A stretch of DNA of 64,000 bases, from positions 15,148 through 79,147 of the forward strand of contig CAYGBX010000001.1 of assembly GCA_964348195.1 (NCBI GenBank), written 5' to 3'. How positions within the stretch are numbered: position 1 is the stretch's first letter; every line of letters starts with the position of its first letter. Below the pieces are notes generated by a model, which did not search any database, had not been told where the DNA came from, and worked only from the letters and a program-made list of their open reading frames with translations. The translations under genes and the position numbers were made by a program. Positions 1 to 64,000 of this stretch are shown here, one piece after another. This stretch comes from an uncultured Anaerolineales bacterium. GTDB lineage: Bacteria > Chloroflexota > Anaerolineae > UBA7937 > JACPPX01.

Positions 1-1835
1 GCGCCGAGCCAATCCGCAGGCTCCTCGCCCTCGACGGGCGTGGCGTAGGCCGCGCTTGCCGGGTCGAGTCCGGACTCGCCATCCTCCACGACGACCCAGG
101 CCATCGCACCCTCTAGGGTCGGCTCATCGGACCAGCCGCCGGGAGGCGAAGCATCCACGTAGACGCTGGCAGAGTAGGGTTCCGAGGCGTTACCGGCGGC
201 ATCCTGGAACTGCACGAAGACTTGATGCGGCCCTTCTACCTCGAAGACCCACTCTTTGGCCTCGGCGAAGGGCTCCCAATCTGAGAAGGTTTCCCCATCG
301 GAACTGAAGCGCATGGCAGCCACTCCGCTCCCTGCGTCCTCCGCCACGAGGGCGAGTCCCGCCGTGAGGGTGTCGATGAACCCCGAACCGTCGCCCACGG
401 CCAGGCTCCCGGTGGGGCCGGCGTTGTCGGTGACCACCGTGCAGCTCGACTCGGAGGTGCGTCCGCCGGCGCCATGGGCAACCGCCTGTAGTGTGTGCTC
501 GCCTTCTTGGGTCGAGGCAGTGTCCCACTCCCAAGTCAGCTCCTGGCCGCCTGCCTCGGCGACGAGCTCCCCATCCAGATGCAGCTCAAGACGCTCCACA
601 CTGGGGCTGCTGCTGGAAACAGAAACGGTGGCGGTCCCCACCAGCACCTCCCCCTCGCCCGGGCAGGCGAGGTCCAGGCGCGGGTCGTGGCCCAAGAGCT
701 TCTGCCACGCCAAGTCTCGGTAGCTGACCAGCCGGTCGTAGGCCAGCCGACCTGGGCAGGTCGTGTACAGTACGTCGCGGTGTCCAAGGATGTTGGGGAG
801 TTCCACGTCGTGGAACTCAGAAGTGGCAAGGGGGTGGATTCCAAAGCGGTCCGACAGCCAGGAGACGAGCTCGGTGAGAGCCCGCTCCATCTCCACTGGG
901 ACGTCCGCCTGAGAGAAGTCTCCCAGGAGGGCGACTCCGATGCTCCCGTGGTTGAACTGGAGGGCGTGGGAGCCAACGACCCCGTCGCCCCCCTTTCGGC
1001 CCTCGTAGATGTTGCCGGCGAAGTCAATCAGGTAGTTGTAGCCGATGTCGCCCCAACCCTGGGTCACGGTGTGGTAGTAGAAGACCGCGCGGACACCGGC
1101 GGCGGGGTCCTCGGCGAAGTTTCGGGTGGCGGTGTGGTGCAGGATGATCTTCTCGGCCGGCTCCACCTGCGGGACCAGCGTGACCAGGTCCTCGCGGGCC
1201 CCCCAGCCGGCGCGTGAGATGATCTTCGGCCGCGGCACTCCCTCGGCCACGCCCGCCGCCTGGATCGAGGCCTGCGCCTCCTCAATGGTGGGTCCGGGCT
1301 GGGTTGAGATGAGATACAGGGTGACCTCTTCGAGGATCGGCACCTCAGATCCATCGGTGGTGCTGAACAGGGCCCGGTACTGGACGAACCGGGACGGCGC
1401 CACGAAGACGAGGCCTCCTTGGAATCCCTGGCCCGACTCGAGGGTGGCGTCGGCATCGAGGAGGACCTCCGTCCATTCGCTCCAGGACTCCCCATCATCG
1501 CCCGCGCGCACCTCAAAGGAGAGACTGCCCGCCGCGGGGACGACCGCTTCCCACCGGCTCCCCACCGCGTCAAACGTCCGGGAGGCCCGGCGCACGGGCG
1601 AGGTGTACATCCCGAAACCGGCGGTGGGATCCAGACGAATCTCCCCTCCTGCCTCGTCGGACAGCTCCACTCCCTCGGCCTCTCCTTCGGCGAAGTCGCC
1701 CGCAGTCGTCTGGGTCCAGGCCTCAACAGGCGGTCCCACTCGACGCACCGAGAAGAGCTGTTCCGCGTCTGGGATCACGCTCATGAGGACCAATGCCCAG
1801 AGCGTCAAGATGAGTGCGGTCAGTGTCTTCTTCAT
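1..1835 (-). CDS. N-acetylmuramoyl-L-alanine amidase (Amidase_2/PGRP domain) with signal peptide and long C-terminal extension; partial, continues past window start
   Basis: Manual minus-strand translation from ATG (revcomp of 1833-1835), SD GGAGGG 5 nt upstream: MKKTLTALILTLWALVLMSV... then ILHHTATRNF, GWGDIGYNYLIDFAGNIYEGRKGG, HALQFNHGSIGVALLGDF, GHRDVLYTTCPG (classic Amidase_2 zinc-amidase motifs). Open frame runs to position 1, so it is absent from the ORF track (no stop in window). The plus-strand ORFs 495-1217, 1126-1923 and 1419-2069 are antisense artefacts of it. Confidence 0.75.
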   Translation of the reverse strand, partial: MKKTLTALILTLWALVLMSVIPDAEQLFSVRRVGPPVEAWTQTTAGDFAEGEAEGVELSDEAGGEIRLDPTAGFGMYTSPVRRASRTFDAVGSRWEAVVPAAGSLSFEVRAGDDGESWSEWTEVLLDADATLESGQGFQGGLVFVAPSRFVQYRALFSTTDGSEVPILEEVTLYLISTQPGPTIEEAQASIQAAGVAEGVPRPKIISRAGWGAREDLVTLVPQVEPAEKIILHHTATRNFAEDPAAGVRAVFYYHTVTQGWGDIGYNYLIDFAGNIYEGRKGGDGVVGSHALQFNHGSIGVALLGDFSQADVPVEMERALTELVSWLSDRFGIHPLATSEFHDVELPNILGHRDVLYTTCPGRLAYDRLVSYRDLAWQKLLGHDPRLDLACPGEGEVLVGTATVSVSSSSPSVERLELHLDGELVAEAGGQELTWEWDTASTQEGEHTLQAVAHGAGGRTSESSCTVVTDNAGPTGSLAVGDGSGFIDTLTAGLALVAEDAGSGVAAMRFSSDGETFSDWEPFAEAKEWVFEVEGPHQVFVQFQDAAGNASEPYSASVYVDASPPGGWSDEPTLEGAMAWVVVEDGESGLDPASAAYATPVEGEEPADWLG

Positions 1836-1838
1836 CGC

Positions 1839-2300
1839 CTATCCCTCCGCGATGCGGGTGATTTGCGAAGGCCGGGGCCAAGGAAGCCTTTCGGCTATCG
1901 CCTCGGCCTCCCGCGCGATCTGAGCGTCCAGCTCCTGCCAGAGGAGCGGTTCCCAGATCTCGATGCGGTCGCCGATCCCCACCAGGACGGCCTCGTCTGC
2001 TATGCGTGCATAGGAGAGGAGGGTCTCAGGAACGAGAAGCCCGCCCTCCGGATCCAATCTTCCCACTGAGGCCGCGGCGTGGAGATGCCTCGCCAGATCC
2101 CTCGCTCCCCGCCGCTCGAGTTGCAGCGCCCCGCTGAGGATCGCCGCCCAGGCCTCCCAGCCGGTTCGAGGCTGGAGCCACAAGCAGCGGTCAATGCCCT
2201 TGCCCAGGACCCAGCCCGGGGCCAGCTCGGGCCACCAGGCTCCAGGCACCTGGAGGCGTCCCTTCCGGTCCAACGGCACCGAGTGGCTTCCCAGCAACAT
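1839..2300 (-). CDS. mraZ: Transcriptional regulator MraZ
   Basis: 153 aa; two MraZ half-repeats: LDRKGRLQVP and VGIGDRIEIWEP (cf. E. coli NLDSKGRLSVP / VGQFNKFELWD). The start overlaps the stop of the upstream gene (TGATG). Confidence 0.8.
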   Translation of the reverse strand: MLLGSHSVPLDRKGRLQVPGAWWPELAPGWVLGKGIDRCLWLQPRTGWEAWAAILSGALQLERRGARDLARHLHAAASVGRLDPEGGLLVPETLLSYARIADEAVLVGIGDRIEIWEPLLWQELDAQIAREAEAIAERLPWPRPSQITRIAEG

Positions 2301-2875
2301 CAGTTTCCGTCCGTCTCGCCCGGATCGTGTCCGGCCTCGGGCTTCATATCCTGTGTCAGGTAGTGGATACGGATCTCCCGCAGCTCCGACTTCAACAGGT
2401 CCAGGCTGTGCTCGGTCTGGGAGATGAGCGTGCTGGCATCTCTCTGGGCCGATCGGATCAGCTCCTGGGCGCGCGCCTCCCCCTGCTGGACTATGGCCTT
2501 CGACCGAATCTCAGCCATCTCGACCAGTCGGCTGTCCTCCACCAGCGCCTCGGCCTGCCGACTCGCTTCGGAGGCGATGCTCCGGGCCTCGCTCCGCGCT
2601 CCAGCGAGGATCTCGTCCCGTTCCTGAAGGACCTTCCTGGCACGTACCACGGCCCCCGGCAGAGAGCCCCTTAGCCGGCCGATCAGGCGAAGACCGGCTT
2701 GGCGGTTCACCCAGGCTCCACCCATCCGCGGCAGCGTTCGGCCGGCGGCCAGGATTGCCTCCAGCCGATCCAGATACTCGATCGGGTCGGACCCTGACGG
2801 CGGACCGTCGTCCCGCGGCTCGGCGGCCGTGATAGCGGCGATCTTCTCCCTAAGCTCCATCAGCTCTCCTCCCAA
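2300..2875 (-). CDS. Hypothetical coiled-coil protein (E/R/A-rich; ATP-synthase-b / DivIVA-like low-complexity helix)
   Basis: 191-aa ORF with a strong coiled-coil-like composition (ARSEARSIASEASRQAEALVEDSRLVEMAEIRSKAIVQQGEARAQELIRS). Translationally coupled to mraZ. No specific family recognised. Confidence 0.5.
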   Translation of the reverse strand: MGGELMELREKIAAITAAEPRDDGPPSGSDPIEYLDRLEAILAAGRTLPRMGGAWVNRQAGLRLIGRLRGSLPGAVVRARKVLQERDEILAGARSEARSIASEASRQAEALVEDSRLVEMAEIRSKAIVQQGEARAQELIRSAQRDASTLISQTEHSLDLLKSELREIRIHYLTQDMKPEAGHDPGETDGN

Positions 2876-4221
2876 CTCGAGAACTTGCGGCCTTGCCTCA
2901 CCATGCGGTCCAAGATTCGTCGCGTGGACTCCGCGTCGTCCCCTGCGATCCGTTCCACCCGGCAGCCCCGCGCCACGAGCTCCTCCTCTGTGTCGGCGCT
3001 CACGCCTCTCTCATCCCCGATGATCGTGACGTGTCGGGCCAGTCCCGCCTCATCCGGCCGGAAGCCGCAGGCGGGCTGGAAGGTCCGTATGTATTCGGTT
3101 GCCATTCGCCAGTACCAATCTGAGACCCCGAAGTCCCAGGTCGGGAACAGGACGTAGTGCTGGATGGATCCGTTCGACGAAGCGGGCAGGCTCGAAGTCT
3201 CCTGCGGTTGGCGGGCGGCAGGCACAACCTCCGGCAATGGCCTTGGCGCCGGTGGACGCTGGATCGGCTGTGGAGCCGGCTCCGGGTCCGGCGTGCTGGC
3301 AGGTGGGTCGGAGGGAACCTGGGCCTGCTTCGCCAACATGCGGATCGCCGGCACAGGCGTGCCGTCTTCAGCTTCGAGAGGGCCCAGGTTGACGCACAGC
3401 AGGTATCGCGGCAGCGATCCACGTCTCGCCAGGAGCGCCGCCTCCGCCGCTCTCTGCATCGGCCCCCCCGCCGGCGGATAGCTCGCCACCGCCACCACAG
3501 GAAGCGAACGGCCAAGCCGCTCCTGAATGATCTCGTCGTACCATGCGAAGATCCGAAATCCCCGGTGGTCTTCGCTTTCCGCAGGGGTGTGGTACGGGCG
3601 CGCCAGCGGCCAGCGGCTCGGCCCGCCCGCCCCCCAACTCAGGTCCCGGTCGAGAGAAGTCACCGTAGCGACCCCGATCGACGCCAGGAGGGCGGGGTCT
3701 TCCTCCACCAGGATGTCCAGAGCTTCGGCTAGGAACGCTGTGTCCCAGTAGTCGCCTCCCGGCTGCATCGGTGGCAGGAGCGGGATCAGTCCCGCCTCCA
3801 CCGCCCGCGCAAGCGAAGGGCGAAGGATCCCCACAAACCGGCGCACCAGTTCCGGCTCGCTCCACTGAGCCCGCTCCCACGCTCGGGCCAGGTTCGGATA
3901 CCGGTAGAGGTACAGGTACCGACCCCCGGCCTCGGCGTAGGCAGAGAGCGCCGTTCGCAGAGCCTTCTGATCGATTCCGGAGACGGGCGTGCGATCCATC
4001 CCCAGAACAGGCTCGATACCCTGCGTCGACAGCGCCGCCACCAGGTCAAAGGGGATCGAGTGGTCCAGCGAGGCTTCCACTGTCACCCATCCGATCCCGG
4101 CCTCGGCCCAGTCTCGGGTGCGGTCCTCGAACCGACCGTCGCTGCCCGCCAGATCTCCGGCCTTCACAAGGAAGCCGATGCGACTTTCGGTTCTAGGTAG
4201 GGGGAAGGATCTCATCTCCAT
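2860..4221 (-). CDS. Hypothetical protein, two domains joined by a Pro-rich linker
   Basis: 453 aa. N-terminal ~300 aa is a globular domain of unknown function. Linker PSDPPASTPDPEPAPQPIQRPPAPRPLP. C-terminal ~110 aa is HYVLFPTWDFGVSDWYWRMATEYIRTF...TIIGDERGVS...RGCRVERIAGD. The start lies 9 nt after the stop of the caspase-like gene. Confidence 0.55.
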   Translation of the reverse strand: MEMRSFPLPRTESRIGFLVKAGDLAGSDGRFEDRTRDWAEAGIGWVTVEASLDHSIPFDLVAALSTQGIEPVLGMDRTPVSGIDQKALRTALSAYAEAGGRYLYLYRYPNLARAWERAQWSEPELVRRFVGILRPSLARAVEAGLIPLLPPMQPGGDYWDTAFLAEALDILVEEDPALLASIGVATVTSLDRDLSWGAGGPSRWPLARPYHTPAESEDHRGFRIFAWYDEIIQERLGRSLPVVAVASYPPAGGPMQRAAEAALLARRGSLPRYLLCVNLGPLEAEDGTPVPAIRMLAKQAQVPSDPPASTPDPEPAPQPIQRPPAPRPLPEVVPAARQPQETSSLPASSNGSIQHYVLFPTWDFGVSDWYWRMATEYIRTFQPACGFRPDEAGLARHVTIIGDERGVSADTEEELVARGCRVERIAGDDAESTRRILDRMVRQGRKFSSWEES

Positions 4222-4230
4222 CGCTTGCCT

Positions 4231-6534
4231 CTACCTCGACACCACCAGCTTCCCGATCCGACCGTCCCCGTCCGAGGTCAGGACGGCTCGATGGCGCAGG
4301 CTTCTCCTCCGAGGGTCCACTTCCAGCGGAGTGCGATGCTCAGCGCTGGCCACCCAGCGCTCCGTAGGCGGACTGCTGTCAGCGGCCGATCCCGTGCGGA
4401 CTGGGCATATGGGACAATCGCCACAGCCACAGGCCGAAACTTTCTTCACGGACGCCTTCGCGGACGCGAGAGCCGGGACTTGGCCGCTGAGGTACGACTG
4501 CAGGGTCCGCCGGATTGACGTAGGTGCCTCTGCCTCCTCCGACGAACCCCCGTGGCCGCATATCACGGCCGGACACTGCACTGGGTCGCTGTCCCCCATT
4601 CCGCGACGTCGGATCCGGTGCGTTGCAGACAATCCCAGGCTGGGATCTCCGTACAGGACGAACGTGAGGAGAGTCTTCTGGTCCTCCGCATCCAGGTATC
4701 CCTGCTCGGCACCGGCCTGCTCGATCAGGCCCAGCTTGGCCCGACGCAACGCCTCGCCGAGGGCGAAACCTTCCCGCAGACCCAGGAACAGGTTCACGGC
4801 GAGGAGGTCCGCGCCCACCAGTGGCGGGGCCAACGAGCCGTAGGCCATTCCGGTGGATCCGATGAAGCCACGGGCTCCGGCCGCCAGAAACGCCAGCGCC
4901 ACAGAATCCTGGATCCCTCGGTCTGCGATCTCGGCTCCGTAGCATGCCTCGCTGAAGACCACCGCCTCCGTCGGATCGGCCCAACTCAGGTTCAGAGGCG
5001 TCAGCGCGATGGGAAAGACGGGAGCGTCCTCCTCATCGCTCGAGCCGTGTCCGTACCAATAGGGGCTCCCCGCCACCCCGTGCAGGTTGAAGTAGGCGAG
5101 CGCGGGAATCCGATCGTATGCCTCGAGGAACTCCTGGTCCGAGAAGGGCGGGGACACCTCAAGTCCCCGGCCGTCGCCAAGGGCCTGCATCACGGCTGAG
5201 GAGGCATCCCGCCAGACTCCCGCCGAGACCGCAAGCGGCTGGGAGCCGTTTCCAGAGAAGAGCCGGCCCAGCCTCCCGCCGCGGCGTCGGCGCTTCCGGT
5301 GGGCGGTGGCGGTGCGAACGATGAATTCGGTCAGAGCCTCCGAGGAACCCAGGTCGGGGATCCGTCCCACGGCACGATCGGGAAGCAGGTAGTTCCCCGT
5401 CCGCGAAGCGTAGGGAGCGTCGGTGAAGACCTCCTCGTCCCCATCGTCTGAGGGATTGGGGATTCTGAAGAAGGGCACGATCCCGTCGCCACCCACCAGG
5501 AGGAGATAGTCGGCGCGCTGGCCGGTCTCCCCCAGCCGGACCTCCAGGTCTGCCAGCAGCTTGGCAATCGAGGCAGGATCCTCCGGATCGGCCACGGACA
5601 GGCCGAGCTCGCCCAGCGACTGAGGATCGTCCACCAGGACCAGGTGGGCGTCGATGCCAGAGCCTCTACGAGCGGCAGCGGCCAGGGCCGAGAGCCCCTC
5701 GGTGATCGCCATCCGCCCTTCCTCGCCGAACGCCGCCCCGAGCCGCGCGCGGCTCGACACGATCGCCAGGCTCGAGCTCAGCTCCCCGCCGCCAGCCCCG
5801 TTGCCCAAGGGGGAGATTTCGGGCTCCGCGATCTCGGGCAGGATCGGCAGATCTGGATGCTCCTCCACTGGCACTGAGGCCGGTTCGGGCGAGGGAACGC
5901 GCTCCGCCGGTTCAGGCTCCACTGCCCCGGCCGCACCATCACGGTCCCCACCCTGGACGGCCGGCTCGACCTCTTCCGCAGGACTCACGGTGGGAGCGGT
6001 CGCCAGGTACTCGGGGTACAGCCCCTCCGCAACGAAGAGCGAACGGGCGACCTCCATGCTGGGATCCAGCTCCCGAGCCGCGTGGAACCGCTTCGCTCCC
6101 TCGATCCAATCACCGGCTCGCAACTTGAGGTCTCCCAGCATCAGTTGGACCCGAACCAGGTTGGGGTGTGAGGCAGCGAGCGAGGCCAACACCGGCTCCA
6201 CCTCGGTCCCCCGCCCCTCCCGCCAGGCGACCTCGGCCTGGGCCAGTCCCTCGGGCACCGACATCGAGCCCCCGGATCCCTCCACGAGCCTCTGGAGCGC
6301 CTCCACGGCCTTGGGGTTCGTCGGATCCGTCGCCACAACGGCCTGATAGTGTCTGGTTGCCTCCGCCCCGCGGCCGGACTCCTCCAGGATCCGCCCCAGG
6401 GCCAAGCGAGCCGCCTGATGCCGGGGAAACCGACGTATCAGCGCCACGAGAAGTGGCTCCGCGGCTTCCGGCTGTCCCTGCTCGTGCCGCCGCAGGGCCC
6501 GCTCCACGATGCCTCCCGTCTCCACGGCGCGCAT
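4231..6534 (-). CDS. TPR-repeat protein with C-terminal caspase-like (clan CD, CHAT-type) cysteine peptidase domain and Cys-rich tail
   Basis: 767 aa. N-terminal TPRs (ALIRRFPRHQAARLALGRILEESGRGAEATRHYQAVVATDPTNPKAVEAL...). Protease core LLLVGGDGIVPF...YFNLHGVAGSPYWYGHG (catalytic His) then ~45 aa on VVFSEACYGAEI (caspase QACRG-like Cys pentapeptide). C-terminal CPAVICGHGG...CGCGDCPICP zinc-ribbon-like. The start ATG directly abuts the stop of the STAND gene (TAGATG). Confidence 0.8.
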   Translation of the reverse strand: MRAVETGGIVERALRRHEQGQPEAAEPLLVALIRRFPRHQAARLALGRILEESGRGAEATRHYQAVVATDPTNPKAVEALQRLVEGSGGSMSVPEGLAQAEVAWREGRGTEVEPVLASLAASHPNLVRVQLMLGDLKLRAGDWIEGAKRFHAARELDPSMEVARSLFVAEGLYPEYLATAPTVSPAEEVEPAVQGGDRDGAAGAVEPEPAERVPSPEPASVPVEEHPDLPILPEIAEPEISPLGNGAGGGELSSSLAIVSSRARLGAAFGEEGRMAITEGLSALAAAARRGSGIDAHLVLVDDPQSLGELGLSVADPEDPASIAKLLADLEVRLGETGQRADYLLLVGGDGIVPFFRIPNPSDDGDEEVFTDAPYASRTGNYLLPDRAVGRIPDLGSSEALTEFIVRTATAHRKRRRRGGRLGRLFSGNGSQPLAVSAGVWRDASSAVMQALGDGRGLEVSPPFSDQEFLEAYDRIPALAYFNLHGVAGSPYWYGHGSSDEEDAPVFPIALTPLNLSWADPTEAVVFSEACYGAEIADRGIQDSVALAFLAAGARGFIGSTGMAYGSLAPPLVGADLLAVNLFLGLREGFALGEALRRAKLGLIEQAGAEQGYLDAEDQKTLLTFVLYGDPSLGLSATHRIRRRGMGDSDPVQCPAVICGHGGSSEEAEAPTSIRRTLQSYLSGQVPALASAKASVKKVSACGCGDCPICPVRTGSAADSSPPTERWVASAEHRTPLEVDPRRRSLRHRAVLTSDGDGRIGKLVVSR

Positions 6535-9500
6535 CTAGCTTCCCCCGCCGTGGACCCAGGCCAGCGCAGTCGTGGCGGCCAGCTGCTTGAAGGCATTTGC
6601 GTTCTTGGGATCGAGCCGCACTGCTTCGCGGAACATCTCGGCGGATTCGGAGTACTGCTTGAGCCGCTTGTAGAGGAGGCCAGCCCGGAAGTGATGGTCG
6701 GCCTCGCCGGGCTCGGTCTGACAGGCCAGCAGGAACTCTCGGAGGGCCCGGTCGTAGTTGCCTTGCTCCTCATGGGTCCTGCCCAGCTCGCTATGCGCCT
6801 GACCGCTGGCAGGGTCGAGCTCCGCCATCTTCCGGAAGTGAGCGACCGCCTTGTCCGTGTGGCCCAGCCTCCGGCACAGTGCGCCCACCTCGCTGTGGTA
6901 GGCCTTCTCCTCGGGAGCGGCACGCAGCGCCTTGTGGTAGGCCTCCAAGGCATCGTCGAAGCGATCCTGATCCAGATAGGTGCGCGCTCTCGAGATGTAG
7001 GCCGGCGCGTACTGGGGATCGCGCGAGGTGGCCTCGTCCAGGGCCTCAAGTGCGGCGTGGTAGTCGCCCTGTCGATGAAGGACCTCGGCTACCCGATGGG
7101 GATACGCCGGATCCTGGGGCTCCAGGTCGCTCGCTCGCTGGTAGTGCGCCAGGGCCTGTTCCAGGTCGCCCCGCTTCTCTTGGAGGTGGCCTAGGTGGGC
7201 GTACGAGGCCGCCTTGGCCCCGCCGAGTGAGAGCGCCTCCTCGAAGCATGCGATCGCTTCCTCGAACCGCCCCATCCCTTCCAGGGCGACGCCGAGCCCG
7301 AGCCACAGCGTCGGGTCCTGAGGCTGCGTCTCCAAAGCTCGGCGGTAGGCATCCGCCGAATCGGAATTCCGTCCCACCTCTTGGTAGGCCGCACCGAGGG
7401 CGGATCGGGCCCGTAGGTCGTTCGGGTCGAGGCGCACTGCCTCCTCCAGGTGCTCGACCGCCTTGTCCCAGCGCCGCATGTGAGACAGCGCGCTGGCAGC
7501 GGCCCTGTGAAACTCGGCTGCTCGGGGAGCCAGCTCGACCGCCTTCCGGTACTGCTCGAAGGCGGACTGATGCCGCCCGGCCCGCTCGTACAGACCGCCG
7601 AGCACCGCCCGCCATCGTGCGACGCCTGGACCGGCCGCCACAGCGCGCTCCATCGCCTCCATCGCTTCTTCGTGGTCCCCGGCGGACTCCAGCGTACCGG
7701 ACAGGGCGTGCAGGTAGCGGCCGTCGTGGTCGGATCGATCCACGGCAGCACGAAAGGCGGACAACGCGCGATCATGCTCTCCCAGAGCCTCGTGGATCCG
7801 GCCGAGCTGGTAGTGGGTCTCGGCCTCGTCTGGCGCCAGGCTGTGAGCGGCCTCCAGCTCGCGCCGGGCGTCCTCGTACCGCCCCAGCTGTCGATACACC
7901 GAGCCAAGGGCGCGCCGTCGCTCTGGTGACCCAGGCTCCAGATCCACGGACTTCTGGCAGAGCCTTTCTGCTTTGTCTCCGTCTCCCTGGGCAGCGTTCA
8001 GAAGACCCAGCTCAGAGTAGGCCTCCGCCCAATTCGGCTTGAGGTCCAATGCCGCCTGGAGCGAACCCGCGGCCTTGGCGTACCAGTGGTCAGATGCGCC
8101 ATTCTCTGACGCCTTCCCAAGGGCTCGCTCCACGGCGCCCAACCGCAAGACATAGGTGGGATCGTGCGGCGCGAGCCGACTGGCCTCGTCGTAGAGACGC
8201 TGGGCATCCTCTAGTCGACCCGCTCCCTCGTAGGCCTGGCCGAGCCGGAAGGTCGCTCGCGGATCGGTCCCCTCCTCCGTAGCGAGGGGCTCGAGAACAT
8301 GGACCGCCTCCAGGGCGCGTCCGCTCGCCAGGAGGGCCCCACCCAATGCCTCGCGGATCTGTGCATCGTGGGGGATCAGATCCAGCGCCCGCTGGTAGAA
8401 GCCCAAGGCCTGCTCAACCTGGCCCGCCTTCTCGCGCGCCCGACCCAGAAGGTAGAGAGCCTCCGGGTCCGCCGAGTCCATCTCCAGGGCACGTTCGAGG
8501 GCCACGGTCGCTTCCTCCGCGTGCTCCCGCTCCAAGAGGAGCGCGCCCAGATCGCGGTGGTGGATGGCGTCCTTGCCGTCGCAAGCCACGGCCTCCTCAA
8601 ATTGGGTGCGTGCGGCGTCCCAGCGACCCGCCTCCCGGTAGAGTTGGCCCAGCCGATGGTGCAGCGGGGCGCTGCCGGGCAGGTTGGCGATCGCGCGCTC
8701 CAGGACCGTGGCGGCCTGGGCTTCTCGACCTAGCTGGCGCTCCAGGGCAGAGAGAGCCAGATGCGGTTCGGCAGATCGCGGCTGAAGTGAGGCCGCCTTT
8801 CGATAGCTGGACCGTGCTTCCTCCAGCTTTCCCATCGCCTCCTGCAACCTGCCGAGACCCAGCAGAGCCTCCACAGGCTCACTGTCAAGGGCCACAGCCG
8901 TGGCTAGTGCTTCCTCAGCTTCCTCTCGGCGGCCCAAAGCGCTGAGAAGGTTTCCGCGGGCTAGGTGGACCGTGGACTCCTCGGGAGCGATGCGCTCGGC
9001 CTTGGCCACCTCGTCGAGAGCCGCGGCAAGGTCGCCCCGCTCCTCCAGGATCCGCGCCAGGTTCAGGTGAGCCTGTGGATCGTCCGAGTCCGTGCTGCGG
9101 GCTCGCTCCAACGAGGCCTCCGCCTCGTCCACGCGACCCATCTGGTCCAGAACTCGGCTCATTCGACCCAGGTGACTGGGGTCCAGGAAGAGCGACTCCC
9201 CTGCCCCCTGGTAGGCCTCCAAGGCCTCGGGGTGCCACCCGTTGCTCTCGAACCCCTCTCCCAGGGTCTCTCGGAGTGCGGGATCGTGCGGATTCAGCGC
9301 CACCGCCTCCTCAAGTGCGGCCACGGCTTCTTCCCCGCGGCCGAGATCCAGAAGAGTCCGTCCCATCCACTGGAGATAGCGGGGCTCATCCGGCGCCTGC
9401 GCGATTGCCCGTCGGCCGGCGGAAAGCGCCTCTTCCATGCGGTCGGCCGCCTGGTACAGGTTGGCGAGTTCGAACTGGAGCTCCGCGCCGCCCTGCTTCC

Positions 9501-12500
9501 GCCCCACCGCCTCCTCCAACGCAGAAAGCGCTTCGTCGAGATCTCCCTGGGCGCGACACACTCGGGCATACCCGCGATGGTGCCTCGTGTCAGCGGGATC
9601 CAGGGACATCGCTTGCCGGTACCGCTCGCGGGCCTGCTCTGTCTCTCCCTGCTCCTCGAAGGCCTGGCCCAGCAGATGTTGGGCCTCGGCGTCCGAGGGA
9701 TCGGTGGCGAGTGCGCATTCCAATGCCTCCCTGGCCTCGTCCGTTTGACCGGCCCGGAGCAGAACGCGTCCCTTGCGCCGGAGATGTCCCGGCTCCTCCG
9801 GCTCCACGCGGATCGCCTCCTCGTACTCGCGCAGCGACTCCTCCAACCGACCCTCTGCCTCCAGGATCTCTCCGATCCGGGCGTGGATGGCGGCCGATCC
9901 ACCATTCCCCGCCCCGAGAGCCCTGCGCAGGGCTTCCAGGGCCTTTGTCGCATCGCCCATCTTTTGGAGCAGGGATCCCGCGGCCAGAGGAAGCTCGCCG
10001 TCGTCCGGCGCCAGCTCTATGGCACGCTGATACGCCTCCAGGGCCTCGCCGTACTCCTCTCGGCCCTCGGCGACCGCGCCCCAGAGTCGCAGAGTGAGGG
10101 CGTCGGTGGGGTCGAGCGTCAGTGTCCGCTCCAACGCGGCGCGAGCTTCGTTGAGCCGTCCCATCTGCAGGCTGACCGCTGCCAACCCCCGCTGATGAGC
10201 CGGATCCTCAGGAGCGAGACGAATGGCGCGCCGGTAGCTCCCTAGCGCCGCGTCCAGTCTTCCATCCGCCTTCTGGATCTCGCCCAGAAGTGCGTGTCCC
10301 GTCGCCAGGTCCTTCCCCAGGGAGATTGCTTCGCGAGCCGCGGCCTCCGCCTCCTCCAGACGCGACATTCGCAAGAGCAGCCTTGACAGAGCCAGCCGGT
10401 GCACAGCAGCCTCTGGATCCAGCTCGATCGCGTGACGCAGGGCCCTCAAAGCGCGCGAGCCCTCCCCCTGAGAGGCGTAGGCGATTCCCAGCTCGCGCTG
10501 GATCTCCCCCCGCTCCGGAGCGAGCCGAGCGGCTTCCTCAAGCTCTGCCGTGGCCGCGTCTCCGCGACCGAGCTCCTGAAGTCCGGCCGCCAGATGGGCG
10601 CGTATCTCCGCATTGCCCGGGTCCATGTCCCGGGCCTTCAGATAGGCTTCGACCGCCTCCTCAAGGTCGCCTCTCGCCGCGTGAATCCTCGCGTGCTCGT
10701 GGTGGACGGATGCCAGGCCTGGGCCCAGATCCAGGGCACTGGAGATGGTGGACAGCGCTTCGTCCAGCCGCTTCAGGCCACGCAGCGCCTCCGCTTCCAG
10801 CACCAGGAAGCCTGGCTCCCCGGGAGCCATCTCGCGGCCGCGACGACACCAGCCCAACGCCTCGTCAAAGCGATTGAGCACGAGATGGACCCGGGCCAGT
10901 CCCGCAAGCGGTGCCGGTCCCAAAGGATCCTGCGCGTGCGCCTGCTCCAGGGCGGCCAACGCCTCGCTGCCGCGGCCAGCCACGATCAGCGCCATTCCCA
11001 AGTGGAGATGCCCGTGGGCGTTCTCCGGCTCCAGGCGGCTCGCCTCTCGATAGGACTCTACAGCCTGGGAGGATCGGCCTTGGGCGGCGAAAACCGCTCC
11101 CTGGACGCGGTGGGCCTCAGCGAATTGCGGGGCTCCCTCCACGGCGCGCTCGGCGAACCGAGCCGCCTCATCGAGCTCCCCCTGCTCAGACAAGACCCGG
11201 GCCAAGCCAACTTGATACAGGGGCTCGTCGGGATCCTGGCCGGCGGCCTGCTCATAGGCGCCCTTCGCCTCCTCCAGCCAACCCTGGCCTTCGTAGGCCC
11301 GAGCCAGTTCGTTGAGCACCGAAGGGTCGGAGTCGTCTTGAGATCGGGCCCTCTCGAGGAACTCCCGTGCCTCTTCGAACCGGCCCATCTCGTTGAGCAC
11401 CCGACCCACACTCGCAAGGTAACGAGCTTCCTCTGCCTGCAGGGCCGCGGCGCGGCGGAAGGCCTGGAGCGCCTCGGCCATTCGCCCTTCCGCCTCGTAG
11501 GCAAGCCCAAGCTGATGGTGGGTGTCCACGTAGGCTGTGCCAGCCGCGGCCACGGCTCCTTCCAGCTCCTCCACGGCCTGGGCGTGCTGATCCATCTGCT
11601 GCAGAACCAGCCCGCGGTTGCGCCGCCGGAAGAGCTCTTCGGTGCGAACCCCGGATGGATCCTTCTCCCAGGAGCCCAGATCGAGGGACCCTTCCTCCAG
11701 GCTTCTCTCCAGTAGAATCGCGGCCGCCCGATGGCAACCCTCCTGCTTGAGAAGCCTCCCCAGCCGATAGGCGGTGGCCCCATCCACGGCGGGGCCGGAG
11801 GCGGAGAGAAGGTCGGTGACCTTGCCCACCTGGCCCTCGGGCGGCTCGTTGTCGGCAATGCTGCGGGCAGCGAGCCGGAGGGAGGCCTCGTCTCCCTTGA
11901 CGAGCAGGGCTTGAAGGTAGGCCAGAGGATCCGGAGCGAAGGCGTAGCCTTGGACGACGGCGCCCTCGGCCATGGGTTCCCTGCTGAGGGCGGCGACTCG
12001 CTCCCAGCCACCGCTTCTTCCCAGGGCCTGTCCCGCGAAGTGCTCTAGCACGAGCGGATCCAGAAACGCCACCGCCCCTCGCCCGCGCCGGACCAGAAGG
12101 CCAGTCGCCAGAATCCGCTCCAGGAGAGCACCAGCACCTCGGCCGTCCGCGGAAACCTCTTCGAAGCGCTCGAGCCAGGCCTCCCGTGGCGCGTGGTTGC
12201 GGCCCTCCGCGAGCAGGCCAACGGCAGCCGTCTCCAGCGCCGCGTCAGCCCCCTCTGGCATCTCCTGCACCAATCGCTCGACAGCGGTGGAGATCACGTC
12301 GCCCGGCCTCCACCAGCGGCGAACAGCGTCCGATTCCCGCGCCAGCTCGACCAGCGCCGACAGGAAGAGGGGGGAATGGACCAAGTTCCAGAGGTCTGGC
12401 CGCCGGCGCAGCCGCTCCTCAACCTCCTGTGCCAGAGGCCGCTCCAGCCGCTGCGCAAGGTAGCGGCGAACGTCGTCGTCGGAGAGGGGCAGGATCTCCC

Positions 12501-13071
12501 AGGTGGAGATCTCGCCCAGCCAGCGCCGATATATAGAGAAGTCCGCGCTTCGGCAGGCTACCACCGCACGCTGATCTCGGAGGGTGGTACCGACCAACCG
12601 TTCGATCTCCTCCAGAGCATAGTGGCTGGTGATGCGATCCAGGTTGTCGAGCAGCAGGGTCACGTAGCCCCGTCCGAGGAGGGAGCTGAGAGCCGAACGC
12701 TCCATGTCGGGATCGCCCAGAGAGGCGGCGATTCGCTCGCGGATGCCATCCCCTTCCTCCATGGGCGCCAGGTCCACCAGCAGAGGCACGGGACGATCCC
12801 GCTCTCCCGGCATGGCGTCCTCCGCCAAGACGGTCACCAAGTGTTCCAAGAAGACCGTCTTGCCTGCCCCCGGTCCGCCGAGCACCACGGCTCGGCCCGC
12901 ATCCAGGATCGCCCGGGTGGCGTCCGGGGCGGGACTGTCCGCGAGGGGTCGCGTCAGCCGAGGTGGGATGTAGGGGCCGCCAGCACCTCCGGAGCGCTCC
13001 TGCACCCCGGCCAGATGCCGGCGCAGGACCGCCAGGCCCGAAGGGGCGGCCCCTTCATTGCGTTCCGCCAT
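6535..13071 (-). CDS. STAND-class NTPase (NACHT/AAA-like) fused to a ~1800-aa TPR array
   Basis: 2178 aa. Walker A VVLGGPGAGKTVFLEHL, Walker B VTLLLDNLD, sensor-1-like VVACRSADF, then winged-helix-like region. From about residue 400 to the C-terminus there are uninterrupted TPRs (dozens of A-x-x-x-Y/F...A-L-x-L-x-P units). SD GGGGAGG 4 nt upstream of the ATG. No N-terminal effector domain. Confidence 0.85.
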   Translation of the reverse strand: MAERNEGAAPSGLAVLRRHLAGVQERSGGAGGPYIPPRLTRPLADSPAPDATRAILDAGRAVVLGGPGAGKTVFLEHLVTVLAEDAMPGERDRPVPLLVDLAPMEEGDGIRERIAASLGDPDMERSALSSLLGRGYVTLLLDNLDRITSHYALEEIERLVGTTLRDQRAVVACRSADFSIYRRWLGEISTWEILPLSDDDVRRYLAQRLERPLAQEVEERLRRRPDLWNLVHSPLFLSALVELARESDAVRRWWRPGDVISTAVERLVQEMPEGADAALETAAVGLLAEGRNHAPREAWLERFEEVSADGRGAGALLERILATGLLVRRGRGAVAFLDPLVLEHFAGQALGRSGGWERVAALSREPMAEGAVVQGYAFAPDPLAYLQALLVKGDEASLRLAARSIADNEPPEGQVGKVTDLLSASGPAVDGATAYRLGRLLKQEGCHRAAAILLERSLEEGSLDLGSWEKDPSGVRTEELFRRRNRGLVLQQMDQHAQAVEELEGAVAAAGTAYVDTHHQLGLAYEAEGRMAEALQAFRRAAALQAEEARYLASVGRVLNEMGRFEEAREFLERARSQDDSDPSVLNELARAYEGQGWLEEAKGAYEQAAGQDPDEPLYQVGLARVLSEQGELDEAARFAERAVEGAPQFAEAHRVQGAVFAAQGRSSQAVESYREASRLEPENAHGHLHLGMALIVAGRGSEALAALEQAHAQDPLGPAPLAGLARVHLVLNRFDEALGWCRRGREMAPGEPGFLVLEAEALRGLKRLDEALSTISSALDLGPGLASVHHEHARIHAARGDLEEAVEAYLKARDMDPGNAEIRAHLAAGLQELGRGDAATAELEEAARLAPERGEIQRELGIAYASQGEGSRALRALRHAIELDPEAAVHRLALSRLLLRMSRLEEAEAAAREAISLGKDLATGHALLGEIQKADGRLDAALGSYRRAIRLAPEDPAHQRGLAAVSLQMGRLNEARAALERTLTLDPTDALTLRLWGAVAEGREEYGEALEAYQRAIELAPDDGELPLAAGSLLQKMGDATKALEALRRALGAGNGGSAAIHARIGEILEAEGRLEESLREYEEAIRVEPEEPGHLRRKGRVLLRAGQTDEAREALECALATDPSDAEAQHLLGQAFEEQGETEQARERYRQAMSLDPADTRHHRGYARVCRAQGDLDEALSALEEAVGRKQGGAELQFELANLYQAADRMEEALSAGRRAIAQAPDEPRYLQWMGRTLLDLGRGEEAVAALEEAVALNPHDPALRETLGEGFESNGWHPEALEAYQGAGESLFLDPSHLGRMSRVLDQMGRVDEAEASLERARSTDSDDPQAHLNLARILEERGDLAAALDEVAKAERIAPEESTVHLARGNLLSALGRREEAEEALATAVALDSEPVEALLGLGRLQEAMGKLEEARSSYRKAASLQPRSAEPHLALSALERQLGREAQAATVLERAIANLPGSAPLHHRLGQLYREAGRWDAARTQFEEAVACDGKDAIHHRDLGALLLEREHAEEATVALERALEMDSADPEALYLLGRAREKAGQVEQALGFYQRALDLIPHDAQIREALGGALLASGRALEAVHVLEPLATEEGTDPRATFRLGQAYEGAGRLEDAQRLYDEASRLAPHDPTYVLRLGAVERALGKASENGASDHWYAKAAGSLQAALDLKPNWAEAYSELGLLNAAQGDGDKAERLCQKSVDLEPGSPERRRALGSVYRQLGRYEDARRELEAAHSLAPDEAETHYQLGRIHEALGEHDRALSAFRAAVDRSDHDGRYLHALSGTLESAGDHEEAMEAMERAVAAGPGVARWRAVLGGLYERAGRHQSAFEQYRKAVELAPRAAEFHRAAASALSHMRRWDKAVEHLEEAVRLDPNDLRARSALGAAYQEVGRNSDSADAYRRALETQPQDPTLWLGLGVALEGMGRFEEAIACFEEALSLGGAKAASYAHLGHLQEKRGDLEQALAHYQRASDLEPQDPAYPHRVAEVLHRQGDYHAALEALDEATSRDPQYAPAYISRARTYLDQDRFDDALEAYHKALRAAPEEKAYHSEVGALCRRLGHTDKAVAHFRKMAELDPASGQAHSELGRTHEEQGNYDRALREFLLACQTEPGEADHHFRAGLLYKRLKQYSESAEMFREAVRLDPKNANAFKQLAATTALAWVHGGGS

Positions 13072-13081
13072 GGGCCCTCCC

Positions 13082-13426
13082 CTAGAGCCCCGTGGTGAGC
13101 CAGAAGGCGACTATGCTGATGGTGACACCCGCGACCGTGAGGAAGGCACCGATACCGGCAGCGGTACGGATCAGCCGGTTGATGGCTTCCACCAGGTTGG
13201 AAGCGGAGTCGATGATTGGCGCCACGGCATCCTGCGTGACGGCCCGGCCACTGATCTTTATGGACTGAGCCGAGAGGTGCTTCATGGCGCTGTGGTACTC
13301 CTTGGACAGGATGATCCACAGACCGGAGACGGTGCAGACCACCCCGATCAGGAACAGGATCACCGCCATCCCGACCTCGAGGTCAGCGGCTGGCATTGGG
13401 ACCTCCTTTCGCGATCCGCACGGCAC
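13082..13426 (-). CDS. Small membrane protein (2 predicted TM helices), unknown function
   Basis: 114-aa ORF. Hydrophobic MAVILFLIGVVCTVSGLWIIL and GIGAFLTVAGVTISIVAFWLTTGL flank a ~60-aa soluble segment. The ORF-track start overlaps the receiver gene by 44 nt. The true start is probably internal (Met at 13396 or GTG/ATG near 13370). Confidence 0.5.
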   Translation of the reverse strand: MPCGSRKEVPMPAADLEVGMAVILFLIGVVCTVSGLWIILSKEYHSAMKHLSAQSIKISGRAVTQDAVAPIIDSASNLVEAINRLIRTAAGIGAFLTVAGVTISIVAFWLTTGL

Positions 13427-13811
13427 GGCGGACCAGCTGCTTCATCTCCTCCATCTCGAAGGGCTTGCTGACATAGGCAGAGACTCCGACGCGTTCCGCC
13501 TCCGCCTCCACATCGCTGCATCCATAGGCGGTCATGAGAATGGCCTGGGTTCTGGTCTGGAGCCCTCGGGCGGCGCGCAGCAATTGGATCCCGCTCAGGC
13601 CAGGCATCCTCAGGTCGGCGATGATCACGTCCGGCTGCCTCTCAGCTACCGCCTCCAGCGCGTCCTCGCCTGAATGGCGAACCTCAACCTCGTACCCCGG
13701 CTCCTCCTCCAGCGCGCTGCGCAGGAAGTGGGCCAGGGTTCGCTCGTCCTCAGCGATGAGGATTCGGGAGGTTCGTGCGTCTACCCTTTTCTGCGTGATC
13801 GCGGTCGCCAC
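13383..13811 (-). CDS. Single-domain response regulator (CheY-like receiver)
   Basis: 142 aa. RILIAEDE, phospho-acceptor IIADLRMPG, LMTAYG, SKPF. GTG start with GAGG SD 8 nt upstream. First gene downstream of the sigma-54 promoters. Confidence 0.8.
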   Translation of the reverse strand: MATAITQKRVDARTSRILIAEDERTLAHFLRSALEEEPGYEVEVRHSGEDALEAVAERQPDVIIADLRMPGLSGIQLLRAARGLQTRTQAILMTAYGCSDVEAEAERVGVSAYVSKPFEMEEMKQLVRRAVRIAKGGPNASR

Positions 13812-13836
13812 TCAAGTTCCTCTACATGAGATACTC

Positions 13837-13852
13837 GCAAGATCCGTGCCAG
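13837..13852 (-). promoter_or_regulatory. Sigma-54 (RpoN) -24/-12 promoter, proximal copy (P2), transcribing toward 13811
   Basis: Minus-strand reading of 13837-13852 = CTGGCACGGATCTTGC. TGGCACG-N4-TTGC matches consensus spacing and bases exactly. -12 C at ~13837, predicted TSS ~13825, 14 nt before the GTG start. Confidence 0.6.
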
Positions 13853-13896
13853 CCCCCTGCCGACCGAGATGGGGCGGGCTCCACGATTGGGGAGCA

Positions 13897-13912
13897 GCAA
13901 GATCCGTGCCTG
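13897..13912 (-). promoter_or_regulatory. Sigma-54 -24/-12 promoter, distal copy (P1)
   Basis: Minus-strand reading = CAGGCACGGATCTTGCT. Identical 14-nt core GGCACGGATCTTGC exactly 60 bp upstream of P2, -12 TTGCT. Confidence 0.55.
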
Positions 13913-14000
13913 ACAGGCCCGATTCAGGCGTGGAGAGAGCGCCCGACTGCTCCTCGGCGGCTCCCGGATCGACTACCGCGGTTCGGTGAGACGGGGTGAC

Positions 14001-14035
14001 ACTGGGGGGACTTCCCCAACTGGGGGAAATCCCCC
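14001..14035. promoter_or_regulatory. Candidate enhancer (UAS) for the adjacent sigma-54 activator: two adjacent imperfect dyads
   Basis: ACTGGGGGGACTTCCCC (14001-14017) and ACTGGGGGAAATCCCCC (14019-14035). Both are TGGGGG-N2-3-CCCCCA dyads, 18 bp centre to centre, ~100-130 bp upstream of the sigma-54 -24 elements and ~150 bp from the end of the bEBP gene. Confidence 0.35.
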
Positions 14036-14187
14036 ATCAGAAGAGGGATCGGCGCGCAACAGGAGCTGTGTGCCAGCGCCGGCTGGACGGACGAGGGCAG
14101 CGAGCCAGGACGCGTTCAGAGAGCTGTGCTAGCCGAAGGTGGAGTACGTGATCCGGGGCCCGCGGTGGATGAGGACGCGAGGAGAGG

Positions 14188-15561
14188 CTACTTCAGGCCG
14201 TACTTCGAAAGGGAGTAGCGGAGGACGTCGCGGGTGACGCCCAGGAGGCGGGCAGCCTCGCTCTGGTTTCCGCCGGTCCGCTCCAGCGCCTGGGCGATCA
14301 TCCGCCTTTCGAACTCGGCGACCGTCCCCTTCAGATCGATGCCCGCATCGTCGAGGGTCGCCTCAAGCGACGGGGCCAGAGGCAAGAAGGCCCTGTCGGT
14401 AACGATCTCTCCGGGCAGGTGAGCCGGCTGAATCTCATCGCCGTCGCAGAGGATGACCGCGCGCTCCATCACGTTTCTCAGCTCTCGGACGTTGCCGGGC
14501 CAGTCGTACCTGCGAAGGAGCTCCATCGCCTCCTCTGAGACCCCGGTCACGTTCTTTCCCATGGCCTCTGCGTACTCGGCCAGGAAAGTCAAGACCATAG
14601 GGTCGACATCGCCCGGTCGGTCGCGAAGCGGCGGCACCTCGATCACGACCACCCCAAGCCGGTAGTAGAGATCCTCGCGAAACTCCCCCGAATCCATGGC
14701 GGCTCTCAGGTCCCGGTTGCTGGCGGAAACGACCCGGATGTCCACCTGGATGTCACGCTCGCCCCCTACCCGACGGAAGGACTCGGTCTCCAGCACCCGG
14801 AGCAGCTTGGCCTGCAGATCCGGCCTCATACTCCCGATCTCGTCCAGAAACAGTGTCCCGCCGTCGGCCGTCTCCAGCAGCCCTTTCTTCTGTCGCTTGG
14901 CGTCGGTGAAGGCGCCGCGTTCGTGGCCGAACAGCTCGCTCTCAAGGAGGGTGTCCGGGATCGCCGCGCAGTTGATGGCCACAAAGGGACCATCGGCGCG
15001 GTCGCTCTGACGATAGAGGGCGCGGGCGATGACCTCCTTGCCCGTGCCGCTTTCCCCCTGGATCAGCACGCTGGCCTTGCTGGCCGCAAGCCGCGCCACG
15101 AGCCTCTCTATCTCTCGCATAGCCGGGCTGTCACCGATGACCCAGGGACGATCCCCATCGCCCCGGCCCCGCAGCCGGGCAAGCTCTTCGCGCAGGGCAC
15201 GCGACTCCAGGGCGCGCGCGATCGTCAGCTTGAGATCATCAAGATCGGGGGGCTTCTCAAGATAGTCATAGACCTTGAGCCGCATGGCCTCCACGGCGCT
15301 GCCAACCGATCCGTACCCTGTCATCATGATCACCGGCAATTCGGCATCGCCGGCACGGATGGCCCGGAGCACCTCCATCCCCTCCACATCGGGCAGCTTG
15401 AGGTCGAGGAGGACCAGGTCGATCTCGCGCTGTCCTACGGCCTCCAATCCCTCCCGGCCCGTCCCCGCCGCGACTACCTCGTAGCCCTCCTCGAGGAGGG
15501 ACTCCCTGAGGAAATGGCTGAGGGTGGACTCGTCCTCGACGATCAGGATGGTGCGACTCAC
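14188..15561 (-). CDS. Sigma-54-dependent transcriptional activator (NtrC/Fis family bEBP: REC + AAA+ sigma-54 interaction + Fis HTH)
   Basis: 457 aa. Receiver ILIVEDE...LVLLDLKLPDVEG. AAA+ VLIQGESGTGKE, GAFTDA (GAFTGA variant), ELFGHERGAFTDA, VRELRN. C-terminal Fis-type HTH QSEAARLLGVTRDVLRYSL. Confidence 0.9.
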   Translation of the reverse strand: MSRTILIVEDESTLSHFLRESLLEEGYEVVAAGTGREGLEAVGQREIDLVLLDLKLPDVEGMEVLRAIRAGDAELPVIMMTGYGSVGSAVEAMRLKVYDYLEKPPDLDDLKLTIARALESRALREELARLRGRGDGDRPWVIGDSPAMREIERLVARLAASKASVLIQGESGTGKEVIARALYRQSDRADGPFVAINCAAIPDTLLESELFGHERGAFTDAKRQKKGLLETADGGTLFLDEIGSMRPDLQAKLLRVLETESFRRVGGERDIQVDIRVVSASNRDLRAAMDSGEFREDLYYRLGVVVIEVPPLRDRPGDVDPMVLTFLAEYAEAMGKNVTGVSEEAMELLRRYDWPGNVRELRNVMERAVILCDGDEIQPAHLPGEIVTDRAFLPLAPSLEATLDDAGIDLKGTVAEFERRMIAQALERTGGNQSEAARLLGVTRDVLRYSLSKYGLK

Positions 15562-15567
15562 CTTACC

Positions 15568-17625
15568 CTACCCTCCCAGTGGGATTCGGACGACGAATGC
15601 CGTGGCCCCCATTGGGTCACTCTCGGCCTGGATTTCGCCTCCATGGGCTTCGATGATCCTGCGGGCCACCGCCAGGCCCAGAGGGGCTCCCGCCTCCACC
15701 GAGAATCCCGATTCACTGCCATCGGAGGAGCCAGAGGCCGCCCCGGCAGCCTGGTCCCGTCGAATCTCGATCTCGGCGTACCCGTCCCCGTCGGCAGGGT
15801 CGCTCACGGCCGAAGCAGTGATCGATCCCGATCCAGACTGGCCAGCGATGAGAGCAAGAAGAAGGTGGCGAAAGGCCCGCTGGAGCGCATCGGGGTCGCC
15901 CTGGACTGCCTTGAGGTCACGGCCCAGGTGTGTCTCGATCCCCGAGCCGCGGGCCTCGGCCTGCGAGCGACAGGCCTCGACGGCTGCGTGGAGGGTCTGC
16001 CCGAGGTCGGTGGGCACCGGCTGCAACCTCACCGGGCGCGACAAGAGGAGGAGCTCGTCGATCACCCGCTTCACCCGCAGGCTCTCCTGGAGGATCATCT
16101 GCAGCCCTTCGTGGCCCTCATCATCGGGATCGCTCTGCCCCGCGAGGTGCTGGATCCCGGTTACGATGCCAGCCAGGGGGTTCCGGATCTCGTGAGCCAC
16201 GGTCGCCGAGATCGCTTCCAAGGCCGAGCCGTAGCCCGCGCGCTCCCGAACACGCTCCAGTCTGGCCTCCTCTTCCAGGTCGTGGAGCACGACCACTGAT
16301 CCGGATCCAAACTCTGCATCCCAGAGGTGAAGGGACACCCTCAGCCGCCTGTCTCCTATCTCGAGTTCCTCCCACCACGGCGCCCAGCGCGCGGCTCCGT
16401 CATCCGGGGCGCCAAGGGTCTCCGACCCCAGCAGCGCGGCCAGCGAACGGCCGACGAGGCGGGAGGGGTTCCCCAGAAACCGCTCCGCCCTCCGGCTGGC
16501 CACGACGACCCGTCCTTCTCCGTCGAGCACCAACGCGGCAAGGGGCAATGAGCGCCAGGCCTCCTGCCGCAACCGACCCCGCACCTCCAGTCTCCGGCTC
16601 GCCCGCCGACGCGCCTCGCTCTTGTACCGGGTGAGGCCGGCCCCCAGCCGGCGGCCGAAGCCAACCAACTCCTCGAGGTGGCCGGGGGTGAGCGCCTGGG
16701 CCGGGTGGCCCACCACCAGCAGCACCCCGAGGAGTTGGCCGTTGCCTGAGACGGGTATCAGCGCGCCGGTTCCCACTCCGGGAGCTTTCGAGACCACGCT
16801 CCAGTACCAGGGATCCGCCGAATCCTCCTCCAGCAGGATCGGCCCGGCCTCCTCCCGGAGCCGCTCCACCAGGCCGTAGCCGGAATGAAGCCGGCGGCTC
16901 GCCCGCTCCTCGAAGGAGGCCGAGGGGAACAAGCGATGGTCGACAAGCCGGTACTCATCGCGGGCGGCATCGAGCAGGAACACGGCCGCGCGGCCGACTG
17001 GAGGAAGGTCCAGCGCCGCCTGCAACCCCGCTGCCACAGCTTCCTCCGTGCTATCTGCGGTGAGCAGGCGGAGGGTGAGGTTGTCGAGGCGAATCAGAGA
17101 CTCCCAGCGGCGCTGAGTGGCCCGTGCCTTCTGGGATTCGCGCCGTCCGCGGGACGCCGGGTCCAAGTCAGCGGAGATCTCAATCTCGGTCCCGGTTCCT
17201 TCCTGCTTGTCGGAGAGCTCCGGGCCATCGGGCGAACGGACGGTCCCGGACCAAGTCCTGCTCCCGGACGGCAGGGCACGGGAGACAGCGGCCCGAAGCA
17301 TCGAGGGATCGACCGGCTTCTCCAGGTAGTCGGCGGCGCCCAGCCTCATGGCCTTCACTGCATCTCCCACCGAGCCGGGACCGATCATCAGCACGCCGGG
17401 ACCATCCCTGCCTTCGGCGCGAATCGTCCGCAGCAGCTCAAGCCCATCGCCATCGGGCAGCTCCGTTTCGATGAGGACCAGGTCCACAGACTCGCGGGCC
17501 AGAGTTCCGAGTCCCTCCTGACCGGTGCGCGACCAGAGCACCTCGTACCCCTCCTCTTCCAGAGCCTGGCGGAGGAAGAAGCTTGTCGCTTCTTCCGCAT
17601 CGATGAGCAGAACCTGCTGGGCCAT
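15568..17625 (-). CDS. Hybrid sensor histidine kinase with N-terminal receiver (REC-GAF/PAS-HisKA-HATPase)
   Basis: 685 aa. N-terminal REC (LLIDAEE...LVLIETELPDGDG...YLEKP), central sensory region, H-box ATVAHEIRNPLAGI, C-terminal ATP-binding G-box. Stop is 6 nt before the bEBP start. Confidence 0.85.
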   Translation of the reverse strand: MAQQVLLIDAEEATSFFLRQALEEEGYEVLWSRTGQEGLGTLARESVDLVLIETELPDGDGLELLRTIRAEGRDGPGVLMIGPGSVGDAVKAMRLGAADYLEKPVDPSMLRAAVSRALPSGSRTWSGTVRSPDGPELSDKQEGTGTEIEISADLDPASRGRRESQKARATQRRWESLIRLDNLTLRLLTADSTEEAVAAGLQAALDLPPVGRAAVFLLDAARDEYRLVDHRLFPSASFEERASRRLHSGYGLVERLREEAGPILLEEDSADPWYWSVVSKAPGVGTGALIPVSGNGQLLGVLLVVGHPAQALTPGHLEELVGFGRRLGAGLTRYKSEARRRASRRLEVRGRLRQEAWRSLPLAALVLDGEGRVVVASRRAERFLGNPSRLVGRSLAALLGSETLGAPDDGAARWAPWWEELEIGDRRLRVSLHLWDAEFGSGSVVVLHDLEEEARLERVRERAGYGSALEAISATVAHEIRNPLAGIVTGIQHLAGQSDPDDEGHEGLQMILQESLRVKRVIDELLLLSRPVRLQPVPTDLGQTLHAAVEACRSQAEARGSGIETHLGRDLKAVQGDPDALQRAFRHLLLALIAGQSGSGSITASAVSDPADGDGYAEIEIRRDQAAGAASGSSDGSESGFSVEAGAPLGLAVARRIIEAHGGEIQAESDPMGATAFVVRIPLGG

Positions 17626-17626
17626 C

Positions 17627-20503
17627 CTAGCCTTCCAGCGGCAAGTTCACGGTGAAGGTCGTTCCGGCGTCCAGCTCGCTCTCCACGGAGATCTCGCCGC
17701 CGTGCTCTTCCACGATACGACGCACGATCGCGAGCCCGAGGCCGGTTCCCCCCGGCTTGGTGGTGAAGAATGGCTCGAAGATCTGTCCCAGGTCGCGGTC
17801 CGCGATCCCCTCACCGCTGTCCCCTACAGTGACCACGGCCCTATCGCCCTCAGGAGAGACGCTGGTGCGCACTTCGAGCCGTCCTCCATCGGGCATCGCC
17901 TCCAGCCCGTTCTGGAGAAGGTTGGAAAAGGCCTGCTCCAGGCGCGCTTCGTCCCCGCGCAGAGGAGGAAGCTCTGGATCTCGGTCCCAGCGGACGGCGA
18001 CGCCCCGCTCTTCGGCCTGCGGCTCCAGACGGCGGAGCGCCCGCCCCATCACCTCAGAGATGTCGCTGGGCGCAAGTTTCAGTCTCACCGGACGCGAGAT
18101 GATCAGGATCTCCTCGATGATCCGGTTCACCCGGTCGCTCTCCTCGAGGATCATCTGCAGGCTGTCGTGTGAGGGGGCTTCGGGTCCGGTGGTCGCGACC
18201 AAGTGCTGGATGCCGGCAGCGATGGCGGCCAGAGGGTTTCGCACCTCATGGGCCACGACGGCACTCATCTCTCCCAACAGGGCCAGCCTGTCCAGCCGCC
18301 GTCGCTCGGCCTCCATGGCCCGGGCCTCGCTGAGATCCCGCACGACGACCACCCCGCCCCGCACGGCCCCCTTCTCCCCCTGGAGGGGACTGATGCTGGC
18401 TGCCAAGGGCACTATTCCGCCGCCCCGCTTCGGAACCTCGATCTCCCGAGGCGTGACGATCATCCCGCGTTCCAAGCTCTCGCGGACCATGACGGACGCA
18501 TCACCCAGCACCTCGTCGACGGCCTCTCCTTCCAGATCTCCCTCCTTGTATCCGAGCATCCGTCCCGCGGCGCGGTTGGCCAAGGTCACCTGTCCCGCCG
18601 GGTCGACCACCAGGATTCCGTCGGTCATGCTCTGCAGGATCGATTCGTTGAACTGCCGGACTGCCGACAGCTCTTCCACTGCCGTCTCCAACCGTCGGAA
18701 GAGCTGAGCGTTCTCCACCGCCACGCCGATCTGCTTGCCGAGGGCCTCCAACAGCCTTTGATCGTCGGGGGTGAAGCGATGGAGCGTGCGCCGGTACAGA
18801 TTGAGCACTCCCAGAACTTGGCCTTTGGCCTGGAGGGGGACGGCCACCAGAGAACCGAAACCGCCCCGGGGGGGACGCATTCCCTCCAGGAGGGGATCCG
18901 CGGCCAGGTCGCTCACGGCTACCACGCGGTTCCTCTCCACCACCTCCTTGGCCAGGGAGACGCCCACCTTGGAGTCGGAGCTGGGCTCGACCAATCCCAC
19001 CTGGACCGCCTGACGAAAGCCCGAACCCCTGTCCGTAGGAAGGTAGATCTCTCCCGCGTCCATCCTGGTCAGCGAAAGCGAATGGTCCAAGGCCTGGCCG
19101 AGCACGCCCTCAAGGTCCACCGTCCGGGACAGAGCCGCAGCGATGGCGTTGATGCCTGCCAGGTCTTGACTGCGCTCCACCAACTCCCGCCGCATGGCCT
19201 CGGCCTCTGTGACGTCCCGCAGGATGCACTGGATCACCTGGCGACCGTCCGACGAAACCATGTGGGCGCTCAGGTCGACCGCTATGTTCTCCCCGTCCTT
19301 GCGTACCAGAGCGACATCGCTGGCCGACCCGGCGCCAGACAGAACGGCAGCCTGAAGTCCCTCCATGGCGCGGCGGCGGTCCTTCATCGAAAGAAGCTGA
19401 CCGAGATCCATCGTGAGGAGCTCACCTCGTGGGTACCCAGTCAGCCGCTCCGCTCGGCGGTTGGCCTCGAGCAGGCTGCCGTCGGCCGGGCTGATGGTCA
19501 TGAGGGCGTCGTATCCACCTTCGATGAGCTTCCGGTAGCGATCCTCCAGGCTGGCCAGCGCCGCCTCTCCGGTTCGGACCTCACGCCGAAGTCCTCGGGT
19601 CCACGCCAAGAAGGCGCCCGCCGACAGAAGCACCCCAACGAGGAAGGCCAGCCCGGCCCCAATCAATCCACTGGCGGACGGGCCAGCCGCCTCCTGGACA
19701 GGCGTCCCGAACCAGCGCGCTTCGAGGCGAGCCAGCTCGCCCCTCTCTTGGAGGACGGACAACGCTCCGTCCAGAATCGGCAAGAGGGCAGCCAGGTTCT
19801 CAGGGAGCGCTGCGGTGTAGCTGAGGGAAGCCACTTCGGGCCCGACGATAAGAGCCTCCTCTCCCTCGTCTTGCTCCAGCAGGTAGCGGATCGCCTGGAC
19901 ATCGCCCAAGAAAGCTGCCGCTTGACCCTGCCGGACGGCAGCGAGCCCCTCGGCGGGTCCCGCGACAGGGAGGGAAATGGCTCCCGAGCCCTGCAGTTCA
20001 TTCAGTCCCGGCCCCGACCTGCGGACCGCCACGACCTCGCCCCCGAGGGAGGCCAGCGTGAGCTCGCCCTCGCGTTCTGCGGCGAAGGCGAGGTTCAGGG
20101 CGCTCGACAGATAGGGCTCGGTGACGAGGAGTCCCTCGACCTGAGACTCCGTGCTCACGAAGCCGAGGGCGGCATCCGCCCCGCCCTCGAGGATGAGACC
20201 TAGGCCATCATCAACTGGGAGCAGAAGCACTTCCACGCCGAGAAGAGAAGCCAGCGCGTCCCCCAACTCGCGCTCGAACCCTCGGTAGATGCCATCGCCC
20301 TCGCGAAAACCGAACGGCGGATTCCGACTCGAGGTGGCAAGCCGGACGGTCCCTCGGTCAGAGAGGAGTTGGCGAGAATCGGGGTCCAGGAAGGACGGGC
20401 CTCCGGCGCCGATTTGAAACAGCGCAAAGATGGCCAACAGCAGGAGGGCACCTCCACCCAGAACGAGCAACCCTCGCCTGCTAAGAAGACCCAGGTCCGG
20501 CAT
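17627..20503 (-). CDS. Membrane sensor histidine kinase with extracytoplasmic solute-binding (SBP_bac_3-like) domain, PAS-GAF-PAS, HisKA, HATPase
   Basis: 958 aa. N-terminal TM, periplasmic-type binding-fold motifs (RLATSSRNPPFGF, ...YRGFERELGDALASLLGV), second TM (LIGAGLAFLVGVLLSAGAFLAW), H-box AVVAHEVRNPLAAI, GTGLGLAIVRRIVEEHGGEI. Confidence 0.85.
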   Translation of the reverse strand: MPDLGLLSRRGLLVLGGGALLLLAIFALFQIGAGGPSFLDPDSRQLLSDRGTVRLATSSRNPPFGFREGDGIYRGFERELGDALASLLGVEVLLLPVDDGLGLILEGGADAALGFVSTESQVEGLLVTEPYLSSALNLAFAAEREGELTLASLGGEVVAVRRSGPGLNELQGSGAISLPVAGPAEGLAAVRQGQAAAFLGDVQAIRYLLEQDEGEEALIVGPEVASLSYTAALPENLAALLPILDGALSVLQERGELARLEARWFGTPVQEAAGPSASGLIGAGLAFLVGVLLSAGAFLAWTRGLRREVRTGEAALASLEDRYRKLIEGGYDALMTISPADGSLLEANRRAERLTGYPRGELLTMDLGQLLSMKDRRRAMEGLQAAVLSGAGSASDVALVRKDGENIAVDLSAHMVSSDGRQVIQCILRDVTEAEAMRRELVERSQDLAGINAIAAALSRTVDLEGVLGQALDHSLSLTRMDAGEIYLPTDRGSGFRQAVQVGLVEPSSDSKVGVSLAKEVVERNRVVAVSDLAADPLLEGMRPPRGGFGSLVAVPLQAKGQVLGVLNLYRRTLHRFTPDDQRLLEALGKQIGVAVENAQLFRRLETAVEELSAVRQFNESILQSMTDGILVVDPAGQVTLANRAAGRMLGYKEGDLEGEAVDEVLGDASVMVRESLERGMIVTPREIEVPKRGGGIVPLAASISPLQGEKGAVRGGVVVVRDLSEARAMEAERRRLDRLALLGEMSAVVAHEVRNPLAAIAAGIQHLVATTGPEAPSHDSLQMILEESDRVNRIIEEILIISRPVRLKLAPSDISEVMGRALRRLEPQAEERGVAVRWDRDPELPPLRGDEARLEQAFSNLLQNGLEAMPDGGRLEVRTSVSPEGDRAVVTVGDSGEGIADRDLGQIFEPFFTTKPGGTGLGLAIVRRIVEEHGGEISVESELDAGTTFTVNLPLEG

Positions 20504-20511
20504 TCCTCTCC

Positions 20512-21990
20512 TCAGGCCGGAGCGTGCGGGCCGCGGGAGGAGAGCACGCCGTCGCTCTCCGTCAGGCGGCGGAGGGGTGCAGGGAGGATCCCCATGGCCT
20601 CCCGGTACTTCGCCACGGTTCTCCGAGAGATCTCGAACCCCGCCTCGGCCAAGCGATCGGAGATCTGTCCATCGCTCAGGGGCTGGGTCTCAGCAGCTAC
20701 CAGTCCCCGGATCGCCTCCTTGGCCGGAAGGCTGCCATCGAAGAAGTCAGAAACGGGGACGATTCGCTCATCGGGGAGCTGGGCGAACTTGTCGGCCAGG
20801 GCCCGGCTGACCGTGGACTCGTGCAGGTCGAGCCAATCGGCCAATTCGGCCCTGGTCAGGGGCCTCAGATGACCAGCCCCTGATCGGAGAAAGTCAGATT
20901 GGTGCTCAACCAGTGCCTCTGCCACCCGACGAAGGGTTCGCCACCGTCGTCGGAAGGCATCCAGGAAGAGCCGGGCGCGGCCGACCTGTCCCTGAATGTG
21001 AGCTTGATCGGGATCCTGGTCCTCATCCTCGGCCTGGAGGAGCTCGCGATACAGCCTCTGTATCCGGAATCGGTACCGGTGCTCGTCCGGCAACTCGACT
21101 CGGAACCCATCGCCTTCGGGAGCCGCCTGGATGATCAGATCGGGACGCACGAAGGCCGGCCCCTCACCGGCCATCCCACGAGAACCCCGACTGTAGGCAT
21201 GGGCCGGATAGGGATTGAGGCTCTGGTGGAGGTAGCGGAGGGCCGCGATCACCTGTTCCTCCGAGGCGCCGGAGGTCTCGGCAAGCCGGTCCAGCCTGCC
21301 ATCGGCCAGCATCTCCCAGTGATCGGCCACGATCGATCGGGCCAGGGGTGCGTGCTCCCCCGCACGGCCCCGCAGCTGAATCAGAAGGCACTCCCTGACG
21401 TCGCGGGCCCCGACGCCCGAGGGATCCTGCTCCTGAAGGACGGCGAGAACTCGTTCCACGCTGGATGGAGAAGCTCCCGCCCAATCGGCGATCTCGTCCA
21501 CAGATGCGTCCAAGAATCCGTGTCCGTCGAGACTTCCCACGAGGACCCGAGCGATCGGATGGTCAGAAGATTCCAGCGCCGACTCCAGCTGGCGCAGGAG
21601 ATGCTCAGACAGGGAGACCCCGGCCGAAACACGCTCCCAAGGATCCCAATCGCCCCGGTCATCCTCGGGATCGAAGCTGCCTGAGCGGGATCTGGACAGT
21701 CCCTGTCTCAGCGCGTCGGCGAGGGTGCGATTCTCCCCGGCACAGATAGGGCAGCGCTCGCCGGAGGTGAGTGCCCCGCAGTCGGCACAGCGAGCCTCGT
21801 CCACCAGCTCGAGTGCGGGATTCTCCTCCAGCTCCTGGGCGACCGCCTGTTCCAGGTCCAACGCGCCCCACTGGAGGAGTTGGCCGGACAGGACCAGCTC
21901 TGGGCTAACATCCAAGCGGGGCTCAAGGGTCTGGCGGGGCTTTATCACGGCTCCGGGGTTCCCGCCTCCAGGGTGCGGACTCTTCCCCAA
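20512..21990 (-). CDS. rpoN: RNA polymerase sigma-54 factor RpoN, with CxxC...CxxC zinc-ribbon in place of region II
   Basis: 492 aa. RpoN box ARRTVAKYREAMGIL at the C-terminus. Region I-like QTLEPRLDVSPELVLSGQLLQW...ELEENPALE followed by RCADCGALTSGERCPICAGE. Core-binding and HTH regions present. Track start is TTG. A GTG 14 codons downstream is an alternative. Confidence 0.9.
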   Translation of the reverse strand: MGKSPHPGGGNPGAVIKPRQTLEPRLDVSPELVLSGQLLQWGALDLEQAVAQELEENPALELVDEARCADCGALTSGERCPICAGENRTLADALRQGLSRSRSGSFDPEDDRGDWDPWERVSAGVSLSEHLLRQLESALESSDHPIARVLVGSLDGHGFLDASVDEIADWAGASPSSVERVLAVLQEQDPSGVGARDVRECLLIQLRGRAGEHAPLARSIVADHWEMLADGRLDRLAETSGASEEQVIAALRYLHQSLNPYPAHAYSRGSRGMAGEGPAFVRPDLIIQAAPEGDGFRVELPDEHRYRFRIQRLYRELLQAEDEDQDPDQAHIQGQVGRARLFLDAFRRRWRTLRRVAEALVEHQSDFLRSGAGHLRPLTRAELADWLDLHESTVSRALADKFAQLPDERIVPVSDFFDGSLPAKEAIRGLVAAETQPLSDGQISDRLAEAGFEISRRTVAKYREAMGILPAPLRRLTESDGVLSSRGPHAPA

Positions 21991-22065
21991 CCCAGTCAGA
22001 GGACCGAGTGAGGAATTTTCCCCAGAATGCTAGCACACCCCCCTGGAGGTGTCAAAACGCGGTGC

Positions 22066-23868
22066 CTAGGAGTCCGGCGGGGGAAGCCCTTTCCGCTCCA
22101 GAAGCTCCGGACTCAGTCCGAAGGCCAATCCTTCTTCCCAACTGAAGTGCTCGGCCAGGGCCTGCTCCGGGTACAGGAGGCTGATCGCCTCGTACCAGCG
22201 CAGCCCCTCCATGAAGTTGTAGTGCCAGTACTCTCGGCCAAGAGTGTCGCACTTCCAGTTGAAGTCGGCTTGCTCGTAGGCGGCGATACGCTGCCAGCCG
22301 AACCGCGTGGCCAGCTCGGTGAAGTCTAGGTAGTAGCCTTGGGGTATCGGCTTGGGTCGGCCGCCTTCGCCATCGGGATCGCAGACCCGGCTGAAGTGGA
22401 ACCACCACTGCCATGGCGCGCTCTTGAGCGGCTCTCCCATCGAGCCGTCCTGGGACCGGACCCGGATGAGGATACGCCAGTAGGTCTCCGATCCGATGTC
22501 CTCCCGGACGACCTCCAGCCGGTCCCCTCCCTCCCCCTCCCGGAGCTCAAACAGAAGGTCCACGGCCCGGCCTGTCTTGTGCCAGCTCAGGTAGCTGTAC
22601 CGGGTGCGGTGGAAGTCGGGGGGTCGGAAGGCGTCGCTGAGGGTGCCCAGGTAGTCGTACCCAGATCGCTCCAGCACGACCTCCCGCAGACCGAAGAAGG
22701 CCTCCGCCGCCGTCTGATACAACCGAAACGGCCCCGCCGGGTCGCCGAAGAGGGAGACCAGCCCTCGGGAGCCATTCTGAGGTTCCCCTGTCCCTTCGGT
22801 CCCAGGCGTTTCCGGAAGCTGCGAGCCAGCCTCGGAAAAGTCGGCATGCTGTGCCCAGGCTGGCGGCATCACGGGGACCTCGGTCGGTGTCGGGTGTTCC
22901 TGGTCACCGGGGACCTGTAGCACGCCCAGCGTTTCTCCAGCAGAATCACCCCACGTCAGGTTCCAGTGACCGTCCCGGAACTCGTGGTACACCTCGAAGG
23001 GTTCCCCCTTGTCGTATTCCGCGTAGATCAACCCGCCGCCGGGCAGCCAGGCCGGCGCCCGCTGGCCCACGTCATCAGACGTTATCCGCGCCAGGTCGCC
23101 CGACTCCAGATCCAGAGAGTAGACCTCTCCGATTCCGTCCCGAGTTGAGATGAACGCCAGGCGCCGACCATCCAGGGACCAGCTGGGATCTTCGTCGTCC
23201 GCTGGGTGGTCTGTGACGTTTCGCAGCGATCCGGCCTCAAGATCCAGTACATAGATCTCTTTGTCGCCGTCGCGCCATGAGGTGAAGGCCAGATTGGAGC
23301 CGTCGGGCGACCAGGAAGGACCATAGTCCCCGGCCGGGTCATCGGTCAGACGGGTCAACTCCCCCGTGGCCAGGCCGATTTGGTATAGATTGAGATTCCC
23401 ATCGCGGTATGACTCGAAAGCGATTCGGTCACCCTCCGGGGCCCAGGCCGGGCTGCCGTCGTAGTGGATCTCTTCGGTCAGGCGGGAGATCGCCCCTGTG
23501 TCCATCTCCAAGAGGTAGATGTCCCAGTTCCCATCTCTGTGCGACTCGAAGGCCACGGTCCGTCCATCGGGGGACCACGCTGGGTTTCGATCCTCGGCCT
23601 CATGAGCTGTCAGATTCCAGGCTTCATCCGACCCGAGCCAGCCCAGGAGGATCTCCCAGTTCCCGGCTTGGTTCGATTGGTAGACGAGCGCCCGGGCAGG
23701 CTCCGGAGTGGGAGGCTCGGGGGAGGGTTCGGGAACCGGACTCGGCGTGCTGGGCACGCGGGTGATTGGGTTGACGGTAGGGGTGCAAGCCCACAGCACC
23801 AAGCCAGCCACCAGAAGCAGCACGGACTGGGCGCGGGCTAGAAGCATGCAGGGGCGGGCGGCTCCCAA
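22066..23868 (-). CDS. Secreted/lipoprotein TolB-like beta-propeller (PD40/WD40-like repeats) with unknown C-terminal domain
   Basis: 600 aa. Signal peptide plus LWAC lipobox-like. Repeated NPAWSPDGRTVAFES / DGSPAWAPEGDRIAFES / YGPSWSPDGSNLAFTS / EDPSWSLDGRRLAFIS PD40 units. C-terminal ~250 aa W/Y-rich domain not recognised. Confidence 0.7.
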   Translation of the reverse strand: MGAARPCMLLARAQSVLLLVAGLVLWACTPTVNPITRVPSTPSPVPEPSPEPPTPEPARALVYQSNQAGNWEILLGWLGSDEAWNLTAHEAEDRNPAWSPDGRTVAFESHRDGNWDIYLLEMDTGAISRLTEEIHYDGSPAWAPEGDRIAFESYRDGNLNLYQIGLATGELTRLTDDPAGDYGPSWSPDGSNLAFTSWRDGDKEIYVLDLEAGSLRNVTDHPADDEDPSWSLDGRRLAFISTRDGIGEVYSLDLESGDLARITSDDVGQRAPAWLPGGGLIYAEYDKGEPFEVYHEFRDGHWNLTWGDSAGETLGVLQVPGDQEHPTPTEVPVMPPAWAQHADFSEAGSQLPETPGTEGTGEPQNGSRGLVSLFGDPAGPFRLYQTAAEAFFGLREVVLERSGYDYLGTLSDAFRPPDFHRTRYSYLSWHKTGRAVDLLFELREGEGGDRLEVVREDIGSETYWRILIRVRSQDGSMGEPLKSAPWQWWFHFSRVCDPDGEGGRPKPIPQGYYLDFTELATRFGWQRIAAYEQADFNWKCDTLGREYWHYNFMEGLRWYEAISLLYPEQALAEHFSWEEGLAFGLSPELLERKGLPPPDS

Positions 23869-25334
23869 GGCCCCGACTCCAGATTGAAGAAGCCGTAGGC
23901 CGCCCGAGAGATGTCAAAGAAGACCGGGTGAGGATAGCATCCGAGCCAGGACACGTTCGCGTAGGCGAAGATCCCTATGACGTAGTCGCCGCCTGGAGAG
24001 AACACGATTCCGGCGTCGGCAATCGTCTGGGCGGAGAAGCCGTGCTTGTGAGCGAACCGGAGATCGGACGGGATCCCGCTTCGGATCCAGGTCCCGATGG
24101 GGTTGGTCTCCAGCACCTCCAGGATGAACCCGCAGTCGTCTGCGGTCAGCTCCTCCGGAAAGGCCGCCAGCAGGGCTCCTTCGTCGAGGGAACACCGGTA
24201 GAGCATCTCCAGGAGCCGGACGATCTCCTCGGGAGTGGTCTGGATGAAGGGATCCGGATTGGCTTCCTGCTCGGGAGGTCGCTCCGTCCGGATGGGACGC
24301 CGGGAGGCCAGCCCTGGGCCAGCCGCTCCGGCGGTCTCGATGCCGTATGGCCACAAGATCAGGGTCTTCCCGAGACCGAGATCGGCCATTGTGGCGGTCA
24401 CCCGGCGGGCGCCAGCCAGGGCATCCCCCAGCCCGATCTGTGCCATAAGCTCGTTGGTGCGCTGCCCCGGATCCGTAGGCAGACCCCACATCAGGTTGAT
24501 CATCCCTTCGGTGAGGGCCTCGCCGTTGAAGTCGACCATGGTCTGGAGCATGACTCCGATCTTGAGGAGGCTCATTCCCGAGAACACCACGGCTTCGTTG
24601 AAACCACCGGCCTCGCCCGTGGACAGATCCACGACGTAGAAGCCCACGATTCCCGGGAACTCCTGGACGCGGTGCTCTGCCAGCGCGATGAGGTCGGAGA
24701 GGGGCGGCGGCTGCGGGTGCTCCTCAAGTACCACCAGATCGACTCTGCGATCTCCCACCTGATTGAGGGCGTTGGCGACACTGGTGATCGAGGCCTCCAC
24801 CTCCAGCGTTCGAGAAGATTGGCCGGGGTCAAAGACGTAGCTGTTCGTGATCGCTGAGATCGGCCGGAGTGGTCGGTCCTTCTCCTGGCCCAGGCGAACA
24901 AGGAAGCCCCGCAGGGCCGGCTCGTCGAGCGTCGTCACCAGACGGATCTCCTGAGGGCCCAGCGGTTCCTGGCCCGTCAGGTATCCGATGAAGCCTGCCA
25001 AGAAGCCGCGCTCGGCCTCCTCGCTCAGGCGGAAGGCCTCGGCAGCCATGGTGGCGACATCCACCTGAAATCCGACCTCCGAGGGAAGAAGAGGGACAGT
25101 GTCCCCCAGATAGCTCAGCTGGACAGGGAGGTTGAGGGGGGCCGCGACCTCTTCTCGAAGAAGAGCCTCAGCCTCTTCTTGTGAAAGGCCCCCCAACGCG
25201 ATGCCGCCCGCCGAGACACCGGTTGGGACACGACCGCGCAGCTGGCTGTAGCGAACCAAGGACAGCCCCAGCCCAAGTGAGACTACAAGGGCGGCTCCTG
25301 TGGCTGATATAGCGAGAACCCTCCGCGGGTCCAC
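23838..25334 (-). CDS. Membrane-anchored class A beta-lactamase-like serine hydrolase with N-terminal VanW/YoaR-like domain
   Basis: 498 aa. N-terminal TM. S-x-x-K (FSGMSLLKIG), K-H-G in place of KTG (RFAHKHGF), DAGIVFSPGGDYVIGIFA C-terminal block typical of class A fold. Tentative. Confidence 0.55.
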   Translation of the reverse strand: MDPRRVLAISATGAALVVSLGLGLSLVRYSQLRGRVPTGVSAGGIALGGLSQEEAEALLREEVAAPLNLPVQLSYLGDTVPLLPSEVGFQVDVATMAAEAFRLSEEAERGFLAGFIGYLTGQEPLGPQEIRLVTTLDEPALRGFLVRLGQEKDRPLRPISAITNSYVFDPGQSSRTLEVEASITSVANALNQVGDRRVDLVVLEEHPQPPPLSDLIALAEHRVQEFPGIVGFYVVDLSTGEAGGFNEAVVFSGMSLLKIGVMLQTMVDFNGEALTEGMINLMWGLPTDPGQRTNELMAQIGLGDALAGARRVTATMADLGLGKTLILWPYGIETAGAAGPGLASRRPIRTERPPEQEANPDPFIQTTPEEIVRLLEMLYRCSLDEGALLAAFPEELTADDCGFILEVLETNPIGTWIRSGIPSDLRFAHKHGFSAQTIADAGIVFSPGGDYVIGIFAYANVSWLGCYPHPVFFDISRAAYGFFNLESGPWEPPAPACF

Positions 25335-25355
25335 GGCTAGGTCCGTCGCTCCAAG

Positions 25356-26975
25356 CTACTCCCAACCGAAGATGCGGAGGTACCAAGCTCGAACCTCCGC
25401 GGGCCGGAGGTGTTGGCCCAGGTACCCATCTCCGATGCGTATCTCGAGGTGCAAATGAGCGCCAGTCTCTGGGGAGATCTGAGCCTCTGGCGTGCCCGAG
25501 TTGCCGACGAACCCGAGAATCTGACCTTGTTCGACAGTGGCTCCGTCCACGATCCCGTCGGCGAGTCCACTTAGGTAAGAGTAGTAGACCACTACACCTG
25601 TGCCAAGATCGAGGTGGACCTGCCGTCCCCGGAGCCTGTCGAGGATCTCCGGCGGAGTGTAGCGACGGGCTCGGGCCGTGTCCAGGAATGCCTGCATCTC
25701 CGATCCCGAGGGCTCCACATAGTCCCAGTCGGCCCGTACCACGGTACCCTCCGCCACCGCCTGTACCGGGTCGCCGGTGCGCACCGTGCCACCTGAGACC
25801 CGGAAGAAATCGGTCCCCTCGTGGACGCCGTAGCGGTAGCGGCGTGGGGCACCCGGGAGCCGGAAGCTGAGCTCAGTGAGCAACATCCCTTCCAGCGGAG
25901 GGCCAAGAACGGGCAGCCCGTCCAGCAGCAGCGGATCGTGCAGGGGAGACGCGAGGGGGGGCAGGTCGGTCGGCGGATCTCTTCCATCCATCAGCCCCGG
26001 ATAGAGATAGAGGGCGTCCCGCGCGGCCACGCGGACCCTGCCCCCATCCACAGAGAGGGCCAGGATCTCCGCGTCGGGATCCCACAGCTCAATCTCCCGC
26101 ACGAGAGCGCCCGTCTCGCGATCAAGCCCCAGGATGCGCGCTGGTTCCTCCTGTACCACATACAGGAGACCTCCGGGGTCGAGCTCCAGAAGTCGGAGAT
26201 CATCATCCGAGACCGGGGCCGAGAAGGCAGCGTCCACCCCCCCGGCCGACCGTAGCTTCACCACGCCGCCCGATTCCTCGTCGCCGGGGATCACATAGAA
26301 CGCGCCGTCCACAGCGAAGTCGACGGCCTCGTGCAGCACGGCGTCGCTTAGAGCGACGGAGGCCTGGCCTCCGACGTGACGCCACACCAGATCCAGGTTG
26401 ATGTCGAGGAGGTAGAAGCCCTCCTCCCACGTGGCAGCGGATGCCAGATACTGACGGGGCGAAGCGGCAGCGAAGGTGGCGATCCGCTCCAAGCTCCATT
26501 CCCCGGTGTCCGGTGCCCAGCGGTACACATCCCCTGACCGATCCAAGAGGATCAGGCTGCCATCCTCCGCCACGGCCAGATCGCTGAGATCCTTGACTGG
26601 CACCCCCTCGATCCCTTCTGCTGGGAAGGGCACGAGGGAGAGAGCCCCGTCGCTGAGACGGACGGCCAGAAGCCGGCCGCCGTCGAGAAGGTAAGCCATC
26701 TCGTGCGCCACGGACAGCGCCAGCGGCCGGACGAAGGTGTCCGACGGATACCGGAAGATCTGGGCGTTTCCGGGGCCGAGGGTGAGCGCGCCGGCGGACT
26801 GGATGGTAGGGGTGGGAGCGGGTGTGCGTGTAGGAGAAGGGGTGGCGGTCGGCGCCAGCCGGGGGGTTGACGTCGGTTGGGAAGCCACCGGTGGTCCAGG
26901 GGATGCGGAGCAGCCCGCCAGTAGGGGAAGAGCCGCCGTCAGGAGCGGGAGGAGGACGAGGTCCGATTTCGTCAA
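25356..26975 (-). CDS. Lipoprotein M23 (LytM-type) metallopeptidase with N-terminal beta-propeller-like region
   Basis: M23 motifs HEGTDF...GNSGTPE...GAHLHLEI near the C-terminus. I place the start at TTG 26973-26975 overlapping the upstream stop (TTGA), giving MTKSDLVLLPLLTAALPLLAGCSAS (lipobox). The ORF-track ATG start at 27122 would overlap the upstream gene by 150 nt. Confidence 0.7.
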   Translation of the reverse strand: MTKSDLVLLPLLTAALPLLAGCSASPGPPVASQPTSTPRLAPTATPSPTRTPAPTPTIQSAGALTLGPGNAQIFRYPSDTFVRPLALSVAHEMAYLLDGGRLLAVRLSDGALSLVPFPAEGIEGVPVKDLSDLAVAEDGSLILLDRSGDVYRWAPDTGEWSLERIATFAAASPRQYLASAATWEEGFYLLDINLDLVWRHVGGQASVALSDAVLHEAVDFAVDGAFYVIPGDEESGGVVKLRSAGGVDAAFSAPVSDDDLRLLELDPGGLLYVVQEEPARILGLDRETGALVREIELWDPDAEILALSVDGGRVRVAARDALYLYPGLMDGRDPPTDLPPLASPLHDPLLLDGLPVLGPPLEGMLLTELSFRLPGAPRRYRYGVHEGTDFFRVSGGTVRTGDPVQAVAEGTVVRADWDYVEPSGSEMQAFLDTARARRYTPPEILDRLRGRQVHLDLGTGVVVYYSYLSGLADGIVDGATVEQGQILGFVGNSGTPEAQISPETGAHLHLEIRIGDGYLGQHLRPAEVRAWYLRIFGWE

Positions 26976-27973
26976 TGTCCTGGCTCCCAGCAATCGGGCT
27001 CGATGTCCGAGACGGTGTTGTGGGTTAGCTGCGTCAACCCGCTGCCGTCGATGTTCACGATGAAGATCTCGTAGTCTCCGTCGCGGTCCGAGGAGAACAC
27101 AAACCGGTCGCTTGCGCTGCACCAGCAGGGGTCGCTGTCCTCACCAGGGCTCACGATCAGAGGGCGCTGATTCGAGCCGTCTGCATCCATGATGAAGATA
27201 TCACCGCCCCCCTCTTCGCCGGAGAGACGATGCGAGTGAAAAAGGATCTTGCTCCCGTCGCGGGAGAAGGAGGGGTAGGCATCGAACCCGGGGCTGTGAG
27301 TAAGCCGGCGCACATTGCTGCCGTCGGGCTCCATCACGTAGATCTCCCAGTCCCCGTCGCGATTGGAGTAGAAGGCGATGGGACCGAGCGGTGACCAAGA
27401 CGGGAAGGCGTCGAGCGCCGGGTGGTTGGTGAGGTTCACCTGATTGGCTCCATCGGCGTCCACCCGGAAGATCTCCCAATCCTCGCCAACCCGGTAGAAG
27501 GCCAATTGGCTCCCGTCTGGCGACCAACTGGGCACATCCTCAAAGCCGGGGGTGTGCGTGAGATTGACCGTCTCCCCCGTCTCTGGATCCAGGGTTATCA
27601 CCTCCGACTCGCCTGCCACCACGGACTGGAAAGCCAGCTTGGTACCATCGGGGGACCACACCGGATAGCCCTCGAAGCCCGGCGACTCGGTGATCTGGAC
27701 CAAATCGGAGCCATCTTCATTCATCACATATATGTCGTGGACGCCGGAACGGTCCGATCCAAACGCGATTCGGGCGAGAGGCCGGGGAGTAGGAGTAGCC
27801 ACGACGGTAGGCGATGGTGAGGGCGTCAACGTCGGTGTTGGCGTAGGCGTGGTCGTCCGGGTGGGAGTCGGCTGCGGAACCAGCGTTTCCTCCGGCAGGG
27901 GGGTGCAGCCCACCACAAGCCACAAGGCAACAGCCCCCAGGGTCGGCCCAATGTTCACGATGTGAGTTCTCAC
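26972..27973 (-). CDS. Lipoprotein with PD40 (TolB-like) beta-propeller repeats
   Basis: 333 aa. LVVGCTP lipobox. Thr/Pro linker. Repeats YPVWSPDGTKLAFQS / DVPSWSPDGSQLAFYR / AFPSWSPLGPIAFYS / AYPSFSRDGSKILFHS. Confidence 0.7.
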   Translation of the reverse strand: MRTHIVNIGPTLGAVALWLVVGCTPLPEETLVPQPTPTRTTTPTPTPTLTPSPSPTVVATPTPRPLARIAFGSDRSGVHDIYVMNEDGSDLVQITESPGFEGYPVWSPDGTKLAFQSVVAGESEVITLDPETGETVNLTHTPGFEDVPSWSPDGSQLAFYRVGEDWEIFRVDADGANQVNLTNHPALDAFPSWSPLGPIAFYSNRDGDWEIYVMEPDGSNVRRLTHSPGFDAYPSFSRDGSKILFHSHRLSGEEGGGDIFIMDADGSNQRPLIVSPGEDSDPCWCSASDRFVFSSDRDGDYEIFIVNIDGSGLTQLTHNTVSDIEPDCWEPGH

Positions 27974-28842
27974 GGATTCTCCTCCTTTTCGGCCAGGATC
28001 GCGTCCAACCCATCCAATACGGCAAGAATCCCCTCCAGATTGCGCTCCAATTCCGGATCTACTTTGTCAGTAAGCTCGATGGTCGCCACCGCCACGCCGC
28101 GCTCGGCCAGGTAGTCTGTTAGATCCCCCGTCACTGGATAGGCGACGAAACCGGTCTCGGGCACCGGATAGCCCGTTGCAGCCCGCAGGGTCTCCACCAG
28201 ACGCAGGGTGGCCGGGCTCTTCTCGCAACCCCCAGCTAGCACGGCTCCCCACTGGCTGTGGTAGGAGACGACGACCTGGGCATCGGCCAGGAAGTCCCGG
28301 AGCGCCTGTGTCTCGGGTTCCGACCAGGGCTCCGACCCTCCGCCTCCGGGGATGATCCCTTCCGAGGTGTGGGTGTCCGGTTGCCAGCGGCTGTCGGGAC
28401 AAGGATCGTCTCGGGTGTCGGCGTTTCGGTTGAGGTCCACACCGCGGGCGTTGAGTCGCGTGTCAGATAGTAGCCCGTCAGGGTTTGCGGTTGGAACGAT
28501 CCAGAGGACGGCACCCTCCGGAACCACCTCGGGGCGGAGCCGGAAATGAGCCAGGACCCCCACCATCAGCCGGTAGGTGTTGGCTTCGGTGCCGCCGTGC
28601 ATGTTTCCTATCAGCACCACCTTCTGGGTTCCGACGCCGACGCGGTGGGCGGTGATCGGTCTGCCCTGGACCGATGTGCCGAGCACTACCTCCTCCAGCA
28701 GCGGCGTCGTGGGAGATGGATCATCATCCTGACGGGTGGCCGTCGCCGGCTCGGTGTCTCTTGGGGTGAGCGTCACAGGTTCCGCCTGGCAGGCTGCGCC
28801 GAGCGCCAGGAGCAAAAGGAACGAACCAAGCCGCCGCCTCAC
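27970..28842 (-). CDS. M14-family zinc carboxypeptidase (gamma-D-Glu-DAP peptidase-like), secreted
   Basis: 290 aa. Signal peptide. LIGNMHGGTEANT (HxxE zinc motif), WIVPTANPDG, GVDLNRN. C-terminal Zn ligand region present. Confidence 0.7.
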   Translation of the reverse strand: MRRRLGSFLLLLALGAACQAEPVTLTPRDTEPATATRQDDDPSPTTPLLEEVVLGTSVQGRPITAHRVGVGTQKVVLIGNMHGGTEANTYRLMVGVLAHFRLRPEVVPEGAVLWIVPTANPDGLLSDTRLNARGVDLNRNADTRDDPCPDSRWQPDTHTSEGIIPGGGGSEPWSEPETQALRDFLADAQVVVSYHSQWGAVLAGGCEKSPATLRLVETLRAATGYPVPETGFVAYPVTGDLTDYLAERGVAVATIELTDKVDPELERNLEGILAVLDGLDAILAEKEENP

Positions 28843-31040
28843 GGGTACACCTGGTGCACCACAGGCCGCCCATCCTCGTCTAGCAGGAGCCTGGGTTGGA
28901 CATCGTCGACAATGCGAACGGGGATCAGTTCCGCACGCAGAAGCTCCTCCCGCGAGAAGAAGACTCGCAACATCGCGCCCTCTCGTGCTCGCTCCAAGAT
29001 GTCGATGTCGAAGACGAAGTTGCCCAGGCCGTAGGCGATCAAGCCATCGAGGTAGGTCACTACCGGCTGGACCACATGGCTATGGTGTCCCACCACCAGC
29101 CGCGCCCCGGCCTCGACGGCGGCTCGGGCCACCGTCAACTGCTCGGAGTCGGGTGCTACCTGATACTCCGTGCCCAGGTGAAAGACCACGATGACATGGT
29201 CGGCCTCCTCCGCGGCCCCAGCCACATCCTGGCGGATCCGCGCTGTCTCTGCGAATGAGATCCGATCCAAGGTGGGTACCTCGTTCGAGCCTCGCCAGCG
29301 CAGGGCCGCGTAGTTGAGGAGTGCCAGCCTGACGCCCTGGACTTCGAGCGTGAGGACACGTCGCGCTTCCTCGGCGGTCGCTCCAGCTCCGACCCGGAGG
29401 AGGCCGAGGTCATCCACGTGGGCCAACGTGTCGAGGAACGCTTCAGCCCCGAAGTCGAGCATATGGTTGTTGGCCAGAGTGACCACGTCTAGCCCAGCGC
29501 CGATGAGGCCCGAAGCCAGATCGGGCGGAGCGCGGAAGAGGAATCGCTTCTCGATAGGGGCTCCTCGGAGAGACAGAGGGCATTCCAGATTAGCCACTGA
29601 CAGGTCCGCCGACTGGAGGTAGAGATGGGTTCGCAGGAATGGATAGCTGGGTCCGAAGCGGATCATTCTCTCCTCTACGGTGCGACACGGGAAGACATCC
29701 CCCACAACCAGGATCTCGGCCGCGGCCCCGTCCGGCGGTTCGGGGAGCGCTGCCATCTGCGGATCGTCGAGTGTCTTGGGGCCTGGTCTCGGTTCCACGA
29801 TCGGAGGGTCTGACGTGGAGTCCCACCCAAACGCGTACACCTCGCTTCCCGATCGCGCGATGATATCTCTCGTTCCGTCGCCGTCAAGATCGGAGACCAC
29901 CACACCGTGAACCCGCCCCTCCGTTCGGGCGATTCCCACAAGGCGGCCAAGTCGGTCGAGCACGCGCACCATTCCATCGTCGCTCCCGGCGAGAACCTCA
30001 CTCGTCCCGTCGCCGTCCAGATCTGCCAGCAAGAGCGACCAAACTGGACTCCCCACGGGGAACCGCCACAAGGTCGCTCCATCACCGTCCAAGCCGTAGA
30101 TCTCGCCCTCCTCATCTCCCGTGCCTACGACTATGGCTGGAGAATCGAGGCGGCTTTGGCCTGCCAGGACAGGGACGGTGCTGCCATAGCGTCCCAACCT
30201 CCGTTCGGAGCCGTCGAGCGACAGGGCGCGCACCCTGCCTTCCCCGTCTCCTACCAGCAGCTCCGCTCCCCCCTCATCCACAGCCTCGCGCACGGCGACG
30301 GCCGCCCCAGGCTGCGACCAGAGCCGGTCTCCCGACGCGGAGAGGACGTGCACGTCCCCGCTCGCGGTGGCCGCCAGGATCTCTGAGCCTGGAGTTCCGT
30401 CCACATCCCCCACGCCCATACCTTGCACTGCCGATCCCAAGGAAGTCTCGAAGGAAGGGGTCCCGTCTATGTCGAATCCATAGAGGTTCCCGTCCCACGA
30501 TCCAGCCATCACGAGGGACTCGTATGTACCGCGCTCGGAGACGCTGACCCAGGCCACACGACTCCCCGTGGCCCGCGACCACAGCAGCCGTCCGTCTCCC
30601 CCAAGGAGGTAGAGACGGTTGTCGTCCGACCCCGCCGCGACCTCAGCTCTTCCATCCCCATCGAGATCGGCCGCCCCCACACTGTAGACACCCGCGGTAG
30701 CAGAGAACCGCCAGAGAAGTCCACCGGTCCCGCCTAGGGCGTAAACCCCCTTGTCCTGGGATCCCGCCACGATCTCGTGAGTCCCATCGCCATCCAGGTC
30801 GGCAGCCGCCACGTCCCACATGGTCTCGAGCGCAGCATGCCGCCACACCTCCCGCAGGGAGAGGTAGCGCGGTTCGGGAGGGGTAGAGGTCGGCGCGGGA
30901 ACAGCGGTCGAGGCGGGAAGGGAGGTTGGGGACGGGCGCTCCTGGGTGGCGACGTCCGGGAATGGAGTGGATCGGCACCCCGAAAGCAACCCCCATGCCG
31001 CCAGGCATACGGGCACCAGGGTGCGGGGGTCAATCGACAA
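28839..31040 (-). CDS. Lipoprotein with FG-GAP/VCBS-type beta-propeller repeats fused to CapA (PGA_cap) metallophosphoesterase domain
   Basis: 733 aa. LSGC lipobox. Repeats DLDGDGTHEIVAGSQD / DLDGDGRAEVAAGSDD / DLDGDGTSEVLAGSDD / DLDGDGTRDIIARSG. C-terminal VVGDVFPC...LANNHMLDFG...VVFHLGTEYQ...VVGHHSHVVQ...GLGNFVFD. Confidence 0.7.
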   Translation of the reverse strand: MSIDPRTLVPVCLAAWGLLSGCRSTPFPDVATQERPSPTSLPASTAVPAPTSTPPEPRYLSLREVWRHAALETMWDVAAADLDGDGTHEIVAGSQDKGVYALGGTGGLLWRFSATAGVYSVGAADLDGDGRAEVAAGSDDNRLYLLGGDGRLLWSRATGSRVAWVSVSERGTYESLVMAGSWDGNLYGFDIDGTPSFETSLGSAVQGMGVGDVDGTPGSEILAATASGDVHVLSASGDRLWSQPGAAVAVREAVDEGGAELLVGDGEGRVRALSLDGSERRLGRYGSTVPVLAGQSRLDSPAIVVGTGDEEGEIYGLDGDGATLWRFPVGSPVWSLLLADLDGDGTSEVLAGSDDGMVRVLDRLGRLVGIARTEGRVHGVVVSDLDGDGTRDIIARSGSEVYAFGWDSTSDPPIVEPRPGPKTLDDPQMAALPEPPDGAAAEILVVGDVFPCRTVEERMIRFGPSYPFLRTHLYLQSADLSVANLECPLSLRGAPIEKRFLFRAPPDLASGLIGAGLDVVTLANNHMLDFGAEAFLDTLAHVDDLGLLRVGAGATAEEARRVLTLEVQGVRLALLNYAALRWRGSNEVPTLDRISFAETARIRQDVAGAAEEADHVIVVFHLGTEYQVAPDSEQLTVARAAVEAGARLVVGHHSHVVQPVVTYLDGLIAYGLGNFVFDIDILERAREGAMLRVFFSREELLRAELIPVRIVDDVQPRLLLDEDGRPVVHQVYP

Positions 31041-31938
31041 CGCTGCGACCGACCTCGCGGAAGAAGTTCCGGAAGAGTGTCTCCTGGGCCTCGCTGTAGA
31101 CCTGGTATCCGAGCTGGATCATGGCATCGAGATCCCCGCCCTGAGGTGCCAGCCGACCTGATCGCGACAGGATCTCCTCCGCTAGGCTGGGCCGGATTTC
31201 AGGATGGAACTGCACCCCCCAGACCGGCAGTTCGCGATAGCGGAAGGCCTGGATGGGAGCGACTGGGGAGCCAGCCAGTCGAACCGCTCCTTCGGGAAGT
31301 CGCACCACCTGGTCCACGTGGTACTGAAAGACGAAGAACTCCGACGAGACTCCCTCAAACAGAGGGTCATTCTCCCCCTCCGGGGTGAGATTCACGGGCA
31401 GCCAGCCGACCTCGGCCTGGTCACCGCGCACTACCTCCCCACCCAGGTAGTGGGCGAGTAGCTGCTCTCCCAGGCAGAGTCCCAGAAATCCCCTTCCCGC
31501 GGCCAAGGCCTCGAGTACGTAGTCTCTCTCCGCCTGCAGGAAGGGGTAGCGGGGATCGTCAAACTCCTCGGGCGACATCGGACCCCCGGAGGAGATGATG
31601 GCGTCGTACCCCTGCCAAGGGGGAAGGGGCTCGCCCTCGTACACCTTGATCAGATCGAACTCGATCCCATTCTGCTGCAGGAAGTAGTCCACACCAGCCG
31701 CTCGCAAGGGCGCGTGCTCGATGACGATCATCCGGAGGGGTCGTGACGGCGCCACGGTGGGAACAGGGTTGGAGGTTGCCGGCGGTGCGGGGCTCGCCTC
31801 CGCGGCGTCCCCTGCCGGAGGCGGGACGCTCTCAGGAGGATCGGGCGCCTCGGCGGCTTGGCCGCAGGCCACAAGGAGGACTGCCAGCGCCAGAGCGGGT
31901 ACCCGACTGCCGAGATAGGCGACGAAGGGCACCTTCAA
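31030..31938 (-). CDS. Lipoprotein class I glutamine amidotransferase-like (GATase1) protein
   Basis: 302 aa. LVACGQ lipobox. GLCLGEQLL (nucleophile Cys elbow), FQYHVDQV, VQFHPE. Confidence 0.65.
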   Translation of the reverse strand: MKVPFVAYLGSRVPALALAVLLVACGQAAEAPDPPESVPPPAGDAAEASPAPPATSNPVPTVAPSRPLRMIVIEHAPLRAAGVDYFLQQNGIEFDLIKVYEGEPLPPWQGYDAIISSGGPMSPEEFDDPRYPFLQAERDYVLEALAAGRGFLGLCLGEQLLAHYLGGEVVRGDQAEVGWLPVNLTPEGENDPLFEGVSSEFFVFQYHVDQVVRLPEGAVRLAGSPVAPIQAFRYRELPVWGVQFHPEIRPSLAEEILSRSGRLAPQGGDLDAMIQLGYQVYSEAQETLFRNFFREVGRSVVD

Positions 31939-32429
31939 GGCCAGAGAAGGTTCACTGCAAGAAACGCCGCAGTTCCAAGGGCAAGAGAGAGTACCACTCC
32001 GACCGCGAGCAGTCGAAGACTGGAGGGCCCTCCGTCGGGCTCCGGGCTTGCCTCCGTCCTTCCTTGATCCTCTCCGTCGAGCGGGAGGGGCATTTGAGAC
32101 GCCGTGGCGGATCGTAGGACCCGCTCTAGTCGCGCCGTCTCAGGCCACTCGTAGCCAACCTCCGACCGATAGATAGACACGGAATTTCGGGGGTTGAGTC
32201 CAAGGTGACGGGAGTAGACCCGCAGGTAGCTCATCGCCTCCGCCTCGTTCAGAAACCGGCCGTACTCGTCACCCTCCAGGGCCTTGCTGTAGGATTCTTC
32301 TATCCCCGAGGCCTCCTGTATCTGCTGATGGCTGAGGCCCATTCCTTCCCGGGCCTCTCGCAGCATCCGACCCAACCGTCCCATCCGTCGCCTCGGCGGG
32401 ATTCTATCCGCTCCCAGGAGGCACTTCAA
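31935..32429 (-). CDS. HTH (XRE-type) membrane protein, RodZ-like topology
   Basis: N-terminal HTH (MGRLGRMLREAREGMGLSHQQIQEASGIEESYSKALE), C-terminal TM (LRLLAVGVVLSLALGTAAFLAV). Likely start is Met16 (32384). Confidence 0.55.
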   Translation of the reverse strand: MKCLLGADRIPPRRRMGRLGRMLREAREGMGLSHQQIQEASGIEESYSKALEGDEYGRFLNEAEAMSYLRVYSRHLGLNPRNSVSIYRSEVGYEWPETARLERVLRSATASQMPLPLDGEDQGRTEASPEPDGGPSSLRLLAVGVVLSLALGTAAFLAVNLLWP

Positions 32430-32551
32430 ACATCCGGATCGGGAACCGCTGACCGGGTCCGCTCCCCGTATTCAAGGACAGTCCGACTCGCCTCGAGCGC
32501 GATCGCTTCTTCCACCCAGAACCAACCCCTATAATCGAAGCCCGATACCCA

Positions 32552-34243
32552 ATGCCCACTGCCTTCTCGAAAGTCTCTCGGCTGGGAGAGGCGCTGGAGG
32601 CCACCCGAAAGAGGCGAGAACTCGCCTCGCTGATCGCGTCGTACCTACAGCGCTTGGAGCCGGATGAGATCGGACCCGGGGTGCGGCTGGTCCTGGGGCA
32701 GATCTTCCCCGAATGGGACGGGCGAAGCCTCAACCTATCGTGGAGTGCCGTGGGCCGGACTCTGTCCGAATTGACCGAGGGCAAGGTGGCCGATCCCCGC
32801 GCCGCAGCAACGGAGGCGGTCGACGCTGGAGAGGTGGCCCTGCTCCTCCTCCAAGCAGCGGACCACAAACCTCGTCGACCCGTCCTGAAGCTACTGGATG
32901 TGTATCGGGGCTTCGAGGAGATTGCAGAGACGTCGGGCAGAGGCTCCCGGGCCAGAAAGGACGAGCTGCTTCGGGCCTTGCTCGAGCGCGCCACGCCCCA
33001 ACAGGCGAAGTACCTGGTGAAGAACGTCCTGGGGGAGATGCGGCACGGCGCCTCTGAGGGAATGATGGTCGAGGCCATCGCCCAGGCAGCCGGCCTCCCC
33101 GCAACGAAGGTCCGCCGTGCCAACCAGCTGACGGGCGATATCGGTCGGGTGGCCGAGATCGCCCTCCTGGAAGGGAAAGAGGGGCTCGCGGCGGTCCGGC
33201 CTCAGCTGTTTCGTCCCCTCAAGCCAATGCTGGCCCAGACCGCGGACTCCGTCCAGGACGCCCTAGAAGAGCACGGTGGAGAGACGGCGCTGGAGCACAA
33301 GTTGGACGGAGCCCGCGTCCAAATTCATATGGAGCGCAAGGGGAGGAAGGAAGATCGGGTCCGGATCTACTCGCGCCGACTAAGTGACGTCACGGACAGC
33401 CTGCCGGATGTGGCCGAGGACGTCAGGACGGGTCTCCGGGCGGACAAGGCCATCGTAGAGGGCGAAGTGATTGCGATTGATCGAAAGGGGCGGCCGCTTC
33501 CCTTTCAGGACCTCATGCGCCGGTTCCGCCGGGTTCACGACATCGAGTCGGCGTCGGAGGAAGTTCCGGTTCGACTCCTGCTCTTCGACGCCCTGTACCG
33601 CGACGGCGAGAGCCTCGTGGACGAGAAATACATGGCCAGGTGGGACGCACTGAAAGCCATGGCCCGGGATCTGGGGACCGTCGCGCGGGAGGTGGTCTCA
33701 GACGCGGGGACCGGCGAGGCGTTTGCAGAGACTGCGTATCGATCGGGCCACGAAGGGGTGATGGCCAAACGCCTCGACAGTGCCTACACGCCCGGCGTAC
33801 GTGGCAAGGCCTGGTTCAAGATCAAGCGGACCGAGTCCCTGGATCTGGTGATCGTGGCAGCGGATTGGGGGTACGGGCGGAGGCACGGCTGGCTGTCCAA
33901 CTACCACCTGGCCGCACGAGACAGCCGTTCGGGTGAATTCCTGGAGGTGGGGAAGACGTTCAAGGGACTGACCGACGTCGAGTTTCAGGATATGACTGAT
34001 CGGCTGCTCAAGCTGGAGCGGAATCGCTCCCGCGGTACGGTCTGGGTTGAACCACGTACAGTCGTGGAAGTCGCCTTCAACGAGATCCAGAAGAGTGCCC
34101 AGTATACAAGTGGGCTGGCACTACGCTTCGCCCGCATCACCCGCATTCGGGACGACAAGAGCCCCGGCCAAGCGGAAACAATCCAGACCCTGCGTCGGCT
34201 GTACGAGAAGCAGTTCCGCACCAAGGGTCGGCCAGCCGGCTGA
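32552..34243 (+). CDS. ATP-dependent DNA ligase (Lig1/LigB-type)
   Basis: 563 aa. Adenylation motif I EHKLDGARVQIH, EGVMAK, motif VIEGEVIAIDRKGRPLPFQDL. OB-fold C-terminal. TATAAT at 32530-32535, ~17 nt before the ATG. Confidence 0.85.
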   Translation: MPTAFSKVSRLGEALEATRKRRELASLIASYLQRLEPDEIGPGVRLVLGQIFPEWDGRSLNLSWSAVGRTLSELTEGKVADPRAAATEAVDAGEVALLLLQAADHKPRRPVLKLLDVYRGFEEIAETSGRGSRARKDELLRALLERATPQQAKYLVKNVLGEMRHGASEGMMVEAIAQAAGLPATKVRRANQLTGDIGRVAEIALLEGKEGLAAVRPQLFRPLKPMLAQTADSVQDALEEHGGETALEHKLDGARVQIHMERKGRKEDRVRIYSRRLSDVTDSLPDVAEDVRTGLRADKAIVEGEVIAIDRKGRPLPFQDLMRRFRRVHDIESASEEVPVRLLLFDALYRDGESLVDEKYMARWDALKAMARDLGTVAREVVSDAGTGEAFAETAYRSGHEGVMAKRLDSAYTPGVRGKAWFKIKRTESLDLVIVAADWGYGRRHGWLSNYHLAARDSRSGEFLEVGKTFKGLTDVEFQDMTDRLLKLERNRSRGTVWVEPRTVVEVAFNEIQKSAQYTSGLALRFARITRIRDDKSPGQAETIQTLRRLYEKQFRTKGRPAG

Positions 34244-34273
34244 CCGTCGTTCGAAGTGAGGCCCGAAGGCCGC

Positions 34274-34296
34274 GGCCCCGGCACGCGGCCGGGGCC
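34274..34296. terminator. GC-rich hairpin between convergent ligase and ACT genes (bidirectional terminator candidate)
   Basis: GGCCCCGGC-acgc-GCCGGGGCC, a 9-bp perfect stem. No clear U-tract. Confidence 0.35.
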
Positions 34297-34321
34297 AAGC
34301 GTCCTCCGGAAGATCAGCCCG

Positions 34322-34705
34322 TCAGAGCAGAGCCTTGGCTTCCTCCAACTTGTCGACGCCGATGGCAACCTGCGCCTTGCCGCCCTCACTGCCCAGGAGG
34401 AACCCGGAGTCTATGTTGATGCCGGCGTCCGCCATCTTCCGCGCGAACCGACCTATCTCTCCTGGCCGATCGTCGAGGGAAACCTCCAGAATCTCCCGGT
34501 CGGTGTAGGAGAACCCCGCGTCCGCGAGAGCCGAACGGGTGGCGTCATCGTTGTCCGTGACCAGCTTGAGGTGCCCTTTGCCCTCGACTGCGAACCCGGC
34601 CAGGGATCGGATGTTCACTCCGGCCCCGCCGAGAGCCTCCCCCAGATCGGCCAGCGTACCAGGCCGGTCCTCAAGCATGACCGTGAACTCGGTTGTCATC
34701 TCCAT
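34322..34705 (-). CDS. Tandem ACT-domain protein
   Basis: EFTVMLEDRPGTLADLGEALGGAGVNI and ILEVSLDDRPGEIGRFARKMADAGINI. Start taken at the Met preceded by SD AAGGGGGG. The ORF track extends it to 34771. Confidence 0.7.
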   Translation of the reverse strand: MEMTTEFTVMLEDRPGTLADLGEALGGAGVNIRSLAGFAVEGKGHLKLVTDNDDATRSALADAGFSYTDREILEVSLDDRPGEIGRFARKMADAGINIDSGFLLGSEGGKAQVAIGVDKLEEAKALL

Positions 34706-34801
34706 CCCCCCTTCTTCAGCCTTGCCAGTGTAGCCAGGCAGATCCAGCGCTGTCAAAAGCCCGTTCGCCACATGGGGTTGGATTGGATCTTAACGCGCCG
34801 G

Positions 34802-34831
34802 TTGGGCAGTCGGCCGGGTCTCGAGTATAAT
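34802..34831 (+). promoter_or_regulatory. Sigma-70-like promoter for cupredoxin gene
   Basis: TTGGGC-18 nt-TATAAT (34826-34831). SD GGAGGG 7 nt before the ATG at 34870. Confidence 0.45.
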
Positions 34832-34869
34832 CGGCGCCAATTTCGGCCCGAGCAGGAGGGAAGGATTCC

Positions 34870-35238
34870 ATGAATTGGAGAGTTCTAGGATTGGCCGCTT
34901 TGGCGGTCCTGGCGTTGGCGCTGGTGGGCTGCGGCGGGGGAGACACAGGCCCGGCGGGCGTCACGCTTACCGTCGACGGGACGGAGTTCTCGTTTGATCC
35001 AGAGCAGGTCACGGTGGAATCAGGGCAGGCGGCCACCGTCAACTTCACGAACAGCGGCTCCCTCGAGCACAACTGGGTAGTCGTCGGCGCCGACGACCCG
35101 ATCAACACTGGGTTGGTGGGTGCGGGCAGCGAAGGAAGCGTTACCTTCACCATCGACGAGCCCGGGGAATACACGATCGTCTGCGATGTGCCGGGCCACC
35201 GCGAGGCCGGCATGGAAGGGACCCTGATCGTCGAGTAG
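34870..35238 (+). CDS. Lipoprotein type-1 copper protein (cupredoxin; plastocyanin/amicyanin-like)
   Basis: 122 aa. LVGCGGG lipobox. Copper ligands His (SLEHNW), Cys-x2-Pro-Gly-His (VCDVPGH), Met (EAGMEG). Confidence 0.8.
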   Translation: MNWRVLGLAALAVLALALVGCGGGDTGPAGVTLTVDGTEFSFDPEQVTVESGQAATVNFTNSGSLEHNWVVVGADDPINTGLVGAGSEGSVTFTIDEPGEYTIVCDVPGHREAGMEGTLIVE

Positions 35239-35261
35239 GCAGGACAACGCTTTCCACAGCT

Positions 35262-35283
35262 GAGGGGGCCGATCGGCCCCCTC
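35262..35283. terminator. Perfect 22-bp palindrome (11-bp stem) followed by T-rich tract; intrinsic terminator candidate
   Basis: GAGGGGGCCGA|TCGGCCCCCTC, then TCTTGTTGG. Confidence 0.5.
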
Positions 35284-35382
35284 TCTTGTTGGCCATTGAG
35301 TCTTCTCCGCCAGAATATCCATCAACATGGAAGGAGATCGGCCCCCCACGCTAGACCCGCCCCGCCGTAGGTCCGGGCTATA

Positions 35383-36327
35383 ATGGTCGCCATGAAGTCT
35401 GATGCCAGCTCCCTCCTTCCGGAGGAATTGCCCGCTGGCCACCGATCCGGCTTCGTAGCCGTTCTGGGCGCTCCCAATGTGGGGAAGTCAACCCTGGTGA
35501 ACCGGCTGGTAGGCCAGAAAGTGTCCATCGTCTCTGAGAAGCCGCAGACCACGCGGAGGCGATTGCGCGGGATTCACACCCGTCCAGACGCGCAAGCCAT
35601 ATTCGTAGACACGCCGGGATTCCACGAACCGAAGAACGCGCTAGGGGAATACATGGTCGAGGTGGCTCGGCGGACGGCATCGGATGTAGATCTGGTTCTC
35701 TTCGTCGTCGATGTGTCCCAACGGCCTAGCCAAGACGATCGGCTGCTCGCGAGGCTGCTGATGAGGAACGAGACGCCACCCATTATCCAGGTCCTCAACA
35801 AGGTTGACCTGTTGGCGCCCAATCAAACAGAGGAGGTCACTGAAGCCTATCGGGCGCTGGTTGACGCCGATGCGTGGGTTCTGACTTCCGCGACGCGGGG
35901 CGACCATCTCGATCTCCTCCTGGAGATGGTTCTGGAGCGGCTTCCCGCTGGGCCCCGCTACTTTCCCGAGGATCAGGTCAGCGACCAGGAGATTCGCTTT
36001 CTGGTCGGGGAGCTCATCCGAGAGCGCGCCCTTGCTGTGTTGCGTCAGGAGGTTCCTCACGGGGTGGCCGTGGTGGTCGAGGAGTGGACAGACCGGACAG
36101 AGGACCTGACCTACATCGAGACCGTTCTGTATGTGGAGAAGGAAAGCCACAAGGGAATCGTCTTGGGTGAGGGGGGAAGGACCATCAAGAGGATTGGCTC
36201 CGAGGCGCGGCGCGAGATTGAGGCTCTTCTGGGCCACCAGGTCTACCTTGATCTGAGGGTCAAGGTGGCGCCGCGCTGGCGCCGTGACTCGGCGGTTCTG
36301 CAGCGATTCGGCTACGCATCGCCCTGA
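35383..36327 (+). CDS. era: GTPase Era
   Basis: G1 AVLGAPNVGKSTL, G2/TTR KPQTTRRR, G3 DTPG, NKVD. C-terminal KH domain. Confidence 0.9.
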   Translation: MVAMKSDASSLLPEELPAGHRSGFVAVLGAPNVGKSTLVNRLVGQKVSIVSEKPQTTRRRLRGIHTRPDAQAIFVDTPGFHEPKNALGEYMVEVARRTASDVDLVLFVVDVSQRPSQDDRLLARLLMRNETPPIIQVLNKVDLLAPNQTEEVTEAYRALVDADAWVLTSATRGDHLDLLLEMVLERLPAGPRYFPEDQVSDQEIRFLVGELIRERALAVLRQEVPHGVAVVVEEWTDRTEDLTYIETVLYVEKESHKGIVLGEGGRTIKRIGSEARREIEALLGHQVYLDLRVKVAPRWRRDSAVLQRFGYASP

Positions 36328-36341
36328 GGCGGCGCCCGGCT

Positions 36342-36370
36342 TTGACCGCGTCCCAGCCGCTGGCTAGAAT
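36342..36370 (+). promoter_or_regulatory. Sigma-70-like promoter for sdh operon
   Basis: TTGACC-17 nt-TAGAAT. ~55 nt upstream of the sdhC ATG. Confidence 0.5.
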
Positions 36371-36425
36371 GCCCACCGCACGACCAGTCGGGCAGGCAAA
36401 GACAGGGGGAGCGCTCACCTAGAAG

Positions 36426-36794
36426 ATGGATGGGTATCGGTTCTACCGTGGCGGGACGGGTATGGTCTCTTGGGCCCTCCATCGTCTCACAGGCTTGGGC
36501 GTGGTGTTGTTCCTCTTCCTCCACATCCTGGACACCATGTTGGTGCTGCTGGGGCCACAGGCCTACGAGACCTTTATCGGAATCTACCGGCTTACCTTCA
36601 TGAGGGTCCTCGAAGTAGCCCTTGCCGCCGCCGTGCTCTACCACGCAGGAAACGGGGTGCGGATCACCGTCTACGATCTGTGGCCTCGGGCCACCCGCTA
36701 CGATCGCTACGTGTTCCTAGTGGGGCTGGTCATCTACCCCGTGATCGTCCTCCCGATGGCCTATCTGATGCTCCGAGAGGTCTTCTTCGTCTAG
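36426..36794 (+). CDS. sdhC: Succinate dehydrogenase cytochrome b subunit
   Basis: 122 aa, 3 TM helices, haem-ligand His in LHRLTGLGVVLFLFLHIL. Confidence 0.8.
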   Translation: MDGYRFYRGGTGMVSWALHRLTGLGVVLFLFLHILDTMLVLLGPQAYETFIGIYRLTFMRVLEVALAAAVLYHAGNGVRITVYDLWPRATRYDRYVFLVGLVIYPVIVLPMAYLMLREVFFV

Positions 36795-36805
36795 GATCGC
36801 TCCCC

Positions 36806-37183
36806 ATGGCCACTTATCCGTACGCACGACCGCGACCCTCCGATCCCCTAGAGCTCGCCGCCTGGCTGTTCATGAGGCTCTCTGGACTCCTTCTGGTGTT
36901 CCTGGCCCTAGGGCATCTCGCCATCGTGCATCTGATCAACAATGTGGATGTGATCAACTACGAGTTCGTAGCGGATCGTTGGTCGATTCCCTTCTGGCGC
37001 GTCTACGACATGGCGCTTCTGTGGCTCGCGCTGATCCACGGCCTTTTCGGACTCCGGATCGCGGGCAACGAATACCTTCGCAGCCCGCTCCTGCGCGGCC
37101 TGTTCAGTATTGGATTGGTGGCCTTCGCCGTCGTGTTCCTCGGTATCGGGACGGTGACCATCCTGGTATTCGAGCCCATATAG
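36806..37183 (+). CDS. sdhD: Succinate dehydrogenase hydrophobic membrane anchor subunit
   Basis: 125 aa starting MATYPYARPRPS. 3 TM helices. Embedded in the same reading frame as the 3' part of track ORF 36470-37183. Confidence 0.7.
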   Translation: MATYPYARPRPSDPLELAAWLFMRLSGLLLVFLALGHLAIVHLINNVDVINYEFVADRWSIPFWRVYDMALLWLALIHGLFGLRIAGNEYLRSPLLRGLFSIGLVAFAVVFLGIGTVTILVFEPI

Positions 37184-37196
37184 GCCAACCCCGTTC

Positions 37197-37886
37197 GTGC
37201 AGCGACTGGCGATCTTCGACGTGGACGGGACCCTCTACCAGGGAGCCCTGTGGCGAACCATCATCCGCTTCCACCGCCAGCGCGGCGCCCGCCGACCCTT
37301 TCTCTGGGGATTCTTCGCCGTCCATCTTCCCCTCTGGATCCTGAGCAGGCTGAGACTGGTTGACGAGGGCTGGTTCCGCGCCCGCTGGATGGAGGACCTT
37401 GCGGGGATCTTCCGCGGGCTGGAACGGGAAGAGTTGGGCGACCTGATCGAAGCCCTGCTGGATGGCCATGTCATTTCCCGGCTCCGCCGAGAGGTGGTTG
37501 CACGGCTGGAGGCCCATCGGCGCGCCGGTGAGCTAGTGATCCTGCTGTCCGGCGCATTCCAGCCGATCGTGGAGCAACTCGGAGATCGGCTGGGCGTCGA
37601 GCACGTGATCGGCACTCGGCTGCAGTTCTCACAAGGCGCCTGCACCGGCCGGATCATCCGTCCCTTCTGTGAGGGTCAGGAGAAGGTGCGGAGACTCCGG
37701 GCACTCCTCACCCAAATCCAAGCCACCGCCGACATGCCGCAGAGTTACGCCTACGCTGACAGCCCGTTCGACCTGCCTGTGCTCGAGCTTGTGGGTAATC
37801 CTGTAGTGGTAGGCTCGGATGAGCGGCTGCTGGCGGTCGCCCGGGACCGCGGTTGGCCCGTGGTCGACGCCGGAGGCAGGCCCTAG
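37197..37886 (+). CDS. HAD-IB family hydrolase (phosphoserine phosphatase-like)
   Basis: Motif I LAIFDVDGTLY, motif II LLSGAF, motif III/IV K...GNPVVVGSD. Confidence 0.75.
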   Translation: MQRLAIFDVDGTLYQGALWRTIIRFHRQRGARRPFLWGFFAVHLPLWILSRLRLVDEGWFRARWMEDLAGIFRGLEREELGDLIEALLDGHVISRLRREVVARLEAHRRAGELVILLSGAFQPIVEQLGDRLGVEHVIGTRLQFSQGACTGRIIRPFCEGQEKVRRLRALLTQIQATADMPQSYAYADSPFDLPVLELVGNPVVVGSDERLLAVARDRGWPVVDAGGRP

Positions 37887-37889
37887 CTG

Positions 37890-39626
<1,737 letters not shown>

Positions 39627-39639
39627 CGAAGCCGGAGGC

Positions 39640-39830
39640 GAAGTCAGAGAGCCCTAGTGAAGCCAAGGGCGGAGTTCGAGGCTGAACTAGAGAGCTGTAG
39701 GAAGCCGCAGGCAAAGACAGAGAGCCGTCCTCCTGCGCCGACAGGCGTAGAGAGCTGGAGGTGCAGCCGAGTAGAGAGCTGTGAGCGGAGGCGAGGCTAG
39801 AGAGCCTTGGGAGAGCCGCCCCTTCGGCAC
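39640..39830. repeat. Array of ~7 short direct repeats with core (T)AGAGAGC(C/T)G spaced 25-40 bp, inside the sdhA-sdhB intergenic region
   Basis: AGAGAGCC / TAGAGAGCTG / AGAGAGCCG / TAGAGAGCTG / TAGAGAGCTG / TAGAGAGCC, plus an inverted copy CTGCTCTCTGG. Variable 14-22-nt purine-rich segments between the cores. Confidence 0.6.
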
Positions 39831-39863
39831 GGCCGTCTGCTCTCTGGATCAAGTGAGACCAAG

Positions 39864-40901
39864 GTGCGAGTTCAGCTGAGAATCAAGCGCTTCAATCCCG
39901 AGCGGGACAGCCGCCCTCGGTGGCTCGAGTATGAGGTGGAGGCCGAGCCCACCGACCGGGTCCTGGATGCGCTTCACTCAGTGAAATGGTACCAGGATGG
40001 AACACTCACCCTGAGGAGGTCCTGCGCCCACGGCATCTGCGGTTCCGACGCGATGATGATCAACGGTCGCAACCAGCTCGCCTGCCAGGTCCTCATCCGG
40101 GACCTCTCGCAGCCCATCACCATCGAGCCCCTGCGCGGATTCCCGGTCATCACGGATCTGGTGGTGGACATGGACGGGTTCTTCCGCCAGTACCGATCGA
40201 TCACTCCCTACCTGGTGAACAACGATCCTCCTCCCGTCGGAGCCGAGCGGCTCCAGTCCCCCAAGGAACGGGCGAGGTTCGACGACACCACCAAGTGCAT
40301 CCTGTGTGCGGCCTGCACCACCTCGTGTCCCGTGTTCTGGTTCGATGGCAGCTACATAGGGCCAGCGGCCATCGTCCAGGCTCACCGCTTCACCTTCGAC
40401 AGTCGAGATCAGGCGCGGTCGGAGAGGCTTCGGGTTCTTGGTCAAGAGAACGGAGCCTTTCAGTGTCGCACCATATTCAACTGCACCGACGCTTGTCCTC
40501 GCGGGATCGAGGTGACGAAGGCCATCCAAGAGATCAAGCGCGAGATCCTACTGCATCCACCCATATCCAAGGAGTGGCTCATGACCACCATTCGCGAATC
40601 GCTCACCTTCGAGAAGCTCGTCGGGCTCGCCTCCCTGGGAGTGGCCGGCGTGCTCGGAGTGCTCTCGGCCTACTTTGTTGTGTTTCAGGTGGGGCTGGGC
40701 GGAACTCTCGATACCCTGCGCCAGCCAGACATTGGGACGCTCCTCGCCACTGTCCTGGAAAACCTCCTCGGAATCCTGGAGGCTCCGGACCTGGCTGGCG
40801 ACTTTGGAGCGGTTGTCTTCGTTCCTCTTATGCTTCCCTCGGCGCTTCTGGCTCTCGTTTTGGGGATCGTTATGCTTCGGTCCCCTCGCTCCCCAACGTA
40901 G
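39864..40901 (+). CDS. sdhB: Succinate dehydrogenase iron-sulfur subunit with ~100-aa C-terminal transmembrane extension
   Basis: GTG start giving MRVQLRIKRFNPERD. 2Fe-2S CAHGICGSDAMMING...C, 4Fe-4S CILCAACTTSCP and 3Fe-4S CRTIFNCTDACP. Extra tail with two hydrophobic helices (LVGLASLGVAGVLGVLSAYFVVF, AVVFVPLMLPSALLALVLGIVML). Track start is TTG 39807. Confidence 0.85.
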   Translation: MRVQLRIKRFNPERDSRPRWLEYEVEAEPTDRVLDALHSVKWYQDGTLTLRRSCAHGICGSDAMMINGRNQLACQVLIRDLSQPITIEPLRGFPVITDLVVDMDGFFRQYRSITPYLVNNDPPPVGAERLQSPKERARFDDTTKCILCAACTTSCPVFWFDGSYIGPAAIVQAHRFTFDSRDQARSERLRVLGQENGAFQCRTIFNCTDACPRGIEVTKAIQEIKREILLHPPISKEWLMTTIRESLTFEKLVGLASLGVAGVLGVLSAYFVVFQVGLGGTLDTLRQPDIGTLLATVLENLLGILEAPDLAGDFGAVVFVPLMLPSALLALVLGIVMLRSPRSPT

Positions 40902-40919
40902 CGAGGCGGGATCTGTCCC

Positions 40920-41471
40920 ATGGAACGGGAGGCGGCGCTCGCTCTCGTCCGAAAGCTGATCAAGAACGAGAACCTCGTGCGACACCACCTTGCCGTGGAA
41001 GCCGTGATGCGCAGGCTGGCCGCCGACCACGGGGGGGACTCCGAGATCTGGGGGCTTGTGGGTCTGCTCCACGATGCGGACTACGAGCTCACTGGGCACG
41101 ACCCGGAGACCCACGGAAGGGTCATGGCCGAGAAACTCCAGGAACGCGAGGTGGACCCTGTGGTCATTGAGGGCGTCATGGCCCACAACGCGGCCCTGGA
41201 CATACCCCGCGACACTCCGCTGAAAAAGGCGATCTACGCCTGCGATGAGTTGACTGGGTTGATCGTGGCCGCAGCACTGGTCCACCCGGAGAAGAAGCTG
41301 AGCGCGCTGGACGTGCCCTTCGTGATGCGGCGGTTCGGGGAGAAGGCGTTCGCCCGAGGGGCGGATCGAGATCAGATCAGGACGTGCATAGAACTGGGGT
41401 ACGAGCTCGAAGAGTTCGTAGGTGTCGCGTTGGAGGCGATGCAGGGCATCTCAGAGAATCTCGGCCTCTAG
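40920..41471 (+). CDS. HD/HDIG-domain phosphohydrolase
   Basis: HHLAVEAVMRRLA...LLHDADYE H...HD motif. 183 aa. Confidence 0.75.
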   Translation: MEREAALALVRKLIKNENLVRHHLAVEAVMRRLAADHGGDSEIWGLVGLLHDADYELTGHDPETHGRVMAEKLQEREVDPVVIEGVMAHNAALDIPRDTPLKKAIYACDELTGLIVAAALVHPEKKLSALDVPFVMRRFGEKAFARGADRDQIRTCIELGYELEEFVGVALEAMQGISENLGL

Positions 41472-41560
41472 ATGCAGGCGATGCGCCGCCTCTCCGGGCG
41501 GCACCCTTCGTATCCTCTGAATAGTCTGACAAGCCGCGGCGAACGCTGCGGAGAGCCCTA

Positions 41561-43024
41561 CTAACCTTTCACAACGCCGATCGGGCGGAGCCGCGCCACC
41601 TTGATGGCAATCCCCGCCTCACTCACGACGTCGACAACCCTACGAACGTCCTTGTAGGCAATCGGGGCCTCCTCAGCAAGGCCCGCCATGCTGCCGGCCC
41701 TGACCACGATGCCCCGGGCCTCCAGCTCCTTCCTGAGGTCCTCGCCCCACACCGTCTTCTTTGCCTTGGTCCGACTCATGGTCCTTCCCGCGCCGTGGCA
41801 AGTGGAGCCGAAGCTCTTCGCCATCGCCTCCTCCGTGCCAGCCAGGACGAAGGAGAAGGTCCCCATGCTGCCGGGAACAAGCACGGGCTGGCCAATAGGC
41901 CGGTACTCCTCGGGGAGCCCCTGGAATCCGGGTCCGAAGGCGCGGGTGGCGCCTTTGCGGTGAACGACAACCTCCTTAGGGCTACCGTCGATCTGGTGAG
42001 TCTCAATCTTCCCGATATTGTGGGCGATGTCGTAGACCGACCGCAGCTCCCAGTGGGGATGGTGAGGACCCACCGTCTCTTCGAAGGCTTGGCGGACCCA
42101 GTGGGAGATTGTCATCCGATTGACGAACGCGAAGTTGGCCGCCGCCGCCATCCCACGGAAGTAGCTCTGCCCCTCCGGCGAATCCCAAGGGACGCAGACC
42201 AGCTCGCGGTCGGGCAGCTCGATCCCATACTTCCGGACGGCGCCCTGCATGTTTCGGACATAGTCGGTGCACACCTGGTGGCCGTACCCTCGGGATCCAC
42301 AGTGGATCTGCACTGCGACGTTTCCCAGAGCCAATCCGAAGACCCGTGCCGCCTCCTCGTCGTAGATCTCGTCGATCTCATCCACCTCGAGGAAGTGGTT
42401 CCCCGAGCCTAAGGATCCCACCTGCTTACGGCCCCGCTCCTTGGCCCTTTGGCTGACCTTGGAGGGATCGGCGCCATCGATCCGGCCGAACTCCTCCGTG
42501 CGGCGGAGATCTTCCTTCGTTCCATACCCTTTGGCCACAGCCCACTCGGCACCCCGCACCGAGAGCTCGTCCAGCTCCTTGATGGAGACTTTGACGCCGC
42601 CAGCCCCCAACCCAGAGGGCACGCGACTGTATAGGGCCGGGACCAGGGCGCCGAGGTGGGGGCGGACTTCGTCGACAGTCAGGTTGGAGGCCATCATTCG
42701 GACTCCGCAGTTGATGTCATAGCCGATGCCACCGGGGGAGATGACCCCTTTCGGAAGCTCGGTGGCGACCACCCCACCGATCGGAAAGCCATACCCTTGG
42801 TGAATGTCCGGCATAGCCAGGGCGTAGCTCACGATTCCAGGAAGAGTCGCAGTGTTGACGAGTTGCTCAATCGATCGATCTCCCAGCGTAGCCTCCAAGA
42901 TCTCTTCATCGGCATAGATCCTGGCAGGTACGCGCATGTCCGAGCGATAGGATCGGCCGATCTCGTATAGGTGGCGACCCACCTTCTGGAAGTCGCTGCG
43001 CTTGATCATACGATCCCCCTTCAC
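41561..43024 (-). CDS. rtcB: RNA-splicing ligase RtcB
   Basis: 487 aa. [38 protein letters not shown]. Family-typical metal-binding motifs. Confidence 0.95.
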
Positions 43025-43047
43025 CCCGGGCCTCCCAGCTAGCGCGA

Positions 43048-43533
43048 TTATATGTCGAACACGACGGAGGCCTCAAAACCCCCGTCCCGCGTGACAACCT
43101 CCAGCCCATGGTAGGTCACGGCCTTGATGAATCGCCGCAGCGGAACGAGTGGCTTTCCACCTCGGACCCGCGCAGAAAGCCGCAGCTCCTCTGTCGTGCG
43201 CACCTCGAACTCTCGGTACAGTTCGCCTTCCATCTCGTGGAGGAAGAGGAGCTCGGAAAGCCAGTCCACAACCAGCGTTTCTCGATCCCCGGCCTCAAGC
43301 GTCACCGATCGCTCGGCCTCCAGGGGTACCTTGAGGAGCTCGTCAGACATCAGATGGAACATCGCATATGCCGCGTTCACGAGGAGAGCGGACAGGGTCT
43401 CGCCCCATACCCGAACCGCAACGTCGGCTGTGTGCTCCAACTCCTGGAAGCGCGGTTCCTCTCCGCTCAGGCAGATCCTCCCCTGCCAGACGCTCGAAGC
43501 GGCGTCAGGCGGCTCGTCCAGCCTTCCACCCAA
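43048..43533 (-). CDS. Archease (RtcB cofactor)
   Basis: [16 protein letters not shown]...HGLEVV...ASVVFDI. The start is uncertain. The track ORF overlaps ribF by 67 nt, and an internal start near 43473 is more likely. Confidence 0.75.
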
Positions 43534-44399
43534 GCCTCTCCCGGGGAGAGAGGCTCCATCTCGAGCCTGTGTTCCAGAGTCACGACCAGGGGTGTCGGCC
43601 AGGACGCGGCGGAATCGCCCGCCCGCTTCGGATCGATTGTCCCCACCTCGACCCCTCGGTCGCGGACCTGGACTAGAGCACCCTCGTTGCCCTCGATCTT
43701 GCCGACGTAGACTCCGTCGGCCGGCAGCAGCAGCAACCGGTCCACATCCAGGGTGAGCACGTGGCCACCCTCGGCAAGCGATCGCTCGGCGCGCACGTAG
43801 CCCTCGACCGTCGGTGGTCGCGCTAGCAGGCGACCCGCCTCCTGAACCCGGCCTGCGGCCATCAGGGAGCGCACGCGACTGCTCTTGACAGGCTCTCCAT
43901 CAAGCAACAACGGCTCCACCACCCGGAAGTGGAACCCCTGATCGCGCCCCAGCCGGGCCAGAAACACCGGGTCGCCCTGGCGCTGGTGGCCTAGAGCGAA
44001 GTCGGGCCCCACTACGAGAGCCTCCATCTTGAGGTGGCGTCTGAGAGTAGACACGAACCCCTCGGCGCTGGTGATCGCAGTCTGGGGAGAAAAGCGGTGG
44101 ACGACCGTGAAATCCAGTCCAAGTGTGGCGAGGAGGCGCAATCGCTCCCGGAGGCTAGCCAGGAGTCCAAGTGGAACGTCCGGCTTCAGAACCTGGAGTG
44201 GGTGGGGATCGAGAGTCACAACTCCTGCCCGCAGGTCGAGCCTCCGGGATTCAGCGATCACCTCACCGACAAGGTGGCGATGCCCAAGGTGGACACCGTC
44301 GAAGACTCCAATGGCGATCGCCGTTCCGCGATCGAGATGGGCATCTTGTGCTCCTCGGATCACCTTCATCTGGACACGAACACCTTGGTCGGACGCCAC
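43467..44399 (-). CDS. ribF: Bifunctional riboflavin kinase / FMN adenylyltransferase
   Basis: IGVFDGVHLGHRHLV (HxGH), C-terminal riboflavin kinase domain. Confidence 0.9.
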   Translation of the reverse strand: MASDQGVRVQMKVIRGAQDAHLDRGTAIAIGVFDGVHLGHRHLVGEVIAESRRLDLRAGVVTLDPHPLQVLKPDVPLGLLASLRERLRLLATLGLDFTVVHRFSPQTAITSAEGFVSTLRRHLKMEALVVGPDFALGHQRQGDPVFLARLGRDQGFHFRVVEPLLLDGEPVKSSRVRSLMAAGRVQEAGRLLARPPTVEGYVRAERSLAEGGHVLTLDVDRLLLLPADGVYVGKIEGNEGALVQVRDRGVEVGTIDPKRAGDSAASWPTPLVVTLEHRLEMEPLSPGEAWVEGWTSRLTPLRASGRGGSA

Positions 44400-45328
44400 A
44401 TCTCGGAGTGTGCCTCATACGAGGCGAGTGCCAAGAAGCGGCCAGTGCCATCGTACACTCGCACGTCTCCACCCCCATCGGGTTTCGCATCCACGCCCTG
44501 TCCCTGAGTCAGCCGCTGGGCTGAGCCATCATCCAAAACAAGCGGCTTCAGATGGAGGAAGGCCTCATCCATCGGATGCGCGACGTCGGCCCAGCGATGC
44601 GATTCCAGGGCAGATTCCACCTCCTCCAGCGGCAGGGCGTCTTCCTCGCCGAAGCGGCCGCTGGCCAGGCGTCGCAGCGAGGTCAGATGTCCTCCGGACT
44701 CCAGCGCGTCTCCGAGATCCCGCGCCAGGGCACGGACATAGGTGCCGGCGGAGCACCTGACTTCCAGGATCAGATCGGGCCGGGTCCAATCCAATAGCTC
44801 TAGTCGGTATATTGTCACGGGGCGCGCGGACGGGCGAACCACCTCCCCGCGTCGGGCCCTCTCATAGTCGCGGACCCCTCCCCGCCGGATGGCCGCGAAG
44901 ACCGGAGGTACCTGCGAGATAGTCCCTCGAAACCGGTCCATGGCGCTCTCAATCGCTTCCGGCTCCAGATCGGGAACCGGACGCTCAGCAATCACCCGGC
45001 CGTCCCCATCGTCCGTGTCAGTCGCGATCCCAAGCCGCACTTGCGCCCGATAGGTCTTGTCCGAGCCAGCGAGGTAGGGACTGACACGCGTCCCTCGACC
45101 GTACAGCACCACGAGCACCCCCGTCGCCAGGGGGTCCAGGGTTCCCGCGTGCCCCACCCGCCGCATGCCCGAGGCACGGCGAACCCGATCCACAATGTCG
45201 TGAGAGGTAGGACCGCTCGGCTTGTCGAGGACCAGGATTCCCCCGTCGGCAAGGTCGCTGTGGTGGGGAGCGTCAATTCCACAGAGCCGGCAGGTAGAGC
45301 GGAGAACCGGCTCCGCGGCTGCCTTCAT
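44366..45328 (-). CDS. truB: tRNA pseudouridine(55) synthase
   Basis: GILVLDKPSGPTSHD, catalytic Asp in HAGTLDPLATGVLVV, C-terminal PUA. Confidence 0.9.
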   Translation of the reverse strand: MKAAAEPVLRSTCRLCGIDAPHHSDLADGGILVLDKPSGPTSHDIVDRVRRASGMRRVGHAGTLDPLATGVLVVLYGRGTRVSPYLAGSDKTYRAQVRLGIATDTDDGDGRVIAERPVPDLEPEAIESAMDRFRGTISQVPPVFAAIRRGGVRDYERARRGEVVRPSARPVTIYRLELLDWTRPDLILEVRCSAGTYVRALARDLGDALESGGHLTSLRRLASGRFGEEDALPLEEVESALESHRWADVAHPMDEAFLHLKPLVLDDGSAQRLTQGQGVDAKPDGGGDVRVYDGTGRFLALASYEAHSEMWRPTKVFVSR

Positions 45329-46344
45329 GGAGAGGCGTGCTGCTTCTCAGGTACTCGCAGCTGCTCTCGCGCGGCCGCCAGGACCCGGGCCTCTGCATCA
45401 GCCAATCCTCCCTGAAGCTCAAATCCCGCTGCCTGTGGGTGGCCTCCCCCACCGAACTCGCGGGCCAGCGCAGCTGCGTCGAGGCCGGAGCGGGTCCGAA
45501 CACTTACATCTATGGCACCGTTCGCTCGTTCGGTGAAGAGCAGTGCCAACTGGGCTCGGTCCAGAGTGGCCAAGAGGTTTACCGCGCCCTCAGCCTCCAC
45601 TTCGGACGCGCCACAGGCGGCCCTCATCTCTGCGGTATTGGCCGCCCACACCAGCTCGCCGTCGGCTTGCGCCTGACCGAGGATCAGGCCCCAGAGCCTG
45701 AGTTTGGCCAGCGAGTTGCGTCCGTACACTTGCTCTGAGATCTCCGGAAGCGAGGCTCCTGCCGCAGCAAGCCGGGAAGCGATCTCTAGGACTCGAGGGG
45801 AAGTGTTTGGAGTGCGGAAGCCGCGGGTATCGGTGAACAGTCCGGTCATGAGACAGGTGGCCAGCCCCGGCCCGAGCGACACCCCCAGCGGATCCAGGAG
45901 GTCGAACAAGATCTCTGCCGTGGCAGCGGCCTCGGAACGCACCACGTTGGCGGTCCCAAATCGAGCATTGGTGACATGGTGGTCAATGTTCACGATCGCC
46001 ACCCCGGCCTCCGCGACCGCTTCACCCACCGCACCGAAGCGACTGAGAGGACTGTTGTCCAACGCGACCACGAGATCCTCTCCGGCGAGGCCCTGGGATC
46101 GGATCTCTTCCGCGCCGGAGAGGAAGGAGAACTGTTTTGGGATCGGATCCGGACTTGAAATGCGCGGCTCCTTGCCAAGCGCACGCAGAATCTGAGCCAT
46201 TGCCAGGGCAGAACCGATGGCGTCACCGTCGGGCGCGACGTGCACAAGGATCAGAGCCCGACGGCATCCCCGAAGGAGCTGAATCGCATCCTCGAGATCG
46301 GACCGCGTCTCCGGTGATGCGACCTCCCGCCCCGAGAGATTCAC
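45325..46344 (-). CDS. nrnA: DHH-family phosphoesterase (NrnA-like oligoribonuclease / pAp phosphatase)
   Basis: DHH motifs: HVAPDGDAIGS, NIDHHVTN, GGGH in DHHA1 (FGGGGHPQAAG). Confidence 0.8.
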   Translation of the reverse strand: MNLSGREVASPETRSDLEDAIQLLRGCRRALILVHVAPDGDAIGSALAMAQILRALGKEPRISSPDPIPKQFSFLSGAEEIRSQGLAGEDLVVALDNSPLSRFGAVGEAVAEAGVAIVNIDHHVTNARFGTANVVRSEAAATAEILFDLLDPLGVSLGPGLATCLMTGLFTDTRGFRTPNTSPRVLEIASRLAAAGASLPEISEQVYGRNSLAKLRLWGLILGQAQADGELVWAANTAEMRAACGASEVEAEGAVNLLATLDRAQLALLFTERANGAIDVSVRTRSGLDAAALAREFGGGGHPQAAGFELQGGLADAEARVLAAAREQLRVPEKQHASP

Positions 46345-46694
46345 GGTTCCTCCCCCAGATCCTCGATAAGGTCGATGATCCTCTGGCCTCGCTCCATGGA
46401 GTCGTCACGGCGGAAGATCATCTCGGGTACGAACCGCAGGGAGAGTCTGCGAGCCAGTTCGCGTCGAAAATACCCGGCGGCAGCCCGGATGGCCACCGCC
46501 GCTACCTCCCGCTCCTCTTGGCTGCCCAAGGTGCTGATGTATATCTCAGCGCGACGCAGGTCGGGACTCATCCTGACCTGCGTGATTGTGACATCGGCCA
46601 GCCGGGGGTCTTGCACCTCCCTCTGGAGGAGAGCGCTCAGCTCATCTTGAATCTGCTCACCCACCCTCCGCTGGCGACGGCTGGGTCTAGGCAT
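46341..46694 (-). CDS. rbfA: Ribosome-binding factor A
   Basis: 117 aa. RRVGEQIQDELSALLQREVQDPRL...VTITQVRMSPDLRRAEIYIS. Confidence 0.9.
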   Translation of the reverse strand: MPRPSRRQRRVGEQIQDELSALLQREVQDPRLADVTITQVRMSPDLRRAEIYISTLGSQEEREVAAVAIRAAAGYFRRELARRLSLRFVPEMIFRRDDSMERGQRIIDLIEDLGEEP

Positions 46695-46709
46695 CCCCTT
46701 CGGAGAAGA

Positions 46710-48518
46710 TCAGCGGACCCTCTCCCGTTTCAGGATCTCGACAATGTCCCCTTCCTCGAAGTCCTGAAACCCATCGAGTCCGATGCCGCACTCGAAGCCT
46801 TCTGTGACCTCCTGAACCTTCTCCTGGAAACGCCTGACGGAGGCAACCTTGCCTTTCCAGATCTCGTCGCTTCCGCGGAGAAGCCTCGCGCGGGAGTCGC
46901 GTCGGACAGTGCCCTCTAGGACCATCACGCCCGCCACCTTTCCGCGCTTGCTGGCATCAAAGACAGCCCTCACTTCGGCCCTTCCCACGGGAACGTCTTC
47001 GTAGACCGGTTCCAACATCCCCTCGAGGGACTTCTCCACGTCCTCGATCAGCCGATAGATGGTCTGGTAGGTTCGGATGTCCACCCCTTCCGCCTCGGCC
47101 CTCGAGCGCGCCACCCGGCCGGCCTGAACGTTGAATCCGATAATCACCGCCTCGGAAGCGACAGCCAACTCCACGTCAGACTCCGAGATCTCGCCCGTCG
47201 CCTCGTGGATGATCCTGACCCTGAGATTCCCGTCCCCCAGCGCCTCCAGAGCCTGGTGCGCCGCCTCCACCGAGCCCTGAACGTCGGCCTTGAGGATGAG
47301 TCCCAGCTCCTTGACCTGTCCCGCCTCAATCTGGGCGTAGAGATCCTCCAGGCTAACCCGCGGCGCTGGCCGCTCCACTGCAGCCTTCTCCGCGGCCCTC
47401 GCGGCGGCTAGAGAACGAGCGGTCTTCTCATCGACCACTGCCTCGAACATCTCTCCTGCGAGGGGAACCTCCGGCATGCCGAGGACCAAGACTGGAGTCG
47501 AAGGAGATGCGACCTCAACACGCTTCCCACGAGGATCAAACATGGCTCGCACGCGACCGTGAATGTCGTCGATCACCAAGTGGTCCCCAACCTTGAGCGT
47601 TCCGGCCTGGACGAGCAGTGTCGCGAGCGGGCCCCGGGTCCGATCCAGTTGCCCCTCCACCACTGCCCCAATTGCAGGACGGTTCGGGTTGGCTTTCAGC
47701 TCTGAGATATCGGCCACCAGGAGAATCATCTCCAGCAGCTGATCGATCCCCGTCTTCTCCCGGGCAGAAACCTCGACCATGATCACGGCACCGCCCTGTT
47801 CCTCAGCCACCAGTCCAAGTTCGGCGAGTTGCTGCCTGACGCGCGCCGCGTCCGCCGTCTTGAGGTCCATCTTGTTGATGGCCACTATGATGGGAACGTT
47901 GGCGGCCCGAGCGTGATCGATGGCCTCCTTGGTCTGCGGCATCACCCCGTCGTCTCCTGCGACCACCAGGACGGCGATGTCGGTGACCTGGGCTCCGCGC
48001 GCTCTCATGGCCGTGAAGGCCTCGTGTCCGGGTGTGTCGATGAAGGTGATGACGCGTCCGTCCTGCTCGACCTGATAGGCGCCAATGTGCTGGGTAATGC
48101 CTCCCACCTCAGTCTCGACCACATTCGCTTCTCGGATGACATCCAAAAGCGAGGTCTTCCCATGGTCGACGTGGCCCATCACCGTGATGACGGGAGCCCG
48201 GGGCGCGAGGTCTTCGGGGGCCTCTTCCGCGTGTAGCGGCTTCACAGGGACCTCCGACGGGGGAGCGACAGGCTCAGGAGCTGACTCGACGGGAGGAGTG
48301 GGCTCCACCTCCCTCGGCTCATAGCCGAGATCGGTGGCCACGACGGCGGCGGTGTCATAGTCTATGGTCTGGTTGATGTTGGCCATTATGCCGTCGCTGA
48401 TCAGTTCCTTTATGACATCCACCGGACTCACCTCCAGCAGCTCCGCCAACTGGCGGACCGTGATGAGCCCGGGGATAGTGACCGCCCTACGCTCTTCTAC
48501 CTTCGGATCCTCATTCAA
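46710..48518 (-). CDS. infB: Translation initiation factor IF-2
   Basis: 602 aa. G-domain [27 protein letters not shown]-terminal beta-barrels. Confidence 0.95.
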
Positions 48519-48529
48519 GACCTGTTCCC

Positions 48530-48856
48530 CTACCTAGCCTCCGACGGGGGGGCAACCCGAGAGGGCTGCGGCGCTGCGGCAGCGGGCACCTGGGCCAGAA
48601 CGGTGCCGCGCGCCTTGTCGTCGAGGGGGATCCGGAGGGCATGGTCCAACCGCCGCTCCGCTACCGCCCGCACCCAGCAGTCGGGATCATCGCACAGGTA
48701 GGCGCCCCGGCCGCCTCCCTTCCCTGTGGGATCGACCGCAACGCGCCCATCGCTGAGACGCATCACGCGGGTAAGCGCTCTCTTTGGTCGTGTGCGCCTG
48801 CAGGAAACACAGGTTCGCTGAGGAAGACGACGCCGGTGCGGAGGCCGTCGGGCCAC
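48530..48856 (-). CDS. ylxR: YlxR/DUF448 family RNA-binding protein (nusA-infB operon)
   Basis: RTCVSCRRTRPKRALTRV...GRGAYLC. Conserved position between nusA and infB. Confidence 0.75.
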   Translation of the reverse strand: MARRPPHRRRLPQRTCVSCRRTRPKRALTRVMRLSDGRVAVDPTGKGGGRGAYLCDDPDCWVRAVAERRLDHALRIPLDDKARGTVLAQVPAAAAPQPSRVAPPSEAR

Positions 48857-48859
48857 GCT

Positions 48860-50620
48860 CTACTCCTCCTCCTCGTCTTCCTCGTAGAAGGCCCGGATTT
48901 GCTCGTCTACCTCTTCCTCGCTCCAACCAAGATCTTCCAGCTCCCGCCGCCAGTGGTCGTCTCCGCGACCCGGTTTCCGGAGCTTCCGGGACACGACCTC
49001 TCCCAGCCGCTCGTCGTACACCAACTCGCGGGTCTCGCGCCGGGTCTTCTCGGGCGGCTCCTCCAGGAGTTCCGCCATCTCCGGCTCCTCCTCGAGTCCT
49101 TCTTCCAGGGCGACATCCATCGAATCTTCTGCCACAACCGGCTCGACTGCAGGCACCTCCTCCGGTTCCTCGATCTCTTCCGGTACAGGCTCGATGGGAC
49201 CAGCCTCCTCAGCGGGGGACTCCTCGACGACAGCCTCCTCCTCGGGCGCCTCGCCGACGGGCTCCTCCTCTGCCGGCTCAGGCTCCTCCGGAATGGGATA
49301 GACGCCGGCTGCTTCCAGCCGGTCCAGTATCTCGGTCACTGACTTGGGGCCGATCCCGGGGAGCTCGAGCAGGGCCTTCTCGCCTTCCTGGACCGCCTCC
49401 AGGAGAGCGCCCACTCGTCCCAGGCCCGCCGACGACAGCGCGTTTGCGAGCCGTGTGGGAAGGCCAATCGCCGAGATGGCCGTCGTCTCACTGATGAGTG
49501 CGGCCACGTCCTCGCCGCGGGCCAGCGCCTCGGCGATGGTTGTTGCCTCCTCAGCCGCCACTCGCTCGGCCCGCTCCTGGGCCTCGGCCGGACTTAGGAT
49601 GTCGATCCGCCACCCGGTCAGCTTGGCTGCCAGACGAACGTTTTGGCCCTCGCGGCCGATGGCAAGCGATAGCTGGGTGTCGGCCACTACGACGATGGCG
49701 GTTCGACGAGCTTCATCGCTCTCCACCAGCTCCACACCCAGAGGCCGCGCAGGGCTGAGGGCCTTGCTGATGAACTCCTTGACGTCCGGGCTCCACTCCA
49801 CCACATCAATTCGCTCGCCACCAAGTTCGTTGACGATCGACTGGATACGCACCCCCCGCATTCCCACGCACGCACCCACGGGGTCCACGCCCGGCTGAAG
49901 GGCGGTGACGGCTACCTTGGAGCGGAAGCCGGGTTCGCGGGCGATCGCCTTGACCTCAACCGCTCCGTTGTATATCTCCGGAACCTCGAGCTCCAGCAGG
50001 CGCTTGAGCATTCCCGGGTGCGCCCTCGACAGGATGATCTCGGGGCCGCGCGTGGTTCGGTTGACCTCTAGAACGTAGGCCCGCAGCCTCTGCTTGATCC
50101 GATACCTCTCGGTAGGAATCTGCTCCACCCGAGGAAGAAGTGCTTCCGTGCGACCCAGGCTGAGCGTGACGCCGTGGGCATCGATGCTCTGGACGATCCC
50201 GTTTACGATCTCGCCCTCGCGCTCGGCAAAGGTTTCGTAGAGAGCGTCTCTTTCCGCCTCGCGGATCCGCTGCAAGATGACCTGCTTGGCGGTCTGTGCT
50301 GCGATCCGACCGAAATTGGGAGGCGTCGTCTCCACCAGTACGTGTTCGCCCAGCTCGATTTCACCGTCGCTCGACTGAGCCTCCACCAGCGAGATCTGGG
50401 CGTCTGGGTCCTCGACCTCTTCGACGACCTCCAGCTGAGAGTAGATCCGAACCTCCCCAGTCTCGGGATCGATCTTGGCCACGACCGACGCCTCTTCGTC
50501 GTAGTCGCGCTTGTAGGCCGAAGCCAGGGCCTGCTCCACGGCGTCCAAGACCACCTCCGTGGCAAGACCCCGTTCGGCACTCACCTGTTGGATGGCCTTC
50601 AAGAACTCGCCCTTGATCAC
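48860..50620 (-). CDS. nusA: Transcription termination/antitermination factor NusA with ~150-aa acidic C-terminal tail
   Basis: 586 aa. N-terminal domain, S1, KH1/KH2 (GACVGMRGVRIQSIVNELGGERIDVV), AR-like region. Tail EPEPAEEEPVGEAPEEEAVVEESPAEE...YEEDEEEE. Confidence 0.95.
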   Translation of the reverse strand: MIKGEFLKAIQQVSAERGLATEVVLDAVEQALASAYKRDYDEEASVVAKIDPETGEVRIYSQLEVVEEVEDPDAQISLVEAQSSDGEIELGEHVLVETTPPNFGRIAAQTAKQVILQRIREAERDALYETFAEREGEIVNGIVQSIDAHGVTLSLGRTEALLPRVEQIPTERYRIKQRLRAYVLEVNRTTRGPEIILSRAHPGMLKRLLELEVPEIYNGAVEVKAIAREPGFRSKVAVTALQPGVDPVGACVGMRGVRIQSIVNELGGERIDVVEWSPDVKEFISKALSPARPLGVELVESDEARRTAIVVVADTQLSLAIGREGQNVRLAAKLTGWRIDILSPAEAQERAERVAAEEATTIAEALARGEDVAALISETTAISAIGLPTRLANALSSAGLGRVGALLEAVQEGEKALLELPGIGPKSVTEILDRLEAAGVYPIPEEPEPAEEEPVGEAPEEEAVVEESPAEEAGPIEPVPEEIEEPEEVPAVEPVVAEDSMDVALEEGLEEEPEMAELLEEPPEKTRRETRELVYDERLGEVVSRKLRKPGRGDDHWRRELEDLGWSEEEVDEQIRAFYEEDEEEE

Positions 50621-50836
50621 CCTAGCCTGCTCCCTTCCCAGCCCGGTGCTTCATACTCGGGACCGCTGCGTCGCTTGCCCCTGCAGCTCGGCCTTTCGCC
50701 CGCCGCAACCGTCCCATATAAAGACAGGTGGGGCGTGGAGTCCCACCTTTCGTCGTGTTGGCCATCGGACCCACACCATTATAGCACCGCTGCTGGGGGC
50801 ACGCAACCGCCGCGGGTCCCATGGCCACTTGATTCC

Positions 50837-50865
50837 TTGACGCTCCTGCGGAGGGCCGATAGACT
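50837..50865 (+). promoter_or_regulatory. Sigma-70-like promoter candidate for small membrane protein gene
   Basis: TTGACG-17 nt-TAGACT. ~85 nt upstream of the ATG at 50950. Confidence 0.3.
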
Positions 50866-50949
50866 CTGTCCCGCTCGCCGGAAGACGCGTGTTCCTTCGG
50901 CCCTGCGGACGATCTAGCGCATGGGGGACAGGTGAGACGGAGGTCAGCC

Positions 50950-51258
50950 ATGACCAGGGAGACAGATCCGCCCTTGGGCAGCAGACGCGGGATGGAGTGG
51001 AGGCTGGTTATCCAGAACGCGCTGATCGGGCTTCTCATATGGCACGGGGGGTGGCTTCTCGTCGGAGCCTTCCCCACTCTAGTCACCATCCCTACCGTCT
51101 TCCTGATCCCCATGGCCTTTGTGGTGTGGATCGCCTACCTGCGCACCCACCAACCCACCACGGCCCAGGCGATCTCCGAGTCCTTGTTCACGGGAGCGGT
51201 ACTCTTGATCCTCCTGATGCTATCCCTACCGCTGTTCTTCGGCGCAGCCGCAGAGTAG
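50950..51258 (+). CDS. Small integral membrane protein (3 predicted TM), unknown function
   Basis: Start MTRETDPPLG with SD GGAGG 7 nt upstream. Hydrophobic LIGLLIWHGGWLLVGAF, TVFLIPMAFVVWIAYL, GAVLLILLMLSLPLFF. The track extends it to 50932. Confidence 0.5.
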   Translation: MTRETDPPLGSRRGMEWRLVIQNALIGLLIWHGGWLLVGAFPTLVTIPTVFLIPMAFVVWIAYLRTHQPTTAQAISESLFTGAVLLILLMLSLPLFFGAAAE

Positions 51259-51297
51259 GCCCCGGTCACAAGTCCCGGTCACGAAAGGGAGAATACT

Positions 51298-52650
51298 ATG
51301 GAGAAGTTCAACGCCAAAGTCGAAGAGCAGACCGACGCCTACGTGGAGGCACTCCGGCGTCTATGTCAGCAGCCGAGCATCGCCGCACAGGGCGTGGGGA
51401 TAGCAGAGACCGCAGATTTGGTTAGGGCCTGGATGGAGGAGGCAGGATTCGACACCCAGGTCATCCCGGTAGATGGGGGATCGCCTATCGTGTGGGGAGA
51501 GTTGGGCGAGGGGCCGCGGACCCTTACCTTCTATGATCACTACGACGTCCAGCCGGCTGATCCCTTGGATGAGTGGGAATCAGATCCCTTTGCGGCCGAG
51601 ATTCGTGGCGGCTACATCTACGCCCGCGGTGTCGCCGACAACAAGGGGGATCTCGCCGCCAGGATCGCAGCCATCCAGGCGTGGCAGGAATCCATTGGCC
51701 CACTCCCGCTCCGCATCAAACTCTTCGTCGAAGGCGAGGAAGAGGTGGGGAGCCCTCACCTGGAGTCGTTCGCTCTAGAGCGCCGAGAGCTCCTCGATGC
51801 CGATGGGATGGTGTGGGAGGGATCCTACAAAGACTCTTTGGGCCGGCCGGTCCTCTATCTAGGAGTCAAGGGATTGGCCTATTTCGAGCTTCGAGCCAGA
51901 GGTCCGAGCCACGACCTGCATTCGTCATGGGGAACCCTGATTCCGAACCCAGCGTGGAGGCTGGTGCACGCTCTCGCCACGCTACGCGATGCGGACGACA
52001 ACCTTCTCCTCGATGGTTTGTGGGACCACGTGGCCGAGCCCCCCCAGGAGGACATGGAGTTGCTCAGGAAGGTCCCCCTGGAGGAAGAGCGGTTGAAGAA
52101 GGACTTCGGCGTAGCGGCCTTCTCGGGCAATGTCACTGGGCTGGATGCGGCCGTTCGCCACTTCTTTCACCCGACCACCACCATCTGTGGATTCCGGTCT
52201 GGCTATATTGAGGAAGGCGTCAAGACCGTGCTTCCCGCCACGGCCGCCGCCAAGGTAGGGATACGTCTGGTCCCTGACCTCACCTACGAGCTGGTGGAGG
52301 ATCTCCTGAAGAAGCACCTCGAGCGCAGGGGATTCGGGGACGTGGAAGTTGTCCTGCTGTCGGCGGAGAATCCTGCTAAATCCGATCCCAAGTCTGCGGT
52401 GGCGCTCGCCGCTGCCGACGCGTGCCGCACCGTATATGGAGAGGAGCCGGTGATCTATCCGATTATGGCAGGCACGGGTCCGATGTATCCCCTGAGCACC
52501 ATGCTCGGCATCCCTGTGGTCAGCGGGATGGGGGTCGGCCACGCCCAATCCAGAATCCACTCACCGAACGAGAACATCAGCGTCGAGGACTTCGTCCAGG
52601 GGATCAAGTACACGGGAGAGCTGATCCGGCAATTCTCCGAGATGGCTTAG
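51298..52650 (+). CDS. M20-family metallopeptidase (dipeptidase/deacylase)
   Basis: 450 aa. YDHYDVQPA, GRGVADNKGD, EGEEEVGS (metal ligands), dimerisation domain. C-terminal HSPNENI. Confidence 0.85.
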   Translation: MEKFNAKVEEQTDAYVEALRRLCQQPSIAAQGVGIAETADLVRAWMEEAGFDTQVIPVDGGSPIVWGELGEGPRTLTFYDHYDVQPADPLDEWESDPFAAEIRGGYIYARGVADNKGDLAARIAAIQAWQESIGPLPLRIKLFVEGEEEVGSPHLESFALERRELLDADGMVWEGSYKDSLGRPVLYLGVKGLAYFELRARGPSHDLHSSWGTLIPNPAWRLVHALATLRDADDNLLLDGLWDHVAEPPQEDMELLRKVPLEEERLKKDFGVAAFSGNVTGLDAAVRHFFHPTTTICGFRSGYIEEGVKTVLPATAAAKVGIRLVPDLTYELVEDLLKKHLERRGFGDVEVVLLSAENPAKSDPKSAVALAAADACRTVYGEEPVIYPIMAGTGPMYPLSTMLGIPVVSGMGVGHAQSRIHSPNENISVEDFVQGIKYTGELIRQFSEMA

Positions 52651-52925
52651 CGGCGACCGAGGAGGCGAGCCGCTAGTCCACACGGAGCGGCGACCGAGGA
52701 GGCGAGCCGCTAGTCCACACGGAGCGGCGACCGAGGAGGCGAGCCGCTCCGCCCAGCGGGGCAGCCCGGCCCGTGAACGTCTCTGGGGCTGGCGAACGCT
52801 GCCCGCCCACACGGAGCGGCGACCGAGGAGGCGAGCCGCTGCGCGCAGCGGGGCAGCCCGGCCTCATGTACCCCGTGAGGCTTGCGGTCGCTGCCCGCCC
52901 ACACGGAGCGGCGGGCGGAACCCCT
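52649..52925. repeat. Tandem hairpin-repeat array: 3 x 37-bp units then 2 x 92-bp units (same 37-bp core plus 55-bp insert)
   Basis: Core AGCGGCGACCGAGGAGGCGAGCCGCT(AGTCCACACGG) at 52649, 52686, 52723, 52815, and degenerate at 52907. Each core is a 6-bp inverted repeat AGCGGC/GCCGCT around a 14-nt loop. Begins inside the M20 stop codon. Confidence 0.75.
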
Positions 52926-53088
52926 AGCCTGGAGATCGTCCGCCAGCCGCGCCCGAGCATCACGGGACATTCTTGACACCGGCTCCGGGCAGTCCGTATA
53001 ATTCGCCCACGCCGGGAGCCCTTCTGGAGGGAGTCTTCTACGGCTTGGGCGGAGCCCCTCTGCCCCTTCGACGCGAGACCGCTACCCC

Positions 53089-55134
53089 ATGAGCACAGTC
53101 TATCCCTTCACCGCTATCGTTCGACAGGAGCGCATGAAGCGCGCTCTGGTGCTCAACGCCATCGATCAGCAGATCGGCGGGGTCTTGATCCGGGGAGAGC
53201 GCGGAACCGGTAAGTCTACCGCCGCCCGGGCCTTGGCGGCCCTCCTCCCGGAGATCGAGGTGGTGGCGGATTGCCTCTACTCCTGCGACCCCGGCCGACC
53301 CGATCGCTTCTGCGACGACTGTCGATTGAGGGAGGCGTCGGGCGAGACCCTGCCGACAGCCCGCCGTCAGATCCGGTTCGTCGATCTCCCTGTCAGCGCC
53401 ACCGAGGACCGTGTGGTGGGAACCTTGGACCTCGAGCGGGCCATCAAGCGCGGGGAACGGCGCTTCGAGCCTGGCGTTCTGGCATCAGCGAACCGCGGGC
53501 TTCTGTACGTCGACGAGGTCAACCTCCTCGACGATCACGTGGTCGACCTCCTGTTGGACTCAGCCGCTATGGGAACGAACGTGGTGGAGAGAGAGGGGAT
53601 CTCCTTCTCTCACCCCAGTCTTTTCATCCTGGTCGGCACGATGAACCCCGAGGAGGGGGATCTCCGTCCACAGCTCACCGACCGGTTCGGGCTCTGCGTG
53701 GACATTCGCGGCATCGCCGAACCCGGAGACCGTGCCGAGATCCTGGAGCGGCGCGTGGAGTTCGAGAGGGATCCGGTTGCCTTCCGCATGGAGTGGGAGA
53801 CAGAAGAGGCGCAGCTGGCCAGTGAGATCGCAGACGCCCGCGAGCTGGTCGCGGACGTTGAATACTCCGACCGCGATCTCGACACCATCGCGCGGCTGGC
53901 GGGGAGTCTGGAGGTCGACGGCCACCGCGCCGACATCGTGATTTTGAAGGCCGGGCTGGCCCACGCGGCACTCCACGGTCGCCGCCGGCTGGATGCCGAG
54001 GATATCCTGGTGGCCGCCGAGGTGGCACTGCCCCACCGACTCAAGAAGCACCCGCTGGAGGACGGGAGGCTGAGCCGCGGCGAACTTCGCGAGCGATTGG
54101 AAGAGATCAGGCACCAGCCCCGCCCCGATCCAAGCCCGTCCCCGTCCACCAGGAAACCGACCGGCCCAAAAAAAGCCCCAGCGTCTGAGGCTGCAGGCTC
54201 GGCCCGCGAAAGGAGTCCTCGGCCGAGCCCAGTCCCCCTGCACGATGACCCAGCCCAGGCGACGCGCCGCGTCCCCCAGAGCCACGATCAGCCCGTTCGA
54301 ACTGGCCGAGCCTTCCGTCCCCGGAGATTGGAAACCCCTCTAGATCGCAAGACCCGTCGCGCCGCCGGGCGTCGCAGCAAGAGTCGGGTCCGTCGCAAGC
54401 GCGGCCGCTACGTTCTCTCGCGTCCCATGGGCCACCGCGTCGATGACATCGCCTTCGATGCCACCCTGCGCCATTCCGCCCCTCACCAGCGCCGCCGTCG
54501 CCGCCGTCAAGGCGACATCGCCCTGGTCGTGGAGCGCGAGGATCTGCAGCGGAAGGTTCGGATGGCCCGCACAGCCAATCTGATCCTTTTCGTAGTGGAC
54601 GCCAGTTGGTCGATGGCAGCTGCCGAGCGCATGGTGGCCACGAAGGGAGCGATCCTGTCGCTCCTTCGCGATGCGTACCAGAGGCGAGACTGGGTCGGCC
54701 TCATTGTCTTTCGGAAAAACGATGCGTCGCTTCTTCTCCCGCCCACCAACAGTGTAAGGAAGGCGGAGAAGATCCTGGCCGACATTCCGGTGGGTGGGAA
54801 GACCCCGCTCTCCCGCGGCCTCTACCTTGCCCACGAGGTACTCAGTCGCGAGCGGCGCCGCGCGCCTACCACCACACCGCTCTTGATCGTGTTGACGGAC
54901 GGCGCAGGGAACGTGTCTATGGGATCGCTCTCCCCCCGCGAGGAGAGCCGGCGTATGGCCCGGCTACTCCGTGAGAGTGAGGTACGCTGCGTGGTCATCA
55001 ACACTGAGCACCGGGCTTTCGATCGCGGGCTCGCGGAAGAGCTGGCCGAGCACCTGGGAGGCCGCTGCTGGTCCCTCTCCCAATTGGGCGCCGATGGCCT
55101 CTACCAGGCTGTGCGGCACGAACTCGAGTCCTGA
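53089..55134 (+). CDS. Mg-chelatase-like AAA+ ATPase fused to vWA domain (ChlI/BchI N-terminus + ChlD/BchD C-terminus)
   Basis: 681 aa. GGVLIRGERGTGKST Walker A, LLYVDEVNLLDDHVVDLLLD Walker B, PSLFILVGTMNPEEGDLRPQLTDRFG. Pro/Arg-rich linker. vWA MIDAS FVVDASWSM...G.TPL. Confidence 0.85.
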   Translation: MSTVYPFTAIVRQERMKRALVLNAIDQQIGGVLIRGERGTGKSTAARALAALLPEIEVVADCLYSCDPGRPDRFCDDCRLREASGETLPTARRQIRFVDLPVSATEDRVVGTLDLERAIKRGERRFEPGVLASANRGLLYVDEVNLLDDHVVDLLLDSAAMGTNVVEREGISFSHPSLFILVGTMNPEEGDLRPQLTDRFGLCVDIRGIAEPGDRAEILERRVEFERDPVAFRMEWETEEAQLASEIADARELVADVEYSDRDLDTIARLAGSLEVDGHRADIVILKAGLAHAALHGRRRLDAEDILVAAEVALPHRLKKHPLEDGRLSRGELRERLEEIRHQPRPDPSPSPSTRKPTGPKKAPASEAAGSARERSPRPSPVPLHDDPAQATRRVPQSHDQPVRTGRAFRPRRLETPLDRKTRRAAGRRSKSRVRRKRGRYVLSRPMGHRVDDIAFDATLRHSAPHQRRRRRRQGDIALVVEREDLQRKVRMARTANLILFVVDASWSMAAAERMVATKGAILSLLRDAYQRRDWVGLIVFRKNDASLLLPPTNSVRKAEKILADIPVGGKTPLSRGLYLAHEVLSRERRRAPTTTPLLIVLTDGAGNVSMGSLSPREESRRMARLLRESEVRCVVINTEHRAFDRGLAEELAEHLGGRCWSLSQLGADGLYQAVRHELES

Positions 55135-55206
55135 CACCGGGTTCAAGCCACATTCTTTGACGAGAAGATTCCCCGACGCCGGAAGACGATCGGATTCCCT
55201 CGGGCA

Positions 55207-56373
55207 ATGGCCCAACTCATAGACCGCACCGACTTCCCCGCCGTACAGGAGCTCATCTACCTCAACGCAGCGTCGGTGGCTCCCAGCCCACGTGCCGTCA
55301 GCCAGATGGTATTGGCGTTCTACCAGGACTTGGCAGCGCATGGAACCGCCAACTTCGACGATGAGGCCGAGACCCGAGTGTACGATGACCTGAGGGAAGC
55401 ATCCGCCAGACTCTTTAGCGCTCACCCCGACGAGGTCGCCGTCTTCGCTAGCGCCACCGAGGCACTGAGCTCGCTCGCCTGGGCCGTGGCCCCAGGAGTA
55501 GGGCACAATGTCGTCTCGGCCGATGTGGAGTTCCCGAGCGTCGTATACCCATGGATGCGAGTCTGCCGCTCCACTGGGGGAGAGGTGCGGCTCGCGGCCG
55601 GCCGGGACGGCTGGATCGACACCGACGAGATCGTAGGTCTGATCGACAAGCAGACCGCCGTCGTCTGCCTGAGCCACGTCCAATACGGGATCGGACAGCG
55701 ATTGGACATACCCCTCATCGCCCGCGCCACCCACGCAGTGGGCGCGCTGCTCTTCGTCGATGCGACACAATCGGCGGGCGCGGTCCCGATCGATGTCCGT
55801 GCATGGGGAGTGGACGCGCTGGTCACGAGTTCCTACAAGTGGCTCTGCGGGCCCTTTGGGGCAGCGGTGCTGTACCTGCGCTCGGAGCTGCTCGATCGCA
55901 TTGAACCGGGGCTCGTGGGATGGCGCAGCACAGAGAACCCCTTCGATCTGCGGGCCGATCGAATCGACTGGGCTCGAACCGCGCGCCGGTTTGAGTTCAG
56001 CACCCTCGCCTACGGCTCCGCCTTGGGGTTGGCAACCGCCATCGAGTACCTCACAGGGATCGGAATTGACGCCATTTGGCAACACAATTTGAGCCTCGCG
56101 GACCGGCTCCTGGAGGGGCTGGACTCGCTTGGAGGCCAGATCCTGTCGCCACGTGGTCCCGACGACCGAAGCTCGATCGTCACGGTACGGTTCCCGGGCC
56201 GTGATTCAAGCACTTTGGCAGGACACTTGAACCGCAGGGGCATCGTCGTCTCCCCGCGAATGGGAGGGGTCCGCCTCTCACCGCACCTGTTCAACACCGA
56301 ACAAGATATCTACCGCGGCTTGGAGGATCTGGAAGCGATACTGAGCAGGGAAGAGTCCACGGACACTGGTTGA
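55207..56373 (+). CDS. Class V aminotransferase (PLP-dependent)
   Basis: 388 aa. PLP Lys in LVTSSYKWLCGPFG, FVDATQSAG. Confidence 0.8.
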   Translation: MAQLIDRTDFPAVQELIYLNAASVAPSPRAVSQMVLAFYQDLAAHGTANFDDEAETRVYDDLREASARLFSAHPDEVAVFASATEALSSLAWAVAPGVGHNVVSADVEFPSVVYPWMRVCRSTGGEVRLAAGRDGWIDTDEIVGLIDKQTAVVCLSHVQYGIGQRLDIPLIARATHAVGALLFVDATQSAGAVPIDVRAWGVDALVTSSYKWLCGPFGAAVLYLRSELLDRIEPGLVGWRSTENPFDLRADRIDWARTARRFEFSTLAYGSALGLATAIEYLTGIGIDAIWQHNLSLADRLLEGLDSLGGQILSPRGPDDRSSIVTVRFPGRDSSTLAGHLNRRGIVVSPRMGGVRLSPHLFNTEQDIYRGLEDLEAILSREESTDTG

Positions 56374-57365
56374 TGGATTCGGATGTCCTCCTCCTCACCG
56401 AGCCCGAGATTCGACGTTCCGTGGGTCTGGCGGAGTCGATCTCAGTCATCGAGCGGGCGTTCACGGAGCTCGCTCACGGGCAGGTGTCGCTCCCCTCGCC
56501 CATGCACCTCCGAGTCGAGGAGAACGAGGGCGAAGTCCACATCAAGACGGCACACATCGGGGGCACCTCTCGGTACGCCGTCAAGATCGCGTCCGGGTTC
56601 TACCGAAACCCGCAGCGGGGTCTACCCTCGGGGTCCGGAATGATGGTGACGTTCAGCGCCGATACGGGGTTTCTGGAGGCCATTCTCCTCGACAACGGTT
56701 ATCTGACGGACGTGAGAACCGCGGCCGCCGGTGCCGTGGCTGCGGACTACCTGGCCCGGCGCGGCCTGAGGACGATCGGGATCCTGGGTTCAGGAATCCA
56801 GGCGCGCTTTCAGGTCATGGCACTTTGGGAGGTGCGCAGATTCGAGGAGGCTATGGTCTACAGCCGCAAGAAGAGGAACGTGGATTCGTACGTGGACGAG
56901 ATGGGATCGAAGCTGGATGCGCACTTCCGAGCGGCACCGGACGCCGAGTCGGCCGTCCGCGCGGCCGATCTGCTCATCACGGCGACTCCGTCGCGACAGC
57001 CCCTGGTGAAGACTGAGTGGCTCCGGCCTGGCCTCCACATCACAGCGATGGGAGCCGACAGCCCCGGGAAGCAGGAACTGGAGCCGGAGATCCTCGCCCG
57101 CGCTGACCGCGTCGTCTGCGATCTCCGAAGCCAGTGCCGCCGCATCGGAGAGCTGCACCACGCCTTGGCGGAAGGGGTGCTCACCGACGACAGTCAGGTC
57201 GCGGAACTGGGCGATTTGACGGCCGGCCAGGTTCCGGGTCGGCAGGACGACGAAGAGATCACGGTCTGCGATCTCACAGGTGTCGGGATCCAGGACACGG
57301 CCATAGCCAACTTCGCAGTGGAGCGGGCCAAATCACTCGGTGTGGGGCGCCACCTTACCGAGTAG
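56373..57365 (+). CDS. Ornithine cyclodeaminase / mu-crystallin family protein
   Basis: ATG overlaps the upstream stop (TGATG). Rossmann IGILGSGIQARFQ. Family-typical length of 330 aa. Confidence 0.85.
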   Translation: MDSDVLLLTEPEIRRSVGLAESISVIERAFTELAHGQVSLPSPMHLRVEENEGEVHIKTAHIGGTSRYAVKIASGFYRNPQRGLPSGSGMMVTFSADTGFLEAILLDNGYLTDVRTAAAGAVAADYLARRGLRTIGILGSGIQARFQVMALWEVRRFEEAMVYSRKKRNVDSYVDEMGSKLDAHFRAAPDAESAVRAADLLITATPSRQPLVKTEWLRPGLHITAMGADSPGKQELEPEILARADRVVCDLRSQCRRIGELHHALAEGVLTDDSQVAELGDLTAGQVPGRQDDEEITVCDLTGVGIQDTAIANFAVERAKSLGVGRHLTE

Positions 57366-58551
57366 TCTGAACTCCGTGGCTTCCGGCCCCAATCCCAGCG
57401 CATCCAGTTTGCGCGTCCTGGGCACGGTGATTCTGGTCCGGTTTCTCTCAGACACCGGCACCCGGCTTCTCTACCCCTTTCTCCCCATAGTCGCCCGCGA
57501 GGTCGGTATCGCGCTCGAGGATGCCGGCCTCCTGATAGCGGTCATGGTAGCTACCGGGCTCCTTGCTCCGCTCTTCGGACCGTTGACAGACAGGCTGGGG
57601 GCCCATCGGGTCTCGCTTGCCAGCCAGGCAGGCTTCGCGGCCGCTGCGTTCGCCGCGGCATTGGAGGGTTCCCGCTACACGTTCGTAGTGGCTCTGGGGG
57701 TCATGGGGATCTGCCGTGCGGTCCTCGTCCCGGCTCTCCAGGCCGAGCTGAGCGACCGGTTCGCATACCGGATCCGCGGTCGGGCCTTGGCCACCACCGA
57801 GATAGCTTGGGGATTGGCGGCGCTGGTGGGATTCCCCGTGGTAGGCGGCCTCATCGCCGCCACCGGTACCTTCCGAACCGCCTACCTGCTCATCGGACTC
57901 CTGGCAGCGATCGTCCTGCCCCTGCAGTGGGCAGTCTTGCGCCACCGCCGGGGACTCCTAGTCCAGAAGGGGATCCTGATCGGACCTTTCCGGCCCCACG
58001 CCGGGTTCTGGAGCTCTCTGTTGATCGCCTGCCTGCTGCTCCTCTCCTTCAACACTCTTCTCGTCGCCTACGGCGCCTGGGCCGAGGAGTCCTTCGGACT
58101 AGACCCGGCCGGCCTGGGCCTTCTCTCTCTCGCCATCGGACTCGGGGAGGTTTCTGGGGCCGCCGCGGCGGGCCTATGGATCGATCGGATCGGCAAGCGC
58201 CGCGGCTTCTTCTTGAGCTCAGTGGCGAGCGCGGTCATGTTCTTGGCCCTGCCTCTCTCCAGGGTCGGGATCACCTGGGCGATCCCGGCTCTGTTCCTGG
58301 CAAGCCTCGCCTTTGAGTTCGCCTTCAACGCCTTCTTGCCCCTGGCCAGCGAGCAGATCCCCTCCGCCCGAGGACGTGTCCTCACCGCGATTCTGGGCGC
58401 CTTCCAAGCGGGCAACCTGGCCGGATCGCTGGTAGCGCTTCACCTGCTGCTGGCGGCGGGGTTCGGCAGCAACGGGCTCCTGGCCGCAGGGGGGATGCTC
58501 ATTGCCAGTGCCGCGGTGCGCTGGGTGAGGGAGGAAGACGACGTCCAATAG
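57340..58551 (+). CDS. MFS transporter
   Basis: 12 predicted TM. MFS loop motif GPLTDRLG. Alternative in-frame TTG start at 57409 would remove the 26-nt overlap with the upstream gene. Confidence 0.75.
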   Translation: MWGATLPSSLNSVASGPNPSASSLRVLGTVILVRFLSDTGTRLLYPFLPIVAREVGIALEDAGLLIAVMVATGLLAPLFGPLTDRLGAHRVSLASQAGFAAAAFAAALEGSRYTFVVALGVMGICRAVLVPALQAELSDRFAYRIRGRALATTEIAWGLAALVGFPVVGGLIAATGTFRTAYLLIGLLAAIVLPLQWAVLRHRRGLLVQKGILIGPFRPHAGFWSSLLIACLLLLSFNTLLVAYGAWAEESFGLDPAGLGLLSLAIGLGEVSGAAAAGLWIDRIGKRRGFFLSSVASAVMFLALPLSRVGITWAIPALFLASLAFEFAFNAFLPLASEQIPSARGRVLTAILGAFQAGNLAGSLVALHLLLAAGFGSNGLLAAGGMLIASAAVRWVREEDDVQ

Positions 58552-58612
58552 GACGGTCGCAGCCGACGCCGCACTCCTGGGCATCGCGCTCATCTGGGGG
58601 GCGACCTTCGTC

Positions 58613-59452
58613 ATGGTGAAGGACGCAGTGGGGCAAGTGGGCGTCTTCACCTTTCTCTCGGTCCGGTTTGTCCTCGGGGCGATCCTTCTCACCGGTGCGG
58701 TTCGCATCGCGCGCCTCCGGCCCTCGCGGCGCTTGCTGGCCTCGGGCGCGCTGATAGGTCTCTTTCTATTTGGAGGATATGCACTTCAGACACTGGGACT
58801 TCGGTCGACCACTGCGTCCAAAGCCGGATTCATCACTGGCCTATCGGTGGCCTTGGTGCCATTCCTCTCAGCCTCTCTCCTGAGGAGACGACCTACTCCT
58901 CCGGCACTGGTCGGCGTGGCCCTGGCGACGGCTGGCCTAGCCCTCCTCACCCGGCTGGACCTTGTCCTTCTTGCCGATGGCCGATCTACCTTCAACCAAG
59001 GAGACCTCCTGGTTCTGGGCGGGGCGACCTTCTTCGCGCTCCACATCGTGGCTGTGGGCCGCTTCGCACCTGACCATCCCGCCCGGCCTCTCGCGGCGGC
59101 CCAGGTGACGACCGTCGCGCTGGTCAGTTTGCCCTTGGCCGTGGGTGAGGGCTTCTCTTGGCCCCTGCCCACGTCCGTGTGGGGCGCTGCCGCGTTCACG
59201 GGAGTGCTGGCCACTGGCCTGGCGTTCCTGGTTCAGACCGCAGCCCAACGATACACCTCCCCCACGCACACCGCGCTGCTGTTTGCGACGGAGCCGGTGT
59301 TCGCCGCCCTGTTTGGGTTCCTCCTCGCCGCCGAGACGCTCTCCTCAGTCCAGATCCTTGGATGCGTGCTCATCCTGGCCGGAATGCTCGCGGCAGAGCT
59401 CCCGCTAGGGCTCCGGTCTCGGCCGAGCCCGTCTTCGCACAGGGCATGCTGA
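58613..59452 (+). CDS. EamA/DMT-family transporter (start probably upstream, non-canonical)
   Basis: 279 aa with 9 TM from the ATG. The in-frame upstream sequence encodes an EamA TM1-like AALLGIALIWGATFVMV, but no ATG/GTG/TTG lies between the stop at 58526 and 58613. The only candidate is CTG 58577. Confidence 0.7.
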   Translation: MVKDAVGQVGVFTFLSVRFVLGAILLTGAVRIARLRPSRRLLASGALIGLFLFGGYALQTLGLRSTTASKAGFITGLSVALVPFLSASLLRRRPTPPALVGVALATAGLALLTRLDLVLLADGRSTFNQGDLLVLGGATFFALHIVAVGRFAPDHPARPLAAAQVTTVALVSLPLAVGEGFSWPLPTSVWGAAAFTGVLATGLAFLVQTAAQRYTSPTHTALLFATEPVFAALFGFLLAAETLSSVQILGCVLILAGMLAAELPLGLRSRPSPSSHRAC

Positions 59453-59546
59453 GCTTCCCGTCCAGATCGAGGCGCAACGGTCCAGCCCGGTCAGGAGTAG
59501 GGTCGAAACGTTTGCCCGAAAGCGGAAGCGTAGTTACAATCCCTCC

Positions 59547-60275
59547 GTGGGGACGATCCTTAACACGATCACCGTGATCCTCGGCGGCGGACTAGGCGCC
59601 GCGTTGGGACCTCGCGTGCCGGAGCGTGTGCAGCGGATCGTCATGGCGGGACTCGGTCTCCTCACCTTCGTCATCGGGATGGATCTGGCTCTCCACACGC
59701 AGAACATCCTGGTCCTGTTGATCAGCGTGCTCCTCGGAGGCGTGCTGGGGGAATGGTGGCGGATTGAGGATCGACTGGAGGCGGCGGGACGCTGGCTCGA
59801 GACTCGCGTGTCTCGTGGGGACGGAGGCGAGGGCGGGTCGGTTGCCCAGGGATTCGTCATCGCAAGCCTGGTCTTCTGCGTCGGTCCCTTGACCATCGTG
59901 GGATCGATCCAGGATGGCCTGACAGGAGACTTCTCGCTTCTCGCCATCAAGTCCGGTCTCGACGGATTCGCAGGCTTGGCTCTGGCGTCTACCCTAGGGG
60001 TCGGGGTTCCTCTCGCCGCCCTCACGGTGCTCCTCTATCAAGGCACACTCACGCTGCTGGCCGCGCAGGCACAGTCCCTAGTGTCGCAGGCCATGACAAC
60101 GGAACTATCGGCCACGGGAGGGGTTCTGATCCTTGGGATCGGGCTGATCCTGCTGGACATCCGAAGGCTGCCCGTAGCCAACTACCTCCCCGGACTCCTG
60201 CTCGCACCACTGTTGGTGTCTGGGCTTGAAGCCGCCGGGATCGACCCTGTCTTGGCCCACTGGTTCTCTAGCTAA
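59547..60275 (+). CDS. DUF554-family membrane protein (YqgA-like)
   Basis: 242 aa. GTG start. Hydrophobic throughout, with conserved GSIQDGLTGD. Confidence 0.75.
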   Translation: MGTILNTITVILGGGLGAALGPRVPERVQRIVMAGLGLLTFVIGMDLALHTQNILVLLISVLLGGVLGEWWRIEDRLEAAGRWLETRVSRGDGGEGGSVAQGFVIASLVFCVGPLTIVGSIQDGLTGDFSLLAIKSGLDGFAGLALASTLGVGVPLAALTVLLYQGTLTLLAAQAQSLVSQAMTTELSATGGVLILGIGLILLDIRRLPVANYLPGLLLAPLLVSGLEAAGIDPVLAHWFSS

Positions 60276-60288
60276 GGAGACACAAACT

Positions 60289-61377
60289 ATGGAAGTGAAC
60301 CGAGATGGAGACGTTGCTGTCTTCATCGACTTCGAGAATATCTACATTTCGGTGCACGACGAGTACGACTCGGATCCGAACTTCGAGTCCATCATGGACC
60401 GATGCCAAGAGTACGGCCGAGTCACGATCGCGCGCGCCTACGCCGACTGGTATAGGTACCCCCGTGTGACGTCGGCGCTGTATGCCAATGGCATTGAACC
60501 CATGTATGTCCCCACCTACTACTACGAGCGAGGGGGACGTCGCGGAAGCCGCAAGGCGCTCAAGAACAGCGTGGACATCCACCTGGTGATCGATGCCATG
60601 CGGACTCTCCACAATCACCCCAACATCCGGACCTACGTCTTCGCGACCGGAGATCGCGATTTCATTCCACTGATCAACAGCGTGCGGCAGAACGGGAAAC
60701 AGGCGGTGGTGATCGGGGTCGGGGGCGCCGCCTCTTCCCATCTGGCGCAGAGCGCCGACGAGTTTCTCTTCTACCGACAATTGGCGGAGATCGAGGCGGA
60801 GGCGAAGGCGAAGGACCCATACAAGACGCTGGTGGAAGCGGTCAAGGTCTCGCGACAGCGCGGCACCGCCAGTACCATGGCGTCCCTGAAGCTCCTCCTC
60901 ATTGAGCTCATGGGCGGCTTCGACGAGCGCGACTACAAGGCTCCGGATGGCAAGGCCTTCGCGAAGTTCAAGGACTTCGTGAAGGAAGCTGAGCGCAAGG
61001 GGTTGGTCCAGATCTTCACCAGCGGCACGGTGAACGAGGTGTTCCTTCCCGGCGAGGACCCCTATGAGCTCAGCCAGTTTGCCTCTCGGGTCCCGACCGA
61101 GGAAGAGCGCGAGGAGGAAGAGCGCGAGAAGGGTGAGTTCTCAGAGAGTGAGTGGCGGGTCTTTCGCGAGAGCATGGCCCAGTACGACGAGCCAGTTTTG
61201 TTCGTCCAGATCTTCAACTCTCTCCGGGGCCTGCGGAACCAGGACGTGATCGATCTCTCGAACGCCGAGATCAAGGATATGATCAAGCAGGCCATCGACG
61301 CCGACCTCCTGATCCGCACTACCAAAGGCGTTCACGCTTACTACGCGCTCGACGCCAGCAAGCCTCTCCCGGTGTAG
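60289..61377 (+). CDS. NYN-domain (LabA-like PIN nuclease fold) protein with C-terminal OST-HTH/LOTUS domain
   Basis: SD AAGGAGA 8 nt upstream of ATG 60289. VAVFIDFENIY, ARAYADW, DIHLVIDAM, FVFATGDRDFIPLINSVRQNGKQAVVIGV. Acidic linker. C-terminal helical domain. The track extends the start to 60226 inside the upstream gene. Confidence 0.8.
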   Translation: MEVNRDGDVAVFIDFENIYISVHDEYDSDPNFESIMDRCQEYGRVTIARAYADWYRYPRVTSALYANGIEPMYVPTYYYERGGRRGSRKALKNSVDIHLVIDAMRTLHNHPNIRTYVFATGDRDFIPLINSVRQNGKQAVVIGVGGAASSHLAQSADEFLFYRQLAEIEAEAKAKDPYKTLVEAVKVSRQRGTASTMASLKLLLIELMGGFDERDYKAPDGKAFAKFKDFVKEAERKGLVQIFTSGTVNEVFLPGEDPYELSQFASRVPTEEEREEEEREKGEFSESEWRVFRESMAQYDEPVLFVQIFNSLRGLRNQDVIDLSNAEIKDMIKQAIDADLLIRTTKGVHAYYALDASKPLPV

Positions 61378-61382
61378 GGGGG

Positions 61383-62291
61383 ATGAGCGAGGGGATCTTG
61401 GCAGAAAGGGAAGACATCCTGGTCATCGCCAACCCGGCGGCTCGTCACGGCGAGGGGGGACGTCGGCTTCCGGTCCTCCAGCAGACGCTGAAGGACCTGG
61501 GGCTACCCCACGAGGTCTCGGTGACCAGTGGGCCGGAGGACGCCATTCACCTGGCTCGAGAGGGCGCAGAGTCGGGGTACAAGGTCATCGTAGCTGCGGG
61601 CGGCGACGGCACCATGCACGAGGTGGCCAACGGGCTCCTCCTCGCGGGCGACGGCGACACGCTTCTGGGGTGCGTACCTCTGGGAAACGGCAACGACTTC
61701 TGCCACGCTCTAGGCATCCCCCAGGCGATCGACGAGGCCTGCCAGCTCCTGGCAGAGCGGCCGGTCCGGTCCATCGATGTCGGCCGCGTTGGCTCCCGAT
61801 TCTTCATCAACACCTTGGGCGTCGGGTTCGACGCACAGGCGGGGATCGAGTCTCGAAAGATCCCCTGGCTGCGAGGCCTTCCCCTCTACCTTGTGGCCAT
61901 TTTCAGGAGCTTGCGTGCCTACTCGATTCCAACCATCACCGTGACCTATGACGGAGAGTCCCTGACGCAGCCGATGACGATGATCGTCCTCTGCAACGGC
62001 CCGCGAGAGGGCGGGGGCTTCCTCGTAGCGCCCGGCGCGAAGGTGGACGACGGGATTCTCGAGGTGGTCCTGGCGCGGGGCCTCAGCCGGCTGGGTATCC
62101 TGCGGCTGCTTCCCGAGGTGATGCGTGGGACGCACCTGGACAAAGAGCCCGTCACCCTTTTGCGCGGGCAGCGACTGCTTTTGGAGTCCCCGAGCCCCTT
62201 CCCCGTCCACGCCGACGGCGAGATCCTCCATCGAGGAGCCGAGCGGCTTGAGATCGAACTCCTTCCGAGACGCCTTGCTGTAGTTGCCTAG
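61383..62291 (+). CDS. Diacylglycerol/lipid kinase (DAGK_cat, YegS-like)
   Basis: ILVIANPAARHG, VIVAAGGDGTMHEVANGL, PLGNGNDF. C-terminal beta-sandwich. ATG 5 nt after the upstream stop. Confidence 0.85.
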   Translation: MSEGILAEREDILVIANPAARHGEGGRRLPVLQQTLKDLGLPHEVSVTSGPEDAIHLAREGAESGYKVIVAAGGDGTMHEVANGLLLAGDGDTLLGCVPLGNGNDFCHALGIPQAIDEACQLLAERPVRSIDVGRVGSRFFINTLGVGFDAQAGIESRKIPWLRGLPLYLVAIFRSLRAYSIPTITVTYDGESLTQPMTMIVLCNGPREGGGFLVAPGAKVDDGILEVVLARGLSRLGILRLLPEVMRGTHLDKEPVTLLRGQRLLLESPSPFPVHADGEILHRGAERLEIELLPRRLAVVA

Positions 62292-62879
62292 ATGCCCGGT
62301 CCCCCTTCGCTGATCGCCTCGGCCGGGCTGGGGTACCTCCTCGGGTCCGTGCCCTTCGGGGTGATCGTAACGCGGCTCTGGAGCGGGGTGGATCTTCGTA
62401 GCGGCGGAAGCGGGCACAGCGGTGCTCTCAACACGTATCGCACAGCCGGCCTGCTTCCAGGCCTGATCGTGGCCTTCGCTGACATGGGAAAGGCCGTCGC
62501 CGCGGTCCTTGTTGGAGAGGCACTGGATCCAAGCGGCTGGGGGGCGGCGCTGGCCGGGGCCGCGGCTATCGCCGGCCACTGTTGGCCACTGTTCGCCGGC
62601 TTCCGCGGGGGAATGGGGTTTGCCAGCGGCATCGCGGTACTGCTCTATCTCCGGTTCTGGAGTGTGCCCTTGCTCGCTCTGGTATGGGTAGGCTGGGTGG
62701 CCATCTTTCGACACTTCCCGCGGAGCCAGGCCGCCACCGCGGCCAGCATGCCGGCCGTCCTCTGGATTCTCGGCGGCGATCCGCCTCTTCTGACCTTCGG
62801 ACTCCTGGCCGGCGGGATTGTGTTCTTGCGGCACCTCCACGACCTGGACCGCCGTGAGCTGACCCTCGGCCTCCGCTAG
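62292..62879 (+). CDS. plsY: Glycerol-3-phosphate acyltransferase PlsY
   Basis: 195 aa. GYLLGSVPFG, SGGSGHSGALNTYR, HCWPLFAGFRGGMG. Confidence 0.9.
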   Translation: MPGPPSLIASAGLGYLLGSVPFGVIVTRLWSGVDLRSGGSGHSGALNTYRTAGLLPGLIVAFADMGKAVAAVLVGEALDPSGWGAALAGAAAIAGHCWPLFAGFRGGMGFASGIAVLLYLRFWSVPLLALVWVGWVAIFRHFPRSQAATAASMPAVLWILGGDPPLLTFGLLAGGIVFLRHLHDLDRRELTLGLR

Positions 62880-62894
62880 CTAAGCTCCTAGCGC

Positions 62895-63060
62895 AGCTAG
62901 AGAGCCGAACTCTGCGAAGCTTGTAGCAACGCCTAGAGGGCCGAGAGCCGTCCCCCCCGGCAGAAGGCGCCCAAGCTCAGCTTGAGAGCCGAGATCTTGA
63001 GGGGAAGCCTGCTCCCAGCTTCGGCAATAGAGCCAAGAGCTGTCTAGCCAGGGGCGAAGC
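62895..63060. repeat. Degenerate copies of the AGAGAGC(C/T)G intergenic repeat family
   Basis: CTAGAGAGCCG, TAGAGGGCCGAGAGCCG, TGAGAGCCGAG, ATAGAGCCAAGAGCTG within the plsY-ccdA spacer. Confidence 0.4.
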
Positions 63061-63191
63061 CCAAGACCTACAAGACAGCCCGATGCACGGTTGGAGATCC
63101 GGAAGAGCTTTGTAATGAAAGTTACGCACACTGCTGTCGCATTGGCTATACTATCCGCTGTACCCTAGTCATGTCCGATAGAGAGGTCCGC

Positions 63192-64000
63192 ATGAGCAGG
63201 ATCCGTAGACTGTCTTCGCTGGCCTCGGCGTGGCAGATGGCACCGCTCGCAGCGCTGGGAATCGTCGCCGCCAGCGCCGCAACCGTGTACGCCCAGGGAC
63301 TGGGCGGACCAAGCCTGGCGCCTCCTACGCAGACCATGCCAACGGACAGCATCCTCGTGATGGGCATCTTGGCCTTTGCTGCCGGAGTCCTGAGCTTCCT
63401 CTCCCCCTGCACCCTGCCGGTGCTGCCGGCATATTTCGCATTCACCTTCCAGGCCAGCCGCCGCCAGGTGGTCACCATGACACTCTCCTTTTTCGTAGGC
63501 CTGGCCGCTATCTTCAGCATCTTGGGAGCGAGCGCCACGTTGCTGGGGAATGTGCTTCGACAGCAGCTCCCTACACTCATCACCGTCGGAGGCTGGGTCA
63601 TCGTCATCTTCGGGGTCCTCACCATCCTCGGGAAGGGATTTCAGGGCCTGAATCTGCAGACCAAGCCCGCCGCCACGCTGGGCGGATCGCTGGCCTTCGG
63701 AGCGACATTTGCCTTGGGTTGGACTTCCTGCATCGGCCCCATTCTGGGGAGCCTCCTGATCCTGGCGGGCGCCACGGCCTCGGTATACGAAGGGATGATC
63801 TTCCTCTTCATCTACGCGCTCGGCCTCGGACTTCCCCTGATCCTGATCTCAGTGCTGATCGGCCGGAGCGATCGGAATGGGCGCGTGTGGCGGCTCCTGC
63901 GCGGAAGAGCCTGGGCCTTCGAGGTCCTGGGTCGCACGGTGCGCATCCACTCAACTTCCGCCGCCAGCGGGGTGCTGCTGGTGGTCCTCGGAGGGGCTAT
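63192..64000 (+). CDS. ccdA: Cytochrome c-type biogenesis protein CcdA (DsbD family), partial at window end
   Basis: SD GAGAGG before ATG 63192. Signal-like N-terminus. FLSPCTLPVLPAY and WTSCIGPILG redox-cysteine motifs. Runs off the window, so it is absent from the ORF track. Confidence 0.8.
   Translation, partial: MSRIRRLSSLASAWQMAPLAALGIVAASAATVYAQGLGGPSLAPPTQTMPTDSILVMGILAFAAGVLSFLSPCTLPVLPAYFAFTFQASRRQVVTMTLSFFVGLAAIFSILGASATLLGNVLRQQLPTLITVGGWVIVIFGVLTILGKGFQGLNLQTKPAATLGGSLAFGATFALGWTSCIGPILGSLLILAGATASVYEGMIFLFIYALGLGLPLILISVLIGRSDRNGRVWRLLRGRAWAFEVLGRTVRIHSTSAASGVLLVVLGGA

Follow-up and report, generated by a model that had tools for sequence, protein, structure and literature searches.

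The 376-bp gap that separates the gene of an NtrC-type enhancer-binding protein (bEBP) from a downstream operon is probably a sigma-54-dependent control region for that operon, which encodes a single-domain receiver protein, a small membrane protein, a NACHT-TPR protein and a C25 peptidase and continues towards mraZ. Here, a housekeeping-type promoter (22055-22027) would yield one transcript for sigma-54, two sensor kinases and the NtrC-type activator, and upon a signal the kinases would phosphorylate the activator. The latter would then assemble on two 18-bp palindromes (14002-14037) and, through DNA looping and ATP hydrolysis, open the sigma-54 RNA polymerase parked at a promoter designated P1 and probably also at a second one, P2. 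On two further palindromes, which abut the rpoN promoter, the same activator would limit expression of its own operon.

Several observations made within the window (the whole 64-kb stretch of DNA that was analysed) and in related genomes point to this reading. P1 and P2 rank first and second in the window for a promoter motif that forms an invariant block in orthologous loci, and the gap contains no recognizable sigma-70-type promoter. A sigma-54 with an RpoN box and an activator of the REC-AAA+-HTH_8 type are both encoded in the window. All genes of the string lie on one strand with the 376-bp gap as the sole gap of more than 10 nt, and the whole cluster is kept in one related locus, L108. 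The features are compiled in Table 1.

Table 1. Coordinates of the features discussed, numbered from the first base of the window
Feature	Position	Strand	Sequence or description	Basis
P1, sigma-54 -24/-12 promoter	13836-13852	-	CTGGCACGGATCTTGCG; GG 13850/13849, GC 13838/13837	Read directly
P2, second sigma-54-type -24/-12 element	13896-13912	-	CAGGCACGGATCTTGCT; GG 13910/13909, GC 13898/13897	Read directly
Block directly 5′ of P2	13913-13936	-	TCTCCACGCCTGAATCGGGCCTGT, 24 nt; 83% identity with L101 versus 49-56% in neighbouring intergenic segments	
Proximal enhancer palindrome (putative)	14002-14019	.	TTGGGGAAGTCCCCCCAG on the minus strand; centre ~101 bp from the -24 GG of P2, ~161 bp from that of P1	
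Distal enhancer palindrome (putative)	14020-14037	.	ATGGGGGATTTCCCCCAG on the minus strand; 17.6 bits; 18 bp centre-to-centre from proximal	
Receiver protein, single domain	13383-13811	-	First gene of target operon; GTG start, GAGGA 5 nt upstream	
Two-helix membrane protein, 104 aa	13082-13396	-	62-72% identical across orthologs	
NACHT (STAND) NTPase, 2178 aa	6535-13071	-	Very long TPR array	Pfam
Rest of gap-free string	1839-6534	-	TPR + peptidase C25 (4231-6534); 453-aa protein; 191-aa protein; mraZ (1839-2300)	
NtrC-type enhancer-binding protein (bEBP)	14188-15561	-	REC, sigma-54-interaction AAA+, HTH_8	Pfam
Hybrid sensor kinase	15568-17625	-	REC-GAF-PAS-HisKA-HATPase; found in L108 too	Domain search
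Sensor kinase	17627-20503	-	Solute-binding-protein-like domain, PAS, GAF, kinase core	Pfam
rpoN (sigma-54), 478 aa	20512-21948	-	First gene of rpoN-kinase-kinase-bEBP string; AID, CBD and DBD	Pfam
Two operator palindromes (putative), enhancer family	21973-22025	-	22008-22025, CTGGGGAAAATTCCTCAC, 22.3 bits; 21973-21990, TTGGGGAAGAGTCCGCAC, 13.7 bits	
Sigma-70-type promoter (predicted)	22027-22055	-	TTGACA-N17-TAGCAT with TG extension	10/12 matches, 0.0 expected

Tandem -24/-12 elements and their orthologs

P2 lies 60 bp upstream of P1, and both elements face the receiver gene, the T of TGGCAC in P1 falling 40 nt and its counterpart in P2 falling 100 nt before the GTG start codon. The two share a 14-mer (GGCACGGATCTTGC) that occurs exactly twice in the whole 64 kb. 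Compared with the sigma-54 consensus TGGCAC-N5-TTGC, with its GG-N10-GC core, P1 agrees at 10 of 10 positions and P2 at nine of 10, the exception being an A in place of T at position -26 (AGGCAC). The base following TTGC is G in P1 and T in P2 and is A in every ortholog. In the promoter alignment the -10 to -1 region is G+C-rich in P2 and A+T-rich in P1 and all orthologs, and P1 aligns with the ortholog promoters throughout, including the A+T-rich stretch and a AGTGGAGG-like block. The initial annotation had recognized a pair of sigma-54 promoters with an identical 14-nt core, a 60-bp offset and an orientation towards the receiver gene, all of which is borne out. It had also described both as TGGCACG-N4-TTGC, which applies to P1 but not to P2, so that P2 is no textbook match; the promoters were correctly located, but the ranges quoted for them were one base short of the 17-mers.

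A loose consensus search (TGGCAC-N5-TTGC with at most one mismatch) found three matches versus 2.9 expected, a count that is at chance level and uninformative by itself, and it was replaced by a 20-nt scoring matrix built from 12 distinct orthologous promoters only. Among the 127,962 window positions scanned with this ortholog-only matrix, P1 (25.2 bits) and P2 (18.4 bits) occupy the first two ranks and the next-best score is 14.7. Both also exceed the best scores of 20 shuffled windows (mean 12.5, maximum 16.7). The ortholog promoters themselves score 28.5-32.2 bits, and P2 falls below all of them. A third TGGCAC near 14072 was rejected as a promoter on account of its wrong GG-to-GC spacing and low matrix score.

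In the usual sigma-54 geometry the start of transcription lies some 12 nt beyond the GC. A start near 13825 is therefore predicted for P1, with a leader of about 14 nt that holds the GAGGA ribosome-binding site. P2, the weaker match, probably serves as a secondary start that raises the output; it lacks the T at -26, and its G+C-rich -10 to -1 region may mean that closed complexes form there but seldom open. No sigma-70-type promoter was found in 13700-14300, which covers the gap, and no terminator was found after the bEBP gene, so that part of the receiver operon's expression could stem from read-through. No structured leader or riboswitch was detected from P2 to the start codon, folding being no better than that of shuffled sequences (z = 0.82), and RNA families and tRNAs were not encountered within the 64-kb window.

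Orthologous loci were collected from Anaerolineae-type metagenomes with the 104-aa small membrane protein as marker. Twenty of these loci (L001, L081-L096, L102, L103 and L108) possess one strong promoter each, CTGGCAC-N5-TTGCA, situated just 5′ of the same receiver, small membrane protein and NACHT-TPR operon. The C-TGGCA...CTTGC block is located 471-485 bp 5′ of the start of the small ORF in 17 orthologous loci that otherwise have little intergenic sequence in common, and it is also present in L102, L103 and L108. When 16 orthologous loci, P1 and P2 are aligned (18 rows), the -24/-12 element is the sole invariant block 5′ of the receiver gene.

Two promoters are encountered only in the window and in its closest relative, L101, and the distance from GG to GG is 60 bp in both. 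The L101 copy of P2 (cGGCACGGTTCTTGCT) has C at -26 and scores only 9.7 bits. Identity between the window and L101 amounts to 100% at P1 (a 21-nt stretch) and 88% at P2, versus 49% in the spacer. A third member of this two-promoter sub-lineage was not found among the loci that might have supplied one, namely L106, which ends just past the enhancer, and L107, which has other genes after the bEBP gene. Further relatives are represented in the data sets SRR22388294, SRR29324605 and ERZ23498356, with identities to the window of 91% for the bEBP, 88% for the receiver and 88% for sigma-54. Outside the 14-nt core the P1 and P2 units are alike only at chance level when compared by eye, and a recent 60-bp tandem duplication was rejected for this reason. 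P1, which most resembles the single promoter of all relatives, is read as the ancestral copy, and P2 is read as a lineage-specific duplicate that arose in the ancestor shared by the window and L101 and was thereafter held at 60 bp. The retained 60-bp distance in L101, together with the gradient of identity from P1 through P2 to the spacer, supports selection on the duplicated P2, as judged from this one pairwise comparison.

Palindromes, the activator and the rpoN operon

The initial annotation had noted two near-palindromes of the NtrC-site type upstream of the promoters, and these GGGGG/CCCCC dyads are indeed members of a conserved 18-bp palindrome family, TGsGG-N6-CCsCA, that is found upstream of the promoter in orthologs. 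A repeat search places them as an 18-bp tandem at 14001-14018 and 14019-14036, and they were scored as palindromes at 14002-14019 and 14020-14037. The centre of the distal palindrome is 119 bp from the -24 GG of P2 and 179 bp from that of P1, and the proximal palindrome is 89% identical in L101. In L102, the nearest single-promoter relative, the corresponding enhancer-to-promoter distances are about 97 and 115 bp. Orthologs carry one to four copies that pass the scoring threshold, between -231 and -319. In L085, L086, L001 and the window alike, an unbiased repeat search recovered one and the same tandem unit of 17-22 bp. In divergent orthologs the palindrome derived from this unit, GTGCGGAAttTTCCGCAG, is nearly fixed at -299, -277 and -260, the background rate being 0.15 hits per kb and strand. 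The palindrome remains with the promoter where extra genes follow the bEBP gene (L087, L090, L003, L106 and L108). These tandem units, fixed positions and constant association with the promoter, along with a second site in front of rpoN, argue for an enhancer. A k-mer screen of nine divergent intergenic regions gave a borderline result (TTCCCC in 9/9, null maximum 8) that is less informative than the repeat search and the matrix scan. Most orthologs have a second conserved palindrome, CCACWATATnTAGTGG, within about -70 to -160, where enhancers classically lie; it was not found in the window by eye, and in the genomes that carry it, it could be the actual target of the bEBP.

The adjacent gene had been taken to encode an enhancer-binding protein that ends about 150 bp away, and both points agree with the Pfam assignments (PF00158, 238 bits; PF02954, 57 bits; PF00072, 93 bits) and with a stop codon at 14188, 152 bp from the dyads. 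It is the one bEBP gene of the window. The sigma-54-contact loop of its product and of all syntenic orthologs reads GAFTDA, compared with the canonical GAFTGA, and the F and T are kept. Linkage, conservation and the recurrence of the palindromes at the promoter in front of the bEBP operon lead us to infer that the adjacent bEBP is the protein that binds the palindromes at 14002-14037. The label STAND for the giant downstream protein is likewise appropriate, as its residues 62-209 match NACHT with 36.8 bits (cut-off 26.7) and TPR families extend along the remainder. Further downstream, the 453-aa and 191-aa proteins gave no Pfam family match, the ATG of mraZ overlaps the stop codon of the preceding gene, and the gene order from 1839 to 6534 is the same in L103. 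MraZ boxes were not detected anywhere in the window.

The window also contains a sigma-54 gene, missed by the initial annotation, on the same strand and 6.7 kb further upstream. Its product has an exact 478-aa database match, aligns end-to-end with solved sigma-54 and retains the RpoN box (SRRTVAKYRE). Where proteobacterial sigma-54 has its acidic region II, the window protein has CxxC-X8-CxxC.

The two putative operators are positioned between the predicted sigma-70-type promoter and the rpoN start codon, the first of them starting at 22025, 2 nt past the -10 hexamer. The same layout precedes rpoN in L097, L098, L099, L104, L105 and L108, at sigma-54 identities down to 48%. A candidate activator site at -10/+1 of the regulator operon's own sigma-70-type promoter has the arrangement of negative autoregulation, and the bEBP may repress its own operon. 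Orthologs of the sensor kinase with the solute-binding-protein-like domain directly follow rpoN in L097-L099, L104, L105 and L108. A contig reaching from rpoN to the target operon was sought; L098, L099, L100, L104 and L105 break off about 1.9 kb inside the kinase gene and L097 after some 0.4 kb of it, and L108 alone spans the whole cluster on a single contig.

Alternative readings

It is possible, though rather unlikely, that P1 alone works and that P2 is a duplication relic, at most a non-productive site for the holoenzyme that serves as a decoy, a reservoir or a brake on looping. Such a role would suit the low score of P2 relative to P1 and the orthologs, its loss of the otherwise invariant T at -26, its want of an A+T-rich stretch for melting, the still weaker P2 of L101, and the 20 other orthologous loci in which a single promoter suffices. 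A neutral relic should, however, decay as the spacer does, yet the window and L101 share 83-88% of the positions in the GG-N10-GC core of P2 and in the adjoining 24 nt 5′ of it, and the 60-bp offset is kept. The enhancer lies about as far from P2 as it does from the only promoter of L102, which likewise counts against a relic. A far more sweeping doubt, that the motif matches are chance products of G+C-rich DNA and the operon is read by read-through or from an unrecognised promoter, could draw on the chance-level count of the loose consensus and on the bEBP gene having no terminator; it is very unlikely given an invariant promoter whose position is fixed in 17 loci with little shared intergenic sequence and which recurs in three further loci, matrix scores above all shuffles, and a sigma-54 and a bEBP encoded alongside.

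The palindromes, for their part, might be bound by a regulator other than the bEBP, either MraZ or an unlinked factor, with the bEBP acting from other sites or from solution. MraZ binds G-rich repeats, and as mraZ here has no promoter region of its own, any feedback by MraZ must act further upstream; the CCACWATATnTAGTGG palindrome of the orthologs, moreover, would offer the bEBP another site. MraZ boxes, however, consist of TGGGN units repeated directly every 10 bp, of which the window has none, whereas the sites in question are tandem 18-bp dyads, the form used by the dimeric Fis-type HTH of bEBPs. The HTH_8 domain of the bEBP is intact, apart from the dyads no repeated and conserved element was found upstream of the window promoters, and the second dyad location, at the promoter of the bEBP operon, suits classical autoregulation by an activator. 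Binding by another regulator is on these grounds improbable, and the bEBP remains the preferred candidate.

Comparison with described sigma-54 systems

Regulation by sigma-54 is essentially undescribed in Chloroflexota; in a 2011 survey both sigma-54 and the proteins that activate it turned up "only in some Chloroflexi" (PMC3162934), and the phylum goes unmentioned in a cross-phylum regulon study from 2025 (PMC12316311). For the present locus, comparison among relatives defines a full circuit, from the sigma factor, sensors and activator to the operator, enhancer, promoter and target, which is directly testable, and close relatives with one promoter or with two at a fixed 60 bp form a natural experiment on what the additional sigma-54 promoter brings. 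Its value lies in documentation and tractability, the mechanism being classical. A broader proposal would be that sigma-54 in this Anaerolineae-type lineage is not a global factor but an autoregulated cassette (rpoN, two kinases and one bEBP) whose only target is the adjacent operon, leading gaplessly into the mraZ/cell-division cluster; that the sigma-54 of the group has a zinc-ribbon-like CxxC-X8-CxxC for region II; and that the sub-lineage of the window lost the CCAC...GTGG element, its enhancer moving closer and its promoter being duplicated as a replacement. We regard this proposal as speculative and unlikely to hold in full.

The enterobacterial glnALG operon (glnAp2 with NtrB-NtrC) provides the closest layout for discussion. 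Its sigma-54 promoter is activated from tandem dyads about 100-140 bp upstream by NtrC, a protein of REC-AAA+-Fis-type-HTH order that is phosphorylated by a linked kinase, and NtrC sites that overlap the sigma-70 promoters glnAp1 and glnLp bring about negative autoregulation. The window resembles it in having a -24/-12 promoter with upstream tandem dyads, a REC-AAA+-HTH activator with a linked kinase, and sites at a sigma-70-type promoter. Unlike glnALG, the kinase-activator operon of the window is headed by rpoN itself, the half-site differs (TGsGG-N6-CCsCA), the activator loop is GAFTDA, and two tandem sigma-54 promoters take the place of one sigma-70 and one sigma-54 promoter; the target is a NACHT-TPR/peptidase operon and not nitrogen assimilation, and the host belongs to Chloroflexota. 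AtoC/ZraR-like bEBPs share the REC-AAA+-HTH_8 order and the sensor kinase partner, but AtoC/ZraR is an automated label that some sources attach to the orthologs, and the targets, signals and DNA site of the window are unrelated to ato or zra. A literature search under the wording "tandem sigma-54 promoters" returned nothing relevant, which is no proof of absence.

In Cereibacter sphaeroides, according to the available excerpts of the report, RpoN3 and its cognate activator AprX control xrpA (PMC11999139). As in the window, a sigma-54 is paired there with one bEBP and a narrow target, and in related species the promoter consensus and the activator are conserved together; the C. sphaeroides genome has four paralogues, RpoN3 among them, whereas the window sigma-54 was seen within 64 kb alone, and the same excerpts note neither kinases nor tandem promoters (PMC11999139). 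A CT-rich "insulator" within some sigma-54 promoters has been linked to lower expression of read-through transcripts, according to the abstract of that study (Levy et al., bioRxiv 10.1101/086108). A transcript from P2 or from read-through out of the bEBP gene would include P1 with UAUCUC a few nucleotides before GAGGA; this is a resemblance only, and folding of the predicted P2 leader does not surpass that of shuffled sequences, as given above. Set beside these systems, the locus is a well-documented fresh example of a known sigma-54 mechanism, with no new principle.

Paired sigma-54 promoter elements in the control region

The initial annotation had placed two perfectly spaced sigma-54 promoters between the activator gene and the receiver operon, and both elements can be read directly from the window sequence as CTGGCACGGATCTTGCG (P1) and CAGGCACGGATCTTGCT (P2), but P2 carries AGGCAC, not TGGCAC. 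The quoted ranges needed amending, as each element is a 17-mer one base longer. The described 14-nt core, GGCACGGATCTTGC, has just two copies in the window, 60 bp apart. The matrix scan that had been proposed as a check was run on the window with a matrix built from 12 distinct ortholog promoters only, and thus independent of the window. P1 (25.2 bits) ranked first of 127,962 window positions and P2 (18.4 bits) second, followed by a match of 14.7 bits; the best matches in 20 shuffled windows averaged 12.5 bits with a maximum of 16.7, and the ortholog promoters themselves score 28.5-32.2 bits. From these sequences both P1 and P2 are concluded to be slightly degenerate copies. In the promoter alignment P1 retains the A+T-rich -10 to -1 stretch of the orthologs and their AGTGGAGG-like block, which in the window is the ribosome-binding site, and P1 is concluded to be the counterpart of the conserved ortholog promoter; at the position of the A+T-rich stretch P2 has a C-rich one. 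A TGGCAC near 14072 was considered as a third promoter and rejected, its spacing being wrong. Searches found no sigma-70-type promoter in the gap and no terminator after the activator gene in the window.

Coordinates of genes and control elements in the window
Feature	Position	Strand	Remark
mraZ	1839-2300	-	ATG overlaps stop codon of the gene before
Two proteins, no Pfam family match	2300-4221	-	453 aa, 2860-4221; 191 aa, 2300-2875
TPR and C25 peptidase protein	4231-6534	-
NACHT and TPR protein	6535-13071	-	2178 aa
Small membrane protein	13082-13396	-	104 aa
Single-domain receiver	13383-13811	-
Control-region gap	13812-14187	-	376 bp
P1	13852-13836	-
P2	13912-13896	-
Two adjoining 18-bp near-palindromes	14002-14019, 14020-14037		repeat search and matrix scan
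NtrC-type activator	14188-15561	-	REC, AAA+, HTH_8
Hybrid kinase	15568-17625	-
Sensor kinase	17627-20503	-	solute-binding-like, PAS, GAF
rpoN (sigma-54)	20512-21948	-	first gene of string
Second rpoN-proximal palindrome site	21973-21990
First rpoN-proximal palindrome	22008-22025		best window match of palindrome matrix, 22.3 bits
sigma-70-type promoter	22055-22027	-	TTGACA-17-TAGCAT with TG extension; 10 of 12 matches, 0.0 expected
Envelope-related gene run	22066-31938	-	upstream of rpoN
ATP-dependent DNA ligase	32552-34243	+	N, adenylation and C domains; no relation to control region

In all, 22 related loci were gathered, from a search that used the small membrane protein as its specific query and from other searches. 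The order kinase, activator, gap, receiver, small protein and giant protein is kept at every locus with a long enough contig. A lone CTGGCAC-N5-TTGCA lies 471-485 bp upstream of the small open reading frame at 17 loci (with TGGCAT instead of TGGCAC at three of them), and a single promoter is also found in L102, L103 and L108. Only C, GGCA and CTTGC are invariant among 18 aligned promoter rows, comprising 16 orthologous loci plus P1 and P2. In L092 (2356) and L093 (2458) a further, weak sigma-54-like match, TGGyAATCCTCTTGC, overlaps the CCAC...GTGG palindrome 143 bp upstream of the main promoter; this match may be due to chance or may be another case of an extra promoter.

The only locus that shares two elements is L101, the closest relative, whose receiver is 88% identical. 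The elements read cGGCACGGTTCTTGCT and CTGGCACGGATCTTGCG, and their GG dinucleotides, at 115 and 175, are exactly 60 bp apart as in the window. In L102, next in relatedness (63%), there is a single promoter. When compared by eye, the window's P1 and P2 units resemble each other only at chance level beyond the 14-nt core, from which the duplication is concluded to be old. Between the window and L101 identity is 89% in the proximal palindrome, 56% from there to a 24-nt block 5′ of P2, 83% in that block (13913-13936, minus strand), 88% in P2, 49% in the inter-promoter spacer and 100% in the P1 21-mer, so that the conservation footprint, as judged from this one sequence pair, covers both promoters. 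The sequence of L106, a third member of the sub-lineage (activator 91% identical), stops just past the enhancer. The second promoter could provide extra output, could offer a second helical phase (60 bp being 5.7 turns), or could compensate for the CCACWATATnTAGTGG element of most orthologs.

Enhancer palindromes at two locations

The two adjacent dyads reported upstream of the promoters are likewise present, 152 bp from the activator stop codon, and are conserved in orthologs. In an unbiased repeat search the same tandem unit appeared in L085 (three copies, spaced 22 and 17 bp), in L086 and L001 (both 17 bp) and, with 18-bp spacing, in the window. A palindrome matrix refined on nine divergent gaps gave GTGCGGAAttTTCCGCAG, that is TGsGG-N6-CCsCA, with a background of 0.15 hits per kb per strand. 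Measured from the promoter, its positions are nearly constant: -299, -277 and -260 in L085, L086, L088 and L096; -294 and -277 in L083; -297 and -280 in L092 and L093; -272 and -255 in L089; and about -248 in the L001 group. The window palindromes are nearer, at -186 and -168 from P1 (-126 and -108 from P2), and those of L102 lie about -120 and -101 from its single promoter. L102 also has a terminator-like hairpin and T-run, CCCCTGAActaggcTTCAGGGGcttttttt (445-478), between enhancer and promoter, and ATGTATAAA repeats on both sides of its enhancer.

The region directly after the activator gene is an insertion hotspot (L003, L087, L090, L106, L107, L108), where different relatives have unrelated genes, including a methyltransferase, an HTH_3/Gp49 pair and a 306-aa open reading frame. 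Enhancer and promoter always adjoin the receiver gene in these relatives, and the palindromes stay beside the promoter despite the insertions in L003, L087, L090, L106 and L108. A second conserved palindrome, (G)ACCACWATATnTAGTGG, occurs in one or two copies between enhancer and promoter, at about -70 to -160 relative to the latter, in most orthologs (L083, L085, L086, L088, L089, L092-L096 and the L001 group; perfect in L086, CCACTACATGTAGTGG). Candidate binders are an architectural protein and a further regulator. Inspection of the window by eye did not find it, and P2 fills that interval.

Two palindromes of the enhancer type also separate the rpoN start codon from the sigma-70-type promoter, and the first of them starts 2 nt past the -10 hexamer. 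This layout is kept in L097 (sigma-54 88% identical), L098 (52%), and L099, L104, L105 and L108 (48-50%), and L108 has both palindrome locations on a single 181-kb contig. Their position on the promoter suggests autorepression of the rpoN operon. In classical NtrC-type circuits (glnAp1, glnAp2, glnLp) activator sites occur both ahead of the sigma-54 promoter and over the start of the promoter that drives the activator operon. Mainly because the palindromes occupy both of these locations, we infer that they are bound by the product of the adjacent activator gene.

The gene cluster and its surroundings

All genes of the cluster are on the minus strand, with the control region as the sole gap longer than 10 nt. 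The rpoN gene for the proposed promoters, missed in the initial annotation, lies in the window itself and leads a string with both kinases and the activator in which gaps are 1-8 nt, a linkage kept in L097-L099, L104, L105 and L108. The activator is the only one of its kind in the 64 kb, and its closest relatives in the genome collection are from Anaerolineales/Chloroflexi metagenome-assembled genomes (60-65% identity); sigma-54 relatives carry source names including Chloroflexi, Anaerolineae and Ktedonobacterales. These matches place the window in an uncultured member of the Chloroflexota, probably of the class Anaerolineae. Window G+C is 65%. The sigma-54-contact loop of the activator (residues about 214-219) reads GAFTDA, not GAFTGA, as it does in all syntenic orthologs and many other matches, although the search pattern favoured GAFTDA. 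Directly after region I, sigma-54 residues 53-68 (about 21740-21790) form a CxxC-X8-CxxC motif, CADCGALTSGERCPIC, where the solved proteobacterial protein has acidic region II. Identical spacing is seen in 117 of 120 retrieved relatives, and a literature search found no description of the motif in sigma-54; in Chloroflexota a zinc ribbon may have taken the place of region II.

Five contigs from separate records (L098, L099, L100, L104, L105) all break off within the kinase gene after rpoN, about 1.9 kb from its start, which suggests a repeat or strain-variable, assembly-breaking segment. The envelope-related run encodes PD40/Tricorn-like beta-propellers, a beta-lactamase-family protein, M23 peptidase, M14 carboxypeptidase, an FG-GAP and PGA_cap protein and a glutamine amidotransferase, in an order matching L099, L104 and L105; it is in keeping with the "cell exterior" theme put forward for sigma-54 (PMC3162934).

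At the other end of the cluster lies mraZ. This gene is normally the first of the cell-division and cell-wall cluster. Here, and in L103 (11912 onward), it starts in a TGATG overlap with the gene that ends the sigma-54-driven string and has no upstream intergenic region, so the sigma-54 operon may read into the division cluster. The most novel possibility would be an rpoN devoted to a single operon that continues into mraZ.

Proposed circuit and known systems

A housekeeping-type promoter would supply sigma-54, both kinases and the activator. Upon a signal, phosphorylated activator would oligomerise on the palindromes at 14002-14037 and by looping reach the sigma-54 holoenzyme at P1 (14-nt leader, start predicted near 13825) and probably also that at P2 (start predicted near 13885), while binding at the rpoN-proximal sites would limit its own operon. 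That the promoter-like elements arose by chance is extremely improbable. A role of P2 as mere relic or decoy is rather unlikely: its weak score, C-rich melting region and still weaker copy in L101 would fit such a role, but the window-L101 conservation pattern and the kept 60-bp spacing speak against it. Binding of the palindromes by another regulator, such as MraZ, appears quite improbable; mraZ here has no promoter region of its own, but the sites are dyads and not 10-bp direct repeats, and a search for MraZ-box-type repeats of this kind within the window found none. The preferred circuit, with the adjacent activator acting on P1 and probably on P2, is in line with the original interpretation, which the comparisons support, and the underlying observation holds with the minor corrections to P2 and the element ranges.

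Sigma-54 has been noted "only in some Chloroflexi" (PMC3162934), and a 2025 regulon survey makes no mention of the phylum (PMC12316311). A literature search under "tandem sigma-54 promoters" found no paper, though descriptions of such promoters may exist under other wordings. The significance of the locus, which is moderate, lies mainly in a phylum unexplored for sigma-54 and in an experimentally tractable contrast between one-promoter and two-promoter relatives. The predicted mechanism of the control region is classical, the locus being an additional, well-supported case of a known mechanism. In mechanism it most resembles the enterobacterial gln system, and in organisation it comes closest to a dedicated sigma-54/activator pair such as RpoN3-AprX (PMC11999139).

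Follow-up and report, generated by a model that had tools for sequence, protein, structure and literature searches.

The window, by which we mean the whole 64-kb stretch of DNA analyzed, carries on its minus strand, in this order, the sigma-54 gene rpoN, two kinase genes (HK1 and HK2) and an activator gene (bEBP), with two predicted sigma-54 promoters and their presumptive target operon coming next. Domains were assigned with Pfam and NCBIfam. The features are:

22027..22055, minus strand: predicted sigma-70-type promoter upstream of rpoN, TTGACA-17-TAGCAT with a TG-extended -10 (consensus match)
20512..21948, minus strand: rpoN, 478 aa, with a Cys4 motif in region II (Pfam, NCBIfam, exact database match)
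17627..20503, minus strand: HK1, 958-aa membrane kinase, SBP_bac_3-PAS-GAF-PAS-HisKA-HATPase (Pfam)
15568..17625, minus strand: HK2, 685 aa, REC-GAF-PAS-HisKA-HATPase, a degenerate chimera (Pfam, motif inspection)
14188..15561, minus strand: bEBP, 457 aa, REC-Sigma54_activat-HTH_8 (Pfam; NCBIfam, AtoC/NtrC-like)
14003..14035, minus strand: candidate activator-binding repeats GGGGGATTTCCCCCAGTTGGGGAAGTCCCCCCAG (repeat pattern)
13896..13911, minus strand: predicted distal sigma-54 promoter AGGCACGGATCTTGCT (-24/-12 consensus, conservation)
13836..13851, minus strand: predicted proximal sigma-54 promoter TGGCACGGATCTTGCG (-24/-12 consensus, conservation)
13383..13811, minus strand: sREC, stand-alone receiver, first gene of the target operon (Pfam)
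13082..13396, minus strand: conserved 104-aa membrane (TM) protein with two hydrophobic segments, 71% identical to that of L091 and 41% to that of L095
6535..13071, minus strand: NACHT-TPR STAND NTPase, 2178 aa (Pfam NACHT and TPR)
4231..6534, minus strand: TPR and Peptidase_C25 protein (clan CD, caspase fold; domain search)
2860..4221, minus strand: conserved 453-aa protein that follows C25 in most lineages
1839..2875, minus strand: 191-aa coiled-coil protein (weak DivIVA similarity) and MraZ, both tightly abutting the operon

The sequence-only reading had described a four-gene operon with these domains, and the Pfam and NCBIfam calls bear it out, with two corrections. Packing is indeed tight, but the intergenic gaps measure 8, 1 and 6 nt and not “6-8 nt”; a purine-rich stretch resembling a ribosome-binding site precedes each of HK1, HK2 and bEBP. 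rpoN does head the operon, but its start was moved from TTG 21990 to GTG 21948, which yields an exact 478-aa database match (P0001) and with which orthologue N-termini concur. The protein has region I, a core-binding domain and a DNA-binding domain with an RpoN box (RRTVAKYRE), as a sigma-54 should; PF00309, PF04963 and PF04552 (AID, CBD and DBD) all score above their cut-offs, and TIGR02395 gives 286.8 bits against a cut-off of 277.35. Its four cysteines (C54, C57, C66 and C69) are invariant in the orthologue alignment. The motif is also found in Ktedonobacterales sigma-54 proteins and, judged by sequence, places this rpoN within the usual sigma-54 lineage of Chloroflexota.

The sigma-70-type promoter predicted upstream of rpoN matches consensus at 10 of 12 positions and is the sole such site within 12900-22300. 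Counting the window, nine loci have TTGACA-17(TGn)-TAnnnT at a distance of 78-108 nt before rpoN, and the L095 counterpart is TTGACT-17-TAGAAT. No terminator-like site was found at any gene boundary of the cassette; the two matches are both intragenic, one within HK1 and one on the opposite strand within the bEBP gene. We infer that rpoN, HK1, HK2 and bEBP are co-transcribed. Since the search showed no terminator in the interval from the bEBP gene to the target operon either, transcripts begun at the upstream promoter could also run on into that operon.

HK1 retains all the boxes of a HisKA-type sensor kinase: AHEVRNPL (H), NLLQNGLEA (N), DSGEGI (G1), FEPFFTTK (F) and GTGLGL (G2), with HATPase_c at 107 bits. 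Its SBP_bac_3 domain (residues 54-266) is flanked by two hydrophobic segments and is extracytoplasmic. The earlier suggestion of an amino-acid-binding-like sensor agrees with the nearest solved structures, which are His/Glu/Gln/Arg-binding proteins, GlnH and BvgS VFT2 (4q0c, 3mpk); PDB matches also include a “Sensor protein” (3h7m). An HK1 orthologue directly follows rpoN in L081-L091, and among the metagenomic loci described below it follows rpoN wherever the region is covered (L096, L099, L101, L106, L119, L120 and L130).

The activator is of NtrC type, with an AAA+ domain carrying Walker motifs A and B (GESGTGKE and LFLDEIG; PF00158, 238 bits), a receiver with its phospho-Asp (LLDLKLPD; PF00072) and a C-terminal HTH_8 (PF02954). 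Its sigma-54 contact loop (∼14899-14916) reads GAFTDA; compared with GAFTGA, Phe and Thr are kept and Gly5 is replaced by Asp. GAFTDA occurs in 19 loci and GSFTDA in one, all of the HK2 clade, while basal loci have GAFTGA. GAFTEA is an accepted position-5 variant in the list of Francke et al.; GAFTDA does not appear in the portion of that list considered here. Conservation of the loop in 20 loci leads us to assume that the GAFTDA protein is competent.

Both predicted -24/-12 elements contain the 14-mer GGCACGGATCTTGC; the receiver gene starts 25 nt beyond the proximal one and 85 nt beyond the distal one. By our own arithmetic, a second copy of this 14-mer in the 376-nt spacer is expected by chance ∼3e-6 times. 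The degenerate -24/-12 pattern is not significantly enriched across the window (5 found versus 2.35 expected; 9 of 100 shuffles reach 5), so the case for the promoters rests on position, exact repetition and conservation. Of 37 related loci, 33 have TGGCAC-N5-TTGCA, with at least 10 of 11 consensus positions, at the site equivalent to the proximal element, in spacers that otherwise diverge. The prediction of downstream sigma-54 promoters made in the earlier reading is borne out. Farther upstream, WTTTTCCNCA-type repeats (one to four matches per locus) occur 160-300 nt from the promoter in 16 of 18 loci, at ∼15-fold above background for a motif derived post hoc from the same sequences. They may bind the activator. 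Note that the calls for promoters and activator sites alike rest on consensus and conservation.

The order seen in the window recurs in relatives. rpoN, kinase and bEBP lie upstream of the same target operon in all 13 related loci with enough flank, including those whose marker protein is as little as 31% identical. The entire string of rpoN, HK1, HK2, bEBP, promoter, REC, TM protein, giant protein and C25 is present in L091, and a simpler one (rpoN, HK, bEBP, promoter, TM protein, giant protein, C25, MraZ) in L095, a 1.83-Mb contig. Metagenomes scanned with the 104-aa TM protein as marker yielded 35 loci, and rpoN, kinase and bEBP were found in 10 of the 10 with enough upstream flank. The 79 rpoN loci compared from other phyla all lack the layout, as does one Ktedonobacterales locus (L001). 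Physical coupling of sigma factor, input, activator and output, proposed from the single sequence, therefore holds in 13 of 13 loci and in none of the 79. As with Xanthomonas rpoN2, the sigma-54 gene probably shares an operon with its own bEBP, next to the genes presumably under their control.

This arrangement could in principle be coincidental, with a general sigma-54 encoded next to a two-component system and bEBP that act elsewhere, and with -24/-12 matches arising by chance. The unremarkable pattern count across the window would agree with that. We consider it scarcely credible, however, given a 14-mer repeated exactly within the right spacer and in the right orientation, a promoter that keeps its place in diverging spacers, and the 13 of 13 loci in which the target operon has remained linked to rpoN, kinase and bEBP.

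The operon adjoining the promoters encodes sREC, the TM protein, the NACHT-TPR NTPase and the C25 peptidase and continues into mraZ, in agreement with the effector operon that had been postulated. sREC retains the Asp, Thr and Lys of a receiver. Loci of the HK2 clade and of the L121/L123/L125 group have this gene; basal loci do not. The NACHT domain (PF05729, 36 bits versus a cut-off of 26.7) covers residues 62-209 of the 2178-aa NTPase, which has a Walker A motif (GGPGAGKT), a Walker B-like LLLDNLD and a TPR array (E = 1e-181). In the C25 peptidase, FNLHG and EACYG are invariant in seven orthologues and fit a His/Cys dyad. The operon thus combines a NACHT P-loop and repeat array with the His-Gly/Ala-Cys dyad of a clan CD protease. 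A family search with the 453-aa protein gave no family; its orthologues immediately follow C25 in nine loci. MraZ comes after C25 also in L095 and L126. A cell-wall amidase gene follows mraZ in the window, and ftsZ is nearby in L095. Among PADLOC defence models, the giant NTPase hit nothing beyond generic TPR models and further models matching its repeat region (PrimPol, PDC-M71B), sREC gave weak matches only (SduA, PDC-M60B), and C25, the TM protein and the 453-aa protein gave none.

HK2 consists of a bEBP-type receiver joined to the C-terminal half of HK1, and had been taken for a REC-hybrid kinase serving as a relay. In the window its receiver reads LIETEL, with the phospho-Asp replaced by Glu, the DD pair by DA and the conserved Thr by Gly. 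In its kinase, Ala stands in place of the N-box Asn (HLLLALIAGQ), neither a G1 nor an F box is left, and G2 has degenerated to GAPLGL; the H box (AHEIRNPL) is the sole box kept. The receiver changes are common to the window and L087 (the L093 sequence does not include the receiver region), and the kinase losses to the window, L087 and L093. Lacking intact N, G1, F and G2 boxes and the receiver Asp of hybrid histidine kinases, HK2 of the window is, judged from these residues, not a working one, and a phosphorelay from HK1 through HK2 to bEBP is unlikely here because the phospho-Asp and the ATP-binding boxes are lost. A complete Pfam architecture, the intact HEIRNPL and orthologues that retain Asp, G1 and G2 (L088, L091, L096, L099, L106 and L130; by regex, those of L101 and L103 miss one box each) might suggest that it works as such a relay in the window too. 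We hold this to be improbable in view of the substitutions above and of an HATPase_c score reduced to 36 bits, versus 107 for HK1.

In L091 the 3' ends of HK1 and HK2 share a 996-nt stretch with 100% identity; the figure is 98.6% in L096, 87% in L088 and 64-72% elsewhere. The 5' ends of HK2 and bEBP are up to 90% identical as DNA and, in L088, 98% over 56 aa. Identity of 100% could in principle be an assembly artefact, but the values of 98.6% and 87% argue that the repeat is real. HK2 is missing from basal loci. It is also absent from L089 (rpoN-HK1-bEBP), which we tentatively attribute to repeat collapse; this internal HK1/HK2/bEBP repeat breaks or collapses short-read assemblies at the locus. 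A single tandem duplication that took in the 3' part of HK1 together with the 5' part of bEBP would fit this pattern; it would have fused a bEBP-type receiver to the GAF-PAS-kinase half of HK1. In sister lineages HK2 would have stayed intact and similar to both parents through gene conversion. Here it would be a pseudo-receiver and pseudo-kinase with an intact His box, most likely a phosphatase, scaffold or heterodimer partner.

The suggestion that the cassette is possibly horizontally mobile is not supported, since the same chromosomal context is found in relatives whose rpoN is 40-88% identical. Upstream, a conserved peptidase cluster (GATase, PGA_cap, M14, M23, beta-lactamase-like and Tricorn/PD40) recurs in L083-L085 and L089, and its rpoN-proximal genes also occur in L081, L087 and L091; on the downstream side of the module, mraZ is found in the window as well as in L095 and L126. 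The genes around the module in the window belong to the core chromosome (nusA, infB, truB, ribF, era, sdh, ligase and mraZ). No tRNA was found in the 64 kb and no integrase or transposase in Pfam scans of the larger ORFs, and no plasmid counterpart of the cassette was found, plasmid matches covering at most 8% of it and plasmid rpoN genes being at most 34% identical. With housekeeping neighbours and conserved flanks besides, the locus does not have the makings of a mobile element or genomic island. The absence of lptB, hpf and ptsN from the neighbourhood had also been offered as a sign of specialization. That context of rpoN belongs to LPS-bearing diderms, and the argument does not apply here because Chloroflexi are probably monoderm and LPS-less (PMC3162934).

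A specialized second rpoN on a mobile, self-contained cassette, with the housekeeping copy elsewhere, would account for a layout unlike that of the 79 loci from other phyla, and Xanthomonas rpoN2-vemR-fleQ provides a known paralogue co-transcribed with its activator (PMC6637908). GC is also slightly higher over 1-22 kb (0.66-0.69) than over 22-64 kb (0.62-0.66), and the contigs nearest by bEBP sequence (L093 and L094, 91%) have different genes directly after bEBP, the target operon lying outside their captured sequence. Nonetheless, the raised GC extends over mraZ and the amidase gene and is dominated by an Ala/Leu-rich TPR gene. Together with the shared flanks, the want of tRNA in the window, of integrase or transposase among the ORFs scanned and of plasmid relatives, the Cys4 lineage, and the single rpoN in about 95% of surveyed genomes (PMC12316311), this makes a mobile paralogue very improbable.

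The module is, we think, probably a vertically inherited regulatory unit of an Anaerolineae-type Chloroflexota lineage, with a circuit that, read from gene content and order, motifs, conserved promoter sequences and the duplication signature, would work as follows. The near-consensus housekeeping-type promoter would transcribe rpoN-HK1-HK2-bEBP as a single unit, in which case sigma-54 would be produced together with its activating proteins. HK1 would sense an extracytoplasmic, probably amino-acid-like ligand through its periplasmic-binding-protein domain and cytoplasmic cues through its PAS and GAF domains, autophosphorylate, and then phosphorylate the bEBP receiver. The activator would assemble on the repeats ∼110-190 bp upstream of the promoters and remodel sigma-54 holoenzyme at the two tandem -24/-12 elements in the 376-nt spacer that comes right after the bEBP gene. 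The output would be the packed operon of sREC, TM protein, NACHT-TPR NTPase, TPR-C25 peptidase and two unknown proteins, leading to mraZ and the amidase gene. Once induced, sREC could plausibly serve as a phosphate sink (negative feedback) or as an adaptor to the NACHT protein.

A bolder version, which we offer tentatively and think rather unlikely, is that sigma-54 in this lineage has a single client: a lone rpoN, a lone bEBP and in essence a single promoter, encoded together, would make up a closed switch over the NACHT-TPR NTPase and caspase-fold protease, which abut the cell-division cluster (mraZ and amidase; ftsZ in L095). The switch would then control cell death, filament breakage or septum remodelling in a filamentous bacterium, and HK2 would record growth of the circuit by tandem duplication and gene conversion. 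For the vertically inherited unit as such, the locus would offer a compact, self-contained sigma-54 circuit in which input and output could be studied free of a large competing regulon. It would also be a clear natural case of growth by duplication: a new signalling protein has apparently been made from halves of two neighbours, some lineages have since homogenized it through gene conversion, and here it has degenerated into a pseudo-enzyme. With an apoptosis-type NTPase/protease pair tied to the division cluster, the idea that filamentous Chloroflexota make a regulated cell-fate decision becomes open to testing.

A literature search found no paper on sigma-54 organization in Anaerolineae or Chloroflexota. 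Sigma-54 is usually a shared resource, encoded away from its many activators. A near likeness is Xanthomonas rpoN2-vemR-fleQ, in which a sigma-54 gene is co-transcribed with a receiver protein and a bEBP beside the controlled genes (PMC6637908, PMC12271599). There, however, rpoN2 is a second paralogue next to a conventional rpoN1, the operon has no sensor kinase and the target is the flagellar regulon; the window has a kinase in the operon, a NACHT-TPR/C25 target and a host of a different phylum. A sigma-54 served by a single two-component-type bEBP has a precedent in Chlamydia (PMC3162934). Herpetosiphon aurantiacus, the sole Chloroflexi genome with sigma-54 in a 2009 data set, has one sigma-54 and one true EBP (Francke et al. 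2011 supplement), but the two genes are seemingly not adjacent, as judged solely from protein identifiers ∼700 apart.

By NCBIfam the kinase cores are most similar to AtoS/ZraS and bEBP to AtoC/NtrC, and REC-AAA+-HTH_8, upstream activator sites and a -24/-12 promoter are likewise those of NtrC-type systems. Since all scores fall below equivalog cut-offs, the system is not an orthologue of NtrB/NtrC, AtoS/AtoC or ZraS/ZraR, in which rpoN is unlinked; the GAFTDA loop is a further difference. With SBP_bac_3 between two membrane segments feeding PAS and kinase domains, HK1 resembles BvgS and Geobacter HK29S, but it has one flytrap and not two, lacks a receiver/Hpt extension and is partnered with a sigma-54 activator.

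Modules of STAND NTPase and caspase-fold protease in multicellular bacteria are said to have been described by Koonin and Aravind in 2002 and Kaur et al. in 2020. The pairing of a NACHT-TPR NTPase with a clan CD peptidase, its His/Cys dyad intact, is alike here; such modules are typically variable and scattered, whereas this one is syntenic across the class, lies against mraZ and comes with a sigma-54 circuit of its own. In ECF sigma/anti-sigma operons, one transcript carries the sigma gene and the genes for its gating proteins, and the target genes adjoin. The design logic is the same, but the families are unrelated, and sequestration there contrasts with an ATP-driven activator here. Sigma gene, sensor, activator, likely binding sites, promoter and output, kept together class-wide, would amount to ECF logic carried out with sigma-54 machinery.

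Pfam and NCBIfam searches confirmed that 14188-21990 holds four minus-strand genes with the domains that the sequence-only reading had claimed for them. The features referred to are:

22066-31938, minus strand: syntenic gene cluster upstream of rpoN, conserved next to rpoN in relatives
21948 (GTG start), minus strand: rpoN, with activator-interacting, core-binding and DNA-binding domains (TIGR02395, 286.8 bits against a cut-off of 277.35)
17627-20503, minus strand: HK1, 958 aa; SBP_bac_3 (residues 54-266) flanked by two hydrophobic segments, then PAS, GAF, PAS, HisKA and HATPase_c
15568-17625, minus strand: HK2, 685 aa; REC, GAF, PAS, HisKA and HATPase_c
14188-15561, minus strand: bEBP (NtrC-type sigma-54 activator), 457 aa; REC, Sigma54_activat (238 bits) and HTH_8
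14003-14035: window copy of the WTTTTCCNCA-type repeats, GGGGGATTTCCCCCAGTTGGGGAAGTCCCCCCAG
13896-13911, minus strand: sigma-54 promoter element, 85 nt upstream of the stand-alone receiver gene
13836-13851, minus strand: sigma-54 promoter element, 25 nt upstream of the same gene
13383-13811: stand-alone receiver, followed in the target operon by a 104-aa protein with two hydrophobic segments, a 2178-aa giant protein, a TPR-C25 protein, a conserved 453-aa protein, a 191-aa coiled-coil protein and MraZ

The start of rpoN, previously placed at TTG 21990, was moved to GTG 21948, which gives an exact 478-aa database match and agrees with the N-termini of orthologues. The genes are closely packed, as had been claimed, but the gaps measure 8, 1 and 6 nt rather than 6-8 nt. 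A purine-rich stretch precedes each gap, and a terminator scan found no terminator-like site at any gene boundary of the cassette region. The HK1 sensor domain is nearest to His/Glu/Gln/Arg-binding proteins, GlnH and BvgS VFT2. The cassette bEBP is the sole bEBP within the 64-kb window; an RtcB RNA ligase gene at 41561-43024 has no RtcR-type bEBP nearby.

An HK1 orthologue lies directly after rpoN in every Anaerolineae-type relative recovered (L081-L091), and none does so in the Ktedonobacterales locus L001 (43%). In L091 (181-kb contig; rpoN 48% and bEBP 65% identical to those of the window) the order is rpoN, HK1, HK2, bEBP, a 306-aa protein, promoter, REC, a 105-aa membrane protein, a 2155-aa giant and TPR/C25. 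In L095 (1.83-Mb contig from an Anaerolineae MAG) it is rpoN, kinase, bEBP, terminator, promoter, membrane protein, giant, C25, MraZ and FtsZ. No protein marks the target operon more specifically than the small membrane protein, and one metagenome scan with it as query recovered 35 loci at 31-71% identity; rpoN, a kinase and a bEBP lie upstream in all ten of these that have enough upstream flank. For comparison, a genome collection was scanned with the rpoN protein using generic patterns (RpoN box), giving at least 80 loci, 79 of the 80 listed being from other phyla. Among these listed matches, no kinase or bEBP lies directly downstream of rpoN in any of the 79, and only two of the 79 have any bEBP within 10 kb. 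The proposed physical coupling is real: rpoN, a kinase and a bEBP precede the target operon in 13 of 13 related loci with enough flank (the window, L091, L095 and the ten metagenome loci). The position after the bEBP gene varies among relatives, being occupied by a PCMT-type methyltransferase gene on the opposite strand in L093 (1916-5631), an HTH_3/Gp49 toxin-antitoxin-like pair in L094 (1834-3342; same metagenome as L093) and the gene for the 306-aa protein, which has no family match, in L091 (11474-12394).

In a protein database search, the closest matches to this sigma-54 were metagenomic proteins (79-88% identity), followed by a large group, 40-52% identical, in which the named sequences belong to Chloroflexi, Anaerolineae and Ktedonobacterales; a MAG labelled "Anaerolineae bacterium" supplied an HK2 orthologue at 79% identity. 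Directly after region I, at rpoN residues 54-69 (21742-21789), lies a Cys4 motif, CxxCG-x7-CPxC (CADCGALTSGERCPIC), with a weak match to the RecR zinc finger. It is invariant in 14 Chloroflexota sigma-54 sequences, and 12 of 12 Chloroflexota-type loci have it. Neither the 79 other-phyla rpoN loci among the matches listed nor the L095 sigma-54 carries it, and a literature search found no description of it. Because the motif is common to the window sigma-54 and those of Ktedonobacterales, and the cassette is absent from the single Ktedonobacterales locus fetched (L001), the window rpoN belongs to the ordinary Chloroflexota lineage. The lack of lptB, hpf and ptsN nearby had been cited alongside the view that the circuit is not part of the housekeeping nitrogen regulon. 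That argument fails, since the conventional neighbourhood is tied to LPS-bearing diderms, whereas Chloroflexi, only some of which have sigma-54, are probably monoderm (Francke et al., PMC3162934); the missing genes are uninformative as to any special status of this rpoN. A single copy is the likelier state a priori, since about 95% of surveyed genomes carry just one rpoN (PMC12316311). Herpetosiphon, the one Chloroflexi genome with sigma-54 in a 2009 survey, has one sigma-54 and one true bEBP; this makes a single-client sigma-54 a plausible hypothesis in this lineage.

The chromosomal setting does not bear out the suggestion that the cassette might be horizontally mobile. The upstream cluster recurs in relatives whose rpoN is about 48-88% identical; in the window it comprises Tricorn/PD40, beta-lactamase-like, M23 peptidase, second PD40, M14 carboxypeptidase, FG-GAP plus PGA_cap (CapA-like) and class-I glutamine amidotransferase/C26-like genes, and looks like a peptide or cell-envelope processing set. 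On the other side, mraZ lies downstream in the window, L095 and L126. The remaining window genes encode DNA ligase, Era, succinate dehydrogenase, RtcB, RibF, TruB, a DHH phosphoesterase, IF-2 and NusA. No tRNA was found in the window, and Pfam scans of its larger ORFs gave no integrase or transposase. Coverage of the cassette by any plasmid record stays at or below 8%, and identity to rpoN genes on plasmids does not exceed 34%. Given the conserved flanks and housekeeping neighbours, this coupling of sigma factor and sensor with activator, promoter and output has been inherited vertically and is conserved in the lineage; it is not a mobile cassette.

Just upstream of the window rpoN is a near-consensus sigma-70-type promoter with an extended -10 TG, TTGACA-17-TAGCAT; nine loci, the window included, have a promoter of the form TTGACA-17(TGn)-TAnnnT at 78-108 nt before rpoN, and TTGACT-17-TAGAAT was seen by eye before rpoN in L095. 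The most distant cassette locus, L129, has a perfect sigma-54 promoter, TGGCATAGAACTTGCA, at 5319-5334, 62 nt upstream of rpoN, which, against the sigma-70-type promoter of the window and its clade, suggests positive autoregulation of rpoN in L129. Many of the deltaproteobacterial and Binatia rpoN loci (L002-L018, L055, L075) share a GGCAC-N5-TTGC match at about 7740-8020 on the minus strand, a nearly constant place about 2 kb upstream of rpoN and on the opposite strand; the pattern suggests that a putative conserved sigma-54 promoter adjoins rpoN in these groups.

As had been proposed, sigma-54 promoters lie next to the cassette: the 376-nt spacer after the bEBP gene contains two -24/-12 elements sharing an exact 14-mer, GGCACGGATCTTGC. 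Transcription is predicted to begin about 12 nt downstream of 13836 and of 13896. In the window this core is duplicated exactly, 60 nt apart and with unrelated flanks; all 36 related loci have a single copy, so the tandem arrangement is specific to the window genome or its closest relatives. A TGGCAC-N5-TTGCA element matching at least 10 of 11 consensus positions is present in 33 of 37 loci, the clade's own sigma-54 promoter being TGGCACGnnTCTTGCA. Its usual position is 16-51 nt before the receiver gene or, in receiver-less loci, 46-95 nt before the membrane-protein gene, and the spacer sequence around it diverges between loci. Repeats of the type WTTTTCCNCA occur upstream of the promoter in 16 of 18 loci (1-4 pattern matches per locus), 160-300 nt before it, at about 15-fold enrichment over background, a figure that is indicative only since the motif was derived from the same sequences. 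About 110-170 nt upstream of the promoter, where IHF sites lie in proteobacterial promoters, there is another conserved element, an AT-rich palindrome like CCACTAGATCTAGTAG that is often present twice. It was seen in L101 (about 9310-9330), L099, L102, L103, L106-L109, L114, L115, L118 and L130, with a related form in L091, L096 and L097 and no obvious copy in the window. Folded as RNA, the 376-nt spacer gave z = -0.76, and hence no sign of a structured leader; an Rfam scan of the window returned no family at gathering score. Weaker sigma-54-like sites at 17021, 27632 and 30985, each with one mismatch and inside or at the start of an ORF, were treated as chance matches; the last (30985-31000, CGGCATGGGGGTTGCT) falls at the amidotransferase/PGA_cap gene junction.

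HK2 sits between the two genes from which it appears to be built. Over its C-terminal ~530 residues, which hold GAF, PAS and the kinase core, HK2 is homologous to the part of HK1 that begins at about residue 421 (72% identical in L091, 61% in L088, 31% in the window). Its receiver most resembles the receiver of the bEBP encoded alongside it (63% identical in L091, 98% in L088 across the first 56 residues, 47.5% in the window) and is only 30-33% identical to the stand-alone receiver. One tandem duplication running from mid-HK1 to the receiver-coding part of bEBP would yield the gene, its position and its domain order; the basal lineages L095, L119, L120, L122, L123 and L129 are without HK2. DNA identity between the 3' ends of HK1 and HK2 is patchy (100% over 996 nt in L091, 98.6% in L096, 87% in L088 and 64-72% elsewhere), which points to gene conversion after duplication; identity between the 5' ends of HK2 and bEBP reaches 90%. 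This 996-nt repeat, 98.6-100% identical, accounts for the assembly breaks in the HK1 orthologue, where short-read contigs from four independent assemblies stop around HK1 residues 620-650, all inside a stretch of about 30 codons; the loci concerned are L082-L086 (contig ends), L089/L090, L091 (5149-9998) and L096. One locus of the HK2 clade, L089, appears to skip HK2. We rejected it as a three-gene variant within that clade, since the identical or near-identical 3' ends make a collapsed assembly more likely; true three-gene loci occur in the basal lineages (L095, L119, L120 and L129). Automated MAG annotation of the HK1/HK2 locus will often be wrong.

In this genome HK2 has also decayed. The phospho-Asp of its receiver is replaced by Glu in the window (LIETEL) and in L087 (LLEREL); both also have DA for the acidic pair and Gly in place of the conserved Thr (the L093 sequence does not include the receiver region). 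The ATP-binding domains of the window, L087 and L093 proteins retain neither the N-box Asn nor the G1 or F box, and G2 is degenerate; the His box AHEIRNPL is kept. A regular-expression search of the eight other HK2 orthologues found an intact Asp in every one and intact G1 and G2 boxes in six; by this search L101 and L103 are each without one box. Given the loss of the receiver Asp and ATP-binding motifs, the phosphorelay through both kinases that had been envisaged is unlikely in this genome, and the simplest guess is that HK2 serves as a phosphatase, a scaffold or a heterodimer partner. The sigma-54 contact loop of the bEBP (about 14899-14916) reads GAFTDA, not GAFTGA. GAFTDA is found in 19 related loci and GSFTDA in one, all of the HK2 clade, and GAFTGA in eight basal loci.

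No gap between the genes facing the sigma-54 promoters exceeds 16 nt. Of their products, the giant protein is a NACHT-TPR STAND NTPase (NACHT 36 bits against 26.7; Walker A GGPGAGKT; TPR array E = 1e-181). In the C25 domain, FNLHG and EACYG are invariant in seven orthologues and are consistent with the His/Cys dyad of a putative clan CD peptidase. A PADLOC scan of the target proteins returned only generic TPR and other weak matches to curated defence-system models. The PEP-CTERM system PrsK/PrsR/PrsT was considered because a TPR giant and a bEBP are present, and was rejected: PEP_resp_reg scored 421 bits against a cut-off of 502.6, and PrsT matched one TPR stretch only (27.8 against 312). After MraZ (both within 1-2300), a secreted protein runs off the window edge and reads like an Amidase_2/PGRP cell-wall amidase, by reading the translation rather than by HMM. 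The window mraZ is thus followed by a putative amidase gene rather than rsmH, and in L095, at 19863-21378, ftsZ comes directly after mraZ; both orders are unusual for a division cluster.

We infer the phosphotransfer, DNA-binding and ligand steps of the following scheme. A housekeeping-type promoter would yield sigma-54 together with HK1, HK2 and bEBP. HK1 would bind an extracytoplasmic ligand and phosphorylate bEBP, which, positioned on the upstream repeats, would open the sigma-54 promoters. The induced receiver might then compete for phosphate or couple to the NACHT protein. What the analysis chiefly adds is that HK2 is of chimeric origin and has decayed, and what the output operon encodes.

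The layout is a new form of already known sigma-54/two-component regulation. NTPase/caspase-fold modules are known from multicellular bacteria, and the pairing of NACHT-TPR with C25 resembles them; the target operon described here differs from those modules in being syntenic across a class and in abutting the division cluster.
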